Origin: Methylococcales bacterium
Lineage (GTDB): Bacteria > Pseudomonadota > Gammaproteobacteria > Methylococcales > UBA1147
Reading direction: 5' to 3'
Assembly (NCBI GenBank): GCA_041748915.1
Contig: JBGTCG010000091.1
Span: forward strand, 1-34,197
Length of the DNA: 34,197 nucleotides
Part shown: one piece after another, positions 1 to 34,197 of the stretch
Numbering within the stretch: position 1 is the stretch's first letter
How the letters are laid out: the number at the start of each line of letters is the position of its first letter
Translations under genes and position numbers: made by a program
Notes under the pieces: generated by a model
The model's input: the letters and a program-made list of their open reading frames with translations, nothing else
What the model was told of the DNA's origin: nothing
The model's database searches: none

Positions 1-2
1 CG

Positions 3-110
3 TACCCGAAAGGCATCAAGGTCTCCAACGATGAGTTCGCATCCATTCGCTTGGCTCGTGATGATTTTCATGGCGAATGGAATTACACCATTACGCCACA
101 CACTACATAA
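3..110 (+). mobile_element. 3' end of an ISAzo13-family (DDE_Tnp_ISAZ013-like) transposase gene, 5'-truncated by the window edge
   Basis: Frame 3 translates to YPKGIKVSNDEFASIRLARDDFHGEWNYTITPHTT* with a stop at 108-110. The ...FHGEWNYTI.P C-terminus is the characteristic tail of ISAzo13/Rhodopirellula-type transposases, recalled from memory and not searched. Confidence 0.5.
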
Positions 111-411
111 AAGTATATGTTATTAATTTATGGTTACTAAGCACCGCGACCACCCAACGCTTGGCACGCAACGTCCGCTTGGTTTTCGACTATCTACATA
201 GGACCCAAAACTCTTGCCGTAACTGCCCACAACCGCTCGCCTTCGCGAACTAGAACGCCTGCAATGAAAACCCGCAAGGGTTCTTCTACGCTCAAAGATA
301 CGGTATCATCCATGGGAAAGTTGTTCATTGAACTGCTTAGATACTCCGAGTAGCAGAGAATGATTGTGCCATCTTAATCTAATAAAAAACGTCCTGAATC
401 AGGAGTCAACT

Positions 412-1032
412 ATGTTCTCAGTAGCTACAGTAACCGCATTACTCTTCATCGTATTTCTGGCCGTATTGGGAGTCACGATCTGGATTGACAGCAAAAAGAC
501 CTATATTCTGCCACCCAAACTCAACTATCAGGACGGTGGTCAGGAAACCAGCGAAGAAAACGCCTCCGCCGAATTTAAGGCGAATACCAAAAACGGTGAT
601 CTGATCGCCAAGATTACCGCAAACGACACGGGAAAAGCGTCGGTTTGGTCCGCGCTCGGTTATGAATATGAAAACAAGGAAAGTGACGAAAAAAGCATCA
701 TTGTCGAGTTGACCTTCAAGTATCGTATTCACCTCGATACCGATAACGATCAATCTCCGGTCCGGGCAAAAATCGAATCCTTTTTGAACGCGAACCAGGT
801 GACCATAATCGAACGCAGCCTGACCGCACCCGCCGCCGCGGATACCAAGCAAAACGATGGTTTCGTGAACGGCACGCAGCGCCATATCGCCTCACTGAAA
901 GCCGGTGAAAACTTTAGGGCTTATCTTAAGATTTCGCTAGAGGCCGAACCCGGCGGCGGCGGTCATTGCCGCGGCGAGATTATCGCCAATCTGTCTGAAA
1001 TCTATTATCGACCGGAACTGAAACCCATGTGA
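412..1032 (+). CDS. hypothetical membrane-anchored protein with N-terminal TM/signal anchor and ~180-aa extracytoplasmic domain
   Basis: The ORF track starts at a TTG at 364. An in-frame ATG at 412 has an AGGAG 6 nt upstream. The N-terminus MFSVATVTALLFIVFLAVLGVTIW is hydrophobic. No recognisable family; Gly-run EPGGGGHC near the C-terminus. Confidence 0.6.
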   Translation: MFSVATVTALLFIVFLAVLGVTIWIDSKKTYILPPKLNYQDGGQETSEENASAEFKANTKNGDLIAKITANDTGKASVWSALGYEYENKESDEKSIIVELTFKYRIHLDTDNDQSPVRAKIESFLNANQVTIIERSLTAPAAADTKQNDGFVNGTQRHIASLKAGENFRAYLKISLEAEPGGGGHCRGEIIANLSEIYYRPELKPM

Positions 1033-1087
1033 GTCCATGAATGCCGGAACGCGGGGCGGGGCTGAAACGAGGTGGCCATTGCGGTGT

Positions 1088-1126
1088 GCGAATTTATTCC
1101 CATTCATTTTCCGCGAATAAATTCCC
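1088..1126. terminator. inverted repeat (GAATTTATTC ... GAATAAATTC, 10-bp arms) between convergent genes; possible bidirectional terminator or protein site
   Basis: Arms at 1091-1100 and 1117-1126 are perfect reverse complements. No clear U-tract follows. Confidence 0.25.
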
Positions 1127-1178
1127 TCCTACAAAAATATCTGAAACGCCCTCATCCGTGCTCGATTTCCGGGTTGTC

Positions 1179-1952
1179 TTACTGACCTTTAGAGCGGAAT
1201 AAATGCCCTGCGCGGATAAGATTCATAAGCGCTATCAGCATCAACAGGAAGGCCATTGCAAACCATTGAATGGCGTATGATGTGCTGCGTTCCGGATTCA
1301 TGTTCGGAACCGGCCAGTGTCGGTACAGGACGCCGGGCATCGTCTCATCCAGTCTGACCACGTACGGAAAAACCGCGGGCACGAAAAATCGGTCGATTTT
1401 TTCGATATTCAGATGATGCAGTCGCAATGGCCATACCCCATCCGGGACCGGTTCGTCCTCGAAAAAGGATCGGCCCGTCGGGACGTGAATCGCGCCGACC
1501 ACATGCAGTTCTCCGCCGGGGGTGTCCAATTCCGGAAGTGCGTTTCGATCGGGACCGAGCACAGTCCAGCCCCGGCTCACGATAATAATTTGATCGGTCG
1601 ATTTGAGCCTGAACGGGGTCAGCACTTCATAGCCCGGCTGCCCCAGGTAGAATCTATTGACCAAAAAAATCGAGCGCTCTGGCATGTAGCTTCCATGAAG
1701 GTAGACGCGTTGAAAATTATGGGAAGCCGAAGGGGATTCGAGCACTTCTTCAACGGCGACCGGTTTCGCGGAACGGCGCGCTTCGATCTCCTGCTGCTCG
1801 CGCTTTTTTTCGTCGGCCCGGTCGAGCTGCCAGAAACCAAGGGCCAATAGGATGCAGAACATTAACCCAACCGTGACTGCAGTTTTCATAAAACCATAAC
1901 GCGCAAAATAGGCGCCCTGCCGGTCAAACGATGCGCCACGGCGGATTACCAA
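1179..1952 (-). CDS. SURF1 family protein (cytochrome oxidase assembly factor)
   Basis: Has the N-terminal TM followed by W-Q (GFWQLDRADEKKRE) and the C-terminal TM (YAIQWFAMAFLLMLIALMNLI) typical of SURF1/Shy1. Alternative start at Met-22 (MKTAVTV, position 1889). Confidence 0.85.
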   Translation of the reverse strand: MVIRRGASFDRQGAYFARYGFMKTAVTVGLMFCILLALGFWQLDRADEKKREQQEIEARRSAKPVAVEEVLESPSASHNFQRVYLHGSYMPERSIFLVNRFYLGQPGYEVLTPFRLKSTDQIIIVSRGWTVLGPDRNALPELDTPGGELHVVGAIHVPTGRSFFEDEPVPDGVWPLRLHHLNIEKIDRFFVPAVFPYVVRLDETMPGVLYRHWPVPNMNPERSTSYAIQWFAMAFLLMLIALMNLIRAGHLFRSKGQ

Positions 1953-2060
1953 GCCTTTGGATGATGTCCTGATTAGGACGATGCTTCAGCGATGGCTCAA
2001 ATTACGTCGTTGCGGCAGGGATTACCGGAACCCAGCAGTCATTACACCCATGTAGTCTGG

Positions 2061-2085
2061 ATACCGGCAATCTGCCTGCCGGTAT
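2061..2085. terminator. 9-bp-stem hairpin (ATACCGGCA-N7-TGCCGGTAT) downstream of tpx and upstream of SURF1; no U-tract
   Basis: Perfect inverted repeat read directly from the sequence. Role uncertain: weak terminator or attenuator. Confidence 0.25.
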
Positions 2086-2192
2086 GACGTTGCCGCTAAA
2101 GCATCTTTATAATCAGGTTAGAGGTTGATTTTACCGGGTTCAACCGGCAGCCCTGAAATTCCCGAATCGATCGCCGGCGGAATGCGCGTACG

Positions 2193-2690
2193 TCAGCCCA
2201 ACGCCGCCAGAGCACGTTCGTAATCCGGCTCGTTCGATAATTCGCCGACCAGTTCGTTATAAGCAACCCGATTGTTCGGATCAAGGATCACAATTGCCCT
2301 GGCCGTTAAGCCTCGCAACGGTCCGTCAACCAGCGCGACGCCGTAATCGTTTGCGAAATTAGATCGAAATGCCGAAAGAGGGATCACGTCCTTGATGCCT
2401 TCCGACCCGCAAAATCGCGCCTGGGCGAAGGGCAGATCGGCGGAAATCACAAGAACCACGGTGTTCTCCAGCGGACTGGCTTTCTCATTGAACTTGCGCG
2501 TGGAAAGCGCGCAGGTCGGAGTATCCAGGCTCGGCACAATACTCAATATCTTCCGCTTACCCGCGAATTCCTGCAATGACACATCCGCCAATTTTCCATT
2601 TACCAGATGGAAATCCGGCGCCTGGGTACCAATCTCGGGCAGATTTCCGGACGTGTTGACCGGACTGCCCCGTAAAGTAATTTTGGCCAT
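2193..2690 (-). CDS. tpx: thiol peroxidase Tpx (atypical 2-Cys peroxiredoxin)
   Basis: Near full-length collinear similarity to E. coli Tpx as recalled: [49 protein letters not shown]. Confidence 0.93.
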
Positions 2691-2917
2691 AATCAGAGCG
2701 AAAAAAGGATTAAAGGGATTCCCTGTTCATCCGGAAACACTCGTCCCTGTGAGGATTCCCTGGCCAAACCGGAAATCGATTTCCCGGTTCATTGCATTTT
2801 CAATAACGGACACCATTGAAAACGCCGGCTCGTCCTGAGCCGCGCTATCCGAAAGAACGTTAACTATAACACCACCCGGCAGAAAAGCCGACCACGCTTG
2901 CAGAAATCCACCGGAGT

Positions 2918-2996
2918 CGTTAGGGTAACGCTGAATAAATCCAGCCTGGATTTCTCAGCGGTCGGCAACCTTGCCAATCCGATTGGCAGGGTTGCC
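2918..2996 (-). repeat. copy A of a ~80-bp structured intergenic repeat family (reverse orientation relative to copies B and C)
   Basis: The reverse complement aligns about 70/79 with copy B (28247-28325). It contains the GGCAACC..GCC-AATCSGATT-GGC..GGTTGCC hairpin and the AAATCCAG-N-CTGGATTT hairpin. Confidence 0.8.
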
Positions 2997-3138
2997 TCAC
3001 AAAATCACACGCTTACAGCGTTCGATTTTGGCAGCGCATCCCTGCATGCGGGAAGTTCTGATTTAATCAGAACTTCCTTTGCGGCTGAGGGGAGCCAGGA
3101 CGGCAAAACGCGGATGGTCTTTGGAGACCCCACTCTGT

Positions 3139-4809
3139 TCAATTCAGCCGCGGAACCGAGTCCAGCAGTTTACGGGTATATTCGTGTTCCGGGGAATGCA
3201 GAACCCGGGCGGCTGGCCCCAGTTCGACGATTTTACCCTGATACATCACGGCCACCTCGTCCGCCATCTCCGCAACCACCGCGAGATTGTGACTGATAAA
3301 CAGATAGCTCAGGTTTTCTGTTTCCTGCAGGTTCTTGAGCAGTGCGATAATCTGCGCTTGAATCGAAACATCGAGCGAACTGGTGGGTTCGTCGCAAATG
3401 ATCAGTTTAGGCCGCACCGCGAGAGCCCTGGCGATGCAGATTCGCTGCCTCTGGCCACCGGAGAATTCATGCGGAAATCGATATCCGGCATCGGCCGGCA
3501 GCCCGACCTTGCCGAGTAGTTCCGTTACGCTGTTCCGGCGTTGTTTTTCGTTGACTTGCGGATGTAAGGCCAGGATCCCTTCGCCGATCACTTCACCGAC
3601 GGGCATTCGGGGATTCATTGACGAAAACGGGTCCTGAAATACCAGTTGCATTTCCACCCTCTTTTGCCTGAGCCGAACCGCCGGCAAATCGGCGAGATTT
3701 TCTCCCCTGAACCATACTTCCCCGCCGGTCGCGGGAACCAGACGCAAAATCGCCTTGCCGAGCGTTGTCTTGCCGCATCCGGACTCCCCGACCAGCGCCA
3801 GGGTGCGCCCGACCCCGAGTTGAAAACTTACTCCGTCCACCGCTCTGACATGGTCCGCCACCCGCTTGAATAAACCCGTTCGAACCGGGTAATAAACCTT
3901 GAAGTCTCTGACGTCGAGGAGATTGCCATCTTCAGCGGGACGTGATTCACGCACATGATCAATCGACGGCAGTGCGGCGAACAGCTTTTTGGTATAGGGA
4001 TGGCGCGCCCCGGAAAAAAATGCGTGTTGTGTGGACGATTCCAGAATGGCCCCATTCTGCATCACCGCAACCGTATCGGCCATTTCCCGGACCACCCCGA
4101 AATCGTGGGTGATCAGCCACAGCGACATACCCCGTTCAACCTGGATTTTTTTGAGTAATTTCAGGATCTGCGCTTGGATCGTCACGTCGAGCGCTGTGGT
4201 CGGCTCGTCCGCGATCAGCAAATCCGGTTTGTTGGCCAGCGCCATCGCAATGACCGCGCGCTGGCATTGGCCGCCCGACAATTGATGCGGATATTCACCA
4301 TACCGCCGCGCGCTCGCCGGAATTTCGACCTGATTCATGAGATCAATGACTTCGGCTTTCAGTTCGCTGCGGCTCAGTCTGGAACCGCCCGCAATCGCCT
4401 CCGCAATCTGGTCGCCGATTCTCATGACCGGATTCAGGGACGTCATCGGATCCTGAAAAACGATCCCGATCCTACGGCCCCGGACTTTTCGCATTTCCAG
4501 TTCGGGCAAGCGCAGCAAATCCTGGCGTCCGAGCACTACGCTGCCGGCTTCGATTCTTGCTCCCGGCGGCAGCAATCTCAGCACCGACAGGGCTGCGATC
4601 GATTTTCCCGAACCGGATTCTCCGATCAACGCAAAGGTTTCATTGGCGCGGATTTCAAAATGGATGCTATTGACCGCGGCCAGCGCGGCCGCACCGGAGC
4701 CGAAGCAAGTCTTTAACGCTCTGACCGCCAACACGACCCGTTCCGTCGGTTCGACCGGCCGATCCCGGGCGGCGTCACTATAGGGCAATGGGCGGCTTTG
4801 TTTGGGCAT
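3139..4809 (-). CDS. yejF: ABC transporter ATP-binding protein with two fused ATPase domains (YejF/DppDF-like; peptide/microcin C-type importer ATPase)
   Basis: Two complete Walker A (GESGSGKS, GESGCGKT), LSGGQ and Walker B/D-loop sets in one 556-aa polypeptide. It is the last gene of the minus-strand transporter operon. Confidence 0.88.
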   Translation of the reverse strand: MPKQSRPLPYSDAARDRPVEPTERVVLAVRALKTCFGSGAAALAAVNSIHFEIRANETFALIGESGSGKSIAALSVLRLLPPGARIEAGSVVLGRQDLLRLPELEMRKVRGRRIGIVFQDPMTSLNPVMRIGDQIAEAIAGGSRLSRSELKAEVIDLMNQVEIPASARRYGEYPHQLSGGQCQRAVIAMALANKPDLLIADEPTTALDVTIQAQILKLLKKIQVERGMSLWLITHDFGVVREMADTVAVMQNGAILESSTQHAFFSGARHPYTKKLFAALPSIDHVRESRPAEDGNLLDVRDFKVYYPVRTGLFKRVADHVRAVDGVSFQLGVGRTLALVGESGCGKTTLGKAILRLVPATGGEVWFRGENLADLPAVRLRQKRVEMQLVFQDPFSSMNPRMPVGEVIGEGILALHPQVNEKQRRNSVTELLGKVGLPADAGYRFPHEFSGGQRQRICIARALAVRPKLIICDEPTSSLDVSIQAQIIALLKNLQETENLSYLFISHNLAVVAEMADEVAVMYQGKIVELGPAARVLHSPEHEYTRKLLDSVPRLN

Positions 4810-4815
4810 CTGGAT

Positions 4816-5667
4816 CTACGCTTCTCTTGGATCGTCGAAAAGATCGCAAACGGCCTCCAGTCCGCTTCGATTCAGCCGGATATCGGCCGCTTTCTGCACG
4901 GCGGGTTTAGCATGGTACGCGACGCTGAGCCCTGCCATTGACATCATTTCCAGGTCATTCGCGCCGTCCCCGATAGCAATCGCCTGCTCCGGATCAATCG
5001 ACAGACGCTTACAAGTTTCGAGCAAAAATTCGGCCTTCCCGGAAGCATCCATGAGTTTTCCCTGTATCCGCCCGGTCAGCCTGCCGTCAACCACTTCAAG
5101 AAGATTGGCTCTGCTCGCATACAGCGCGAAACGCTTCTCGAGCCGGTCGGTGAAATAGGTGAACCCGCCCGAAACCAGCGCAAAAGGTATCCCGCGGATT
5201 CGCAGTTCCTCGAGTAAAATGTCCGCGCCGCGATTGAGGCGTAATCGTTGTTGGTAAACTTCTTCGAGCTTTTCCACGGGCAGCCCCTGCAACAGAGCCA
5301 CGCGCTCGCGAAGCGCGCTTGGAAAATCGAGGTCTCCGCGCATCGCGGATTCGGTAATCGCGGCGACCTGGGGCTTGATCCCGAGCATATCCGCAATTTC
5401 GTCGATACATTCGATCGTTATAAAGGTCGAGTCCATATCGCTGACAACCAGCCTGATCCGGTCCGCGGCAAAGTGCTCGGGAATCACATTGATATCGAAT
5501 CCCAAGCGGTTCCCGAGGGCTTCGATGGCCTCCCGACTAACCGTTTTTGCGTGAAAAATTTGCGCGCTGTTCCGGCGCCGGACCAATTTTCCGCCTGTGG
5601 CCGCAAGTATCCGGCAGGCGTCAGCGCCGCTCAACGGCCCGCCATGCAGACACAGGCGACAGGTCAT
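4816..5667 (-). CDS. serB: phosphoserine phosphatase SerB (HAD superfamily)
   Basis: Motif I is DMDSTFITIECIDEIA. SGGFTYF and GDGANDLEMMSMAGLSVAYHAKP are collinear with E. coli SerB. The start overlaps the yejE stop by 4 nt, and the stop lies 6 nt before the yejF start. Confidence 0.85.
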   Translation of the reverse strand: MTCRLCLHGGPLSGADACRILAATGGKLVRRRNSAQIFHAKTVSREAIEALGNRLGFDINVIPEHFAADRIRLVVSDMDSTFITIECIDEIADMLGIKPQVAAITESAMRGDLDFPSALRERVALLQGLPVEKLEEVYQQRLRLNRGADILLEELRIRGIPFALVSGGFTYFTDRLEKRFALYASRANLLEVVDGRLTGRIQGKLMDASGKAEFLLETCKRLSIDPEQAIAIGDGANDLEMMSMAGLSVAYHAKPAVQKAADIRLNRSGLEAVCDLFDDPREA

Positions 5668-7076
5668 AAATGCAGATAGTTCATGCGCGGATCAAACGCA
5701 TCGCGTACCGCATCGGCGAACAGGTTGGCGGCAAGAACCAGCGTGAACATGAACACGAAGGCCGCCGCGAGCGACCACCAGACCACCGGCTCACGCGCCA
5801 TTTCCAGCCGCGCGCTGTTAATCATGTTGCCCCAGCTGTTGGTGGTCGGATCGACGCCAATATTCACGTAAGAAAGCACCGCTTCGGCCAGCACCAGTCC
5901 GCTGAAATCGAGTACAACCGTGATCAACACAATATGAAAAACATTCGGAAGAATGTGCCGGATCAGGATCATGTGGTCTTTCACGCCCAGCGTCAGCGCG
6001 GCTTGAACATATTCCATTTCCCGCAGCTTCAGCGTTTCCGCCCGCAGCAGACGGCACAGGCCCGTCCAACTGGTAATCCCCAGAATCAGGCACAGGAACA
6101 GCAGCCGGGTGTCCGCGCGCACCGCGATGGTATTAAAGTTTTCTTCATGCTTCGCCATATACACCTGAACGACCAGGATCGACGCGGCAATCAGGAGCAC
6201 GCCCGGAATTGAATTCAATGTCGTATACAGATATTGAATGATGTCATCGATCCAGCCCCGGTAATAACCGGCAAGAATTCCGAGCGATAACGCAAACGGC
6301 AGCATGATCAGCGTGGTCACGGTTCCGATTACGAGGCCGGTCCGAACGCTTTTCAGGCTCTGATAGAGGACATCCTGACCGACTTTATCGGTTCCGAATA
6401 CGTGATACTTTAAACTCAGATCGGCGACAGCCCAGGAAACGCACAGCATCAGGGTGAGTGTCACCATCATCGCGCGCCACGGGACCTCGGTTTGAGCTTT
6501 GCTAATCTCGGTAATATTTTCCCGGATCCTATCAGTATTCAAACTTCGCGAACGGATCGCGCACAGGCCGATCCCGATCAGCGCGGCCGCCAACAGGCCC
6601 TTGACCGTTCCGAACGAAGCGGTGGTCAATAGATCGGCTACCCGCTCCTGTTCCGGATCGTCAAGATGCGCGCCGCCATGGCGCAAGCGCGGGTAGCCCC
6701 ACGCTTTGGAGCTGTCCTCCTGGAGCATGAGTTCGCGGGCATAAAGTTGGACCGCAAACGGAGCGGAATAGGTTTTTTCGTCGCTCGCTCGAAGCGGGGC
6801 CGCCCACCAGTCAAAAAGGCTGAGCGGTTCGCTATCGAATTGCTGTTCCTGGCCGGTGCTTCCGCTGCCAGCGAATCGGAAATGGATCGTATCGAGCAGC
6901 CCGACCACAAAAAATCCAAGCAGAACCACCAGGGAAACCATTCCCGTCCGGCTGCGGGCGACCTTGCGCCAGGGCCGCCGCAGCAGTTCGTTGCCGGCGA
7001 TCCTGAACCCGAGCAGAAGGCCGATCGCGATCAGCAGAAAGATCAGCATATCGGTCCAGAAGAAAACCGGAATCAT
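5664..7076 (-). CDS. yejE: ABC transporter permease, OppC/DppC/YejE family, with an extended N-terminal region
   Basis: Multi-TM protein carrying the binding-protein-dependent transport EAA-like loop region. Its 470 aa is longer than E. coli YejE because of a ~130-aa N-terminal extension. Confidence 0.82.
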   Translation of the reverse strand: MIPVFFWTDMLIFLLIAIGLLLGFRIAGNELLRRPWRKVARSRTGMVSLVVLLGFFVVGLLDTIHFRFAGSGSTGQEQQFDSEPLSLFDWWAAPLRASDEKTYSAPFAVQLYARELMLQEDSSKAWGYPRLRHGGAHLDDPEQERVADLLTTASFGTVKGLLAAALIGIGLCAIRSRSLNTDRIRENITEISKAQTEVPWRAMMVTLTLMLCVSWAVADLSLKYHVFGTDKVGQDVLYQSLKSVRTGLVIGTVTTLIMLPFALSLGILAGYYRGWIDDIIQYLYTTLNSIPGVLLIAASILVVQVYMAKHEENFNTIAVRADTRLLFLCLILGITSWTGLCRLLRAETLKLREMEYVQAALTLGVKDHMILIRHILPNVFHIVLITVVLDFSGLVLAEAVLSYVNIGVDPTTNSWGNMINSARLEMAREPVVWWSLAAAFVFMFTLVLAANLFADAVRDAFDPRMNYLHL

Positions 7077-7083
7077 GGGCGTT

Positions 7084-8061
7084 TCAGGACAATCGAATCC
7101 GCGGATCGACCAGCGTGTAGGAAATATCGGTCAGCAACAGACCGAGGATATAAAGCGCCGAACCGAGGAAAACCATTGACCTCACAATGGCGAAATCCTG
7201 CGCGCTGATCGCATCGATGGTATAACTGCCAAGCCCGGGAATGCTGAAAAACGATTCCGTGATCAGGCTTCCCATGAACAGGGTCGGTAAGACGACCACG
7301 ACACCGGTCAAAATCGGAATCAGCGCATTCTGTAAAACATGCGTGAACAACACCCGCGGTTCGGACAATCCCTTTGCTCGGGCGGTCCGCACATAATCTT
7401 TCTCGACCTCCTCGAGAAACAAAATGCGGTACCATCGCGTGCCCGATCCGAGACCCGAAACGACGCCGGTAAGGACCGGCAGAACCATGAATTTGACGGC
7501 GTTCAGGCCCGTGTCATAGCCGGAAATCGGCACCAATTGAAGAAATTTACCGACCACGAACTGACCGAAAATAATATAAAAAAGCGTGGATACCGACATC
7601 ATGATCACGCACAGAATCCCGCCCCAGGTTTCAAAATAGGTCGAGCGGAAGAATACCATCATGACCGCAAAGCTGATGTTTGCGATCAGCCCGAATAGCA
7701 GGGAAGGAACCGCGATTGCGAGGCTTGGCCACATGCGCTGATAAATATCGGAACCGATATTGCGCCCGCTGTCCGAACGGCCGAACCGGAAAAGAAACAA
7801 CCCGATCGACTTGCTGTAAAAAATGGTTTCCGTGATTTTTCCGGAGCCGTGTGCCTCCTCGTTCCAGAGCAAGGGCAAATCGTAGCCATGCTGCTCTTTC
7901 CACTGCTGCACCGCTTCATCGGTTACACGTTTCTCGCCCAGTTGCATGCGCGCCATGTCGTCCGGCGTGTTGACCACAAAGAACAGCAGAAAGGTCAGAA
8001 TATTCACACCGAGCAGCAGCGGAAACGCGTATAAAATACGGCGGATGATGTAATAAGTCAC
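7084..8061 (-). CDS. yejB: ABC transporter permease, OppB/DppB/YejB family
   Basis: Six-TM permease with a conserved N-terminus MTYYIIRRILYAFPLLLGVNILTFLLF typical of OppB-family proteins. It sits 5 nt downstream of the SBP gene. Confidence 0.86.
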   Translation of the reverse strand: MTYYIIRRILYAFPLLLGVNILTFLLFFVVNTPDDMARMQLGEKRVTDEAVQQWKEQHGYDLPLLWNEEAHGSGKITETIFYSKSIGLFLFRFGRSDSGRNIGSDIYQRMWPSLAIAVPSLLFGLIANISFAVMMVFFRSTYFETWGGILCVIMMSVSTLFYIIFGQFVVGKFLQLVPISGYDTGLNAVKFMVLPVLTGVVSGLGSGTRWYRILFLEEVEKDYVRTARAKGLSEPRVLFTHVLQNALIPILTGVVVVLPTLFMGSLITESFFSIPGLGSYTIDAISAQDFAIVRSMVFLGSALYILGLLLTDISYTLVDPRIRLS

Positions 8062-8065
8062 CGAT

Positions 8066-10297
8066 CTAAAACGCGGTAGCGTGCAACTTGCGCCGGTATA
8101 ACAACCACGCCGGCAAGGTGAGCGCGAGTACCGTTAGAACCAGAATCACGAGCGGCCATATTTTGGGCCGGTTCCATTCCTTGCGTATCGATTCGCGTTG
8201 CACGGTCTCGATCCTCTGATATTTGAGATTGTTGGTCGCCATCAAGTTCGGCTTCAGATTTTTATACCAGCCGTGGAACAGACTGAAGTTTTTTGGATGC
8301 ATTCCAAATAACCACGGAGCGTCATGCCGGACGATCTCCTGGAGTTCCTGAATCAGTCTGAAGCGTTCACCCCCGTTGTCCATATTCCGCATCCGTTCGA
8401 ACAGCTTGTCAAATCGGGGATTCTGGTAATTTACGGCATTTTCACCGCCGTTCTTGACTTTCGCGTTCGGCCCATAGAGCAGGAAAAAGAAATTTTCCGG
8501 ATCCGGATAATCGGCATTCCATCCCCACATGAAAATCTGGGCATTGCCGGTCCGGATTTTCTGCTGAAAACGATTATAGTCGGTCGCCCGAATCACCAGT
8601 TGAATACCGAGCTTGGCGAATTGCTTTCTGAACCAGTTCAATCGCGCCTTGTCATCGGGCCCGGTCGCCACGGTGTCGAAATACAAGACCCAAGGTTGGC
8701 CGGTCGTTGGATTTCGCCCGCCCTGGTAGCCGGCCTCGTTCAATAACCTTTTTGCTTCATCGAGACTCTTGCGCCGCGGCTCCCCGTTCACCCATTCATA
8801 GACATAAGAATTGATTCCCTCGTTGCCCTCCTGATAGCCGAAGATGCCGGGAGGCAGCATCCCTTGCGCCGCAATTCCCCTTCCATTCATGAATATCGAG
8901 ATAAATTCCTCGTAATCCACCGCAATGGCGATCGCCTGCCGCAATCTCCTGGCTTTTTTGGCGCCGCCGCCGACGACGGGATCGAGCATATTGAATCCAA
9001 GGTAAAAAATCGAGGTGGCGACGGTGGTCTCCAAATTGATCCCGTTGCGTTTAAGGTTCTCGGTCAATTCAACATCGCCCGCGCCGGAAAACTTAACCGC
9101 CTGGTCGAAGCTGTCCGACGAAATCGCGGATGCATCGTAGTAACCCTGAAGAAACTTGTTCCAATAAGGAATATCCTCCCTTTCCAGCATGAAGACGACC
9201 TGATCAATAAACGGCAACAGTTTCCCCCGATCCGTCAGAAGTCCGTTCGACGCATCGCTAGGCTCGCCTTCCCCGGGATAATTTTCACCGTGAAAATTCG
9301 GGTTTTTGACCAGTACCATCCTCCGGTTCGGATTGTTTTCCGCCAACATATAGGGCCCGGTTCCGACCGGATACCAATCCAGGATGATGTTCTTTTCAAC
9401 CAGCCCAGGCTGATAATAAAAATCAACCGCCTCCCAGGGCATCGGAGCAAAAAACGGCATCGCGAGCCAATATTGGAATTGAGGATATTTGCCACGAAGG
9501 GTAATCCGATAACGGTATCGGTCTAGTATTTCCGCGCCTTGCACGGAGAATCGTTTAAGATCCAGGCCTTGGCCCTTATTTTTCGCTCCCTCGAGCTCCC
9601 CGGCCAATTCCGAAAGGCCCACAATATAGCCTTTCATGAATTCGGCGATCGGGGAATGACTCCTCGGATCCACGAGACGTTTGATCTGGTAGACATAATC
9701 CTCGGCAATCAACTCGCGGCTGTCCGTGTGGTCAAAATCCGCGATCGACTGGATTCCGCGCAACTCGTCGGGACTTAAATCGTGATACAGGAACTCACCC
9801 TGGCCGCTTCTGGCAAACGCCGGGTGCGGCTGATAGCGAATGCCGGCTTGAATGGTAATCACATAATCGCTGAAGGCGATTTTTTTTTCGTCACTTTCGA
9901 CCGGAAGAATTTGACCTTCCCGGTCCCGGTAAATGACCGTCGGCACCGCGACTGCTGTCAAAGGCACCAGTGTATAAGGACGCAGAAGATAGTGATATTG
10001 CAGTGCCGGTTCGTAGATCTGGGAAATCAGCGCGTATTCGTTGGCGCTGTAGGATACCGCTGGATCCAGATGTTTAGGCCTTTCGGAAAACGACGTGTAT
10101 AGAATCGGCTTGGAGGCCTCGACTTCCGGATACGGGTTGTTCCAGCCGGATTCATCACATCCGGAAAGAGGGGCAGCCATAACAAGCAGGAACCCGGCAA
10201 TCTGTGCAACGCAGGGATACCACCCGCCAGCGTACCTTAGAGGACTCGCTAAAACTGCTGAGACCACGAGATTGATATTGGATCCAAGTCTACGCAT
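8066..10297 (-). CDS. yejA: extracellular solute-binding protein family 5 (YejA/OppA-like) with lipobox and an unusual C-terminal hydrophobic anchor
   Basis: 743 aa. Signal ends ...LLVMAAPLSGC (lipobox). The SBP_bac_5-like body is first in the operon. The C-terminus IWPLVILVLTVLALTLPAWLLYRRK is a predicted TM helix. Confidence 0.8.
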   Translation of the reverse strand: MRRLGSNINLVVSAVLASPLRYAGGWYPCVAQIAGFLLVMAAPLSGCDESGWNNPYPEVEASKPILYTSFSERPKHLDPAVSYSANEYALISQIYEPALQYHYLLRPYTLVPLTAVAVPTVIYRDREGQILPVESDEKKIAFSDYVITIQAGIRYQPHPAFARSGQGEFLYHDLSPDELRGIQSIADFDHTDSRELIAEDYVYQIKRLVDPRSHSPIAEFMKGYIVGLSELAGELEGAKNKGQGLDLKRFSVQGAEILDRYRYRITLRGKYPQFQYWLAMPFFAPMPWEAVDFYYQPGLVEKNIILDWYPVGTGPYMLAENNPNRRMVLVKNPNFHGENYPGEGEPSDASNGLLTDRGKLLPFIDQVVFMLEREDIPYWNKFLQGYYDASAISSDSFDQAVKFSGAGDVELTENLKRNGINLETTVATSIFYLGFNMLDPVVGGGAKKARRLRQAIAIAVDYEEFISIFMNGRGIAAQGMLPPGIFGYQEGNEGINSYVYEWVNGEPRRKSLDEAKRLLNEAGYQGGRNPTTGQPWVLYFDTVATGPDDKARLNWFRKQFAKLGIQLVIRATDYNRFQQKIRTGNAQIFMWGWNADYPDPENFFFLLYGPNAKVKNGGENAVNYQNPRFDKLFERMRNMDNGGERFRLIQELQEIVRHDAPWLFGMHPKNFSLFHGWYKNLKPNLMATNNLKYQRIETVQRESIRKEWNRPKIWPLVILVLTVLALTLPAWLLYRRKLHATAF

Positions 10298-10349
10298 CCA
10301 TAAAGACTACGTTGCCTCTGTCAGTTCAAAAAATCAATTCGATTAATTA

Positions 10350-11864
10350 TTAGCCATGCGCTGCGTTCAGGATCGTCGGAGATTGAATCGCCGCTTCCTG
10401 CGAATCGTTTAGGTCTTGCGCGGATCGAAGGCGGTTATCCGTCAACGCACCCTTTTTGCCTGGATCGCTTTTCCCGAAAGAATCGTAATGGGCAATTTCA
10501 TCGAACGATTTGTCGAAATCCAGAACGACGCTGGTCAGGTTTTCTAAAATCACAGAACGCATATTCTCCGAATAACTTTCGTCGGATAAAACATTACAGG
10601 CGTCGAGTAAGGACTTCAATCCATCGGAATGGATTGAATACCGTTGCGAGGCCAGTTCGCTATTAACACTGGAAATCGATGTCTTTCCTTCCGCGATGAT
10701 CTTTAAGGCGTCGGTTTTACCGTTGGCCCAGATCCGATAGGCTTCTGCCCTATCCTGCGCCGCCTGTTTCTCGGCGAGAGCTTTTTCCTTGATCAACAAG
10801 GTATCGTTATCCGCGCCGGCCTTCGCCTGAATAAGATGGATCCGATGCATCCTTTCCGCCCGTGCGAGTTCCCTTTCGGTCTCAATTTCTTCTTCGGCCC
10901 TGACGATTTCTGCCTTGGCCAGAGTTGCGTCGATGTAAACTTGGGTTTGACTCATGGCATTCTGCGCCAGTACGGCATCTCGATTCTGTTCAGACAGTTT
11001 GACCTTTTGATCTACAAGAATCCTCGATTGTTCTGTTTCATAGACGGCCCGTGCGTCCGCTTTCTGTTTTTCGATCCTGATCGCCGTCTGGTGGGCGATC
11101 ATTTCCTGTTCGTCCGTAAATTGCTGATTCAGTTTTTCCTGGTTTAGCTTCTGGATGATTTGGTCGGCCTCCGTCTGTTTCCGGCAAACTTCGATTCTGG
11201 CACCCTGCTCCAAGTCATTCCGCATTTTCTTCTCCGCTTCGACAAGTTCCGTAATCTTTGTCAATCCCGGTGCATCGAGCGCATTATCCGGATCATAATA
11301 GCTTTTGCCGGTTTGTCCTAAAAAGGATACCGATATCGTTTCCAGCAACAGCCCATAGTTGAACAAAGGTTCGGCTGAAAGTTCACGAACCCTCGACACG
11401 AAGTTCTGCTCATTCGTTTGCAGTTCAGCAAGCGTAAATTCAATCGCCGCCTGGCGGATAGACGTAATTAACAGGCTGCTTAAAAAACGATTGAGCTGGG
11501 TCGTGTCCAAGGTACGATATCCAAGTGTCTGCGCCGCGATCATGATATCGAGGTCCACCGGATTCACTTTCAGGTAAAACACGACACAAACGTCCGCTCG
11601 CAGGCGATCCTTCGTAATGACCGAATTTTCTTTAATCCGGTCAATTTCGATCGGGTTCGAATTCAAACTGACCGGAATCGCCTTATGCAAAATCGGAAGG
11701 ACAAAGTCACCGCCATTTAAAATCACCTTCTCACCACCGTAGCCGGTTCGTACATAAACCAGGCTTTTGGTGGCACGAACGAAGAGTTTCGACAGAATAA
11801 AGCCACCGCCCCCCAGGATGAAGATCAAAAAACCGATTAAAAAAATCAAAGAATGGATATTCAT
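10350..11864 (-). CDS. flotillin-like SPFH/band-7 domain membrane protein (YqiK-like)
   Basis: N-terminal TM (LIFLIGFLIFILGGGGFIL), an SPFH core, then a long Ala/Glu/Gln-rich coiled-coil (EQ..EA repeats) typical of flotillins. No NfeD partner is adjacent. Confidence 0.82.
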   Translation of the reverse strand: MNIHSLIFLIGFLIFILGGGGFILSKLFVRATKSLVYVRTGYGGEKVILNGGDFVLPILHKAIPVSLNSNPIEIDRIKENSVITKDRLRADVCVVFYLKVNPVDLDIMIAAQTLGYRTLDTTQLNRFLSSLLITSIRQAAIEFTLAELQTNEQNFVSRVRELSAEPLFNYGLLLETISVSFLGQTGKSYYDPDNALDAPGLTKITELVEAEKKMRNDLEQGARIEVCRKQTEADQIIQKLNQEKLNQQFTDEQEMIAHQTAIRIEKQKADARAVYETEQSRILVDQKVKLSEQNRDAVLAQNAMSQTQVYIDATLAKAEIVRAEEEIETERELARAERMHRIHLIQAKAGADNDTLLIKEKALAEKQAAQDRAEAYRIWANGKTDALKIIAEGKTSISSVNSELASQRYSIHSDGLKSLLDACNVLSDESYSENMRSVILENLTSVVLDFDKSFDEIAHYDSFGKSDPGKKGALTDNRLRSAQDLNDSQEAAIQSPTILNAAHG

Positions 11865-12096
11865 TGTATTCTTGGCCTCCAGTAGATATAGAAACGAACT
11901 TTCATTCAGTAGTGCCAGGTTTAACAGAAATTAAGTACGATCGACTGTACCCATGACACTTTCATCCAGGATCTTGTCGGTTGCCGAAATGCTGAACTGT
12001 TCCGTCATACTAAGTGACACACAGCTGCGATGGCAACCTTTGCATATAAACGCATCTCGCGTGCTGTCGAAATTGGCTGGTAATGTTTTGTCATTG

Positions 12097-12122
12097 CGTG
12101 ATTATATATAAATCACGTGATT
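12097..12122. promoter_or_regulatory. compound palindrome CGTGATT-ATATATA-AATCACG overlapping AATCACGTGATT in the divergent flotillin / cyclase intergenic region; candidate operator
   Basis: Perfect 7-bp arms around an AT spacer, plus an overlapping 12-bp self-complementary site containing CACGTG. Located about 230-270 bp from both divergent gene starts. Confidence 0.35.
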
Positions 12123-12362
12123 AGTCCATACTTCTAAACCAAACTATAAATTTTTTGATGTAGGTCGGAACTACCCGGGCAAAGTCTGGCAATTTGAAGA
12201 CCTTATAACCTCTACCGGTGCACGAATTTCGGCTCCGTATCCTGTGTCGATTCAGCGATCGATTCGGATCGGTATAGCTAAGGTATTTGAGCTCCCTTTA
12301 TAATGCGACTTCTGGAACCCGGAAGGTTCACGCGGCGGTAAGGATTTCTTGCAATATACTAC

Positions 12363-13340
12363 GTGGAATTAAGGCTTCAATCCTCCAGCGGGTTGAATTC
12401 AATCAACAAGAAGGAGACTTGGCAAACCATGAATGATGGCGATAAATCGCAAATGACGATTTTCTTTGCCGATGTCGCCGGCAGTGTCGAATTGTACGAT
12501 TCAATCGGCGATCGTTTAGCCCACGAAAAAATTGTCGGATGTCTGCAGCAGATGTCGCTGCTGATAGAAGATCGGGGCGGTCGAATCATTGAGATCATCG
12601 GCGATGAAATTATGGCGGCATTCGTACATCCTGACCAGGCCTTCGAAGCCGCCAGGCAGATTCAGCACGGGCTGAGCACCGAAACCGGAGCACAGATCGG
12701 AGTGCGGATCGGCTTTCACTGCGGATTGACCGCGGTAACCGAAGGGCATCCATACGGGGACACCGTGAATGTTGCCGCAAGGATGGTCAACCTTGCGAAA
12801 TCCGGCCAGATCATCACCAATCATCAGTCCGTGGAGTTTCTGTCGGAACTAAATCGGGCCAGGCTGCGAATTGTCGGTAAGGTCTTCATCAAAGGCAAAC
12901 CGGATCCCTATACCATTCATGAAGTGGTTTGGGATGAAAGCGAATGTACGGTGGTGTCGACCCTGCCTCGAACCGGTTTCGTTAACCGCCGACGTAACGA
13001 AGCGTCGGTTTTTTTGAAATATAAAGGCCGGCTACTGAACCTCCGCGAATCTTCGGGTGAGTTGGTAGTCGGGCGCGGACAGCGATGCGGATTGGTCGTC
13101 GATTCCGGTGCTGCGTCCAGGATGCATGCCGTGGTTAGTTGCCGGAACGGCATGATCGTGATCAAAGATCAAAGCACGAACGGAACTTTTATTCGAACGT
13201 TCGAGGGCAAGCGGGCGGCCGACGGCATCGAACTGATTATTCATGGCGACGAATGGATGGCGGATGCCGCCGGAATTTTCTCTCTCGGCGCCTCGATCGA
13301 AAAGGACGATCCGAATTTGATCTATTTTCGGATGAACTGA
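12363..13340 (+). CDS. class III adenylate/guanylate cyclase catalytic domain fused to a C-terminal FHA (phosphothreonine-binding) domain
   Basis: Cyclase motifs FFADVAGSVELY, IGDEIMAAF, GDTVNVAARM. C-terminal FHA signature VVGRGQRCGLVVDSGAASRMHAVV...DQSTNGTFI. The ORF starts at a GTG at 12363; an in-frame ATG at 12429 is more likely. Confidence 0.85.
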   Translation: MELRLQSSSGLNSINKKETWQTMNDGDKSQMTIFFADVAGSVELYDSIGDRLAHEKIVGCLQQMSLLIEDRGGRIIEIIGDEIMAAFVHPDQAFEAARQIQHGLSTETGAQIGVRIGFHCGLTAVTEGHPYGDTVNVAARMVNLAKSGQIITNHQSVEFLSELNRARLRIVGKVFIKGKPDPYTIHEVVWDESECTVVSTLPRTGFVNRRRNEASVFLKYKGRLLNLRESSGELVVGRGQRCGLVVDSGAASRMHAVVSCRNGMIVIKDQSTNGTFIRTFEGKRAADGIELIIHGDEWMADAAGIFSLGASIEKDDPNLIYFRMN

Positions 13341-13380
13341 AATGCCGATGGTCTCGAAACAACCCTGACCTGCGCGAAAA

Positions 13381-13911
13381 ATGAGAGTTTTCGACGTCAA
13401 ATTGAATCGAATCCGGTCCAAGGTTCCATTTGACCTCGGAATCGTGGCAATGAGTTGGGGCACCGGACTACTGCGCACGATTTATGTTTGGATTCTGTTT
13501 GCATTTCCGTCCGCGACTCCGGCCTGTGGGCCGGTCGATCGGACCGCAGAGATCCAAATCAACGGTTACCGGATTACGGCTGAATTGGCCGTCGCCGAGC
13601 ATGAAAAAAACTGCGGACTTTCCCTCAGGGATTCGTTACCTGAAGATCACGGAATGCTTTTTGTTTATTTCGAGGATCGGATGATGATTTTCTGGATGAA
13701 GGATACCCGCATTCCACTGTCCATCGCGTTTCTCGACGCTGGCGGCTATATTCTGAATATTCTCGAAATGAAACCGATGAACACCGATACATTCTACCGC
13801 TCCTCCGCTCCCGCGCGTTACGCCCTGGAAATGTCCGCGAAATGGTTTGCGGAACATTATGTTGAGGTGGGCGACCGGGTGGCGATCCATTGGTCCGAAA
13901 AATTCGAATGA
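13381..13911 (+). CDS. DUF192 (COG1430) family protein, probably secreted
   Basis: DUF192-like core GLSLRDSLPEDHGMLFVY...IPLSIAFLD.GGYI...M.P...Y.S..PARYALEM...V.VGDRV. An alternative ATG at 13453 gives a signal-peptide-like N-terminus MSWGTGLLRTIYVWILFAFPSATPA. Confidence 0.7.
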   Translation: MRVFDVKLNRIRSKVPFDLGIVAMSWGTGLLRTIYVWILFAFPSATPACGPVDRTAEIQINGYRITAELAVAEHEKNCGLSLRDSLPEDHGMLFVYFEDRMMIFWMKDTRIPLSIAFLDAGGYILNILEMKPMNTDTFYRSSAPARYALEMSAKWFAEHYVEVGDRVAIHWSEKFE

Positions 13912-14600
13912 GTATGGCTTCGGCAATGGAGGAATCGTTGCGCGCGGACCGGGCGAACCTTTATTACGTTCACGATCCGATGTGTAGCTGGTGTTTTGCA
14001 TTTGAACCGGTCTGGGAATCTGTGTGCGCCAGACTGCCGGCTTCTGTGGAGGCCGTGCGTATACTGGGCGGCCTCGCGCCCGATACCGATCAGCCGATGG
14101 CGGCATCAATGCAGTCCAGAATCCAACAAATCTGGCATACCATCGAAATTGCAGTTCCCGGAACCAGCTTCAATTTTGATTTCTGGAGAGTCGCCACTCC
14201 GCGCCGGGCTACTTTCCCGGCCTGTCGTGCGGTAATCGCCGTCGCTCGACACGCCCCCGAGCTTGAAACGGAAATGATTCGTCTGATTCAGAACGCCTAT
14301 TATCGCGAGGCAAGAAATCCGTCGGACCAACAGACCCTGATAAATCTTGCAGACTCGCTTGGTCTCGACCGGCAACAATTTGCCGCAGATCTCGATTCTC
14401 GGGAAACGGTTGCGGAACTGAATCATCAGATTGCTTTTTCGCGCCAGCTAGGTGTTGAGACCTTTCCTTCCTTAGTTTTCCATAATTCCGCCTTGGGCTG
14501 CCGACTGCTGGACATCGACTACCAAAATGCGGAATTCCTGTTGCAACAAATCATTCATTTGTCTGAAGCCAGTCATGACTACACCGGGTCTAATCGCTGA
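13908..14600 (+). CDS. DsbA-like thioredoxin-fold protein (COG3531-type predicted protein-disulfide isomerase)
   Basis: CxxC active site within YYVHDPMCSWCFAFEP and a DsbA-family alpha-helical insert. The start overlaps the DUF192 stop (ATGA at 13908-13911), suggesting translational coupling. Confidence 0.72.
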   Translation: MSMASAMEESLRADRANLYYVHDPMCSWCFAFEPVWESVCARLPASVEAVRILGGLAPDTDQPMAASMQSRIQQIWHTIEIAVPGTSFNFDFWRVATPRRATFPACRAVIAVARHAPELETEMIRLIQNAYYREARNPSDQQTLINLADSLGLDRQQFAADLDSRETVAELNHQIAFSRQLGVETFPSLVFHNSALGCRLLDIDYQNAEFLLQQIIHLSEASHDYTGSNR

Positions 14601-14676
14601 GCGATCAACCGGGCGGGATTAGGTTGGCTAGATTCTGGATGGCCTGCCCGCGAAAACGTCGGGAGGTAGAAAATTG

Positions 14677-14698
14677 CCGGTGCGGAGCTCCGCACCGG
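14677..14698. terminator. perfect 22-bp palindrome CCGGTGCGGAGCTCCGCACCGG, 77 bp after the DsbA-like stop; terminator-like stem or protein site (no U-tract)
   Basis: Read directly from the sequence; fully self-complementary. Confidence 0.3.
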
Positions 14699-14936
14699 AC
14701 CAGGGATGCCGTCCTTTGCATTGGGGGTTAACTGCACAGACTTAATGCCATTCGGAACAAAACCGGGACAATTCTTTTCCGGATGACGCCTAATAACTGG
14801 TACGAGTTTGTCAGAGCACTGGTATATCTTGGCGATCATCATAGTGGTCTGAACATTACGCCTGCCTTAACAAAACATTACGGTTTAGTAATGTTCGCGA
14901 TCGGAACTTTAGGCCGGGCGTCGTTCCGCCGGATAC

Positions 14937-14955
14937 AATTGTCCTGAAATTGTCC
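14937..14955 (+). promoter_or_regulatory. tandem direct repeat AATTGTCC-N3-AATTGTCC (11-bp periodicity) 32 bp upstream of the response-regulator start; candidate OmpR-family binding box
   Basis: Two identical 8-mers one helical turn apart. The TTGTC core resembles half-sites of CusR/CopR-type boxes. Confidence 0.3.
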
Positions 14956-14986
14956 AAACTGCAAAATTGACGAACCAGGACAAAAA

Positions 14987-15658
14987 ATGCAGCTTTTGAT
15001 CATAGAAGACGACATGAAAACCGCAGCCTACCTCTGCAAGGGCTTGAAAGAGAGCGGACACAATGTCGATCATGCGGCGGACGGCAAAGACGGATTGTTC
15101 ATGGCCATGGAAAACGAATATGACGCGATCGTGATTGACCGTATGTTGCCCGCGCTGGATGGCCTATCGGTAATTCGTACTTTACGGGCTGCGAATAAGA
15201 GCACGCCGGTGCTGGTCCTGAGTGCACTTGGCGAAGTGGATGACCGGGTAAAGGGGCTAAAGGCCGGTAGTGATGACTATCTGGTGAAACCCTTTGCCTT
15301 TTCCGAATTGATGGCCAGGCTGGAGGCGCTGACCCGCCGATCTGAAGGAGATAATTCGCAAACCGCTCTGAAGGTCGGCGACCTGGAGATGGACTTGCTC
15401 TCGCGCGAAGTGCGGCGGGCCGGCACTCCAATCGAATTGCAGCCCCGTGAGTTTCGCTTGCTCGAATACCTGATGCGTCATGCGGGGCAGGTCGTGACCC
15501 GGACCATGTTGCTCGAAAATGTCTGGGACTATCATTTCGATCCGCAAACTAATGTGATCGATGTTCATATCAGCCGCTTGCGTGGAAAAATCGATCGCGA
15601 GTTCGATCCACCCTTGCTGCACACCATCCGCGGTGCGGGCTACTCTCTCCGTGCGTAA
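14987..15658 (+). CDS. OmpR-family response regulator, CusR/CopR-like
   Basis: Receiver domain (IIEDD...D54-like, KPFAFSELMARL) and winged-helix output. Near-collinear with E. coli CusR as recalled (VLSALGEVDDRVKGLKAGSDDYLVKPFAFSELMARLEALTRR). Confidence 0.9.
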   Translation: MQLLIIEDDMKTAAYLCKGLKESGHNVDHAADGKDGLFMAMENEYDAIVIDRMLPALDGLSVIRTLRAANKSTPVLVLSALGEVDDRVKGLKAGSDDYLVKPFAFSELMARLEALTRRSEGDNSQTALKVGDLEMDLLSREVRRAGTPIELQPREFRLLEYLMRHAGQVVTRTMLLENVWDYHFDPQTNVIDVHISRLRGKIDREFDPPLLHTIRGAGYSLRA

Positions 15659-17030
15659 AATCAGCCTGCTCCGTAGTTCGACGTTCTTTCTGACCATGAG
15701 CTATGTGTCGGTTTTCACGTTATCGACGCTGATGTTGATGGCCTTTATCTATCTCCATACTTCCAGTTACATGGTTCAACAGACTGACGCAATTATCGAA
15801 TCGGAAATCAATGGACTTAGAGAAAGTTATCGTCATGACGGAATACCGGGCTTGACCCTGTTGATTGCCAGCCGGGTCAAGCCGGAGTCGGTCGGCTCGG
15901 TCATCCTGCTTTTGGTCGACCCCCGGCTCAACGTGGTAGTCGGAAATCTGAACCGTTGGCCGAATGTTCCTGGAACCCCGGATGGTTGGCTTAATTTCAA
16001 ACTGGAAGACAGACCAACAGTCGATGAGACGGCGCGGTGGGCTCGCGCGCGAAGATACCGATTGGCCGAAGGTTTTCTTTTGTTGGTCGGACGCGATCTG
16101 CACGATCTCGAGATGAGCAGGAAAGCAATCGCGAGAACTTTGATCTGGGGACTGGTCATCGCAGCGATCATGGCTTTGGTGGGTGGACTTACCATGACGC
16201 GGAGGCTTTTAAGGCGGCTCGAATTGATTAACCAGACCAGTCACGAAATCATCAACGGGGACTTGTCGCGGCGAATTCCGACCGACAATACCGGAGATGA
16301 TTTCGACCAATTATCCACCAACTTAAATCAGATGCTGGACTGGATTGGAGAGCTTATGGAAGGAGTGCGCCGGGTTTCAGATAATATTGCCCATGACCTC
16401 AGGACGCCACTGGCTCGATTGCGGAACCACCTGGACGAACTCAAAAGTGATTGCAAAGATGTCGACGATGCCGAACCGGTGGAACAGGCGATCCAGGAAG
16501 CCGACGGATTACTTGCGACCTTTAACGCGCTGCTCCGGATCGCACGAATAGAATCTGAAAAACAGCCGGATTATCTTGTCGACGTTGATTTGTCGACGGT
16601 AATTCGGGACGCAGTTGATCTTTACGAGCCCCTGGCCGAGGAAAAATCACAAAGCCTCGAGGTAAGCATTCCGGGAACACAGAACAATATCCGTGGCGAT
16701 CGAGATTTATTATCGCAAGTGGTCGCGAATATTTTGGATAATGCCGTTAAGTACACCCAACCCGCGGGTACCATCCAAGTGAATTTATCGAATGGCCCGC
16801 TCTCCGTGAGCCTGATGATTGCGGATTCCGGAAGCGGAATTCCGGTCGGCGAACGGGAAAAGGTATTCCAGCGATTCTACCGCCTGGAGTCCAGCCGGAG
16901 TAGTCCAGGCAACGGGCTCGGGCTGAGCCTGGTAGCTGCTGTGGTCACTTTGCACAATGCCAAAATCCGGCTCGAAGGTAATCGGCCTGGACTCCGGGTG
17001 GTCATTGATTTCCCAAAACCCCGGCACTGA
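15651..17030 (+). CDS. sensor histidine kinase (HAMP + HisKA + HATPase_c), partner of the upstream response regulator
   Basis: Two TMs flank a ~140-aa periplasmic domain. H-box AHDLRTPLARL, N-box, G-boxes DSGSGIP / GNGLGLSLV. A GTG at 15651 overlaps the RR stop (GTGCGTAA); alternative ATG at 15696. Confidence 0.86.
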   Translation: MRKISLLRSSTFFLTMSYVSVFTLSTLMLMAFIYLHTSSYMVQQTDAIIESEINGLRESYRHDGIPGLTLLIASRVKPESVGSVILLLVDPRLNVVVGNLNRWPNVPGTPDGWLNFKLEDRPTVDETARWARARRYRLAEGFLLLVGRDLHDLEMSRKAIARTLIWGLVIAAIMALVGGLTMTRRLLRRLELINQTSHEIINGDLSRRIPTDNTGDDFDQLSTNLNQMLDWIGELMEGVRRVSDNIAHDLRTPLARLRNHLDELKSDCKDVDDAEPVEQAIQEADGLLATFNALLRIARIESEKQPDYLVDVDLSTVIRDAVDLYEPLAEEKSQSLEVSIPGTQNNIRGDRDLLSQVVANILDNAVKYTQPAGTIQVNLSNGPLSVSLMIADSGSGIPVGEREKVFQRFYRLESSRSSPGNGLGLSLVAAVVTLHNAKIRLEGNRPGLRVVIDFPKPRH

Positions 17031-17196
17031 TGCGCGTAATTCCGAGTACGAAGCCGGATTTTTTCCGAAACCGGAAATTCCGCGAATCGAACGTCGCTCG
17101 GGTAACGATTATCGTACGGCGCTCGGAGGCTCGAGTCTTTTCCGGACCAAGGTTTTCGCAATTCCGGTGTCATTAACTCTTCGCTTCTAGCACAAA

Positions 17197-18873
17197 ATGA
17201 CCAATACAATGAACGAAAAGATCTGGTTGAAATCCTATGAAACCGGCGTCCTGGCTTGCATCGGCGAGATCCAGTATGACTCGGTCGCAGCGTATATTGA
17301 GGACTGCTGCGATCGCTTCGCGGATCTGCCGGCAATCTCCAATTTCGGTGTTTCGCTAAGTTATGCGGAGTTCAAAAAGAAAGGCGCGTTGCTCGCCGGT
17401 TCTTTCCAGAATACGTTAGGGCTTGCTAAAGGCGATCGGCTCGCAATCATGTTACCGAATCTGCTGCAATACCCGGTCACTCTTCTGGCCGCATTAAGTG
17501 CGGGACTGATCGTTGTCAATATCAATCCGTCCTATACGCGGCGAGAACTGCTTTTGCAATTGGACGATTGCGGGGCCAAGGCGATCGTGATGTTCGCCGG
17601 ATGCGCCCATCTGTTGCAGGATGTTTTGGACCAAACTCCACTCAAGCATGTGATCGTCACTGAAGTCGGCGATTTGTTCCCGCGCTTTAAAGCCGCTTTG
17701 ATCAATTTTGTCGTCAAGTATTTCGGCAAAAAAATACCCGCCTGGAGACTTCCGAGCGCCATTCCGTTTTCCAAGGCGATCAAAGATGGCGGAAGTTTCA
17801 TCCGGGTCGGATTGACCCACGAAGATCCGGCTTTCTTACAATATACCGGGGGCACGACCGGTCTTGCCAAGGGCGCGATTTTGAGCCATGGGAACATTCT
17901 GGCCAATATCGTGCAGACCGGTTATTGGGTCCGAGGTCACCTTCGGGAAGGAAAAGAGAGTGTGATTGTTGCGTTGCCGCTATATCATATATTCGGCTTG
18001 ACAATCAATTTTTTGAGCCATCTTCAACTTGGCGGACTGCATGTTCTGATCACCGATCCGCGCAACACCAGGACGCTGATCAGGACCATCAAAAAAACCG
18101 GCGGTTCAATACTCCACGGAGTTAACGCGTTGTTTGCCAAATTGCTCAGCACACCAGGTTTCGGGGATCTGGATTTTCGTGCCTTGCGCGTCGTTATCGG
18201 AGGCGGCGCCGCGATTCAATCAAGCGTAGCGGATAAATGGCAGGCAATAACCGGGGTTCCGATTCGTCAGGCTTATGGGTTGACCGAGGCTTCACCGGGT
18301 GTTTGTTGTAACCCTTTAAATCTGTCTAGTTTTTCCGGCTCCGTCGGGCTGCCGGTTCCTTCTACGTTGGTCCGGATCTGCGACGAATCGGGGCAATCGG
18401 TTAGCAACGGAGAACCGGGGGAACTTTACGTTAAGGGACCGCAGGTCATGCAGGGTTACTGGCGGAAGCCGGAAGAAACCAGCACCGTTTTGTCGGCGGA
18501 TGGCTGGTTGAAAACTGGCGATATCGCGAAAATGGACGAAAACGGCTATGTCTGGATTATCGACCGGAAAAAAGATCTGATCATTGTATCCGGGTTCAAC
18601 GTGTATCCGAATGAAGTCGAGGATGTGCTGAATGCTCATCCTGGAATCGCGGACGCCGGGGTTATCGGTGAAACGAGCGAGACCGGCGGAGAAATTGTCG
18701 TTGCATTCGTGGTAAAAGCGATCGACTCCGTTTCGAAGTCTGATATCGAACGCCACTGCCGCGAGAATCTTGTTTCCTATAAGGTCCCCAGAGAAATCAA
18801 GTTCGTGCAGGAGATTCCGAAATCCAATATCGGAAAAGTTTTGCGAAGAAAATTACGAGATTCTTTGGCTTAG
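17197..18873 (+). CDS. fadD: long-chain-fatty-acid--CoA ligase FadD
   Basis: Collinear with E. coli FadD as recalled: NLLQYPV, YTGGTTGLAKGA, PLYHIFGLTIN, GYGLTE, TGDIA, VSGFNVYPNE, PKSNIGKVLRR. The alternative start at 17209 (MNEKIWLKSY) aligns best with MKKVWLNRY. Confidence 0.92.
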   Translation: MTNTMNEKIWLKSYETGVLACIGEIQYDSVAAYIEDCCDRFADLPAISNFGVSLSYAEFKKKGALLAGSFQNTLGLAKGDRLAIMLPNLLQYPVTLLAALSAGLIVVNINPSYTRRELLLQLDDCGAKAIVMFAGCAHLLQDVLDQTPLKHVIVTEVGDLFPRFKAALINFVVKYFGKKIPAWRLPSAIPFSKAIKDGGSFIRVGLTHEDPAFLQYTGGTTGLAKGAILSHGNILANIVQTGYWVRGHLREGKESVIVALPLYHIFGLTINFLSHLQLGGLHVLITDPRNTRTLIRTIKKTGGSILHGVNALFAKLLSTPGFGDLDFRALRVVIGGGAAIQSSVADKWQAITGVPIRQAYGLTEASPGVCCNPLNLSSFSGSVGLPVPSTLVRICDESGQSVSNGEPGELYVKGPQVMQGYWRKPEETSTVLSADGWLKTGDIAKMDENGYVWIIDRKKDLIIVSGFNVYPNEVEDVLNAHPGIADAGVIGETSETGGEIVVAFVVKAIDSVSKSDIERHCRENLVSYKVPREIKFVQEIPKSNIGKVLRRKLRDSLA

Positions 18874-19494
18874 CGGCATTTCGGCTTCCGGTGCGGGGCG
18901 GCGGCGACGGAAGCCAAACCCTCGCCTGATACATTTTGCTGGCGCGCCACATTAGGCGGCCCCCAAATATCTGACTATATCCGGAGAAGTTCATGAAAAA
19001 TTTTCCGGGAACTGCCGATTATAGATCCAGGTTCGTCTATTCTTTAAATTGATGACCAGGAGAAAGACATTCGGCGATCGTTCCGGCTTCCCGGTACCAA
19101 ATTTCGTGATTTGAGCATTCTGTGGTATTTTTGGAACTATATTATTATTGTGTGTCAAATTTACTACAAATTTACTACAAGGATATAGAATCAGTTAACT
19201 TTCAATACCGACGGTATAGATCAAGTCATACATCACCCCAATCCGCATTTGGATCGATTCTTTGAACGCAAAATGTATCATTTTCGAAACACTACTTATT
19301 GAATTGTATTCAATGACCTGCTATATTATAAATCAATAGTGTTGGCAACGCGCAACTAAATTCAATAATATTGGGTCGTTACGGATAAGTTTTTTAAATA
19401 TTAATCGTAAGTACTTGTTTTTTAATATCAAATCATATTTTGCGTATGCTGATTGAACGTTGCTATCATGCGTCAATTACTGGAGACTTACGGA

Positions 19495-19670
19495 TGAACG
19501 AAGCAAAATCCACATCGAACGGCAACGCGCGTTTGATTAAAACCGCGCTAAAATTCCACGTTGCAGATGGATCCGGCAGAATGCATAACAAAGAAACAAT
19601 TCCATCTGGAAATGTCAGAACCCTGAAGGAACAGGATCTTGACCTCGTTGTAGGTCGTTCGATTAATTAG
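19495..19670 (+). CDS. small ORF (58 aa) of unknown function inside an AT-rich island
   Basis: GGAG sits 8 nt upstream of the ATG. It is followed 95 bp later by a hairpin plus T-run terminator on the same strand. Sequence MNEAKSTSNGNARLIKTALKFHVADGSGRMHNKETIPSGNVRTLKEQDLDLVVGRSIN; no family recognised. Confidence 0.3.
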
Positions 19671-19764
19671 GGAAACGCCGAGAACTCTCTGAATTTAATC
19701 AGAGATTCCTTGGCTGATTTCTGGGGGTACCGGTCTGAGCGGCTGGTATTTGGCGGCATAAATG

Positions 19765-19800
19765 CCCGGCTGGACGCGTGTTCAGCCGGGTGTTTTTGTT
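19765..19800 (+). terminator. rho-independent terminator-like hairpin (CCCGGCTG-N10-CAGCCGGG) followed by TGTTTTTGTT
   Basis: Perfect 8-bp GC-rich stem plus a T-rich tail on the plus strand. Supports a plus-strand transcript across 19495-19670. Confidence 0.45.
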
Positions 19801-19930
19801 GGCCAGATCGAAGGACTATCGTGAGCCAATCCGCGATTGATGCGATATTCCGGTAATGTCGCTTTGCGGTAATTTTCACTGCCAAAGGCTCGCCCGACAA
19901 TCCAGCCTTGCCGGATAATCCAGTACGGAA

Positions 19931-20935
19931 TCAAGGTAAAGGCGCAGTTTCCTGGATCCGTTCAAGCACTCGAAGGCGAACCGGCGCGTTCTGGTTATCA
20001 GGAAATTTACGGGCAAAAAAATGAGGGGTATGCTCCAGCCGGTCTAAATCTTCGACACCTAAAACACGGGGACTCCAGCCTTCGTACGTACTCACGAACG
20101 TGTTGAGGGGGCCCAGGTGGAAATTCGAATTTCCCAACAAGGTCTGTATCGAAATTTCAGCGATGTCCCTAAAACGGCGATAATGGTCGTTAAGCGCAGG
20201 TTCCGTCAGACGGCGCGCGAGATATTCGCAAACTGGACGTGTAGCGCCGATCCAAGTGGTCCCAATCAATGGGTTCAGGCCTGGCTCTGGCAAATACCGG
20301 CCAAACAAGCCGATCCGAGCCAAGCGTATGATCAAGTAACCGATAACTGCCTCAGGATGCCGCCAGAGGTTTTGCGGGCCTCGTACAATCTGCACGCCGG
20401 CCATTTCTTCCTTACGGGGATTCGTGCCGACGTACCAGCGCCGGGCGCGTATCAATAGCGAATGGCGCAACGTCTTATCGGGCGCGTAACATCTTTGTCC
20501 GAATGACACCATTACATCTCGGTCCGTTGAAGGATCGAGAAATTCTGCATGGGCATCAACGGAACTCTGGGCAATGTATCTCTCGAACTCCGACAGTGGT
20601 TTGATCGGTAGACAGGCGGGACTCATCAACTGCAAATAATCAAACTCGACTTGCTCGACGCAATATTTGATCAGATGGATGACCCCTTCGGTAAATGCCC
20701 AAACGCCATACCCCGTGCGTTTGGGGTCAGGCACGTAGCACGTGTTAGCAGCCTTGATCGAGAAGTTCGGTTGCTGGCTGAAATCATGGTGAATCACCAC
20801 CCTGTAAGGATACAGGGACAAAACCAGTTGCTCCACGATTGCAGGGCTGGCAACTGCGGACATCAACCCGAATATGATTCGGGGCGGTCGCCCGATAGAA
20901 GTTTTGGGAGATCCCGCGTTGTTACCGTCGTTCAT
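19931..20935 (-). CDS. putative glycosyltransferase, GT14 / core-2 I-branching-enzyme-like
   Basis: The N-terminal pattern RIIFGLMSAVASPAIVEQLVLSLYPYRVVIHHD matches the '(I)AYLI.AHkn..ql.rLl..LY.P...fhiHvD' start of bacterial GT14 proteins, recalled from memory. Confidence 0.5.
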   Translation of the reverse strand: MNDGNNAGSPKTSIGRPPRIIFGLMSAVASPAIVEQLVLSLYPYRVVIHHDFSQQPNFSIKAANTCYVPDPKRTGYGVWAFTEGVIHLIKYCVEQVEFDYLQLMSPACLPIKPLSEFERYIAQSSVDAHAEFLDPSTDRDVMVSFGQRCYAPDKTLRHSLLIRARRWYVGTNPRKEEMAGVQIVRGPQNLWRHPEAVIGYLIIRLARIGLFGRYLPEPGLNPLIGTTWIGATRPVCEYLARRLTEPALNDHYRRFRDIAEISIQTLLGNSNFHLGPLNTFVSTYEGWSPRVLGVEDLDRLEHTPHFFARKFPDNQNAPVRLRVLERIQETAPLP

Positions 20936-21231
20936 TGACTTACGTCGTTAAGACACGCACGAGAACAGGTCACCCCGGCCAACTGACATTTAACGCGGTA
21001 AAAGTGGATAAAAATGTATACCGATGACATAAAGTCCCCTGCGGTGTTATTTTAGAGTTCATCAGAATCCACATTTTTGGCTGGTTTCAATGCAACTCAA
21101 CGGCAATTCGTTGACCTGCGGTTAGCATGTTTGTAGAAGGTAGTTGCGACGAAAGGGATCTATCCGTCCAAAATTTCGACAATCCTTTGATCGTAAAAGC
21201 TGAAATGCCCAATCGAACTGACGTTGGTTGA

Positions 21232-21792
21232 TTAGGAATCCGTCTTTTTTACTGCTTGATCCGTCTTACCGGAAGGAATCTCCCCAATATCTTCGGGCCC
21301 GACGGGACCCGCGGTCGCGCCGCCGCTTATGCGACTTGCCTTCCAGATTCCAGGACACGCATTCACCGCATCTTTCCAGTTGCCTTTCGCTGAATTGGTC
21401 TCCGCTGAAAATGTCCCGAACAGTTCAGCCGCATCGTAGCCGGAATAGATCAGCATGGCTTTAATCCTGCCCGTGCTGTCAATCGTTCCGTCGACTTTAT
21501 ATTCAAATCCCGATTTATTCGTAATCTTACCGGTTATCTTGGAATTTTCAATCGTCACGGTTCCCAAACCTGTTTCGTGACCGCAAACCGGTTCATTGGT
21601 ACCATCTTCATTACCGGTTCGTCCGGTGACTTCCCATACTCCGTTGAACCGCTCGAGTTCTCCGGGCGCTACGGACTGGGCAATACCATCACCTTCGTGG
21701 CCACGGCCGGACAGCTCGGAACCGCTCGGATCGCATCCGGCGAGCAGCCAGGCAGAGGTCAACCCCATAACTAAAAACGTTCTTACGGTCAT
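21232..21792 (-). CDS. hypothetical lipoprotein
   Basis: Signal peptide plus lipobox MTVRTFLVMGLTSAWLLAGC. Mature protein is Gly/Thr-rich with two further Cys. The ORF track extends to 21840, but Met-17 gives a canonical signal. Confidence 0.6.
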   Translation of the reverse strand: MTVRTFLVMGLTSAWLLAGCDPSGSELSGRGHEGDGIAQSVAPGELERFNGVWEVTGRTGNEDGTNEPVCGHETGLGTVTIENSKITGKITNKSGFEYKVDGTIDSTGRIKAMLIYSGYDAAELFGTFSAETNSAKGNWKDAVNACPGIWKASRISGGATAGPVGPEDIGEIPSGKTDQAVKKTDS

Positions 21793-21871
21793 AGCCTTAT
21801 GATCTTTTGATAGGAGCGATCGACTCGATAACGGATGCAATAACGTATCACAGGTCGACTTCGCACTCCAC

Positions 21872-21944
21872 TCCTAAGAAGCGCTGAAATAAACCGGTCC
21901 TTGATTTCTCGGCGATCGGCAAACCCAAATGCGATTTTGGTTGC
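21872..21944 (-). repeat. copy D (degenerate) of the ~80-bp structured intergenic repeat family
   Basis: Reverse complement GTAAGGCAACC-AAAATCGCATTTGGG-TTTGCCGATCGCCGAGAAATCAAGG...TTTATTTCAGCGCTTCTTAGG aligns along its whole length with copy B. The central hairpin survives as CCAAA/TTTGG around the AATCGCAT loop. Confidence 0.6.
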
Positions 21945-22104
21945 CTTACAAAATCAATCGCGGAAAGCATGGATTTTAGCAGCGCACCCCTGCACTACGG
22001 AAAGATCTGCTCTATTAGAGTTTCGCTGGCCAATAATTGTGCTTCATGCTCCAGGATTGAATATTGAAGGCTTCCAGATCACTCTCGGCTGTCCCGCTGC
22101 CGTT

Positions 22105-23832
22105 CTATTTTTTAATCAGATAGTCATGGATGATCAATACGTCAAGACCGCTGGTGTAAAAAACGCTCAGGGCGTCCTCGATGGAATGAATGATCGGTTT
22201 GCCCATTACGTTAAAGCTGGTATTCAATAGAATTGGGATACCCGTTAAATCATAGAAAGCCCTGATTAAAGAATAAAATTTTTGATTATACTCGGGTTTG
22301 ACGGTTTGCAGACGTCCAGTCCCGTTCACATGCACCACCGCCGGGATTTTGCGCCTGACTCCCTCGCGGAACACGAGAGTTCGTTCCATGTACGGACTTT
22401 CCTGGTAATTTTCAAAATAATCCGGTCCGAACTCGTGCAAAATGGACGGCGCGAACGGGCGGAATTGTTCGCGAAACTTGACACGGGCATTAATTTTGTC
22501 CTTCATCGTCTCTGGTCGTGGATCGGCCAGAATCGATCGGTTCCCGAGCGATCTCGGGCCGAACTCAGCTTTCCCCTGCACCCATCCGATCAGCTTGCCT
22601 TCGCTGAGCATTTTTGCGGTTTCGATATGGATAGTACCCGGAAAGTGGAACACATCGGAGAGATTGGCAACCTTTAAAACCCGTTCCAATCGGCTTTCGG
22701 ATATTTCCGATCCAAGATAAGGACTAGCGGCCTGGTTATTGATTTTTTGTTGCGCATGATCGGCGTGAACGGCCAGGAATGCCGCGCCCAGCGCGGTTCC
22801 ATCGTCGGCCGGAGCCGAAGGTACAAACAGTTTCCTGAACGGGGTATTTCCCTCGATAAACCCCGCCGTCGAGGAATTCAACATGCACCCTCCGGCCATT
22901 GCGAGGTTATCCGATGAACAGATTCGATGAAAATTCCGGATAGCTTCGAGCAGGGTTTCGCTAAAAACCTGCTGCGCGGTAAAAGCCAGATCCGCGGATT
23001 GCAGACTGCCCGTAACCAACCGCTCTTGTAATCGCTTCAAAATTCGTTGATAGGCTTGGTTGGAACTGCCGCCTATCGTGGACTCACGAAACACGAAAAC
23101 CGATTTCAGCATTTCATAGGCACTCGGGTCCAACGAGCCGTAGGGCGCAAAACCCATCACTTTCCATTCTTCCCCTTTATCGGGATTGAAGCCGCACAAC
23201 CAGGTCATATCGGCATAAAAACGTCCGAGGCTCGCAAATCCTTTCTGTTCCTTAATGACCTTGATGGTCCCGTTTTTGTACTGGTAATAGGCGAATGAAC
23301 CGAAATCCCCGGCTCCGTCGACGATCATGCACGACGCTTCGTTAAACGGGCTGGAATAGCAAGCCAATGCGGCATGGCATAGATGATGGGGAAAATACCG
23401 GATGGAATAGCGACTGTCCGGGAAGGCCAATTTCATGGCATAAGTAAAACCTACTCCGAGCCTGTCATACATGGACGCCGCAAAAGCATTGATCATTTTC
23501 GTACGCAACGAATAAGGCGTATTGAACCTGACGTCGCGGCTCCTGGCTTTAAATATCGCCGTTGCCGAAGTTATTCCGAGCAGGCTGAGCAGCCGCGAGC
23601 AGCCGGCGGTGAATTTTCTCCAGTTGACCGCCACAACGAATTCGGCTCCGGGATCGCAGTGGCGTTTCAGCAACGACGTCAGGCGGTCATTGTCCGGTTC
23701 GCAATTTGGCGCGCGTTTATATTGCAGATATCGTTCGGTGGCCTCCGCAAACAGGATTTGCCCCTCCCGATCGATGATCGCAAGGGCCGGATCATGAGTC
23801 GATACGGAAAGACCGATGTAATATCGCTTCAT
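22105..23832 (-). CDS. carbamoyltransferase, NodU/CmcH/TobZ family
   Basis: N-terminal ASKHA-like start MKRYYIGLSVSTHDPALAIID. C-terminal carbamoyltransferase block VHVNGTGRLQTV...PILLNTSFNVMGKPIIHSIEDALSVFYTSGLDVLIIHDYLI. 575 aa, typical size. Confidence 0.85.
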   Translation of the reverse strand: MKRYYIGLSVSTHDPALAIIDREGQILFAEATERYLQYKRAPNCEPDNDRLTSLLKRHCDPGAEFVVAVNWRKFTAGCSRLLSLLGITSATAIFKARSRDVRFNTPYSLRTKMINAFAASMYDRLGVGFTYAMKLAFPDSRYSIRYFPHHLCHAALACYSSPFNEASCMIVDGAGDFGSFAYYQYKNGTIKVIKEQKGFASLGRFYADMTWLCGFNPDKGEEWKVMGFAPYGSLDPSAYEMLKSVFVFRESTIGGSSNQAYQRILKRLQERLVTGSLQSADLAFTAQQVFSETLLEAIRNFHRICSSDNLAMAGGCMLNSSTAGFIEGNTPFRKLFVPSAPADDGTALGAAFLAVHADHAQQKINNQAASPYLGSEISESRLERVLKVANLSDVFHFPGTIHIETAKMLSEGKLIGWVQGKAEFGPRSLGNRSILADPRPETMKDKINARVKFREQFRPFAPSILHEFGPDYFENYQESPYMERTLVFREGVRRKIPAVVHVNGTGRLQTVKPEYNQKFYSLIRAFYDLTGIPILLNTSFNVMGKPIIHSIEDALSVFYTSGLDVLIIHDYLIKK

Positions 23833-24090
23833 TTCAAAGTACAGTCGACACGAACAGAAACAGAGGCTCCGGCGCCAATCGGGAAAGCGGTCCGCTCCCT
23901 GTGACCCGAACCCGCATCGATTCAGGCTCGCATGAACGACCCGGTCCGTGCCTCAATTGCTTAATGGGTCAGCCGAGGCATTATGGCAGGGCAAGACTTA
24001 ACCCTGAATGCGCAGCCAATGCGTGCGGGTCGTATGAAACCGGGAATCTTAATTCGTTGCTGACCGTGACCGGCTTTTTGCGCAAAGAAA

Positions 24091-25668
24091 TTAGCCGTTC
24101 TCCAGTACCGGTTGCCGGGATTGGTTGGGCGCAATTTTTGCCACGTGCGAATCGTAGTGGCCAAGCGCCATGTGGTTTTCATAGATTTTACCCAGGTCGT
24201 AGATCCAGACACCAAAACCGAGTGCTGTATCAAAAACATGGGGATGATGCTTCAAAGTCCAGCCGAGCAATTTCCAGACTTGGCTGCGATGCGCGCCGCG
24301 AATGCCGAGATAATAAATGATCCTGGCCATGATCGCGAGGTAACGTGCGAGTACACTGAGCTTAATCTCGGTGATTTTAAGTGGAGCGGTACGCGGAGCG
24401 CTCCGGTAACACCTAAGAAAATTCTGCGTCCGCCGGTAAATATTTTCCGGCGAATAAATAGTCTCGAGTATTCGTTTATACCCGTTCCTGAGCACATCCG
24501 GATCCATCACCGGAATGATATTGGTTTCGCTTTCATGAAAATTGAATTCTTCGATCAGCCGACCCTCGCGTTTCATGCGGGCATACAACTCGGTTCCGGG
24601 GGGCGCTTTTAAGACGCTGACTCCGGCGATTACGATCCCGCTTTCCTGAATGAAATTGATTTGCCGCTCGAAAATGGACGGCGTATCGGTATCGAATCCG
24701 ACGATAAAGCCCGCGGTGATAATAAAGCCCGCGCTGTGCAGCAGATTGACGTTTTCGAGCATGTCGCGACGTCGATTCTGCGATTTTTTGCACGCTTTGA
24801 GCCCTTCATCATCCGGAGTTTCAATCCCGATGAAAATATTCTGAAATCCGGCTTGAAGCATCAGGTCCATGAGTTCCGTGTCGTCCGCGAGGTTGATCGT
24901 GATCTGGGTTGCGAAAGTCACCGCAAGTTTTTTGCTTTTCCGCCACTCGATCAGTGCGGGCAGCAGTTCCGATTTCAGGATCTTTTTGTTGCCCATTAAA
25001 TTGTCATCCGCGAAAACCACCATGCCGAAGCGACCAATATCGCCGAATGACTCGAGTTCGGCTATCATCTGCTCGGCCGTTTTGGTGCGCGGCTTGCGGC
25101 CGAACAGCGCGGTTACGTCGCAAAAATCACACATATAGGGGCAGCCTCGCGAATACTGCACGATGGCATAGGCGTACTTCTCGAGATCGGCAAGTTCCCA
25201 CAACGGAATCGGCGTTTCATGGACATTCGCGAGGTCCGGCGAGCCGTAGACCTTTTTCGAGCAACCTTGCTCGAGATCCTTGAGAAACCTCGGCAGAGTC
25301 AGCTCGGCTTCGTTCAATACAAAATGATCGACGGTGGTGAATCTCGAAAATTCGTGAGTGAACAATGGGCCGCCCGCGATTACCCTGGTTCCGGCTTCGC
25401 GGCAGCGCGCAAAGATTTCATGACAGGACGGCTCCTGGACGTTCATTGCGCTGACCATCACGAAATCGGCCCATTCAAGGTCCGGGTCACTGATCTCATC
25501 CCCGATATTGAGATCGACCAGCTTTTTTCCCCATTCCGAAGGCAGCATCGCGGCGACGGTTAACAAACCCAGCGGCGGGTAACTGTATTTTTTTCCGTAC
25601 ATCTTCATCAAATGGTCCATGGACCAGAAGGAATACGGAAACTCGGGATAAACCAGCAGGATATTCAT
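24091..25668 (-). CDS. B12-binding-domain radical SAM protein (class B rSAM, DUF4070-type C-terminus)
   Basis: N-terminal cobalamin-binding Rossmann region (MNILLVYPEF...PPLGLLTVAAML...VMVSAM) and rSAM cluster motif CPYMCDFC. ~525 aa. Confidence 0.88.
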   Translation of the reverse strand: MNILLVYPEFPYSFWSMDHLMKMYGKKYSYPPLGLLTVAAMLPSEWGKKLVDLNIGDEISDPDLEWADFVMVSAMNVQEPSCHEIFARCREAGTRVIAGGPLFTHEFSRFTTVDHFVLNEAELTLPRFLKDLEQGCSKKVYGSPDLANVHETPIPLWELADLEKYAYAIVQYSRGCPYMCDFCDVTALFGRKPRTKTAEQMIAELESFGDIGRFGMVVFADDNLMGNKKILKSELLPALIEWRKSKKLAVTFATQITINLADDTELMDLMLQAGFQNIFIGIETPDDEGLKACKKSQNRRRDMLENVNLLHSAGFIITAGFIVGFDTDTPSIFERQINFIQESGIVIAGVSVLKAPPGTELYARMKREGRLIEEFNFHESETNIIPVMDPDVLRNGYKRILETIYSPENIYRRTQNFLRCYRSAPRTAPLKITEIKLSVLARYLAIMARIIYYLGIRGAHRSQVWKLLGWTLKHHPHVFDTALGFGVWIYDLGKIYENHMALGHYDSHVAKIAPNQSRQPVLENG

Positions 25669-25845
25669 AAGCCGACTCCAATCCAGGCCGTTTTCGCAAA
25701 CGGGATCGTATTGTTATTATCAGAGAGCGCATGTTAACACGAGAGCCGGCGCCGAGCGCTAGTGAAAAATGGGCGCTTACAATGACCTGCTGAACCGGTG
25801 GAACAAGCCGGAAAAAGGCAATACAAAACCTTTATCCAAAAAAAG

Positions 25846-25895
25846 TTGACAGTGCTAAAAAATCCTTGTATTTTGCATTGCAACATCGTTGTTGC
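25846..25895 (+). promoter_or_regulatory. sigma70-like promoter (TTGACA-17-TATTTT) plus palindrome GCAACATCGTTGTTGC at the predicted +1, upstream of the phasin gene
   Basis: -35 at 25846-25851, -10 at 25869-25874, 6-4-6 palindrome at 25880-25895. All read by eye. Confidence 0.4.
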
Positions 25896-25935
25896 GGTGC
25901 ACAATACCTGAGATTCAAACCGGAGAGCTTAAATT

Positions 25936-26298
25936 ATGAAAACTTTTGCAGAAACCATTACCGAAGCGAACGAATTCGTGACCGATTCATTCAAGAAGCT
26001 GAGCGATGTCAATTCGCGCGCCTATGAAAATATCGTCAAGGGACAAACCGAGATCGCCAATATTTATGTACGTACTGGTATCAAACAACTGGAATTGGTC
26101 CGCGATGTTAAAGACGTTCCGGCCTATCTGAAAGCCCAAAATGAATTGACTGTCGAATTCGCGGAAGAACTGATCAAATGCGCTCAATCCGCCATGGAAG
26201 CGGCCACCACCAGCCGGGACGATCTGTTCGGCTGGATTGAAACCAGCGTGCAGGATGCAACCAAGAAATATCCGTTGACTGAAGCCAAAGCTGCCTGA
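25936..26298 (+). CDS. phasin family protein (PHA granule-associated)
   Basis: 120-aa all-helical Ala/Glu/Lys-rich protein. Its N-terminus MKTFAETITEANEFVTDSFKKLSDVN resembles TIGR01841-type phasins. Strong GGAG RBS. Confidence 0.7.
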   Translation: MKTFAETITEANEFVTDSFKKLSDVNSRAYENIVKGQTEIANIYVRTGIKQLELVRDVKDVPAYLKAQNELTVEFAEELIKCAQSAMEAATTSRDDLFGWIETSVQDATKKYPLTEAKAA

Positions 26299-26344
26299 TA
26301 TTCCGATTTTTTCTTTTCCTCCTTAAAAGTAAGCCATTACTTTT

Positions 26345-26373
26345 GCCCTTATTCTGGATAAGGGCTTTTTTTT
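26345..26373 (+). terminator. rho-independent terminator of the phasin gene
   Basis: GCCCTTAT-TCTGG-ATAAGGGC stem-loop followed by TTTTTTTT, 47 bp after the stop. Confidence 0.65.
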
Positions 26374-26485
26374 GCCCGCTGGTCATGACCCGGGTAGCCC
26401 GCTTGATACGTTCGGGAACGAATGGCGCTTCGACTGCTGGTTCTACTCCAAAGTCTGGCGGTGGATACTTTGACCGCATGGCCAG

Positions 26486-26695
26486 TCAATCGACCGCGAG
26501 AAGGACTTCCGAGGCTTTGATTAACACCCAAGCCTCCATCCCTTCCTTGAGGCCGAGGTCGTCGATCGCATCGAGCGTGACCGTTGAAGTGACGATGTTG
26601 CCTCCGCCAATGTCCACTGTCACTTGCGCGGTCACGGCGCCTTTCTTGATCCGACTGACCTTGCCTTTCAGTTTATTGCGCGCGCTTACTTTCAT
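26486..26695 (-). CDS. mop: TOBE-domain molybdate-binding protein (Mop / molbindin)
   Basis: 69 aa, MKVSARNKLKGKVSRIKKGAVTAQVTVDIGGG..., a canonical single-TOBE molbindin sequence. GAGGAG RBS. The ORF track begins at an upstream Met at 26758. Confidence 0.75.
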   Translation of the reverse strand: MKVSARNKLKGKVSRIKKGAVTAQVTVDIGGGNIVTSTVTLDAIDDLGLKEGMEAWVLIKASEVLLAVD

Positions 26696-27552
26696 CACGG
26701 TCTCCTCAGCGATCGCTGCTTTCGGTAACAATGGTGTGACCTGAAAACCAGAATTCAATCAGATCACTTACGGCAATGTAGCATAAATATTCTAATCTCG
26801 TTACGCAATCAGCGTCTTTCCCCAAAATCCGCGATTAGATTTTGGAGAAGGTTGTCTATTGCCATTTTTGGACATTTTTTCAATATTGAATGAATTCCAG
26901 ATTACCCGCCGCGGGGGCGGTTGCGGTTGCGAAACTCTTCCCCCACGATCAAACCATTCTCCGCCGGGCAGGTTCAGCAAGCTCTGTAACTGTTTATCGG
27001 CCCGCAACAGCCGCAAGACCTCCAGCGAACGTCCACTGCCCGGCAGCGTCAACACCAACGATACCATTAGCCAACGGCTGGTAGCCCATCCGATTGGCGG
27101 GCCCGGGCGATTCCCGCTCGAAATGACTCGGCGCACCCATGGCGCGCAGGTCCTCACCGAACAATACCAGCCCAGCCTGCGCCGTCAACGTGTCTTGGGT
27201 TCCGTGTGATGATTCGATTCGCGCAAGAACGTTTTCCTTGACTTGGCAAATTAAACCCCAGTTAATAATTTACGGTAGTCGCAGCTATAATTACCAATCC
27301 CCGGCTGAAACAAATTCATGGATCGGCGGTCAGTTGTTCGGAAACGAACTAAAACGGTTCCGGCTCGGGACGAACCGGCATGCAATGAATGAGTGCAATT
27401 GAAAATGCAACGAACCCGAAAATCGCATTTTCCGGTTCCGCCAAGGACACATTCTTGGGGATTGGCTGCATGGCGACCGTCGAACGGCCGGAAAGGCCAA
27501 ATGTGAAAGCGTGATTGCGTAGTCATCGATCTGGCAACGTAAGCGATTTTGT

Positions 27553-28215
27553 TTGAGTGGAACTATGAGTTGTCTGAATGAATTTACTGCGCTGATATTC
27601 GATATGGACGGCGTCCTCTTTTTCTCCTCCGAGGCGCACGGCGAAGCTTACGACAGAACCTTCAAGGCCTATGGATACAATGGGCTACCGTATGCCGAGA
27701 TCGCCGGCGTACGAACCGATGATGCGTTCCGGCAGGTACTCTTGAACGAGGACGTGATCGAGTCGGACGCCCTGATTCAGGAACTCACGGTTACCAAACG
27801 CAGATGGGCGGGCTTGTTTCTGCGAGAATCGCCGCCGGTCGTGCCCAATTGCCGTTTTATCCTGGAGCAACTCGAAGAACGCTTTGTCTTGGGGCTCGCA
27901 AGCTCGGCCAGTAAGGCTACGGTTGATCTTTTTCTTGACGCGAGCGGAACCCGGAATCTTTTTCGATACGTGCTGAATGGCCAGGATGTCAAACATTCAA
28001 AACCGGCTCCCGAAATTTTTTTGACGGTGATGGAAAAACTGAATGTCGATCCGAAATCGGTGGCGATCGTCGAAGATTCGGTCGCCGGGGTTATCGCGGG
28101 CCAGAAATCCGGCGCGACCGTGATCGGCGTCAGGGGGACCGTCGAGGACGCGGTTCTTTTTGCGAACGGCGCAAAGTACGTCATCTCCGGAATCCGCGAT
28201 CTACTCGATCTGTGA
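27553..28215 (+). CDS. HAD-IA family hydrolase (beta-phosphoglucomutase/phosphatase-like)
   Basis: Motif I is FDMDGVL, motif II S/T, motif III K ... (HSKPAPEIF), motif IV (VEDSVAGVIAGQKSGA). Confidence 0.85.
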   Translation: MSGTMSCLNEFTALIFDMDGVLFFSSEAHGEAYDRTFKAYGYNGLPYAEIAGVRTDDAFRQVLLNEDVIESDALIQELTVTKRRWAGLFLRESPPVVPNCRFILEQLEERFVLGLASSASKATVDLFLDASGTRNLFRYVLNGQDVKHSKPAPEIFLTVMEKLNVDPKSVAIVEDSVAGVIAGQKSGATVIGVRGTVEDAVLFANGAKYVISGIRDLLDL

Positions 28216-28246
28216 TGCCGCTCAGGGCACCGGCCGCGATCCATTA

Positions 28247-28325
28247 GGCAACCCTGCCAATCGCATTGGCGGGGTTGCCGAGCGCTGAGAAATCCAGGAT
28301 GGATTTGTTCAGCGTTTCCTTGGCG
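28247..28325 (+). repeat. copy B of the ~80-bp structured intergenic repeat family (reference copy)
   Basis: GGCAACCCTGCC-AATCGCATT-GGCGGGGTTGCC hairpin, then GAGCGCTGAGAAATCCAGG-A-TGGATTT hairpin, then GTTCAGCGTTTCCTTGGCG. It lies between convergent genes, 32 bp after the HAD stop. Confidence 0.8.
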
Positions 28326-28354
28326 AAGCGGCCGCGCCAGGAATTTCTGGACTG

Positions 28355-29011
28355 TCAACCAGGCCGCTGGGTACCGGTCCGCTCGGGAGCCTTGTGGTCT
28401 GAGATATAGTTCGCGATGCCCTCAGCGAGGTCGTAACTGAATTGATTCAAGCAATCGTTGATGCCCGACACCCTGTCGGTATAGCTGAGTCCCGAAATCC
28501 GGGTTTCGATTCTTGATCGAAAGCTCCGGCTCGACGCAGCGGATTTGACGTCCCGAATGGACCAATCGGCCCATAGAATGGCGCTCCGATCCTGGACGTC
28601 GAGCCGCTGGATCGAAATTTTGATCTGGTAGCGCACGCCCTCGGTATTTTTCCAGGGATACGATACCGTGTCATGACCTTCAAACAGCCGCGACAAATTT
28701 TCCTGCACCACCCGCACGAGATCGTGTTTTAACGGGCCGGCCCATTGATGCAAATCATTGATGCGGATTTTGTTGCGCCCAACCCTCGTAACCACCTGGG
28801 GACGGTCCAGATATTTAGGGATCGACACGGGTCCCACTCCGATTACGCCGGTATTTTCGGGTAAACGGATCGAGGCGGATGGGTTTGCATCGGGATTCAA
28901 GATATAAAACGTGGTCCGGACGGTAGTGCCGAGACATCCGGCCATCAGAAATGGCATCAATATCCATTGCAAATGGGTTCGAAAGCGCAGCGGTAAATAA
29001 GGGCACGGCAT
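28355..29011 (-). CDS. PqiC/YmbA-like ABC-transport auxiliary lipoprotein (DUF330-type)
   Basis: Signal plus lipobox MPCPYLPLRFRTHLQWILMPFLMAGC, then a YxL..P motif region (TFYILNPD) and the LHQWAGPL block typical of PqiC. The ORF track extends to 29263 but that would place ~84 aa before the signal peptide. No pqiA/pqiB is adjacent. Confidence 0.65.
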   Translation of the reverse strand: MPCPYLPLRFRTHLQWILMPFLMAGCLGTTVRTTFYILNPDANPSASIRLPENTGVIGVGPVSIPKYLDRPQVVTRVGRNKIRINDLHQWAGPLKHDLVRVVQENLSRLFEGHDTVSYPWKNTEGVRYQIKISIQRLDVQDRSAILWADWSIRDVKSAASSRSFRSRIETRISGLSYTDRVSGINDCLNQFSYDLAEGIANYISDHKAPERTGTQRPG

Positions 29012-29516
29012 TGGTCTGGTCTTTAATAATTGTTCGAGGAATGGAACGGATTGCAAGGTTTGTGGGAACCGAACCGGTAATTTTCCCGGGTATGACGCGG
29101 ACTGAACGGCGGGGTGGAAGTTTACCCTTCGGTCGCCGCGACAGGCCGTGATCCTCCGAGTCCGTGAAGGCAATTCCCATTCGACTTCCGCAATCGCCCG
29201 CGTAAATATCCCGTTGTGATTTTCTTCGAACAACGGCCAGTGTACTTTCGCGTTTTGGTCCACGGCTCCCGATCGAAGTCCACGTGTCGCGGTTCGATTC
29301 GCGAATCTTTCATGAACGTTGATCGATCCGGACTTTTATGAAGATGAATCGGCACAGTCTGGCGTGCAATAATACCTGCCCGCACCGGGCAATGATAGGG
29401 TTCCTTATCGCATTTCAACCCGGCCATGGGGTTGATCTATTTTCTTCTGTTGAACCCAGGCCAGGAACGACGGACGTTAAACAATCGATCGCAACGGCTC
29501 GCGTGGAGTGAACGTT

Positions 29517-29780
29517 ATGAAGAAGCTGAAAAACGAAGCAGGATTGCTGAAAGAAGCGATTCGAGTCGGAATGATTTATGCCGAGAAACGCGGTGCGGTC
29601 AAGTTTAACGACACCGATTCGGCCGGCGGCAAGGTCGAATACCTGTATCGCCTGCTGATTCATGACAAACTGATTCAGCCATTGGCAAGGGATCAGGAAA
29701 ATGAGCCGAATATGAAACACAAACTGGCCTTATGGATTTCGCGTCAATTAGCCCCCGATCACCCATTACTGAAGGATTGA
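29517..29780 (+). CDS. hypothetical small protein (87 aa) immediately upstream of tusE/dsrC
   Basis: GGAG RBS, and a 19-bp gap to the next gene suggests co-transcription. No family recognised. Confidence 0.5.
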   Translation: MKKLKNEAGLLKEAIRVGMIYAEKRGAVKFNDTDSAGGKVEYLYRLLIHDKLIQPLARDQENEPNMKHKLALWISRQLAPDHPLLKD

Positions 29781-29799
29781 CCGCTTTGGTTCGAGAACG

Positions 29800-30135
29800 A
29801 TGTCTGCGATCGATGTAAACGGAAAGCGCTACGAAATAACCGAGGCGGGATTTCTGGTTGAGCGTGAAGCCTGGACCGAACAGGTTGGAATCGCGCTGGC
29901 TGCTGCGGCCGGTATAGAGCCTACGGATGCGCACTGGGAAATCATCCATTTCATTCGGGATTATTATCAACGTTTCAATCACCTGCCCAACAACCGGGTG
30001 TTCGTCACGGCAGTCCGGAAAAAGTTCGGCGACGATAAGGGTAACAGCCGATACCTTTACGGCCTGTTTCCTGAAGGGCCCCTCAAGTTTGCGTGCCGGA
30101 TCGGTGGTTTGCCGAAACCGACGAGTTGCATTTGA
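29800..30135 (+). CDS. tusE: TusE/DsrC family sulfur-relay protein
   Basis: Collinear with E. coli TusE as recalled (HWEIIHFIRDYY, GNSRYLYGLFPEGP, C-terminal GGLPKPTSCI with the conserved penultimate Cys). There is no dsrAB context, so TusE-like rather than DsrC sensu stricto. Confidence 0.86.
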   Translation: MSAIDVNGKRYEITEAGFLVEREAWTEQVGIALAAAAGIEPTDAHWEIIHFIRDYYQRFNHLPNNRVFVTAVRKKFGDDKGNSRYLYGLFPEGPLKFACRIGGLPKPTSCI

Positions 30136-30144
30136 AATCCGTCT

Positions 30145-30531
30145 TTATTGCCTTTTGAACCGATGAATCAGCCGGCGTTGCTTTTTGTTCGGACGCGTTT
30201 CCGGCTGATTCGAGAATTCCTCTCCGGCTTTTCGCTGCTCAATCAGAGCCTGGCGTCGTGCATGGCTTTCAGGCGATTCCTCATACAACAAGCCGGCTTC
30301 GCTGGCCGGTTTGCGTTGTTGCGACAAGCCCGTGACGGTCAGCTCCCACCGGTACGGGCCTTTCGTAACGGAAACACAATTACCGATTTTGACGTCCTTT
30401 CCGGGTTTGCTTCGCTGGCCGTTCAAATGCACTTTTCCGCCGGAGATCGCTTCAGTCGCGAGCTTCCGGGTTTTAAAAAATCGCGCGGCCCAAAGCCATT
30501 TATCGAGTCTTTGGCTGCTCGAAGCTTCCAT
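30145..30531 (-). CDS. hslR: heat shock protein 15 (ribosome-associated S4-domain protein HslR)
   Basis: N-terminal RLDKWLWAARFFKTRKLATEAISGGKVHLNGQR matches the Hsp15 S4 domain. Basic C-terminal tail. Confidence 0.86.
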   Translation of the reverse strand: MEASSSQRLDKWLWAARFFKTRKLATEAISGGKVHLNGQRSKPGKDVKIGNCVSVTKGPYRWELTVTGLSQQRKPASEAGLLYEESPESHARRQALIEQRKAGEEFSNQPETRPNKKQRRLIHRFKRQ

Positions 30532-30690
30532 AAATGTTTTTTAAAAAGGAGTTCAATGTCGAATTCTGACCCGATTGCCGGACAATCGTATTATGATCCG
30601 TCACCTTTAGGGAAGATTTGTTAAATCACGGTTTCCCGCAGCGAACGGATTCGCCGTCAAAATCTACGCTTTCAGCATTTGATTTTATAA

Positions 30691-30774
30691 GGCAACGCCG
30701 AATCGCATTAGGGTGGCCTGCCGCTGAGAAATACGCGATGCATTTATTCAGTGTTTCCTTGGCGCGCGGCCAAC
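30691..30774 (+). repeat. copy C of the ~80-bp structured intergenic repeat family
   Basis: GGCAACGCCG-AATCGCATT-AGGGTGGCCTGCC, then GCTGAGAAATACGCGATGCATTT (second hairpin with compensatory ACG/TGC versus CCAG/CTGG), then ATTCAGTGTTTCCTTGGCG. Lies in the divergent hslR/rraA intergenic region. Confidence 0.75.
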
Positions 30775-30929
30775 GCAACGGAATACTTTTCAGGCGCGAA
30801 TTTATTGGTCCCTCCAAAAAAAAAACGAATCCGCTGCCCGCGGCTTCCGAAAATAGACTTTGTTGAACCGGCAATCCGCATTAAACTATCTTTTCCAGTT
30901 GAATTGTAAAGAACTCACGGACAATGTGA

Positions 30930-31415
30930 ATGAGTTTTAAAACCGCCGATTTATGTGATGCCTATGCGGGGAAGACGCAGGTCCAGATCGCCGAGCCGAT
31001 TTTTCAGATCTATGGCGGAAACCCCGCGTTTTACGGGCAGATCACTACGCTCAAGGTATTCGAGGATAACACTATGGTCAAAACCGTCCTCGAAACCCGC
31101 GTCCAAAACCGTGTCCTGGTGATCGATGGCGGCGGCTCGCATCGTTGCGCCCTGTTCGGCGATAACCTCGCAAGGCTCGCGGTCGACAACGGATGGAACG
31201 GAGTGGTGGTTTATGGTTGTATCCGGGACTCCGCCGATATCAACGAAATGCCGATCGGCATCCGCGCCTTGCATACCCATCCGTTGAAAAGCCGGAAACG
31301 CGGAATCGGAGAACAGGATATCCTGGTGACTTTCGCGGGCGTCAATTTCAAGACCGATCATTCTATTTATGTCGATCAGGATGGAATCATTGTCGCGGCG
31401 GAACCCTTGACCTGA
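30930..31415 (+). CDS. rraA: RraA family protein (regulator of RNase E activity A / MenG-like)
   Basis: 161 aa; DLCDAY, VLVIDGGGS, and the GDNLA...NGW.G.V..G..RD block are characteristic of RraA. Confidence 0.85.
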   Translation: MSFKTADLCDAYAGKTQVQIAEPIFQIYGGNPAFYGQITTLKVFEDNTMVKTVLETRVQNRVLVIDGGGSHRCALFGDNLARLAVDNGWNGVVVYGCIRDSADINEMPIGIRALHTHPLKSRKRGIGEQDILVTFAGVNFKTDHSIYVDQDGIIVAAEPLT

Positions 31416-31419
31416 TCCA

Positions 31420-31974
31420 ATGGGCAAACGGCTATCCAGGATCTATACCCGTACCGGCGATGACGGAACGACCGGCTTGGGCGATGGAAGCCGCGTCGGC
31501 AAGGATCATATTCGGATCGAAACCTACGGAACGCTCGACGAACTCAACAGCCAACTGGGGCTGGTTCTCACCTTCGACCTTCCCGCGGAGATCAATTTGG
31601 TGTTGACCGAGGTTCAGCATCGGTTGTTTGATCTCGGCGGCGAGTTATGCATTCCCGGGACCCGGATGACCGAACAGGCGCACATCAACTGGCTGGAAAA
31701 TTCACTCGACCGGCTCAATGCCAGCCTGCCTTCCCTGAAGGAATTCGTGCTTCCGGGCGGCAACGAATCCGCGGCCCACTGCCATATCGCGAGGACCGTA
31801 TGCCGTCGCTGTGAACGAATTGCGGTTACTTTATCCAGGCAAAGCACCGTTAATCCGTTGAGCCTCATTTTTCTGAACCGGCTCTCGGACCTGTTGTTCG
31901 TGATCGCGCGGGTTCTGGCCAGAAACGACGGCGGCCAGGAAGTTCTCTGGAACAGAAACAAATCCCCTGTTTGA
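31420..31974 (+). CDS. cob(I)yrinic acid a,c-diamide adenosyltransferase, PduO type (ATP:cob(I)alamin adenosyltransferase)
   Basis: N-terminus RIYTRTGDDGTTGL (consensus KIYTKTGDKGTTSL) and the characteristic helical bundle. 4 nt after the rraA stop. Confidence 0.86.
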   Translation: MGKRLSRIYTRTGDDGTTGLGDGSRVGKDHIRIETYGTLDELNSQLGLVLTFDLPAEINLVLTEVQHRLFDLGGELCIPGTRMTEQAHINWLENSLDRLNASLPSLKEFVLPGGNESAAHCHIARTVCRRCERIAVTLSRQSTVNPLSLIFLNRLSDLLFVIARVLARNDGGQEVLWNRNKSPV

Positions 31975-32127
31975 TTGTTCGCGACACTCTCACCTCGCGA
32001 AGCAATTGCCCGTAATCGATCGCATCGACCGGCAGCACGCGGTTTGAACGCGGACGTCAATGCCACCGAAACATGAAGAACCACTTTGATCGCCTGGGAC
32101 CTCTGAGGAGACCAGGGAGTTAAAGAG

Positions 32128-33171
32128 ATGGCGGGCCTGCTGCCGGGGTTTTCAGGATTTCGGCGCGCCGCAATCGTCAATGCACTGCGGAGTTATTATT
32201 GGTTCGCCGTTTCAATCGCGATGGCAATCGCTGCGAAAATACTTCGCGTGGTAAGGCCATACGAAACTTCGAGACACAACGATTGCAGGAGACCCGCAAC
32301 CGTCGAGGAAACCCGGTACTGGCTATGGAACATGCTAAAGAGGCATCATTTCTCCATCCGGGAAGTTTCCCTGGCGACCGGGTTTTCGGATTCCGAAGTC
32401 CGTTCGATGGCCGATGACCCGCACGCCTCCCGTGAATTCTGTTCAACTGCAGGGAACGATGCGGTGCTTTCCATACTCCCCTATCCCGGCGGCCGCCACC
32501 CGCGTAACGGATTCCGCGACGGCGCGCTGTTTCCGCAGCGCGAAACCAAGGTGAGTCTATTTGCGCCCCGGGATTCGAATGGTTATGTTGTGGCGGATAT
32601 TCCGGAGGCGATTCTCTCCGGGCTCGGTCCGATCTATCTGGCCCACACCCACGTAGCGACGGTATGGGACGAACGAGGCATTTGTCTCGAACCATTGGAA
32701 TGGCATCGGCAAACGCCGGATTCGTTATCAATCCGGCGCCAATTGCCGGATGGTATTGAATTCGGAGTCAGCGTAACCGCTTATTCGCGGTCGGCGGTAT
32801 TCCGGTTCTGGCTGATAAACCAGGGGTCCAGACCTTTAACCCGCTTGAGGGTGCAAAATTGCCTGCTTTTGGGGCGCCTGCCCGGATTCGATGGCCAGAC
32901 CAATCGCAACAAGATCTTTCGATCACCGTACGTTGCATGCCGGTCCAAACCAGGGGATCGATGGATAATCGCAGCCTCGCGGCCGTGCTGGCGGGTTTGG
33001 GCGAACCCGCTTTGTCCCTGTATTCATTCGGATGCCGGGCTTGCCGATTGCGGGCCGGGCGAGAGGCGTGAATTTGCGCTTCGCGTCGCATATTACTATG
33101 GCAAGGACATTTACGCCGAATTTCGAAGGCTCGACGCGGCTGATCGCGGATTGGGGGGAAATCTGCTTTAA
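32128..33171 (+). CDS. hypothetical protein (347 aa), GC-rich, Arg/Trp-rich, no recognised domain
   Basis: Long ORF with GGGAG 9 nt upstream of the ATG. Overlapping antisense ORFs look like GC-driven artefacts. Confidence 0.5.
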   Translation: MAGLLPGFSGFRRAAIVNALRSYYWFAVSIAMAIAAKILRVVRPYETSRHNDCRRPATVEETRYWLWNMLKRHHFSIREVSLATGFSDSEVRSMADDPHASREFCSTAGNDAVLSILPYPGGRHPRNGFRDGALFPQRETKVSLFAPRDSNGYVVADIPEAILSGLGPIYLAHTHVATVWDERGICLEPLEWHRQTPDSLSIRRQLPDGIEFGVSVTAYSRSAVFRFWLINQGSRPLTRLRVQNCLLLGRLPGFDGQTNRNKIFRSPYVACRSKPGDRWIIAASRPCWRVWANPLCPCIHSDAGLADCGPGERREFALRVAYYYGKDIYAEFRRLDAADRGLGGNLL

Positions 33172-33174
33172 GCC

Positions 33175-33205
33175 AATGCTTCGCCGGCAGCACCGGCGAA
33201 GCATT
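33175..33205. terminator. perfect 13-bp-stem hairpin (AATGCTTCGCCGG-CAGCA-CCGGCGAAGCATT) between convergent genes; candidate bidirectional terminator
   Basis: Begins 4 nt after the stop of the 347-aa ORF. No U-tract on either side. Confidence 0.4.
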
Positions 33206-33304
33206 GAGTCTGTGAGTCAAACTTACCTATTCGCCAAGGCCGCAACGATCTGAATGATAATGATGTCGCTGAAACTCGAATTCACGGGGCCTCGTGCGTT
33301 TGAA

Positions 33305-33673
33305 TTACAACTTTTTCAAGGCCGTTAAGCCTTTTTCGATCATCTCGGCGCCCGCTTCGTGGTCGCCTTTTTTGGCTTTCGTTCCGCCCACCCGGATTTT
33401 AGACGTTGCGCCTTCAATAGTCGGCCCCCAGGCTTCGCTATTAATTTCGACCAATTCCTTCACCGCCGCCTTCGCGTGTTCGTCAGCCGCCTTGCCATCG
33501 CCCGCTTTCGCAGCCGCGAGAGCCGCTTCCGTATGCTGCACTCCCGAGGCTAACAATTTTTGATTATCTTCAGGAGTAGGGGTCTTGTATTCTCCTTCCA
33601 GTGCTAACGCGCTGCCCCAAATTCCGAACAGCACTACCAGAATCGCAGTGAACAGACTTTTTTTAGGTGACAT
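33305..33673 (-). CDS. small secreted Ala/Lys/Glu-rich helical protein; possibly SmbP-like periplasmic metal-binding protein
   Basis: Signal peptide MSPKKSLFTAILVVLFGIWGSALA. Repeats of the form H.E.A...A(K/H)A...A resemble the SmbP repeat architecture but with few His. GGAGAA RBS. Confidence 0.6.
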   Translation of the reverse strand: MSPKKSLFTAILVVLFGIWGSALALEGEYKTPTPEDNQKLLASGVQHTEAALAAAKAGDGKAADEHAKAAVKELVEINSEAWGPTIEGATSKIRVGGTKAKKGDHEAGAEMIEKGLTALKKL

Positions 33674-34072
33674 TTAAGGTTCTCCGTTTTCGTTTAAAGT
33701 TTATAATAAAGCTTCTCCGGGAGTCATTTCAAATCCTTCAACTTGTGTTCTCCGTTCTCGGCAGCGGACGTACTGCTGCTGCGTAATCCCGTGACGGGTG
33801 CCATTCTATAAGCAATCCAACGAGATTGGCAATACGGTTTATGCGTGCGGTTGGTTGATCCGTAATTGAGTTGCCTGAGTTCGAAGCGCCAACATTGCAG
33901 ACAGACCCGTGGCCGTGGTGCGAACGAAAACAGTCGTTATTCTGGGTTCTGAAACGCAACCGGGCCTCTGGAAAGTATGTCCGCCAGACCTTTAAAAGGA
34001 CATAAATAAGCTCCTTTTCATAAATTAAGCTCCTTTTCATAGATTTAACGATTCTTCACAGGGCAATCGGGC

Positions 34073-34197
34073 TTAAATTCCGCCAATCACCCGAAGCAAA
34101 TAATCGTTGTTCCACCCGGCCTTCAAGCGTTTAGTCTTGACGCCGACTTTCGAGGATTTTTCCTTCTTGATCAGGTTGACAGCGATATGGCGGATTA
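34073..34197 (-). mobile_element. 3' end of an ISAs1-family transposase gene (5' part lies beyond the window)
   Basis: The minus-strand frame gives ...IRHIAVNLIKKEKSSKVGVKTKRLKAGWNNDYLLRVIGGI* with a stop at 34073-34075. The K.KR..A.W..DYLL tail is typical of ISAs1 / H-repeat-associated transposases, recalled from memory. Confidence 0.5.

What the first reader, a model, noticed from the sequence alone, without database searches (positions are those of the whole stretch)
12363..14600. Tightly packed three-gene unit: class III nucleotidyl cyclase with FHA, a DUF192 secreted protein and a DsbA-like CxxC thioredoxin
The cyclase (FADVAGS, GDEIMAAF, GDTVNVAARM) carries a C-terminal FHA domain (GR...SRMHAVV...STNGTF). 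That implies its activity or localisation is gated by a phospho-threonine partner, i.e. Ser/Thr-kinase input into cAMP or cGMP synthesis. It is followed by a DUF192 protein (41-bp gap to the ORF start at 13381; 113 bp if the alternative ATG at 13453 is used) and a DsbA-like protein whose start overlaps the DUF192 stop (ATGA). I am not aware of a described functional link between these three families. The cyclase gene is divergent from a flotillin/SPFH gene, with a strong palindromic operator candidate between them.
Basis: partly seen in the sequence, partly recalled or inferred. Interest (0 to 1): 0.55.

Follow-up and report, generated by a model that had tools for sequence, protein, structure and literature searches.

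The report
FHA-linked cyclase in a lineage-specific cluster
The three genes are real, but they sit together only in one narrow group of uncultured gammaproteobacteria; the notable part is the cyclase, which belongs to a large kinase-linked family and carries guanylate-cyclase-type substrate residues.

Summary
All three ORFs and their domains are confirmed. They are a class III cyclase with a C-terminal FHA domain (12429-13340), a secreted DUF192 protein (13450-13911) and a cytoplasmic CxxC DsbA-like protein (13908-14600).

The gene order recurs only in a narrow clade of Methylococcales-like metagenome contigs. Six contigs were verified with all three genes. One more has the cyclase and DUF192 but no DsbA-like gene. 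Outside that clade I found no linkage. None of 80 cyclase-FHA loci has a DUF192 or DsbA-like neighbour, and none of 80 DsbA-like loci has DUF192 or the cyclase.

The cyclase-FHA family is large: 2,413 50%-identity clusters at E<=1e-30. Its recurring neighbours are a HEAT-repeat Ser/Thr kinase and a PP2C phosphatase, often in an operon.

The catalytic and FHA phosphopeptide-binding residues are intact. The window protein belongs to a coherent minority clade in which the ATP-specifying Lys/Asp pair is replaced by Glu/His. That is a guanylate-cyclase-type pair, so cGMP synthesis is predicted but not shown.

The "operator" palindrome is real. It lies outside the conserved promoter and leader region and is absent from relatives. 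Overall this is an ordinary lineage-specific cluster around a moderately interesting, uncharacterised cyclase subfamily.

The parts
12429..13340 (+). Class III nucleotidyl cyclase with C-terminal FHA domain, 303 aa. Cyclase domain is residues 1-169 (12429-12935). The flexible linker includes conserved Thr174 (12948-12950). The FHA domain is about residues 188-303 (12990-13337).
   Evidence: Pfam PF00211 3.4e-13 and PF00498 1.9e-9. 303-aa homologues. AF2 model with mean pLDDT 88; residues 176-187 have pLDDT below 50. Foldseek best match is Ma1120, TM 0.90, rmsd 1.9 A.
12591..12593 (+). Codon for Glu55, at the position of the ATP-specifying Lys (Ma1120 K101).
   Evidence: Alignment to PDB 4wp9/5d0g. 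E in 119 and K in 91 of 211 family members. Codon checked.
12747..12749 (+). Codon for His107, at the position of the ATP-specifying Asp (Ma1120 D157).
   Evidence: It covaries strictly with Glu55: 114 E/H against 90 K/D.
12240..12428 (+). Conserved promoter/leader block in front of the cyclase. It holds a -10-like TATAAT at 12299-12304, a small hairpin at about 12383-12400, and a GAAGGAG ribosome-binding site at 12410-12416.
   Evidence: Alignment of seven related loci whose upstream genes all differ. Structure support is weak. No Rfam match.
13450..13911 (+). DUF192 protein, 153 aa (176 aa if started at 13381). It has an N-terminal hydrophobic signal segment followed by an invariant Cys.
   Evidence: Pfam PF02643 2.4e-26. 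PDB 3pjy 3.1e-14 and 3m7a. Homologues are 151-159 aa.
13908..14600 (+). Cytoplasmic DsbA-like thioredoxin-fold protein with an invariant MCSWC motif (VP2116 / 2IN3 family). It has no signal peptide.
   Evidence: Pfam Thioredoxin_5 and DSBA. Profile against PDB: 3kzq 8.8e-72, 2in3 5e-35, DsbM 5hfi 3.5e-17, YjbH-like 6ghb 1e-16. Alignment A2.
12097..12122 (.). It lies outside the conserved cyclase upstream block.
10350..11864 (-). SPFH/flotillin gene, divergent neighbour in this contig only.
   Evidence: Pfam Band_7 1.1e-12. NCBIfam FloT model 8.3e-9, far below its cut-off. It is not next to the cyclase in any related locus.
14847..14897 (+). Conserved box upstream of the response-regulator gene. 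It contains the exact palindrome CATTAC-N6-GTAATG at 14876-14893 and marks a separate transcription unit.
14987..17030 (+). CopR/CusR-like response regulator (14987-15658) and heavy-metal-type sensor kinase (probable start 15696, end 17030). They lie downstream of the trio in 5 of 7 related loci.
   Evidence: Pfam. NCBIfam cztR_silR_copR 271 bits (cut-off 279) and cztS_silS_copS 176 bits (cut-off 292). Gene tables. Start codons.

Best explanation
**What is there**
- The locus is the left end of a lineage-specific syntenic block in an uncultured Methylococcales-like gammaproteobacterium. It is not a general three-family system.
- Gene 1 encodes a soluble, homodimer-type class III nucleotidyl cyclase fused to an FHA domain.
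- It belongs to a very large family of roughly 300-aa cyclase-FHA proteins. Their recurrent genomic partners are a HEAT-repeat Hanks-type Ser/Thr kinase and a PP2C phosphatase.

**Likely mechanism (inferred)**
- A kinase/phosphatase pair sets the phosphorylation state of a threonine. The site is either on a partner protein or on the nearly invariant Thr174 at the start of the disordered interdomain linker.
- The FHA domain binds that phosphothreonine.
- This binding changes cyclase dimerisation or localisation, and so changes cyclic nucleotide output.

**Predicted substrate (inferred)**
- The window protein belongs to a coherent minority clade in which the two purine-specifying residues are Glu55/His107 instead of Lys/Asp.
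- That pattern is typical of guanylate cyclases, so the predicted product is cGMP rather than cAMP.

**The other two genes**
- The periplasmic DUF192 protein and the cytoplasmic DsbM/VP2116-like CxxC oxidoreductase are probably co-transcribed with the cyclase in this lineage.
- The grounds are the same strand, gaps of 109 nt and -4 nt, no convincing terminator, and a conserved promoter/leader only in front of the cyclase.
- There is no evidence that they work with the cyclase.

**Shown versus inferred**
- Shown: domains, intact catalytic and FHA residues, E/H-K/D covariation, and the neighbourhood statistics.
- Inferred: GTP specificity, the Thr174 phospho-switch and co-transcription.
For: - **Domains and fold:**
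- **Conserved residues** in 211 family members: Asp15 210/211, Asp59 211/211, Asn114 203, Arg118 209, FHA Arg216 209, Ser230/His233/Asn251 210, Thr174 206.
- **Specificity pair:** 114 E/H, 90 K/D, a few E/R. A neighbour-joining tree built with those two columns masked has one split that separates 109/110 E-type from 89/90 K-type sequences.
- **Literature:** K101 and D157 of Ma1120 are the substrate-specifying residues. Guanylate cyclases carry Glu at the first position and C/S/T/H/A/G at the second. His occurs in a Dictyostelium guanylate cyclase (PMC4215837).
- **Kinase/phosphatase neighbours:** 21/76 and 14/76 K/D loci. Several are cyclase-PP2C(+5..+94 nt)-kinase(+780..+1010 nt) operons, or have a convergent kinase at +11..+135 nt. 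One E/H locus (L088) has a kinase at +68 nt. The control is 2/80.
- **Family size:** 2,413 50%-identity clusters at E<=1e-30. Of 144 top representatives, 123 are K/D, 7 E/H and 4 E/R.
- **Trio in a narrow clade only:**
- **Absent elsewhere:**
- **Compartments differ:** DUF192 has a signal segment. The DsbA-like protein has none, and its structural relatives are cytosolic.
- **Possible receptor:** a cNMP-binding-EAL protein lies next to an E/R cyclase in Motiliproteus (L003).
Against: - No Ser/Thr kinase, PP2C or cyclic-nucleotide-binding protein is in the 34-kb window, so the proposed input and output partners are unseen here.
- Glu/His as a GTP-specifying pair rests on analogy. In Ma1120, residue swaps only partly converted specificity, and kinetics for the K101E/D157H double mutant were not given in the text read.
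- Thr174 could be conserved for structural reasons. Its +3 position is not the conserved hydrophobic or acidic residue that many FHA domains prefer.
- The cyclase-DUF192 adjacency survives in 7 of 7 related loci while the upstream gene differs in every one. That pattern could reflect selection for co-expression rather than inertia.
Confidence: 0.65

Rival explanations
1. The three genes form a true functional module. A cyclic-nucleotide signal gated by phosphothreonine would control, or be controlled by, an envelope/thiol-redox pair: periplasmic DUF192 with two invariant cysteines, plus a cytosolic CxxC reductase.
For: - Same order and strand in six verified loci, plus two more contigs inferred from matching contig lengths (13,090 and 4,775 bp).
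- The upstream gene differs in every locus, yet the cyclase-DUF192 junction is never broken.
- ATGA start/stop overlap in the window.
- A conserved promoter/leader lies only before the cyclase.
- DUF192 has invariant Cys49 and Cys78.
Against: - No linkage in 80 cyclase-FHA loci or 80 DsbA-like loci from other lineages.
- No linkage in cyclase homologues at 53-59% identity.
- No linkage in Nitrosococcus oceani or in a 50%-identical DUF192 homologue.
- One clade member keeps the cyclase and DUF192 but has no DsbA-like gene or remnant.
- The products sit in different compartments.
Confidence: 0.15
2. DUF192 and the DsbA-like protein belong functionally with the downstream CopRS/CusRS/HprRS-like two-component system, as a copper or oxidative envelope-stress regulon. 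The cyclase would merely be the next gene upstream.
For: - The response regulator and kinase score just under the heavy-metal subfamily cut-offs.
- The regulator-kinase pair follows the trio in 5 of 7 loci.
- A conserved regulator-type box lies upstream of the regulator gene.
- Thiol-disulfide proteins and periplasmic proteins are typical members of such regulons (general knowledge).
Against: - The regulator box was not found convincingly upstream of DUF192 or the cyclase. The only hit is a 2-mismatch match inside the DUF192 coding region, at chance level.
- L082 keeps the trio but has a DegP-like protease gene in place of the two-component system.
- None of the 80 DsbA-like loci shows the DsbA-like gene followed by a same-strand regulator-kinase pair as here. 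Only 5 carry a regulator hit and 3 a kinase hit.
Confidence: 0.15
3. The cyclase is an ordinary adenylate cyclase, or a promiscuous or other-NTP cyclase. On this view the Glu/His pair does not confer GTP specificity.
For: - The closest solved structures and sequence matches are adenylate cyclases: Ma1120, Rv1900c, CyaB.
- Specificity swaps in Ma1120 gave only partial conversion.
- Weak PycC (pyrimidine cyclase) HMM hits of 36-39 bits.
Against: - There is strict covariation of both specificity positions, and the pair is maintained across a deep monophyletic clade.
- Glu at the Lys position is the hallmark of guanylate cyclases, and His has a precedent (PMC4215837).
Confidence: 0.3
4. The locus is a Pycsar-like or other cyclic-nucleotide anti-phage defence locus.
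For: Weak PADLOC PycC matches to the N-terminal half of the cyclase.
Against: - No effector with a cyclic-nucleotide-binding domain plus a TM or TIR domain is adjacent.
- The neighbours have no PADLOC hits.
- The surrounding genes are housekeeping genes with uniform G+C content.
- The family is chromosomal and linked to a kinase and phosphatase.
Confidence: 0.02

Closest known systems
Ma1120 (Mycobacterium avium) and related minimal class III adenylyl cyclases (PDB 4wp9, 5d0e; Rv1900c 1ybt)
   Same: Same catalytic fold (Foldseek TM 0.90, rmsd 1.9 A). Both metal-binding Asp residues and the Arg are shared. The homodimer-type arrangement has all catalytic residues on one chain.
   Different: The window protein has Glu55/His107 where Ma1120 has Lys101/Asp157. 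It has the canonical Asn114 where Ma1120 has Ala. It carries a C-terminal FHA domain that no solved cyclase structure has: the best Foldseek matches cover only half the query (TMq <=0.50 in the matches listed).
Bacterial and eukaryotic guanylate cyclases (Cya2 of Synechocystis, E/G pair; RhGC and CYG12, E/C pair; a Dictyostelium guanylate cyclase with His)
   Same: Glu at the first specificity position, and a non-Asp residue at the second, with His as one documented option (PMC4215837).
   Different: They are no closer in sequence than the adenylate cyclases are (3et6 2e-4, 6ao9 3e-4). cGMP synthesis is untested here. Regulation through an FHA domain has not been described for these enzymes, as far as my literature searches went.
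FHA / Hanks-kinase / PP2C signalling cassettes (e.g. the mycobacterial FhaA/FhaB-PknB-PstP region, type VI secretion TagH/Fha-PpkA-PppA)
   Same: The FHA domain has intact Arg/Ser/His/Asn phosphopeptide-binding residues. It gives weak NCBIfam matches to FhaB/FipA and TagH. Family members sit in cyclase-PP2C-kinase operons.
   Different: The output here is a nucleotide cyclase fused to the FHA domain. In this window the kinase and phosphatase are not nearby.
VP2116 (PDB 3kzq) / NE 2IN3 family; more distantly the cytosolic disulfide reductase DsbM (5hfi) and YjbH-like UPF0413 (6ghb)
   Same: DsbA-like thioredoxin fold, invariant CSWC motif, no signal peptide.
   Different: It is not a periplasmic DsbA. 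Function is known only for the distant relatives. The family is normally not next to DUF192 or a cyclase.
DUF192 / COG1430 (PDB 3pjy, 3m7a; structural-genomics entries)
   Same: Full-length Pfam match and a signal segment.
   Different: No function has been described. My DUF192 literature search returned nothing functional. This subfamily has two invariant cysteines.

Membership tests
Class III nucleotidyl cyclase (PF00211) | HMM match above the gathering score and the cyclase homology-domain fold | tested here: met
   50 bits against a cut-off of 21.9. AF2 model matched to Ma1120 with TM 0.90.
Class III nucleotidyl cyclase (PF00211) | Two metal-binding Asp residues and the transition-state Asn and Arg | tested here: met
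   Asp15, Asp59, Asn114 and Arg118 are present and conserved in 203-211 of 211 relatives.
Adenylate cyclase (ATP-specific class III) | Lys/Asp substrate-specifying pair | tested here: not met
   Glu55/His107 align with Ma1120 K101/D157.
Guanylate cyclase (GTP-specific class III) | Glu at the first specificity position, and C/S/T/H/A/G at the second | tested here: met
   Glu55 and His107. The residue rule comes from PMC4215837.
Guanylate cyclase (GTP-specific class III) | Demonstrated preference for GTP and production of cGMP | not testable with these tools
   This needs an enzyme assay.
FHA domain (PF00498) | HMM match plus the conserved Gly-Arg, Ser-x-x-His and Asn-Gly phosphothreonine-binding residues | tested here: met
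   38.3 bits against a cut-off of 20.7. Arg216, Ser230, His233 and Asn251 are near-invariant.
FHA / Ser-Thr kinase signalling cassette | A Hanks-type kinase and/or PP2C phosphatase encoded nearby | tested here: inconclusive
   Met for the family: 21/76 and 14/76 K/D loci, and 1 E/H locus. Not met in this window.
Conserved three-gene module (cyclase-FHA + DUF192 + DsbA-like) | Gene order conserved across phylogenetically distant genomes | tested here: not met
   Found only in a clade whose cyclases are at least 67% identical where checked. There are 0/80 and 0/80 in wider samples, and one clade member lacks the DsbA-like gene.
Periplasmic DsbA oxidase | Signal peptide plus a CxxC thioredoxin fold | tested here: not met
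   The CSWC motif is present, but there is no N-terminal hydrophobic segment in any of 19 family members. The closest solved relatives include the cytosolic DsbM.
DUF192 (PF02643) | Full-length HMM match above the gathering score | tested here: met
   92.2 bits against a cut-off of 27, covering profile positions 1-96 of 96.
Pycsar anti-phage system | PycC cyclase adjacent to an effector with a cyclic-nucleotide-binding domain | tested here: not met
   Only weak partial PycC hits. The neighbours have no PADLOC or cNMP_binding hits.

The most novel reading that the evidence does not exclude
The Glu/His clade of cyclase-FHA proteins would be phosphothreonine-gated guanylate cyclases. That would make Ser/Thr-kinase-controlled cGMP signalling widespread in Gamma- and Deltaproteobacteria. 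In this Methylococcales-like lineage the signal would additionally be wired, through one operon, to a periplasmic DUF192 protein and a cytosolic DsbM-like reductase, giving both orphan families a first functional context.
Probability: 0.1. Interest if true: 0.65.

Novelty: new variant of a known kind. Interest (0 to 1): 0.35.

Why it matters
- Bacterial cGMP signalling has been shown in only a few organisms (Synechocystis Cya2, Rhodospirillum centenum, Xanthomonas; my own knowledge plus the papers listed).
- A deep, coherent clade of soluble cyclases carries guanylate-cyclase-type specificity residues together with an intact FHA domain. It gives a concrete, cheap test case.
- The test has two parts: does GTP replace ATP as substrate, and does a Hanks kinase/PP2C pair switch the enzyme?
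- The three-gene "unit" matters less. It is a lineage-specific cluster, so on its own it should not be used to assign functions to DUF192 or to the VP2116/DsbM-like family.

Tried and rejected
- **Pycsar or other defence system.** Only weak PycC hits and no effector. Rejected.
- **Riboswitch or known RNA in the conserved cyclase leader or elsewhere.** No Rfam hit at gathering threshold in the whole window. Only chance-level hits at E<=10 in 12200-12460. RNAalifold gave -3.2 kcal/mol with little covariation. Not pursued.
- **The palindrome as a conserved operator.** Absent from all 170 loci fetched at that point and outside the conserved block. Rejected for the cyclase.
- **Conserved element in the cyclase-DUF192 spacer.** The alignment shows no shared motif.
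- **DsbA-like remnant in L171.** tblastn on the 468-nt gap gave only E=2.6, so the gene is truly absent.
- **Literature on cyclase-FHA proteins and on DUF192.** Searches and look-ups found no functional study. One search failed on term syntax.
- **Organism identity.** The cluster look-up gave no name for the window's own proteins. One look-up (P0172) was not on record.
- **Outgroup-rooted tree.** Rooting on the partial Ma1120 sequence gave a messy picture, so I replaced it with an unrooted bipartition test.
- **AF2 interdomain geometry.** The tool returns no coordinates, so I could not test whether Thr174 docks on the FHA domain.
Full report
**Observation.** The window carries three consecutive plus-strand ORFs at 12363/12429-13340, 13381/13450-13911 and 13890/13908-14600.
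- Guanylate_cyc (3.4e-13) plus FHA (1.9e-9) in the first ORF.
- DUF192 (2.4e-26) in the second.
- Thioredoxin_5/DSBA (2.2e-14 / 6.8e-12) in the third.
- Band_7/SPFH in the divergent upstream gene.

**Coordinate corrections.**
- The cyclase starts at ATG 12429. This gives 303 aa, the length of essentially all homologues, and a conserved GAAGGAG lies 12 nt upstream.
- The DUF192 alternative start is ATG 13450, not 13453. It is the better-supported start, since homologues are 151-159 aa. The spacer is therefore 109 nt.
- The ATGA overlap at 13908-13911 is real.

**The cyclase-FHA protein.**
- The closest solved relative is the minimal class III cyclase Ma1120, at E 8.5e-13 by sequence and TM 0.90, rmsd 1.9 A by fold.
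- An AlphaFold2 model from 114 sequences has two confident domains and a disordered linker at residues 176-187. The pTM of 0.56 means the domain arrangement is undefined.
- Across 211 relatives the metal-binding Asp15/Asp59, transition-state Asn114/Arg118 and the KGK motif are conserved. So are the FHA phosphothreonine-binding residues Arg216, Ser230, His233 and Asn251.

**Substrate-specifying residues.**
- The two positions that specify the purine are Glu55 and His107. They align with K101 and D157 of Ma1120, and with the E and G of its designed KDA-to-EGY mutant 5d0g.
- In the family the two positions covary almost perfectly: 114 E/H, 90 K/D and a few E/R.
- In a neighbour-joining tree built without those two columns, one split separates 109/110 E-type from 89/90 K-type sequences. 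This points to a single ancient switch that has since been maintained.
- The published rule is Lys/Asp in adenylate cyclases, and Glu plus C/S/T/H/A/G in guanylate cyclases, with His seen in a Dictyostelium guanylate cyclase (PMC4215837).
- I therefore predict GTP as substrate, with moderate confidence. This is inference, not demonstration.

**Family size and partners.**
- A profile search of 1.84 billion representatives finds 2,413 50%-identity clusters at E<=1e-30, nearly all about 300 aa.
- Among 144 top representatives, 123 are K/D, 7 E/H and 4 E/R. The window's type is a minority.
- I clustered the neighbours of 86 loci. The most frequent real neighbours were a roughly 800-aa HEAT-repeat Pkinase protein and a PP2C phosphatase, both confirmed by Pfam.
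- With phmmer, the kinase is within 8 kb in 21/76 K/D loci and PP2C in 14/76.
- Several loci have the arrangement cyclase, then PP2C at +5..+94 nt, then kinase at +780..+1010 nt. Others have a kinase convergent at +11..+135 nt.
- One E/H locus (L088, 53% identical to the window protein) has a convergent kinase at +68 nt.
- In 80 control loci anchored on the DsbA-like gene, the kinase appears twice.
The window itself has no kinase, PP2C or cyclic-nucleotide-binding gene.
- Thr174, just before the disordered linker, is conserved in 206/211 and 140/144 sequences and follows an acidic stretch. I propose it as a candidate phospho-site read by the FHA domain in cis or across the dimer. This is speculative.

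**The three-gene unit.**
- The order cyclase-DUF192-DsbA-like is present in the window and in five further contigs. These are L081, L082, L085 and L086, with cyclases 80, 70, 68 and 67% identical, and L090, reached through the DsbA-like protein.
- Matching contig lengths across the three hit lists suggest two more (13,090 and 4,775 bp).
- L171 has cyclase-DUF192 followed directly by the response-regulator gene. There is no DsbA-like gene and no remnant.
- The upstream gene is different in all seven loci. It is flotillin, two different methyltransferases, an ATP-grasp protein, DUF2956, a small ORF or OMP decarboxylase.
- Downstream, a CopR-like regulator, a sensor kinase and usually FadD follow in five of the seven.
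- Outside this clade the linkage vanishes:
  - Cyclase homologues at 58-59% and 53% identity have other neighbours.
  - 0 of 80 cyclase-FHA loci from species-representative genomes has a DUF192 or DsbA-like gene within 8 kb.
  - 0 of 80 metagenomic loci of the DsbA-like family (43-59% identity) has DUF192 or the cyclase.
  - Nitrosococcus oceani and a 50%-identical DUF192 homologue show no linkage.
- The products also sit in different compartments. DUF192 has a signal segment followed by an invariant Cys.
- The DsbA-like protein has no signal peptide. It belongs to the VP2116 (3kzq, 8.8e-72) / 2IN3 family, and its characterised distant relatives are the cytosolic reductase DsbM and YjbH-like proteins.
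- My reading is that these three genes form a probably co-transcribed cluster fixed in one lineage. They are not a general functional system.

**Regulatory DNA.**
- About 190 nt upstream of the cyclase ATG is conserved in all seven loci despite the different upstream genes. The block includes a -10-like TATAAT (12299-12304), a small hairpin and the ribosome-binding site.
- Structure support for the leader is weak, and Rfam finds nothing.
It is absent from all 170 loci fetched at that point.
- It may serve the flotillin promoter or may be incidental.
- A different, conserved box with the exact palindrome CATTAC-N6-GTAATG sits about 94 nt upstream of the response-regulator gene. It is present in the window, L081, L090 and L171, and nearly so in L086.
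- This marks the CopR/CusR-like two-component system as a separate transcription unit.

**Comparison and verdict.**
- The cyclase is a member of class III, with all defining catalytic features met. It is not a canonical adenylate cyclase, because the Lys/Asp test is not met. It matches the residue rule for guanylate cyclases.
- The FHA domain meets its sequence criteria.
- I found no solved structure and no functional paper for the cyclase-FHA architecture.
- The DUF192 and DsbA-like proteins are ordinary members of their uncharacterised families.
- The locus is not a defence system.
- Novelty lies in the E/H cyclase-FHA subfamily, a new variant of a known kind, and not in the trio.
- Interest is modest at 0.35. 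The kinase-linked, guanylate-cyclase-like family is a testable lead.

Noticed in passing
window 14847-14897 (palindrome 14876-14893); L081 8598-8615; L090 5890-5907; L171 6809-6826: A conserved block of about 55 nt, GTCTGAAyATTAC-N6-CCTTAACAAAACATTAC-N6-GTAATG, lies about 94 nt upstream of the CopR/CusR-like response-regulator gene in five related loci. It is probably the regulator's own binding box.
   Followed up: partly
window 12240-12428: About 190 nt upstream of the cyclase is conserved in all seven related loci, although the upstream genes all differ. The block holds a -10-like TATAAT at 12299-12304, a small hairpin at about 12383-12400 next to the ribosome-binding site, and a fixed 12-nt spacing between that site and the ATG. 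There is no Rfam match and only weak covariation.
   Followed up: partly
window 12948-12950 (Thr174 of the cyclase-FHA protein): A nearly invariant threonine (206/211 and 140/144 sequences) follows an acidic stretch (W-x-x-[DE]-D-x-T). It sits at the start of the AF2-disordered interdomain linker and is a candidate phospho-acceptor for FHA binding.
   Followed up: partly
L003 6319-7551 (Motiliproteus sp. MSK22-1), minus strand: A cNMP_binding + EAL protein is encoded divergently, right next to an E/R-type cyclase-FHA gene. It is a candidate cyclic-nucleotide receptor that would link this cyclase family to c-di-GMP turnover. PAS-GGDEF-EAL genes also follow E/H cyclases in L002 (8979-11423) and L087 (8209-11535).
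   Followed up: partly
L050 8812-12354; L083 7321-8418: MscS/MscK-type mechanosensitive channel genes lie directly downstream of E/R-type and E/H-type cyclase-FHA genes in two unrelated loci.
   Followed up: no
window 14677-14698: A strong G+C-rich hairpin, CCGGTGCGGAGCTCCGCACCGG, lies in the 386-nt spacer after the DsbA-like gene. Its T-run is on the minus strand only, yet no convincing minus-strand gene lies to its right.
   Followed up: no
window 13450-13911 (DUF192): This DUF192 subfamily has two invariant cysteines. One comes immediately after the signal-peptide hydrophobic core, in a lipobox-like xxAC context. The other is in the motif CGLS. Either a lipoprotein or a disulfide is possible.
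   Followed up: partly
window 15561-17030: The mechanical ORF for the sensor kinase overlaps the response-regulator gene by about 100 nt. Homologue lengths of 443-459 aa point to ATG 15696 as the real start.
   Followed up: partly
window 3139-10297 (minus strand): This is an oligopeptide-type ABC transporter operon: SBP_bac_5, two permeases and a fused double ATPase. A HAD-family hydrolase gene (4816-5667) is inserted between the permease and ATPase genes, and the binding protein is unusually long at 743 aa.
   Followed up: no
window 22105-25668 (minus strand): A carbamoyltransferase gene lies next to a B12-binding radical SAM/DUF4070 gene. Several nearby ORFs have no Pfam or NCBIfam match: 19931-20935, 21232-21840 and 32128-33171.
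   Followed up: no

Follow-up and report, generated by a model that had tools for sequence, protein, structure and literature searches.

Extent and placement of the repeat in the window

The window, which is the whole stretch of 34,197 nt analysed here and a complete NCBI MAG contig, carries a palindromic repeat at several places between genes, and the locus raises the question of what kind of element this repeat is and why its hairpins keep their pairing while their sequences change. In the initial annotation it was described as a unit of about 80 bp with two hairpins. A pattern derived from the core of the repeat gave exactly four sites in the window at up to three mismatches, against 0.03 by chance, and an nhmmer profile search of the window recovered four copies (A, B, C, and D) and no others. 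Both searches matched exactly the four places annotated before. The ORF listing and Pfam placed all four copies in intergenic DNA, as had been claimed, and the Pfam assignments of the window gene products (ABC ATPase, redoxin, carbamoyltransferase, HAD, ABC_trans_aux, S4/Hsp15, and RraA) agreed with the gene names given earlier. The near-identity of copies A and B was also reproduced by a repeat finder (88% across 81 nt). What did not stand was the delimitation of the unit. When the copies were aligned with their flanks, A, C, and D were found to have about 75 nt more in common upstream, and therefore the two-hairpin unit was only the 3′ half (H4, H5, and the terminal repeat) of a larger element, which measured 148-154 nt in these three copies and contained five hairpins (H1-H5). 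The "tail" of the earlier unit, (G/A)TTCAGCGTTTCCTTGGCG, was a conserved feature made up of two things, the 3′ terminal inverted repeat and the flanking target-site repeat.

Copy A (2924-3077, minus strand; 154 nt) was full length with H1-H5 all intact and matched the profile over model positions 1-151 (nhmmer E = 1e-33). Its ends read 5′ GGAAGTTCTGA... and 3′ ...TTCAGCGTTACC, its flanks were CAAA (3078-3081) and CTAA (2920-2923), and its neighbours were a yejF-like ABC ATPase gene (3139-4809, minus) and a redoxin gene (2193-2690, minus). Copy C (30611-30758, plus strand; 148 nt; model positions 3-152, E = 1e-28) was full length and partly degenerate, was flanked by TTAG (30607-30610) and TTGG (30759-30762), and occupied the divergent spacer between hslR (30145-30531, minus) and rraA (30930-31415, plus). 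Copy D (21878-22026, minus strand; 149 nt; model positions 8-151, E = 3e-27) was full length but degenerate, with an eroded 5′ terminal repeat and TTAG on the 3′ side only, and was located between a carbamoyltransferase gene (22105-23832, minus) and an ORF of 202 aa (21232-21840, minus). The flagged copy, B (about 28246-28319, plus strand), was only about 75 nt long because it is truncated at the 5′ side; it matched model positions 80-152 only (E = 3e-12) and consisted of H4 (28247-28279), H5 (28283-28314), and the 3′ terminal repeat extending to 28319, followed by TTGG (28320-28323). It began about 30 nt past the stop codon of a HAD hydrolase gene (27553-28215, plus), which converges with the gene of an ABC_trans_aux lipoprotein (28355-29263, minus). 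The profile matches themselves ran over 2925-3077 (A), 28244-28319 (B), 30612-30758 (C), and 21878-22019 (D). Over the full length, the window copies were 61-66% identical to one another. These results indicated that the four window copies are old intergenic insertions in a Methylococcales-like genome. Copy A is structurally intact and B lacks the 5′ half, while decay is under way in C and D; the flanks of all four were consistent with old insertions.

A family of related elements in metagenomes

A metagenome scan with the pattern CGCYGAGAAATN10TTTNTTCAG returned 110 stretches, about two thirds of which were clear relatives, and the profile, applied to the recovered stretches, gave 114 matches distributed over 84 loci, with 51 matches close to full length. 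About 100 related copies came from at least 15 independent metagenome assemblies (Ga0255338, LNAP01, WOYI01 from a crude-oil site, Ga0080064, and Ga0209851 among them) and from another Gammaproteobacteria MAG, with different flanks each time. It was observed that the length had a sharp mode at 152 bp, as determined on 42 distinct end-to-end copies. The dominant form reads GGAAACGCTGAAGTATTCAGCGTTTCC-C-GCAGCGCAGGGATGCGCTGC-CAAAATCAGTGGCTGTAAGCCACTGATTTTG-TGA-GCCATCGGAAAACCACGCTTTTCCGATGGC-GGG-CGCTGAGAAATCCAGGATGGATTTATTCAGCG-CTTCC and forms the five hairpins H1-H5. The window subfamily was 63-71% identical to the family consensus, copy A reaching 71%; at the same position as in the main family it has a differing H4 (GGCAACCCTGCC...GGCAGGGTTGCC), and many of its substitutions in H1 and H3 were paired. 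Variants of other lengths were an 83-bp form without H3 and H4 and forms of 165-206 bp with a REP-like insert, GTGGGAGCCCGGC...GCCGGGCGATC. The family element is small, multicopy, and non-coding; the copies differ by indels that would disrupt every possible reading frame.

These data bear on the plainest explanation, that the repeat arose by local duplication or as chance palindromes with no mobility at all. Such an origin would suit four copies in 34 kb and the close likeness of A and B, but it does not suit a family that recurs in differing flanks across independent assemblies and has defined ends with target duplications, and we regard it as having next to no probability.

Species-representative genomes were scanned with a pattern requiring GCC before CGCYGAG, which fits the window subfamily and excludes the main family (GGC GGG CGCTGAG); apart from two chance matches in coding sequence, the yield was two half copies, both from one Gammaproteobacteria MAG. 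In this uncultured MAG, MFD05684.bin.1.156, only 3′-half copies were seen (locus L001 2620-2685; locus L003 3842-3911 and 4566-4605), which covered model positions of about 83-152 and resembled copy B in extent. Such halves may arise by repeated truncation, or they may move as units of their own.

The window as a whole had no Rfam match at the gathering score, and copy A gave only chance hairpin matches at E <= 10. A blastn search of a plasmid collection with a window copy and the family consensus found no match, and a pattern scan of viral contigs and phages found chance matches only. Searches of the literature by sequence strings and by topic revealed no prior description, ISfinder and dedicated MITE catalogues lying outside this comparison. 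The element thus appears to be uncatalogued, and the earlier suggestion that it may be undescribed is consistent with these searches.

Terminal inverted repeats and target-site duplications

The 42 end-to-end copies had 12-nt terminal inverted repeats, GGAAACGCTGAA...TTCAGCGCTTCC, the 3′ repeat reading TTCAGCG(C/T)TTCC. The 4 bp adjoining the element were identical on both sides in 20 of the 42 copies and differed by one base in 11. When the pairing of the flanks was permuted 10,000 times, perfect matches averaged 3.3 and never exceeded 11. Among the 20 perfect pairs, 17 were non-palindromic direct repeats (CTAA, TTAG, ATAA, ATAG, ATGG, CAAG, and others), and the flanks were mutually reverse-complementary in only four copies, three of them palindromic. 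Since the repeats are mostly direct and non-palindromic, they are not a prolongation of the inverted repeat but duplications of the target site. The commonest were CTAA, TTAG, and CTAG, which conform to YTAR. In the window, the flanks of copies A and C had one mismatch each, and D had no recognisable repeat; because their own flanking repeats are imperfect, the four window copies are called MITEs on the basis of family homology.

Relationship to the IS5 family

A 4-bp target duplication of YTAR type is a signature of the IS5 group. A tblastn search with E. coli InsH gave a single match, an IS5-like N-terminal remnant in locus L044, located 1.3 kb from a family copy. Three IS5-family remnants had left ends that read ATAA then AGAAGCGCTGATTTATCCC (L044), CTAG then GGACACGCTGATTTATTCG (L122), and TTAG then GGAAACACTGATTTATTCC (L124), the last two being loci of database relatives of the L044 remnant. 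The 5′ ends of the MITE, e.g., TTAA then GGAAGCGCTGATTTATTCAG, were nearly identical to these left ends; of the 19 positions compared with the left inverted repeat of the remnants, about 15-18 agreed. About 80 nt downstream of each remnant left end, an InsH-like N-terminus is encoded. The remnant protein was 47% identical to residues 5-60 of E. coli InsH1 (E = 4e-18) and matched the NCBIfam model transpos_IS5_4 (7.7e-6), and its database relatives were short proteins annotated as IS5 family or PF05598. The ends of the MITE also start GGAA...GAA, and the window 3′ end in reverse, GGAAACGCTGAACAAATCC, was identical to the inverted repeat of E. coli IS5A, GGAAGGTGCGAACAAGTCC, at 13 of 19 positions. 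The single copy of E. coli IS5A that was inspected had no matching target duplication; the duplication seen at the MITE follows the behaviour established for IS5.

Together with the target duplications, these end matches suggest that the repeat is a MITE for which an IS5-family transposase acts in trans, a reading to which we assign a probability of about 85%, and they bear out the MITE-like character that had been offered before as one of several options. According to this model, the element, about 150 bp long and non-coding, would carry only the ends recognised by an InsH-like DDE transposase of the IS5 family. The transposase, made elsewhere, would use the 12-nt terminal inverted repeats as its cutting sites, and the element would insert at 4-bp YTAR-like targets, which would be duplicated in the process. 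The MITE differs from IS5 in having no transposase gene and only 150 bp, and its interior of five hairpins is not that of a simple IS deletion derivative.

In about 790 kb of DNA from the loci analysed, there was no intact IS5-family partner with matching ends, and only N-terminal remnants were present. In none of the loci did a pair of inverted ends spaced 0.4-4 kb from each other bracket a transposase gene, and the 34-kb window contained no transposase gene. The database relatives of the IS5-like fragment were all short (52-93 aa; L124-L126 and L122-L123), so that the lineage was met as remnants only; one set was interrupted by an IS21-family insertion, and another was a relic between glycosyltransferase genes.

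Patchy distribution in related genomes

The window RraA was closest to that of MAGs labelled "Methylococcales bacterium" (87-89%) and about 70% identical to that of Methylobacter. Three related loci shared the gene order DsrC-hslR-rraA-cobalamin adenosyltransferase, with RraA 87-88% identical, and their hslR-rraA spacer measured 172-180 nt without the element, compared with 398 nt in the window, where copy C resides. A fourth syntenic locus, L119, had a differing hslR-rraA spacer of 359 nt, also without the element. No element copy was detected in the 46 kb of the four syntenic loci combined.

A second comparison was provided by a copy in the spacer that separates fadH from a DUF2944 gene; this copy was common to the near-identical strains of loci L044 (5840-5991), L099, and L127 (5107-5216). 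In two relatives with FadH 82-83% identical, the fadH-DUF2944 spacer was 42 nt long and without the element, and the 44 kb of these two relatives held no element copy. The relatives were 82-88% identical at the protein level and too diverged in intergenic DNA for a base-precise alignment of an empty site. The closest strain, that of L127 (98% FadH), carried the same insertion less 40 nt. In this copy, an internal deletion of 40 nt extended from the 3′ arm of H4 to H5, and the loop of H1 was inverted from GAAGTATTC to GAATACTTC. These changes are direct evidence of palindrome-associated mutation in elements of the family.

Folding and covariation of the hairpins

In the element, H1 and H5 each arise where a terminal repeat pairs locally with its own inverted copy in the interior, and H2-H4 are internal palindromes, of which H4 is replaced by a differing hairpin in the window subfamily. 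Folded as RNA, copy A formed five consecutive hairpins at -82.2 kcal/mol (z = -6.9), and copy B also folded better than shuffled sequence (z = -5.8), whereas copies C (z = -1.3) and D (z = -0.1) did not.

For covariation, the five-hairpin structure was imposed on 33 full-length copies and scored, with 500 shuffles and with slid partners as controls. Standard pairs made up 95% of the cells, compared with 90.3% in the shuffles and 36-43% with slid partners. There were 21 pairs that had changed on both sides, a number reached by none of the 500 shuffles (9.3 ± 2.1) nor by the slid partners (7-13), and the covariation score was 0.171, against 0.087 in the shuffles and not above 0.052 with slid partners. 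The signal was located in H1-H4; H5 hardly varied, in part because it had been fixed by the search pattern. These results showed that pairing is kept through compensatory change, as claimed for the window, and the evidence across the family was far stronger than that from the four window copies alone. Within H1, covariation took the forms GGAACCGC/GCGGTTCC, GCAAACGC/GCGTTTGC, and GGACACGC/GCGTGTCC, and occurred even in copies whose own 3′ terminal repeat did not follow, which argues for a constraint or a mutational process local to each hairpin.

The excess of compensatory changes, together with the retention of all five hairpins in copy A despite its divergence from the consensus, is the main argument for a different explanation, in which the repeat would be a structured RNA family, that is, sRNA genes or 3′-UTR/terminator modules under selection on the RNA fold, with mobility incidental or absent. 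The placement of the window copies points in the same direction, three of the four lying 3′ of a gene in sense orientation, as the initial annotation noted. This pattern did not extend to the family. Among 27 copies with evaluable context, as judged from a rough GC3-based gene call that put one further copy inside an ORF, 10 were between convergent genes, 5 in tandem and co-oriented, 7 in tandem and anti-oriented, and 5 between divergent genes, so that there was no orientation bias relative to genes. Likewise, G·T mispairs at 20 pairs were not in clear excess over A·C mispairs at 14, and similar numbers of this kind reveal no strand-specific signal. These two results give no support to selection at the RNA level. 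H3 also seemed to favour the RNA explanation, because its A-tract, GC stem, and T-tract weakly match a bidirectional terminator; in one subfamily, however, AAAATC/GATTTT had become AAGATC/GATCTT, which keeps the pairing and loses the U-tract. The genomic positions were not conserved in relatives, two window copies folded no better than their shuffles, the Rfam comparison offered nothing above chance hairpins, and the target duplications and IS5-type ends would call for a transposon explanation in any case. An sRNA or RNA-motif identity of the repeat is accordingly improbable, and we retain the MITE reading.

Several more specific candidates were set aside. A CsrB/Rsm-like sponge RNA, suggested by GGA in some loops, conflicted with the lack of an Rfam match, the non-conservation of GGA in the loops across copies, and the target duplications. 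For a sigma-54 promoter and for an integron attC site, neither the spacing nor the core motifs fitted on reading of the sequence. Intrinsic terminators were matched weakly by H3 alone, with the GATCTT subfamily as the exception described above.

With the repeat taken as a MITE, its five-hairpin body is not accounted for by the transposition mechanism alone, since internal hairpins are not known to be a requirement of IS5-type DDE transposition. Loop inversions were observed in the copies of L127 and L076, and a symmetric shortening of the H4 arms was observed in copy D. Events of this type are what template switching within palindromes gives rise to, and covariation by itself is therefore no proof of selection. 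The earlier statement that the pattern points to selection on structure was right as to the covariation and remains plausible, but it is not proven, given that hairpin-templated mutation yields the same pattern. The hairpins might also have an effect on the host, for example by stabilising or terminating transcript 3′ ends.

Comparison with known repeats and other mobile elements

Small, non-coding, multicopy, intergenic elements with terminal inverted repeats are also known as Correia elements in Neisseria and as ERIC/IRU in enterobacteria (about 100-160 bp), which, like the present family, often lie inside transcription units and serve as landing sites for other insertion sequences. Their sequences are unrelated to that of the MITE. 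Correia and ERIC/IRU elements fold as a single long hairpin via their terminal repeats, and Correia elements duplicate TA, whereas the MITE folds locally into five hairpins and duplicates 4 bp of YTAR type.

The short, perfect, GC-rich, covarying intergenic palindromes of the MITE body, which follow one another as in BIMEs and REPINs, recall REP sequences and lead to a further explanation, namely that palindromic units were spread by a REP-associated tyrosine transposase (RAYT) and not by a DDE transposase. One copy directly adjoins a RAYT gene (L006 1644-2168, plus; NCBIfam REP_Tyr_transpos, 3e-50), but this RAYT is flanked by its own, differing REPs of GTAGGGTGGGCA type and not by the MITE, and the adjacency looks incidental. 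The REP-like inserts mentioned above also seem to point this way. These REPs of GTGGGAGC type are separate sequences inserted into some copies and lie outside the element proper. The MITE itself has no GTAG head, the window encodes no RAYT, and the ends match IS5-family inverted repeats. Moreover, REP/REPIN spread is not described as yielding a fixed unit with 4-bp target duplications, such as the 152-bp unit found here. A REP-like identity, which had been among the initial suggestions, is thus very unlikely, and the IS5-family MITE remains the preferred reading. The 165-206 bp variants (L026, L036, L038, L050, L096, L109, L111, and others) contained, besides the REP-like palindrome, a GCGCAGC(A/G)AAGCTGCGC hairpin, both inserts being located in the H3-H4 region or replacing it; these variants are mosaics of two kinds of repeats.

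REP elements are targeted by IS110-family insertion sequences, and the MITE shares this property. An IS110-family IS (Pfam DEDD_Tnp_IS110 and Transposase_20) was inserted at CG|CTGAA in the terminal repeat of the MITE in L008 (about 85-1089, minus), L051, L052, and L070; of the four junctions, three were on the H1 side and one was on the H5 side. The recurrence of CG|CTGAA junctions indicated that the MITE is a specific landing site for an IS110-family element. A broader proposal, which we consider possible but doubtful, is that the five hairpins are kept by selection, either for propagation through single-stranded DNA or cruciforms or for an orientation-independent role useful to the host, for example in terminating transcription from both sides or insulating neighbouring genes. 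Exchange of hairpin modules (H4) would then have allowed the family to persist and diversify in distant uncultured Gammaproteobacteria, methanotrophs among them, and the family would double as a dedicated landing pad for the IS110 family at CG|CTGAA.

For annotation, the present assignment accounts for a repeat that recurs between genes in uncultured gammaproteobacterial genomes, Methylococcales-like ones included, and avoids its misreading as an sRNA or a regulatory motif. An IS5-family MITE with a chain of covarying hairpins could help to separate structural selection from palindrome-templated mutation, and the IS110-family insertions add a layer of mobile elements within mobile elements. 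The current understanding of MITEs is unchanged by this ordinary kind of element, which is mildly unusual only in that its five-hairpin body is maintained and that IS110-family elements use it as a target.

The window also contained another repeat, about 90 nt long and unrelated to the MITE, at 2745-2835 (minus) and 27345-27440 (plus), the two copies being about 75% identical. Its 28-nt core, ATTGAAAATGCAAyGAACCnGrAAATCG, had exactly two pattern matches with 0 expected, and is preceded by a hairpin, CGGCTCrGGACGArCCG, and followed by a palindrome, CCGGAAATCGATTTCCGG. Both copies lie upstream of, and are co-oriented with, a gene, one with that of the redoxin and the other with that of the HAD hydrolase, and they could represent regulatory DNA common to the two genes or a further small mobile element.
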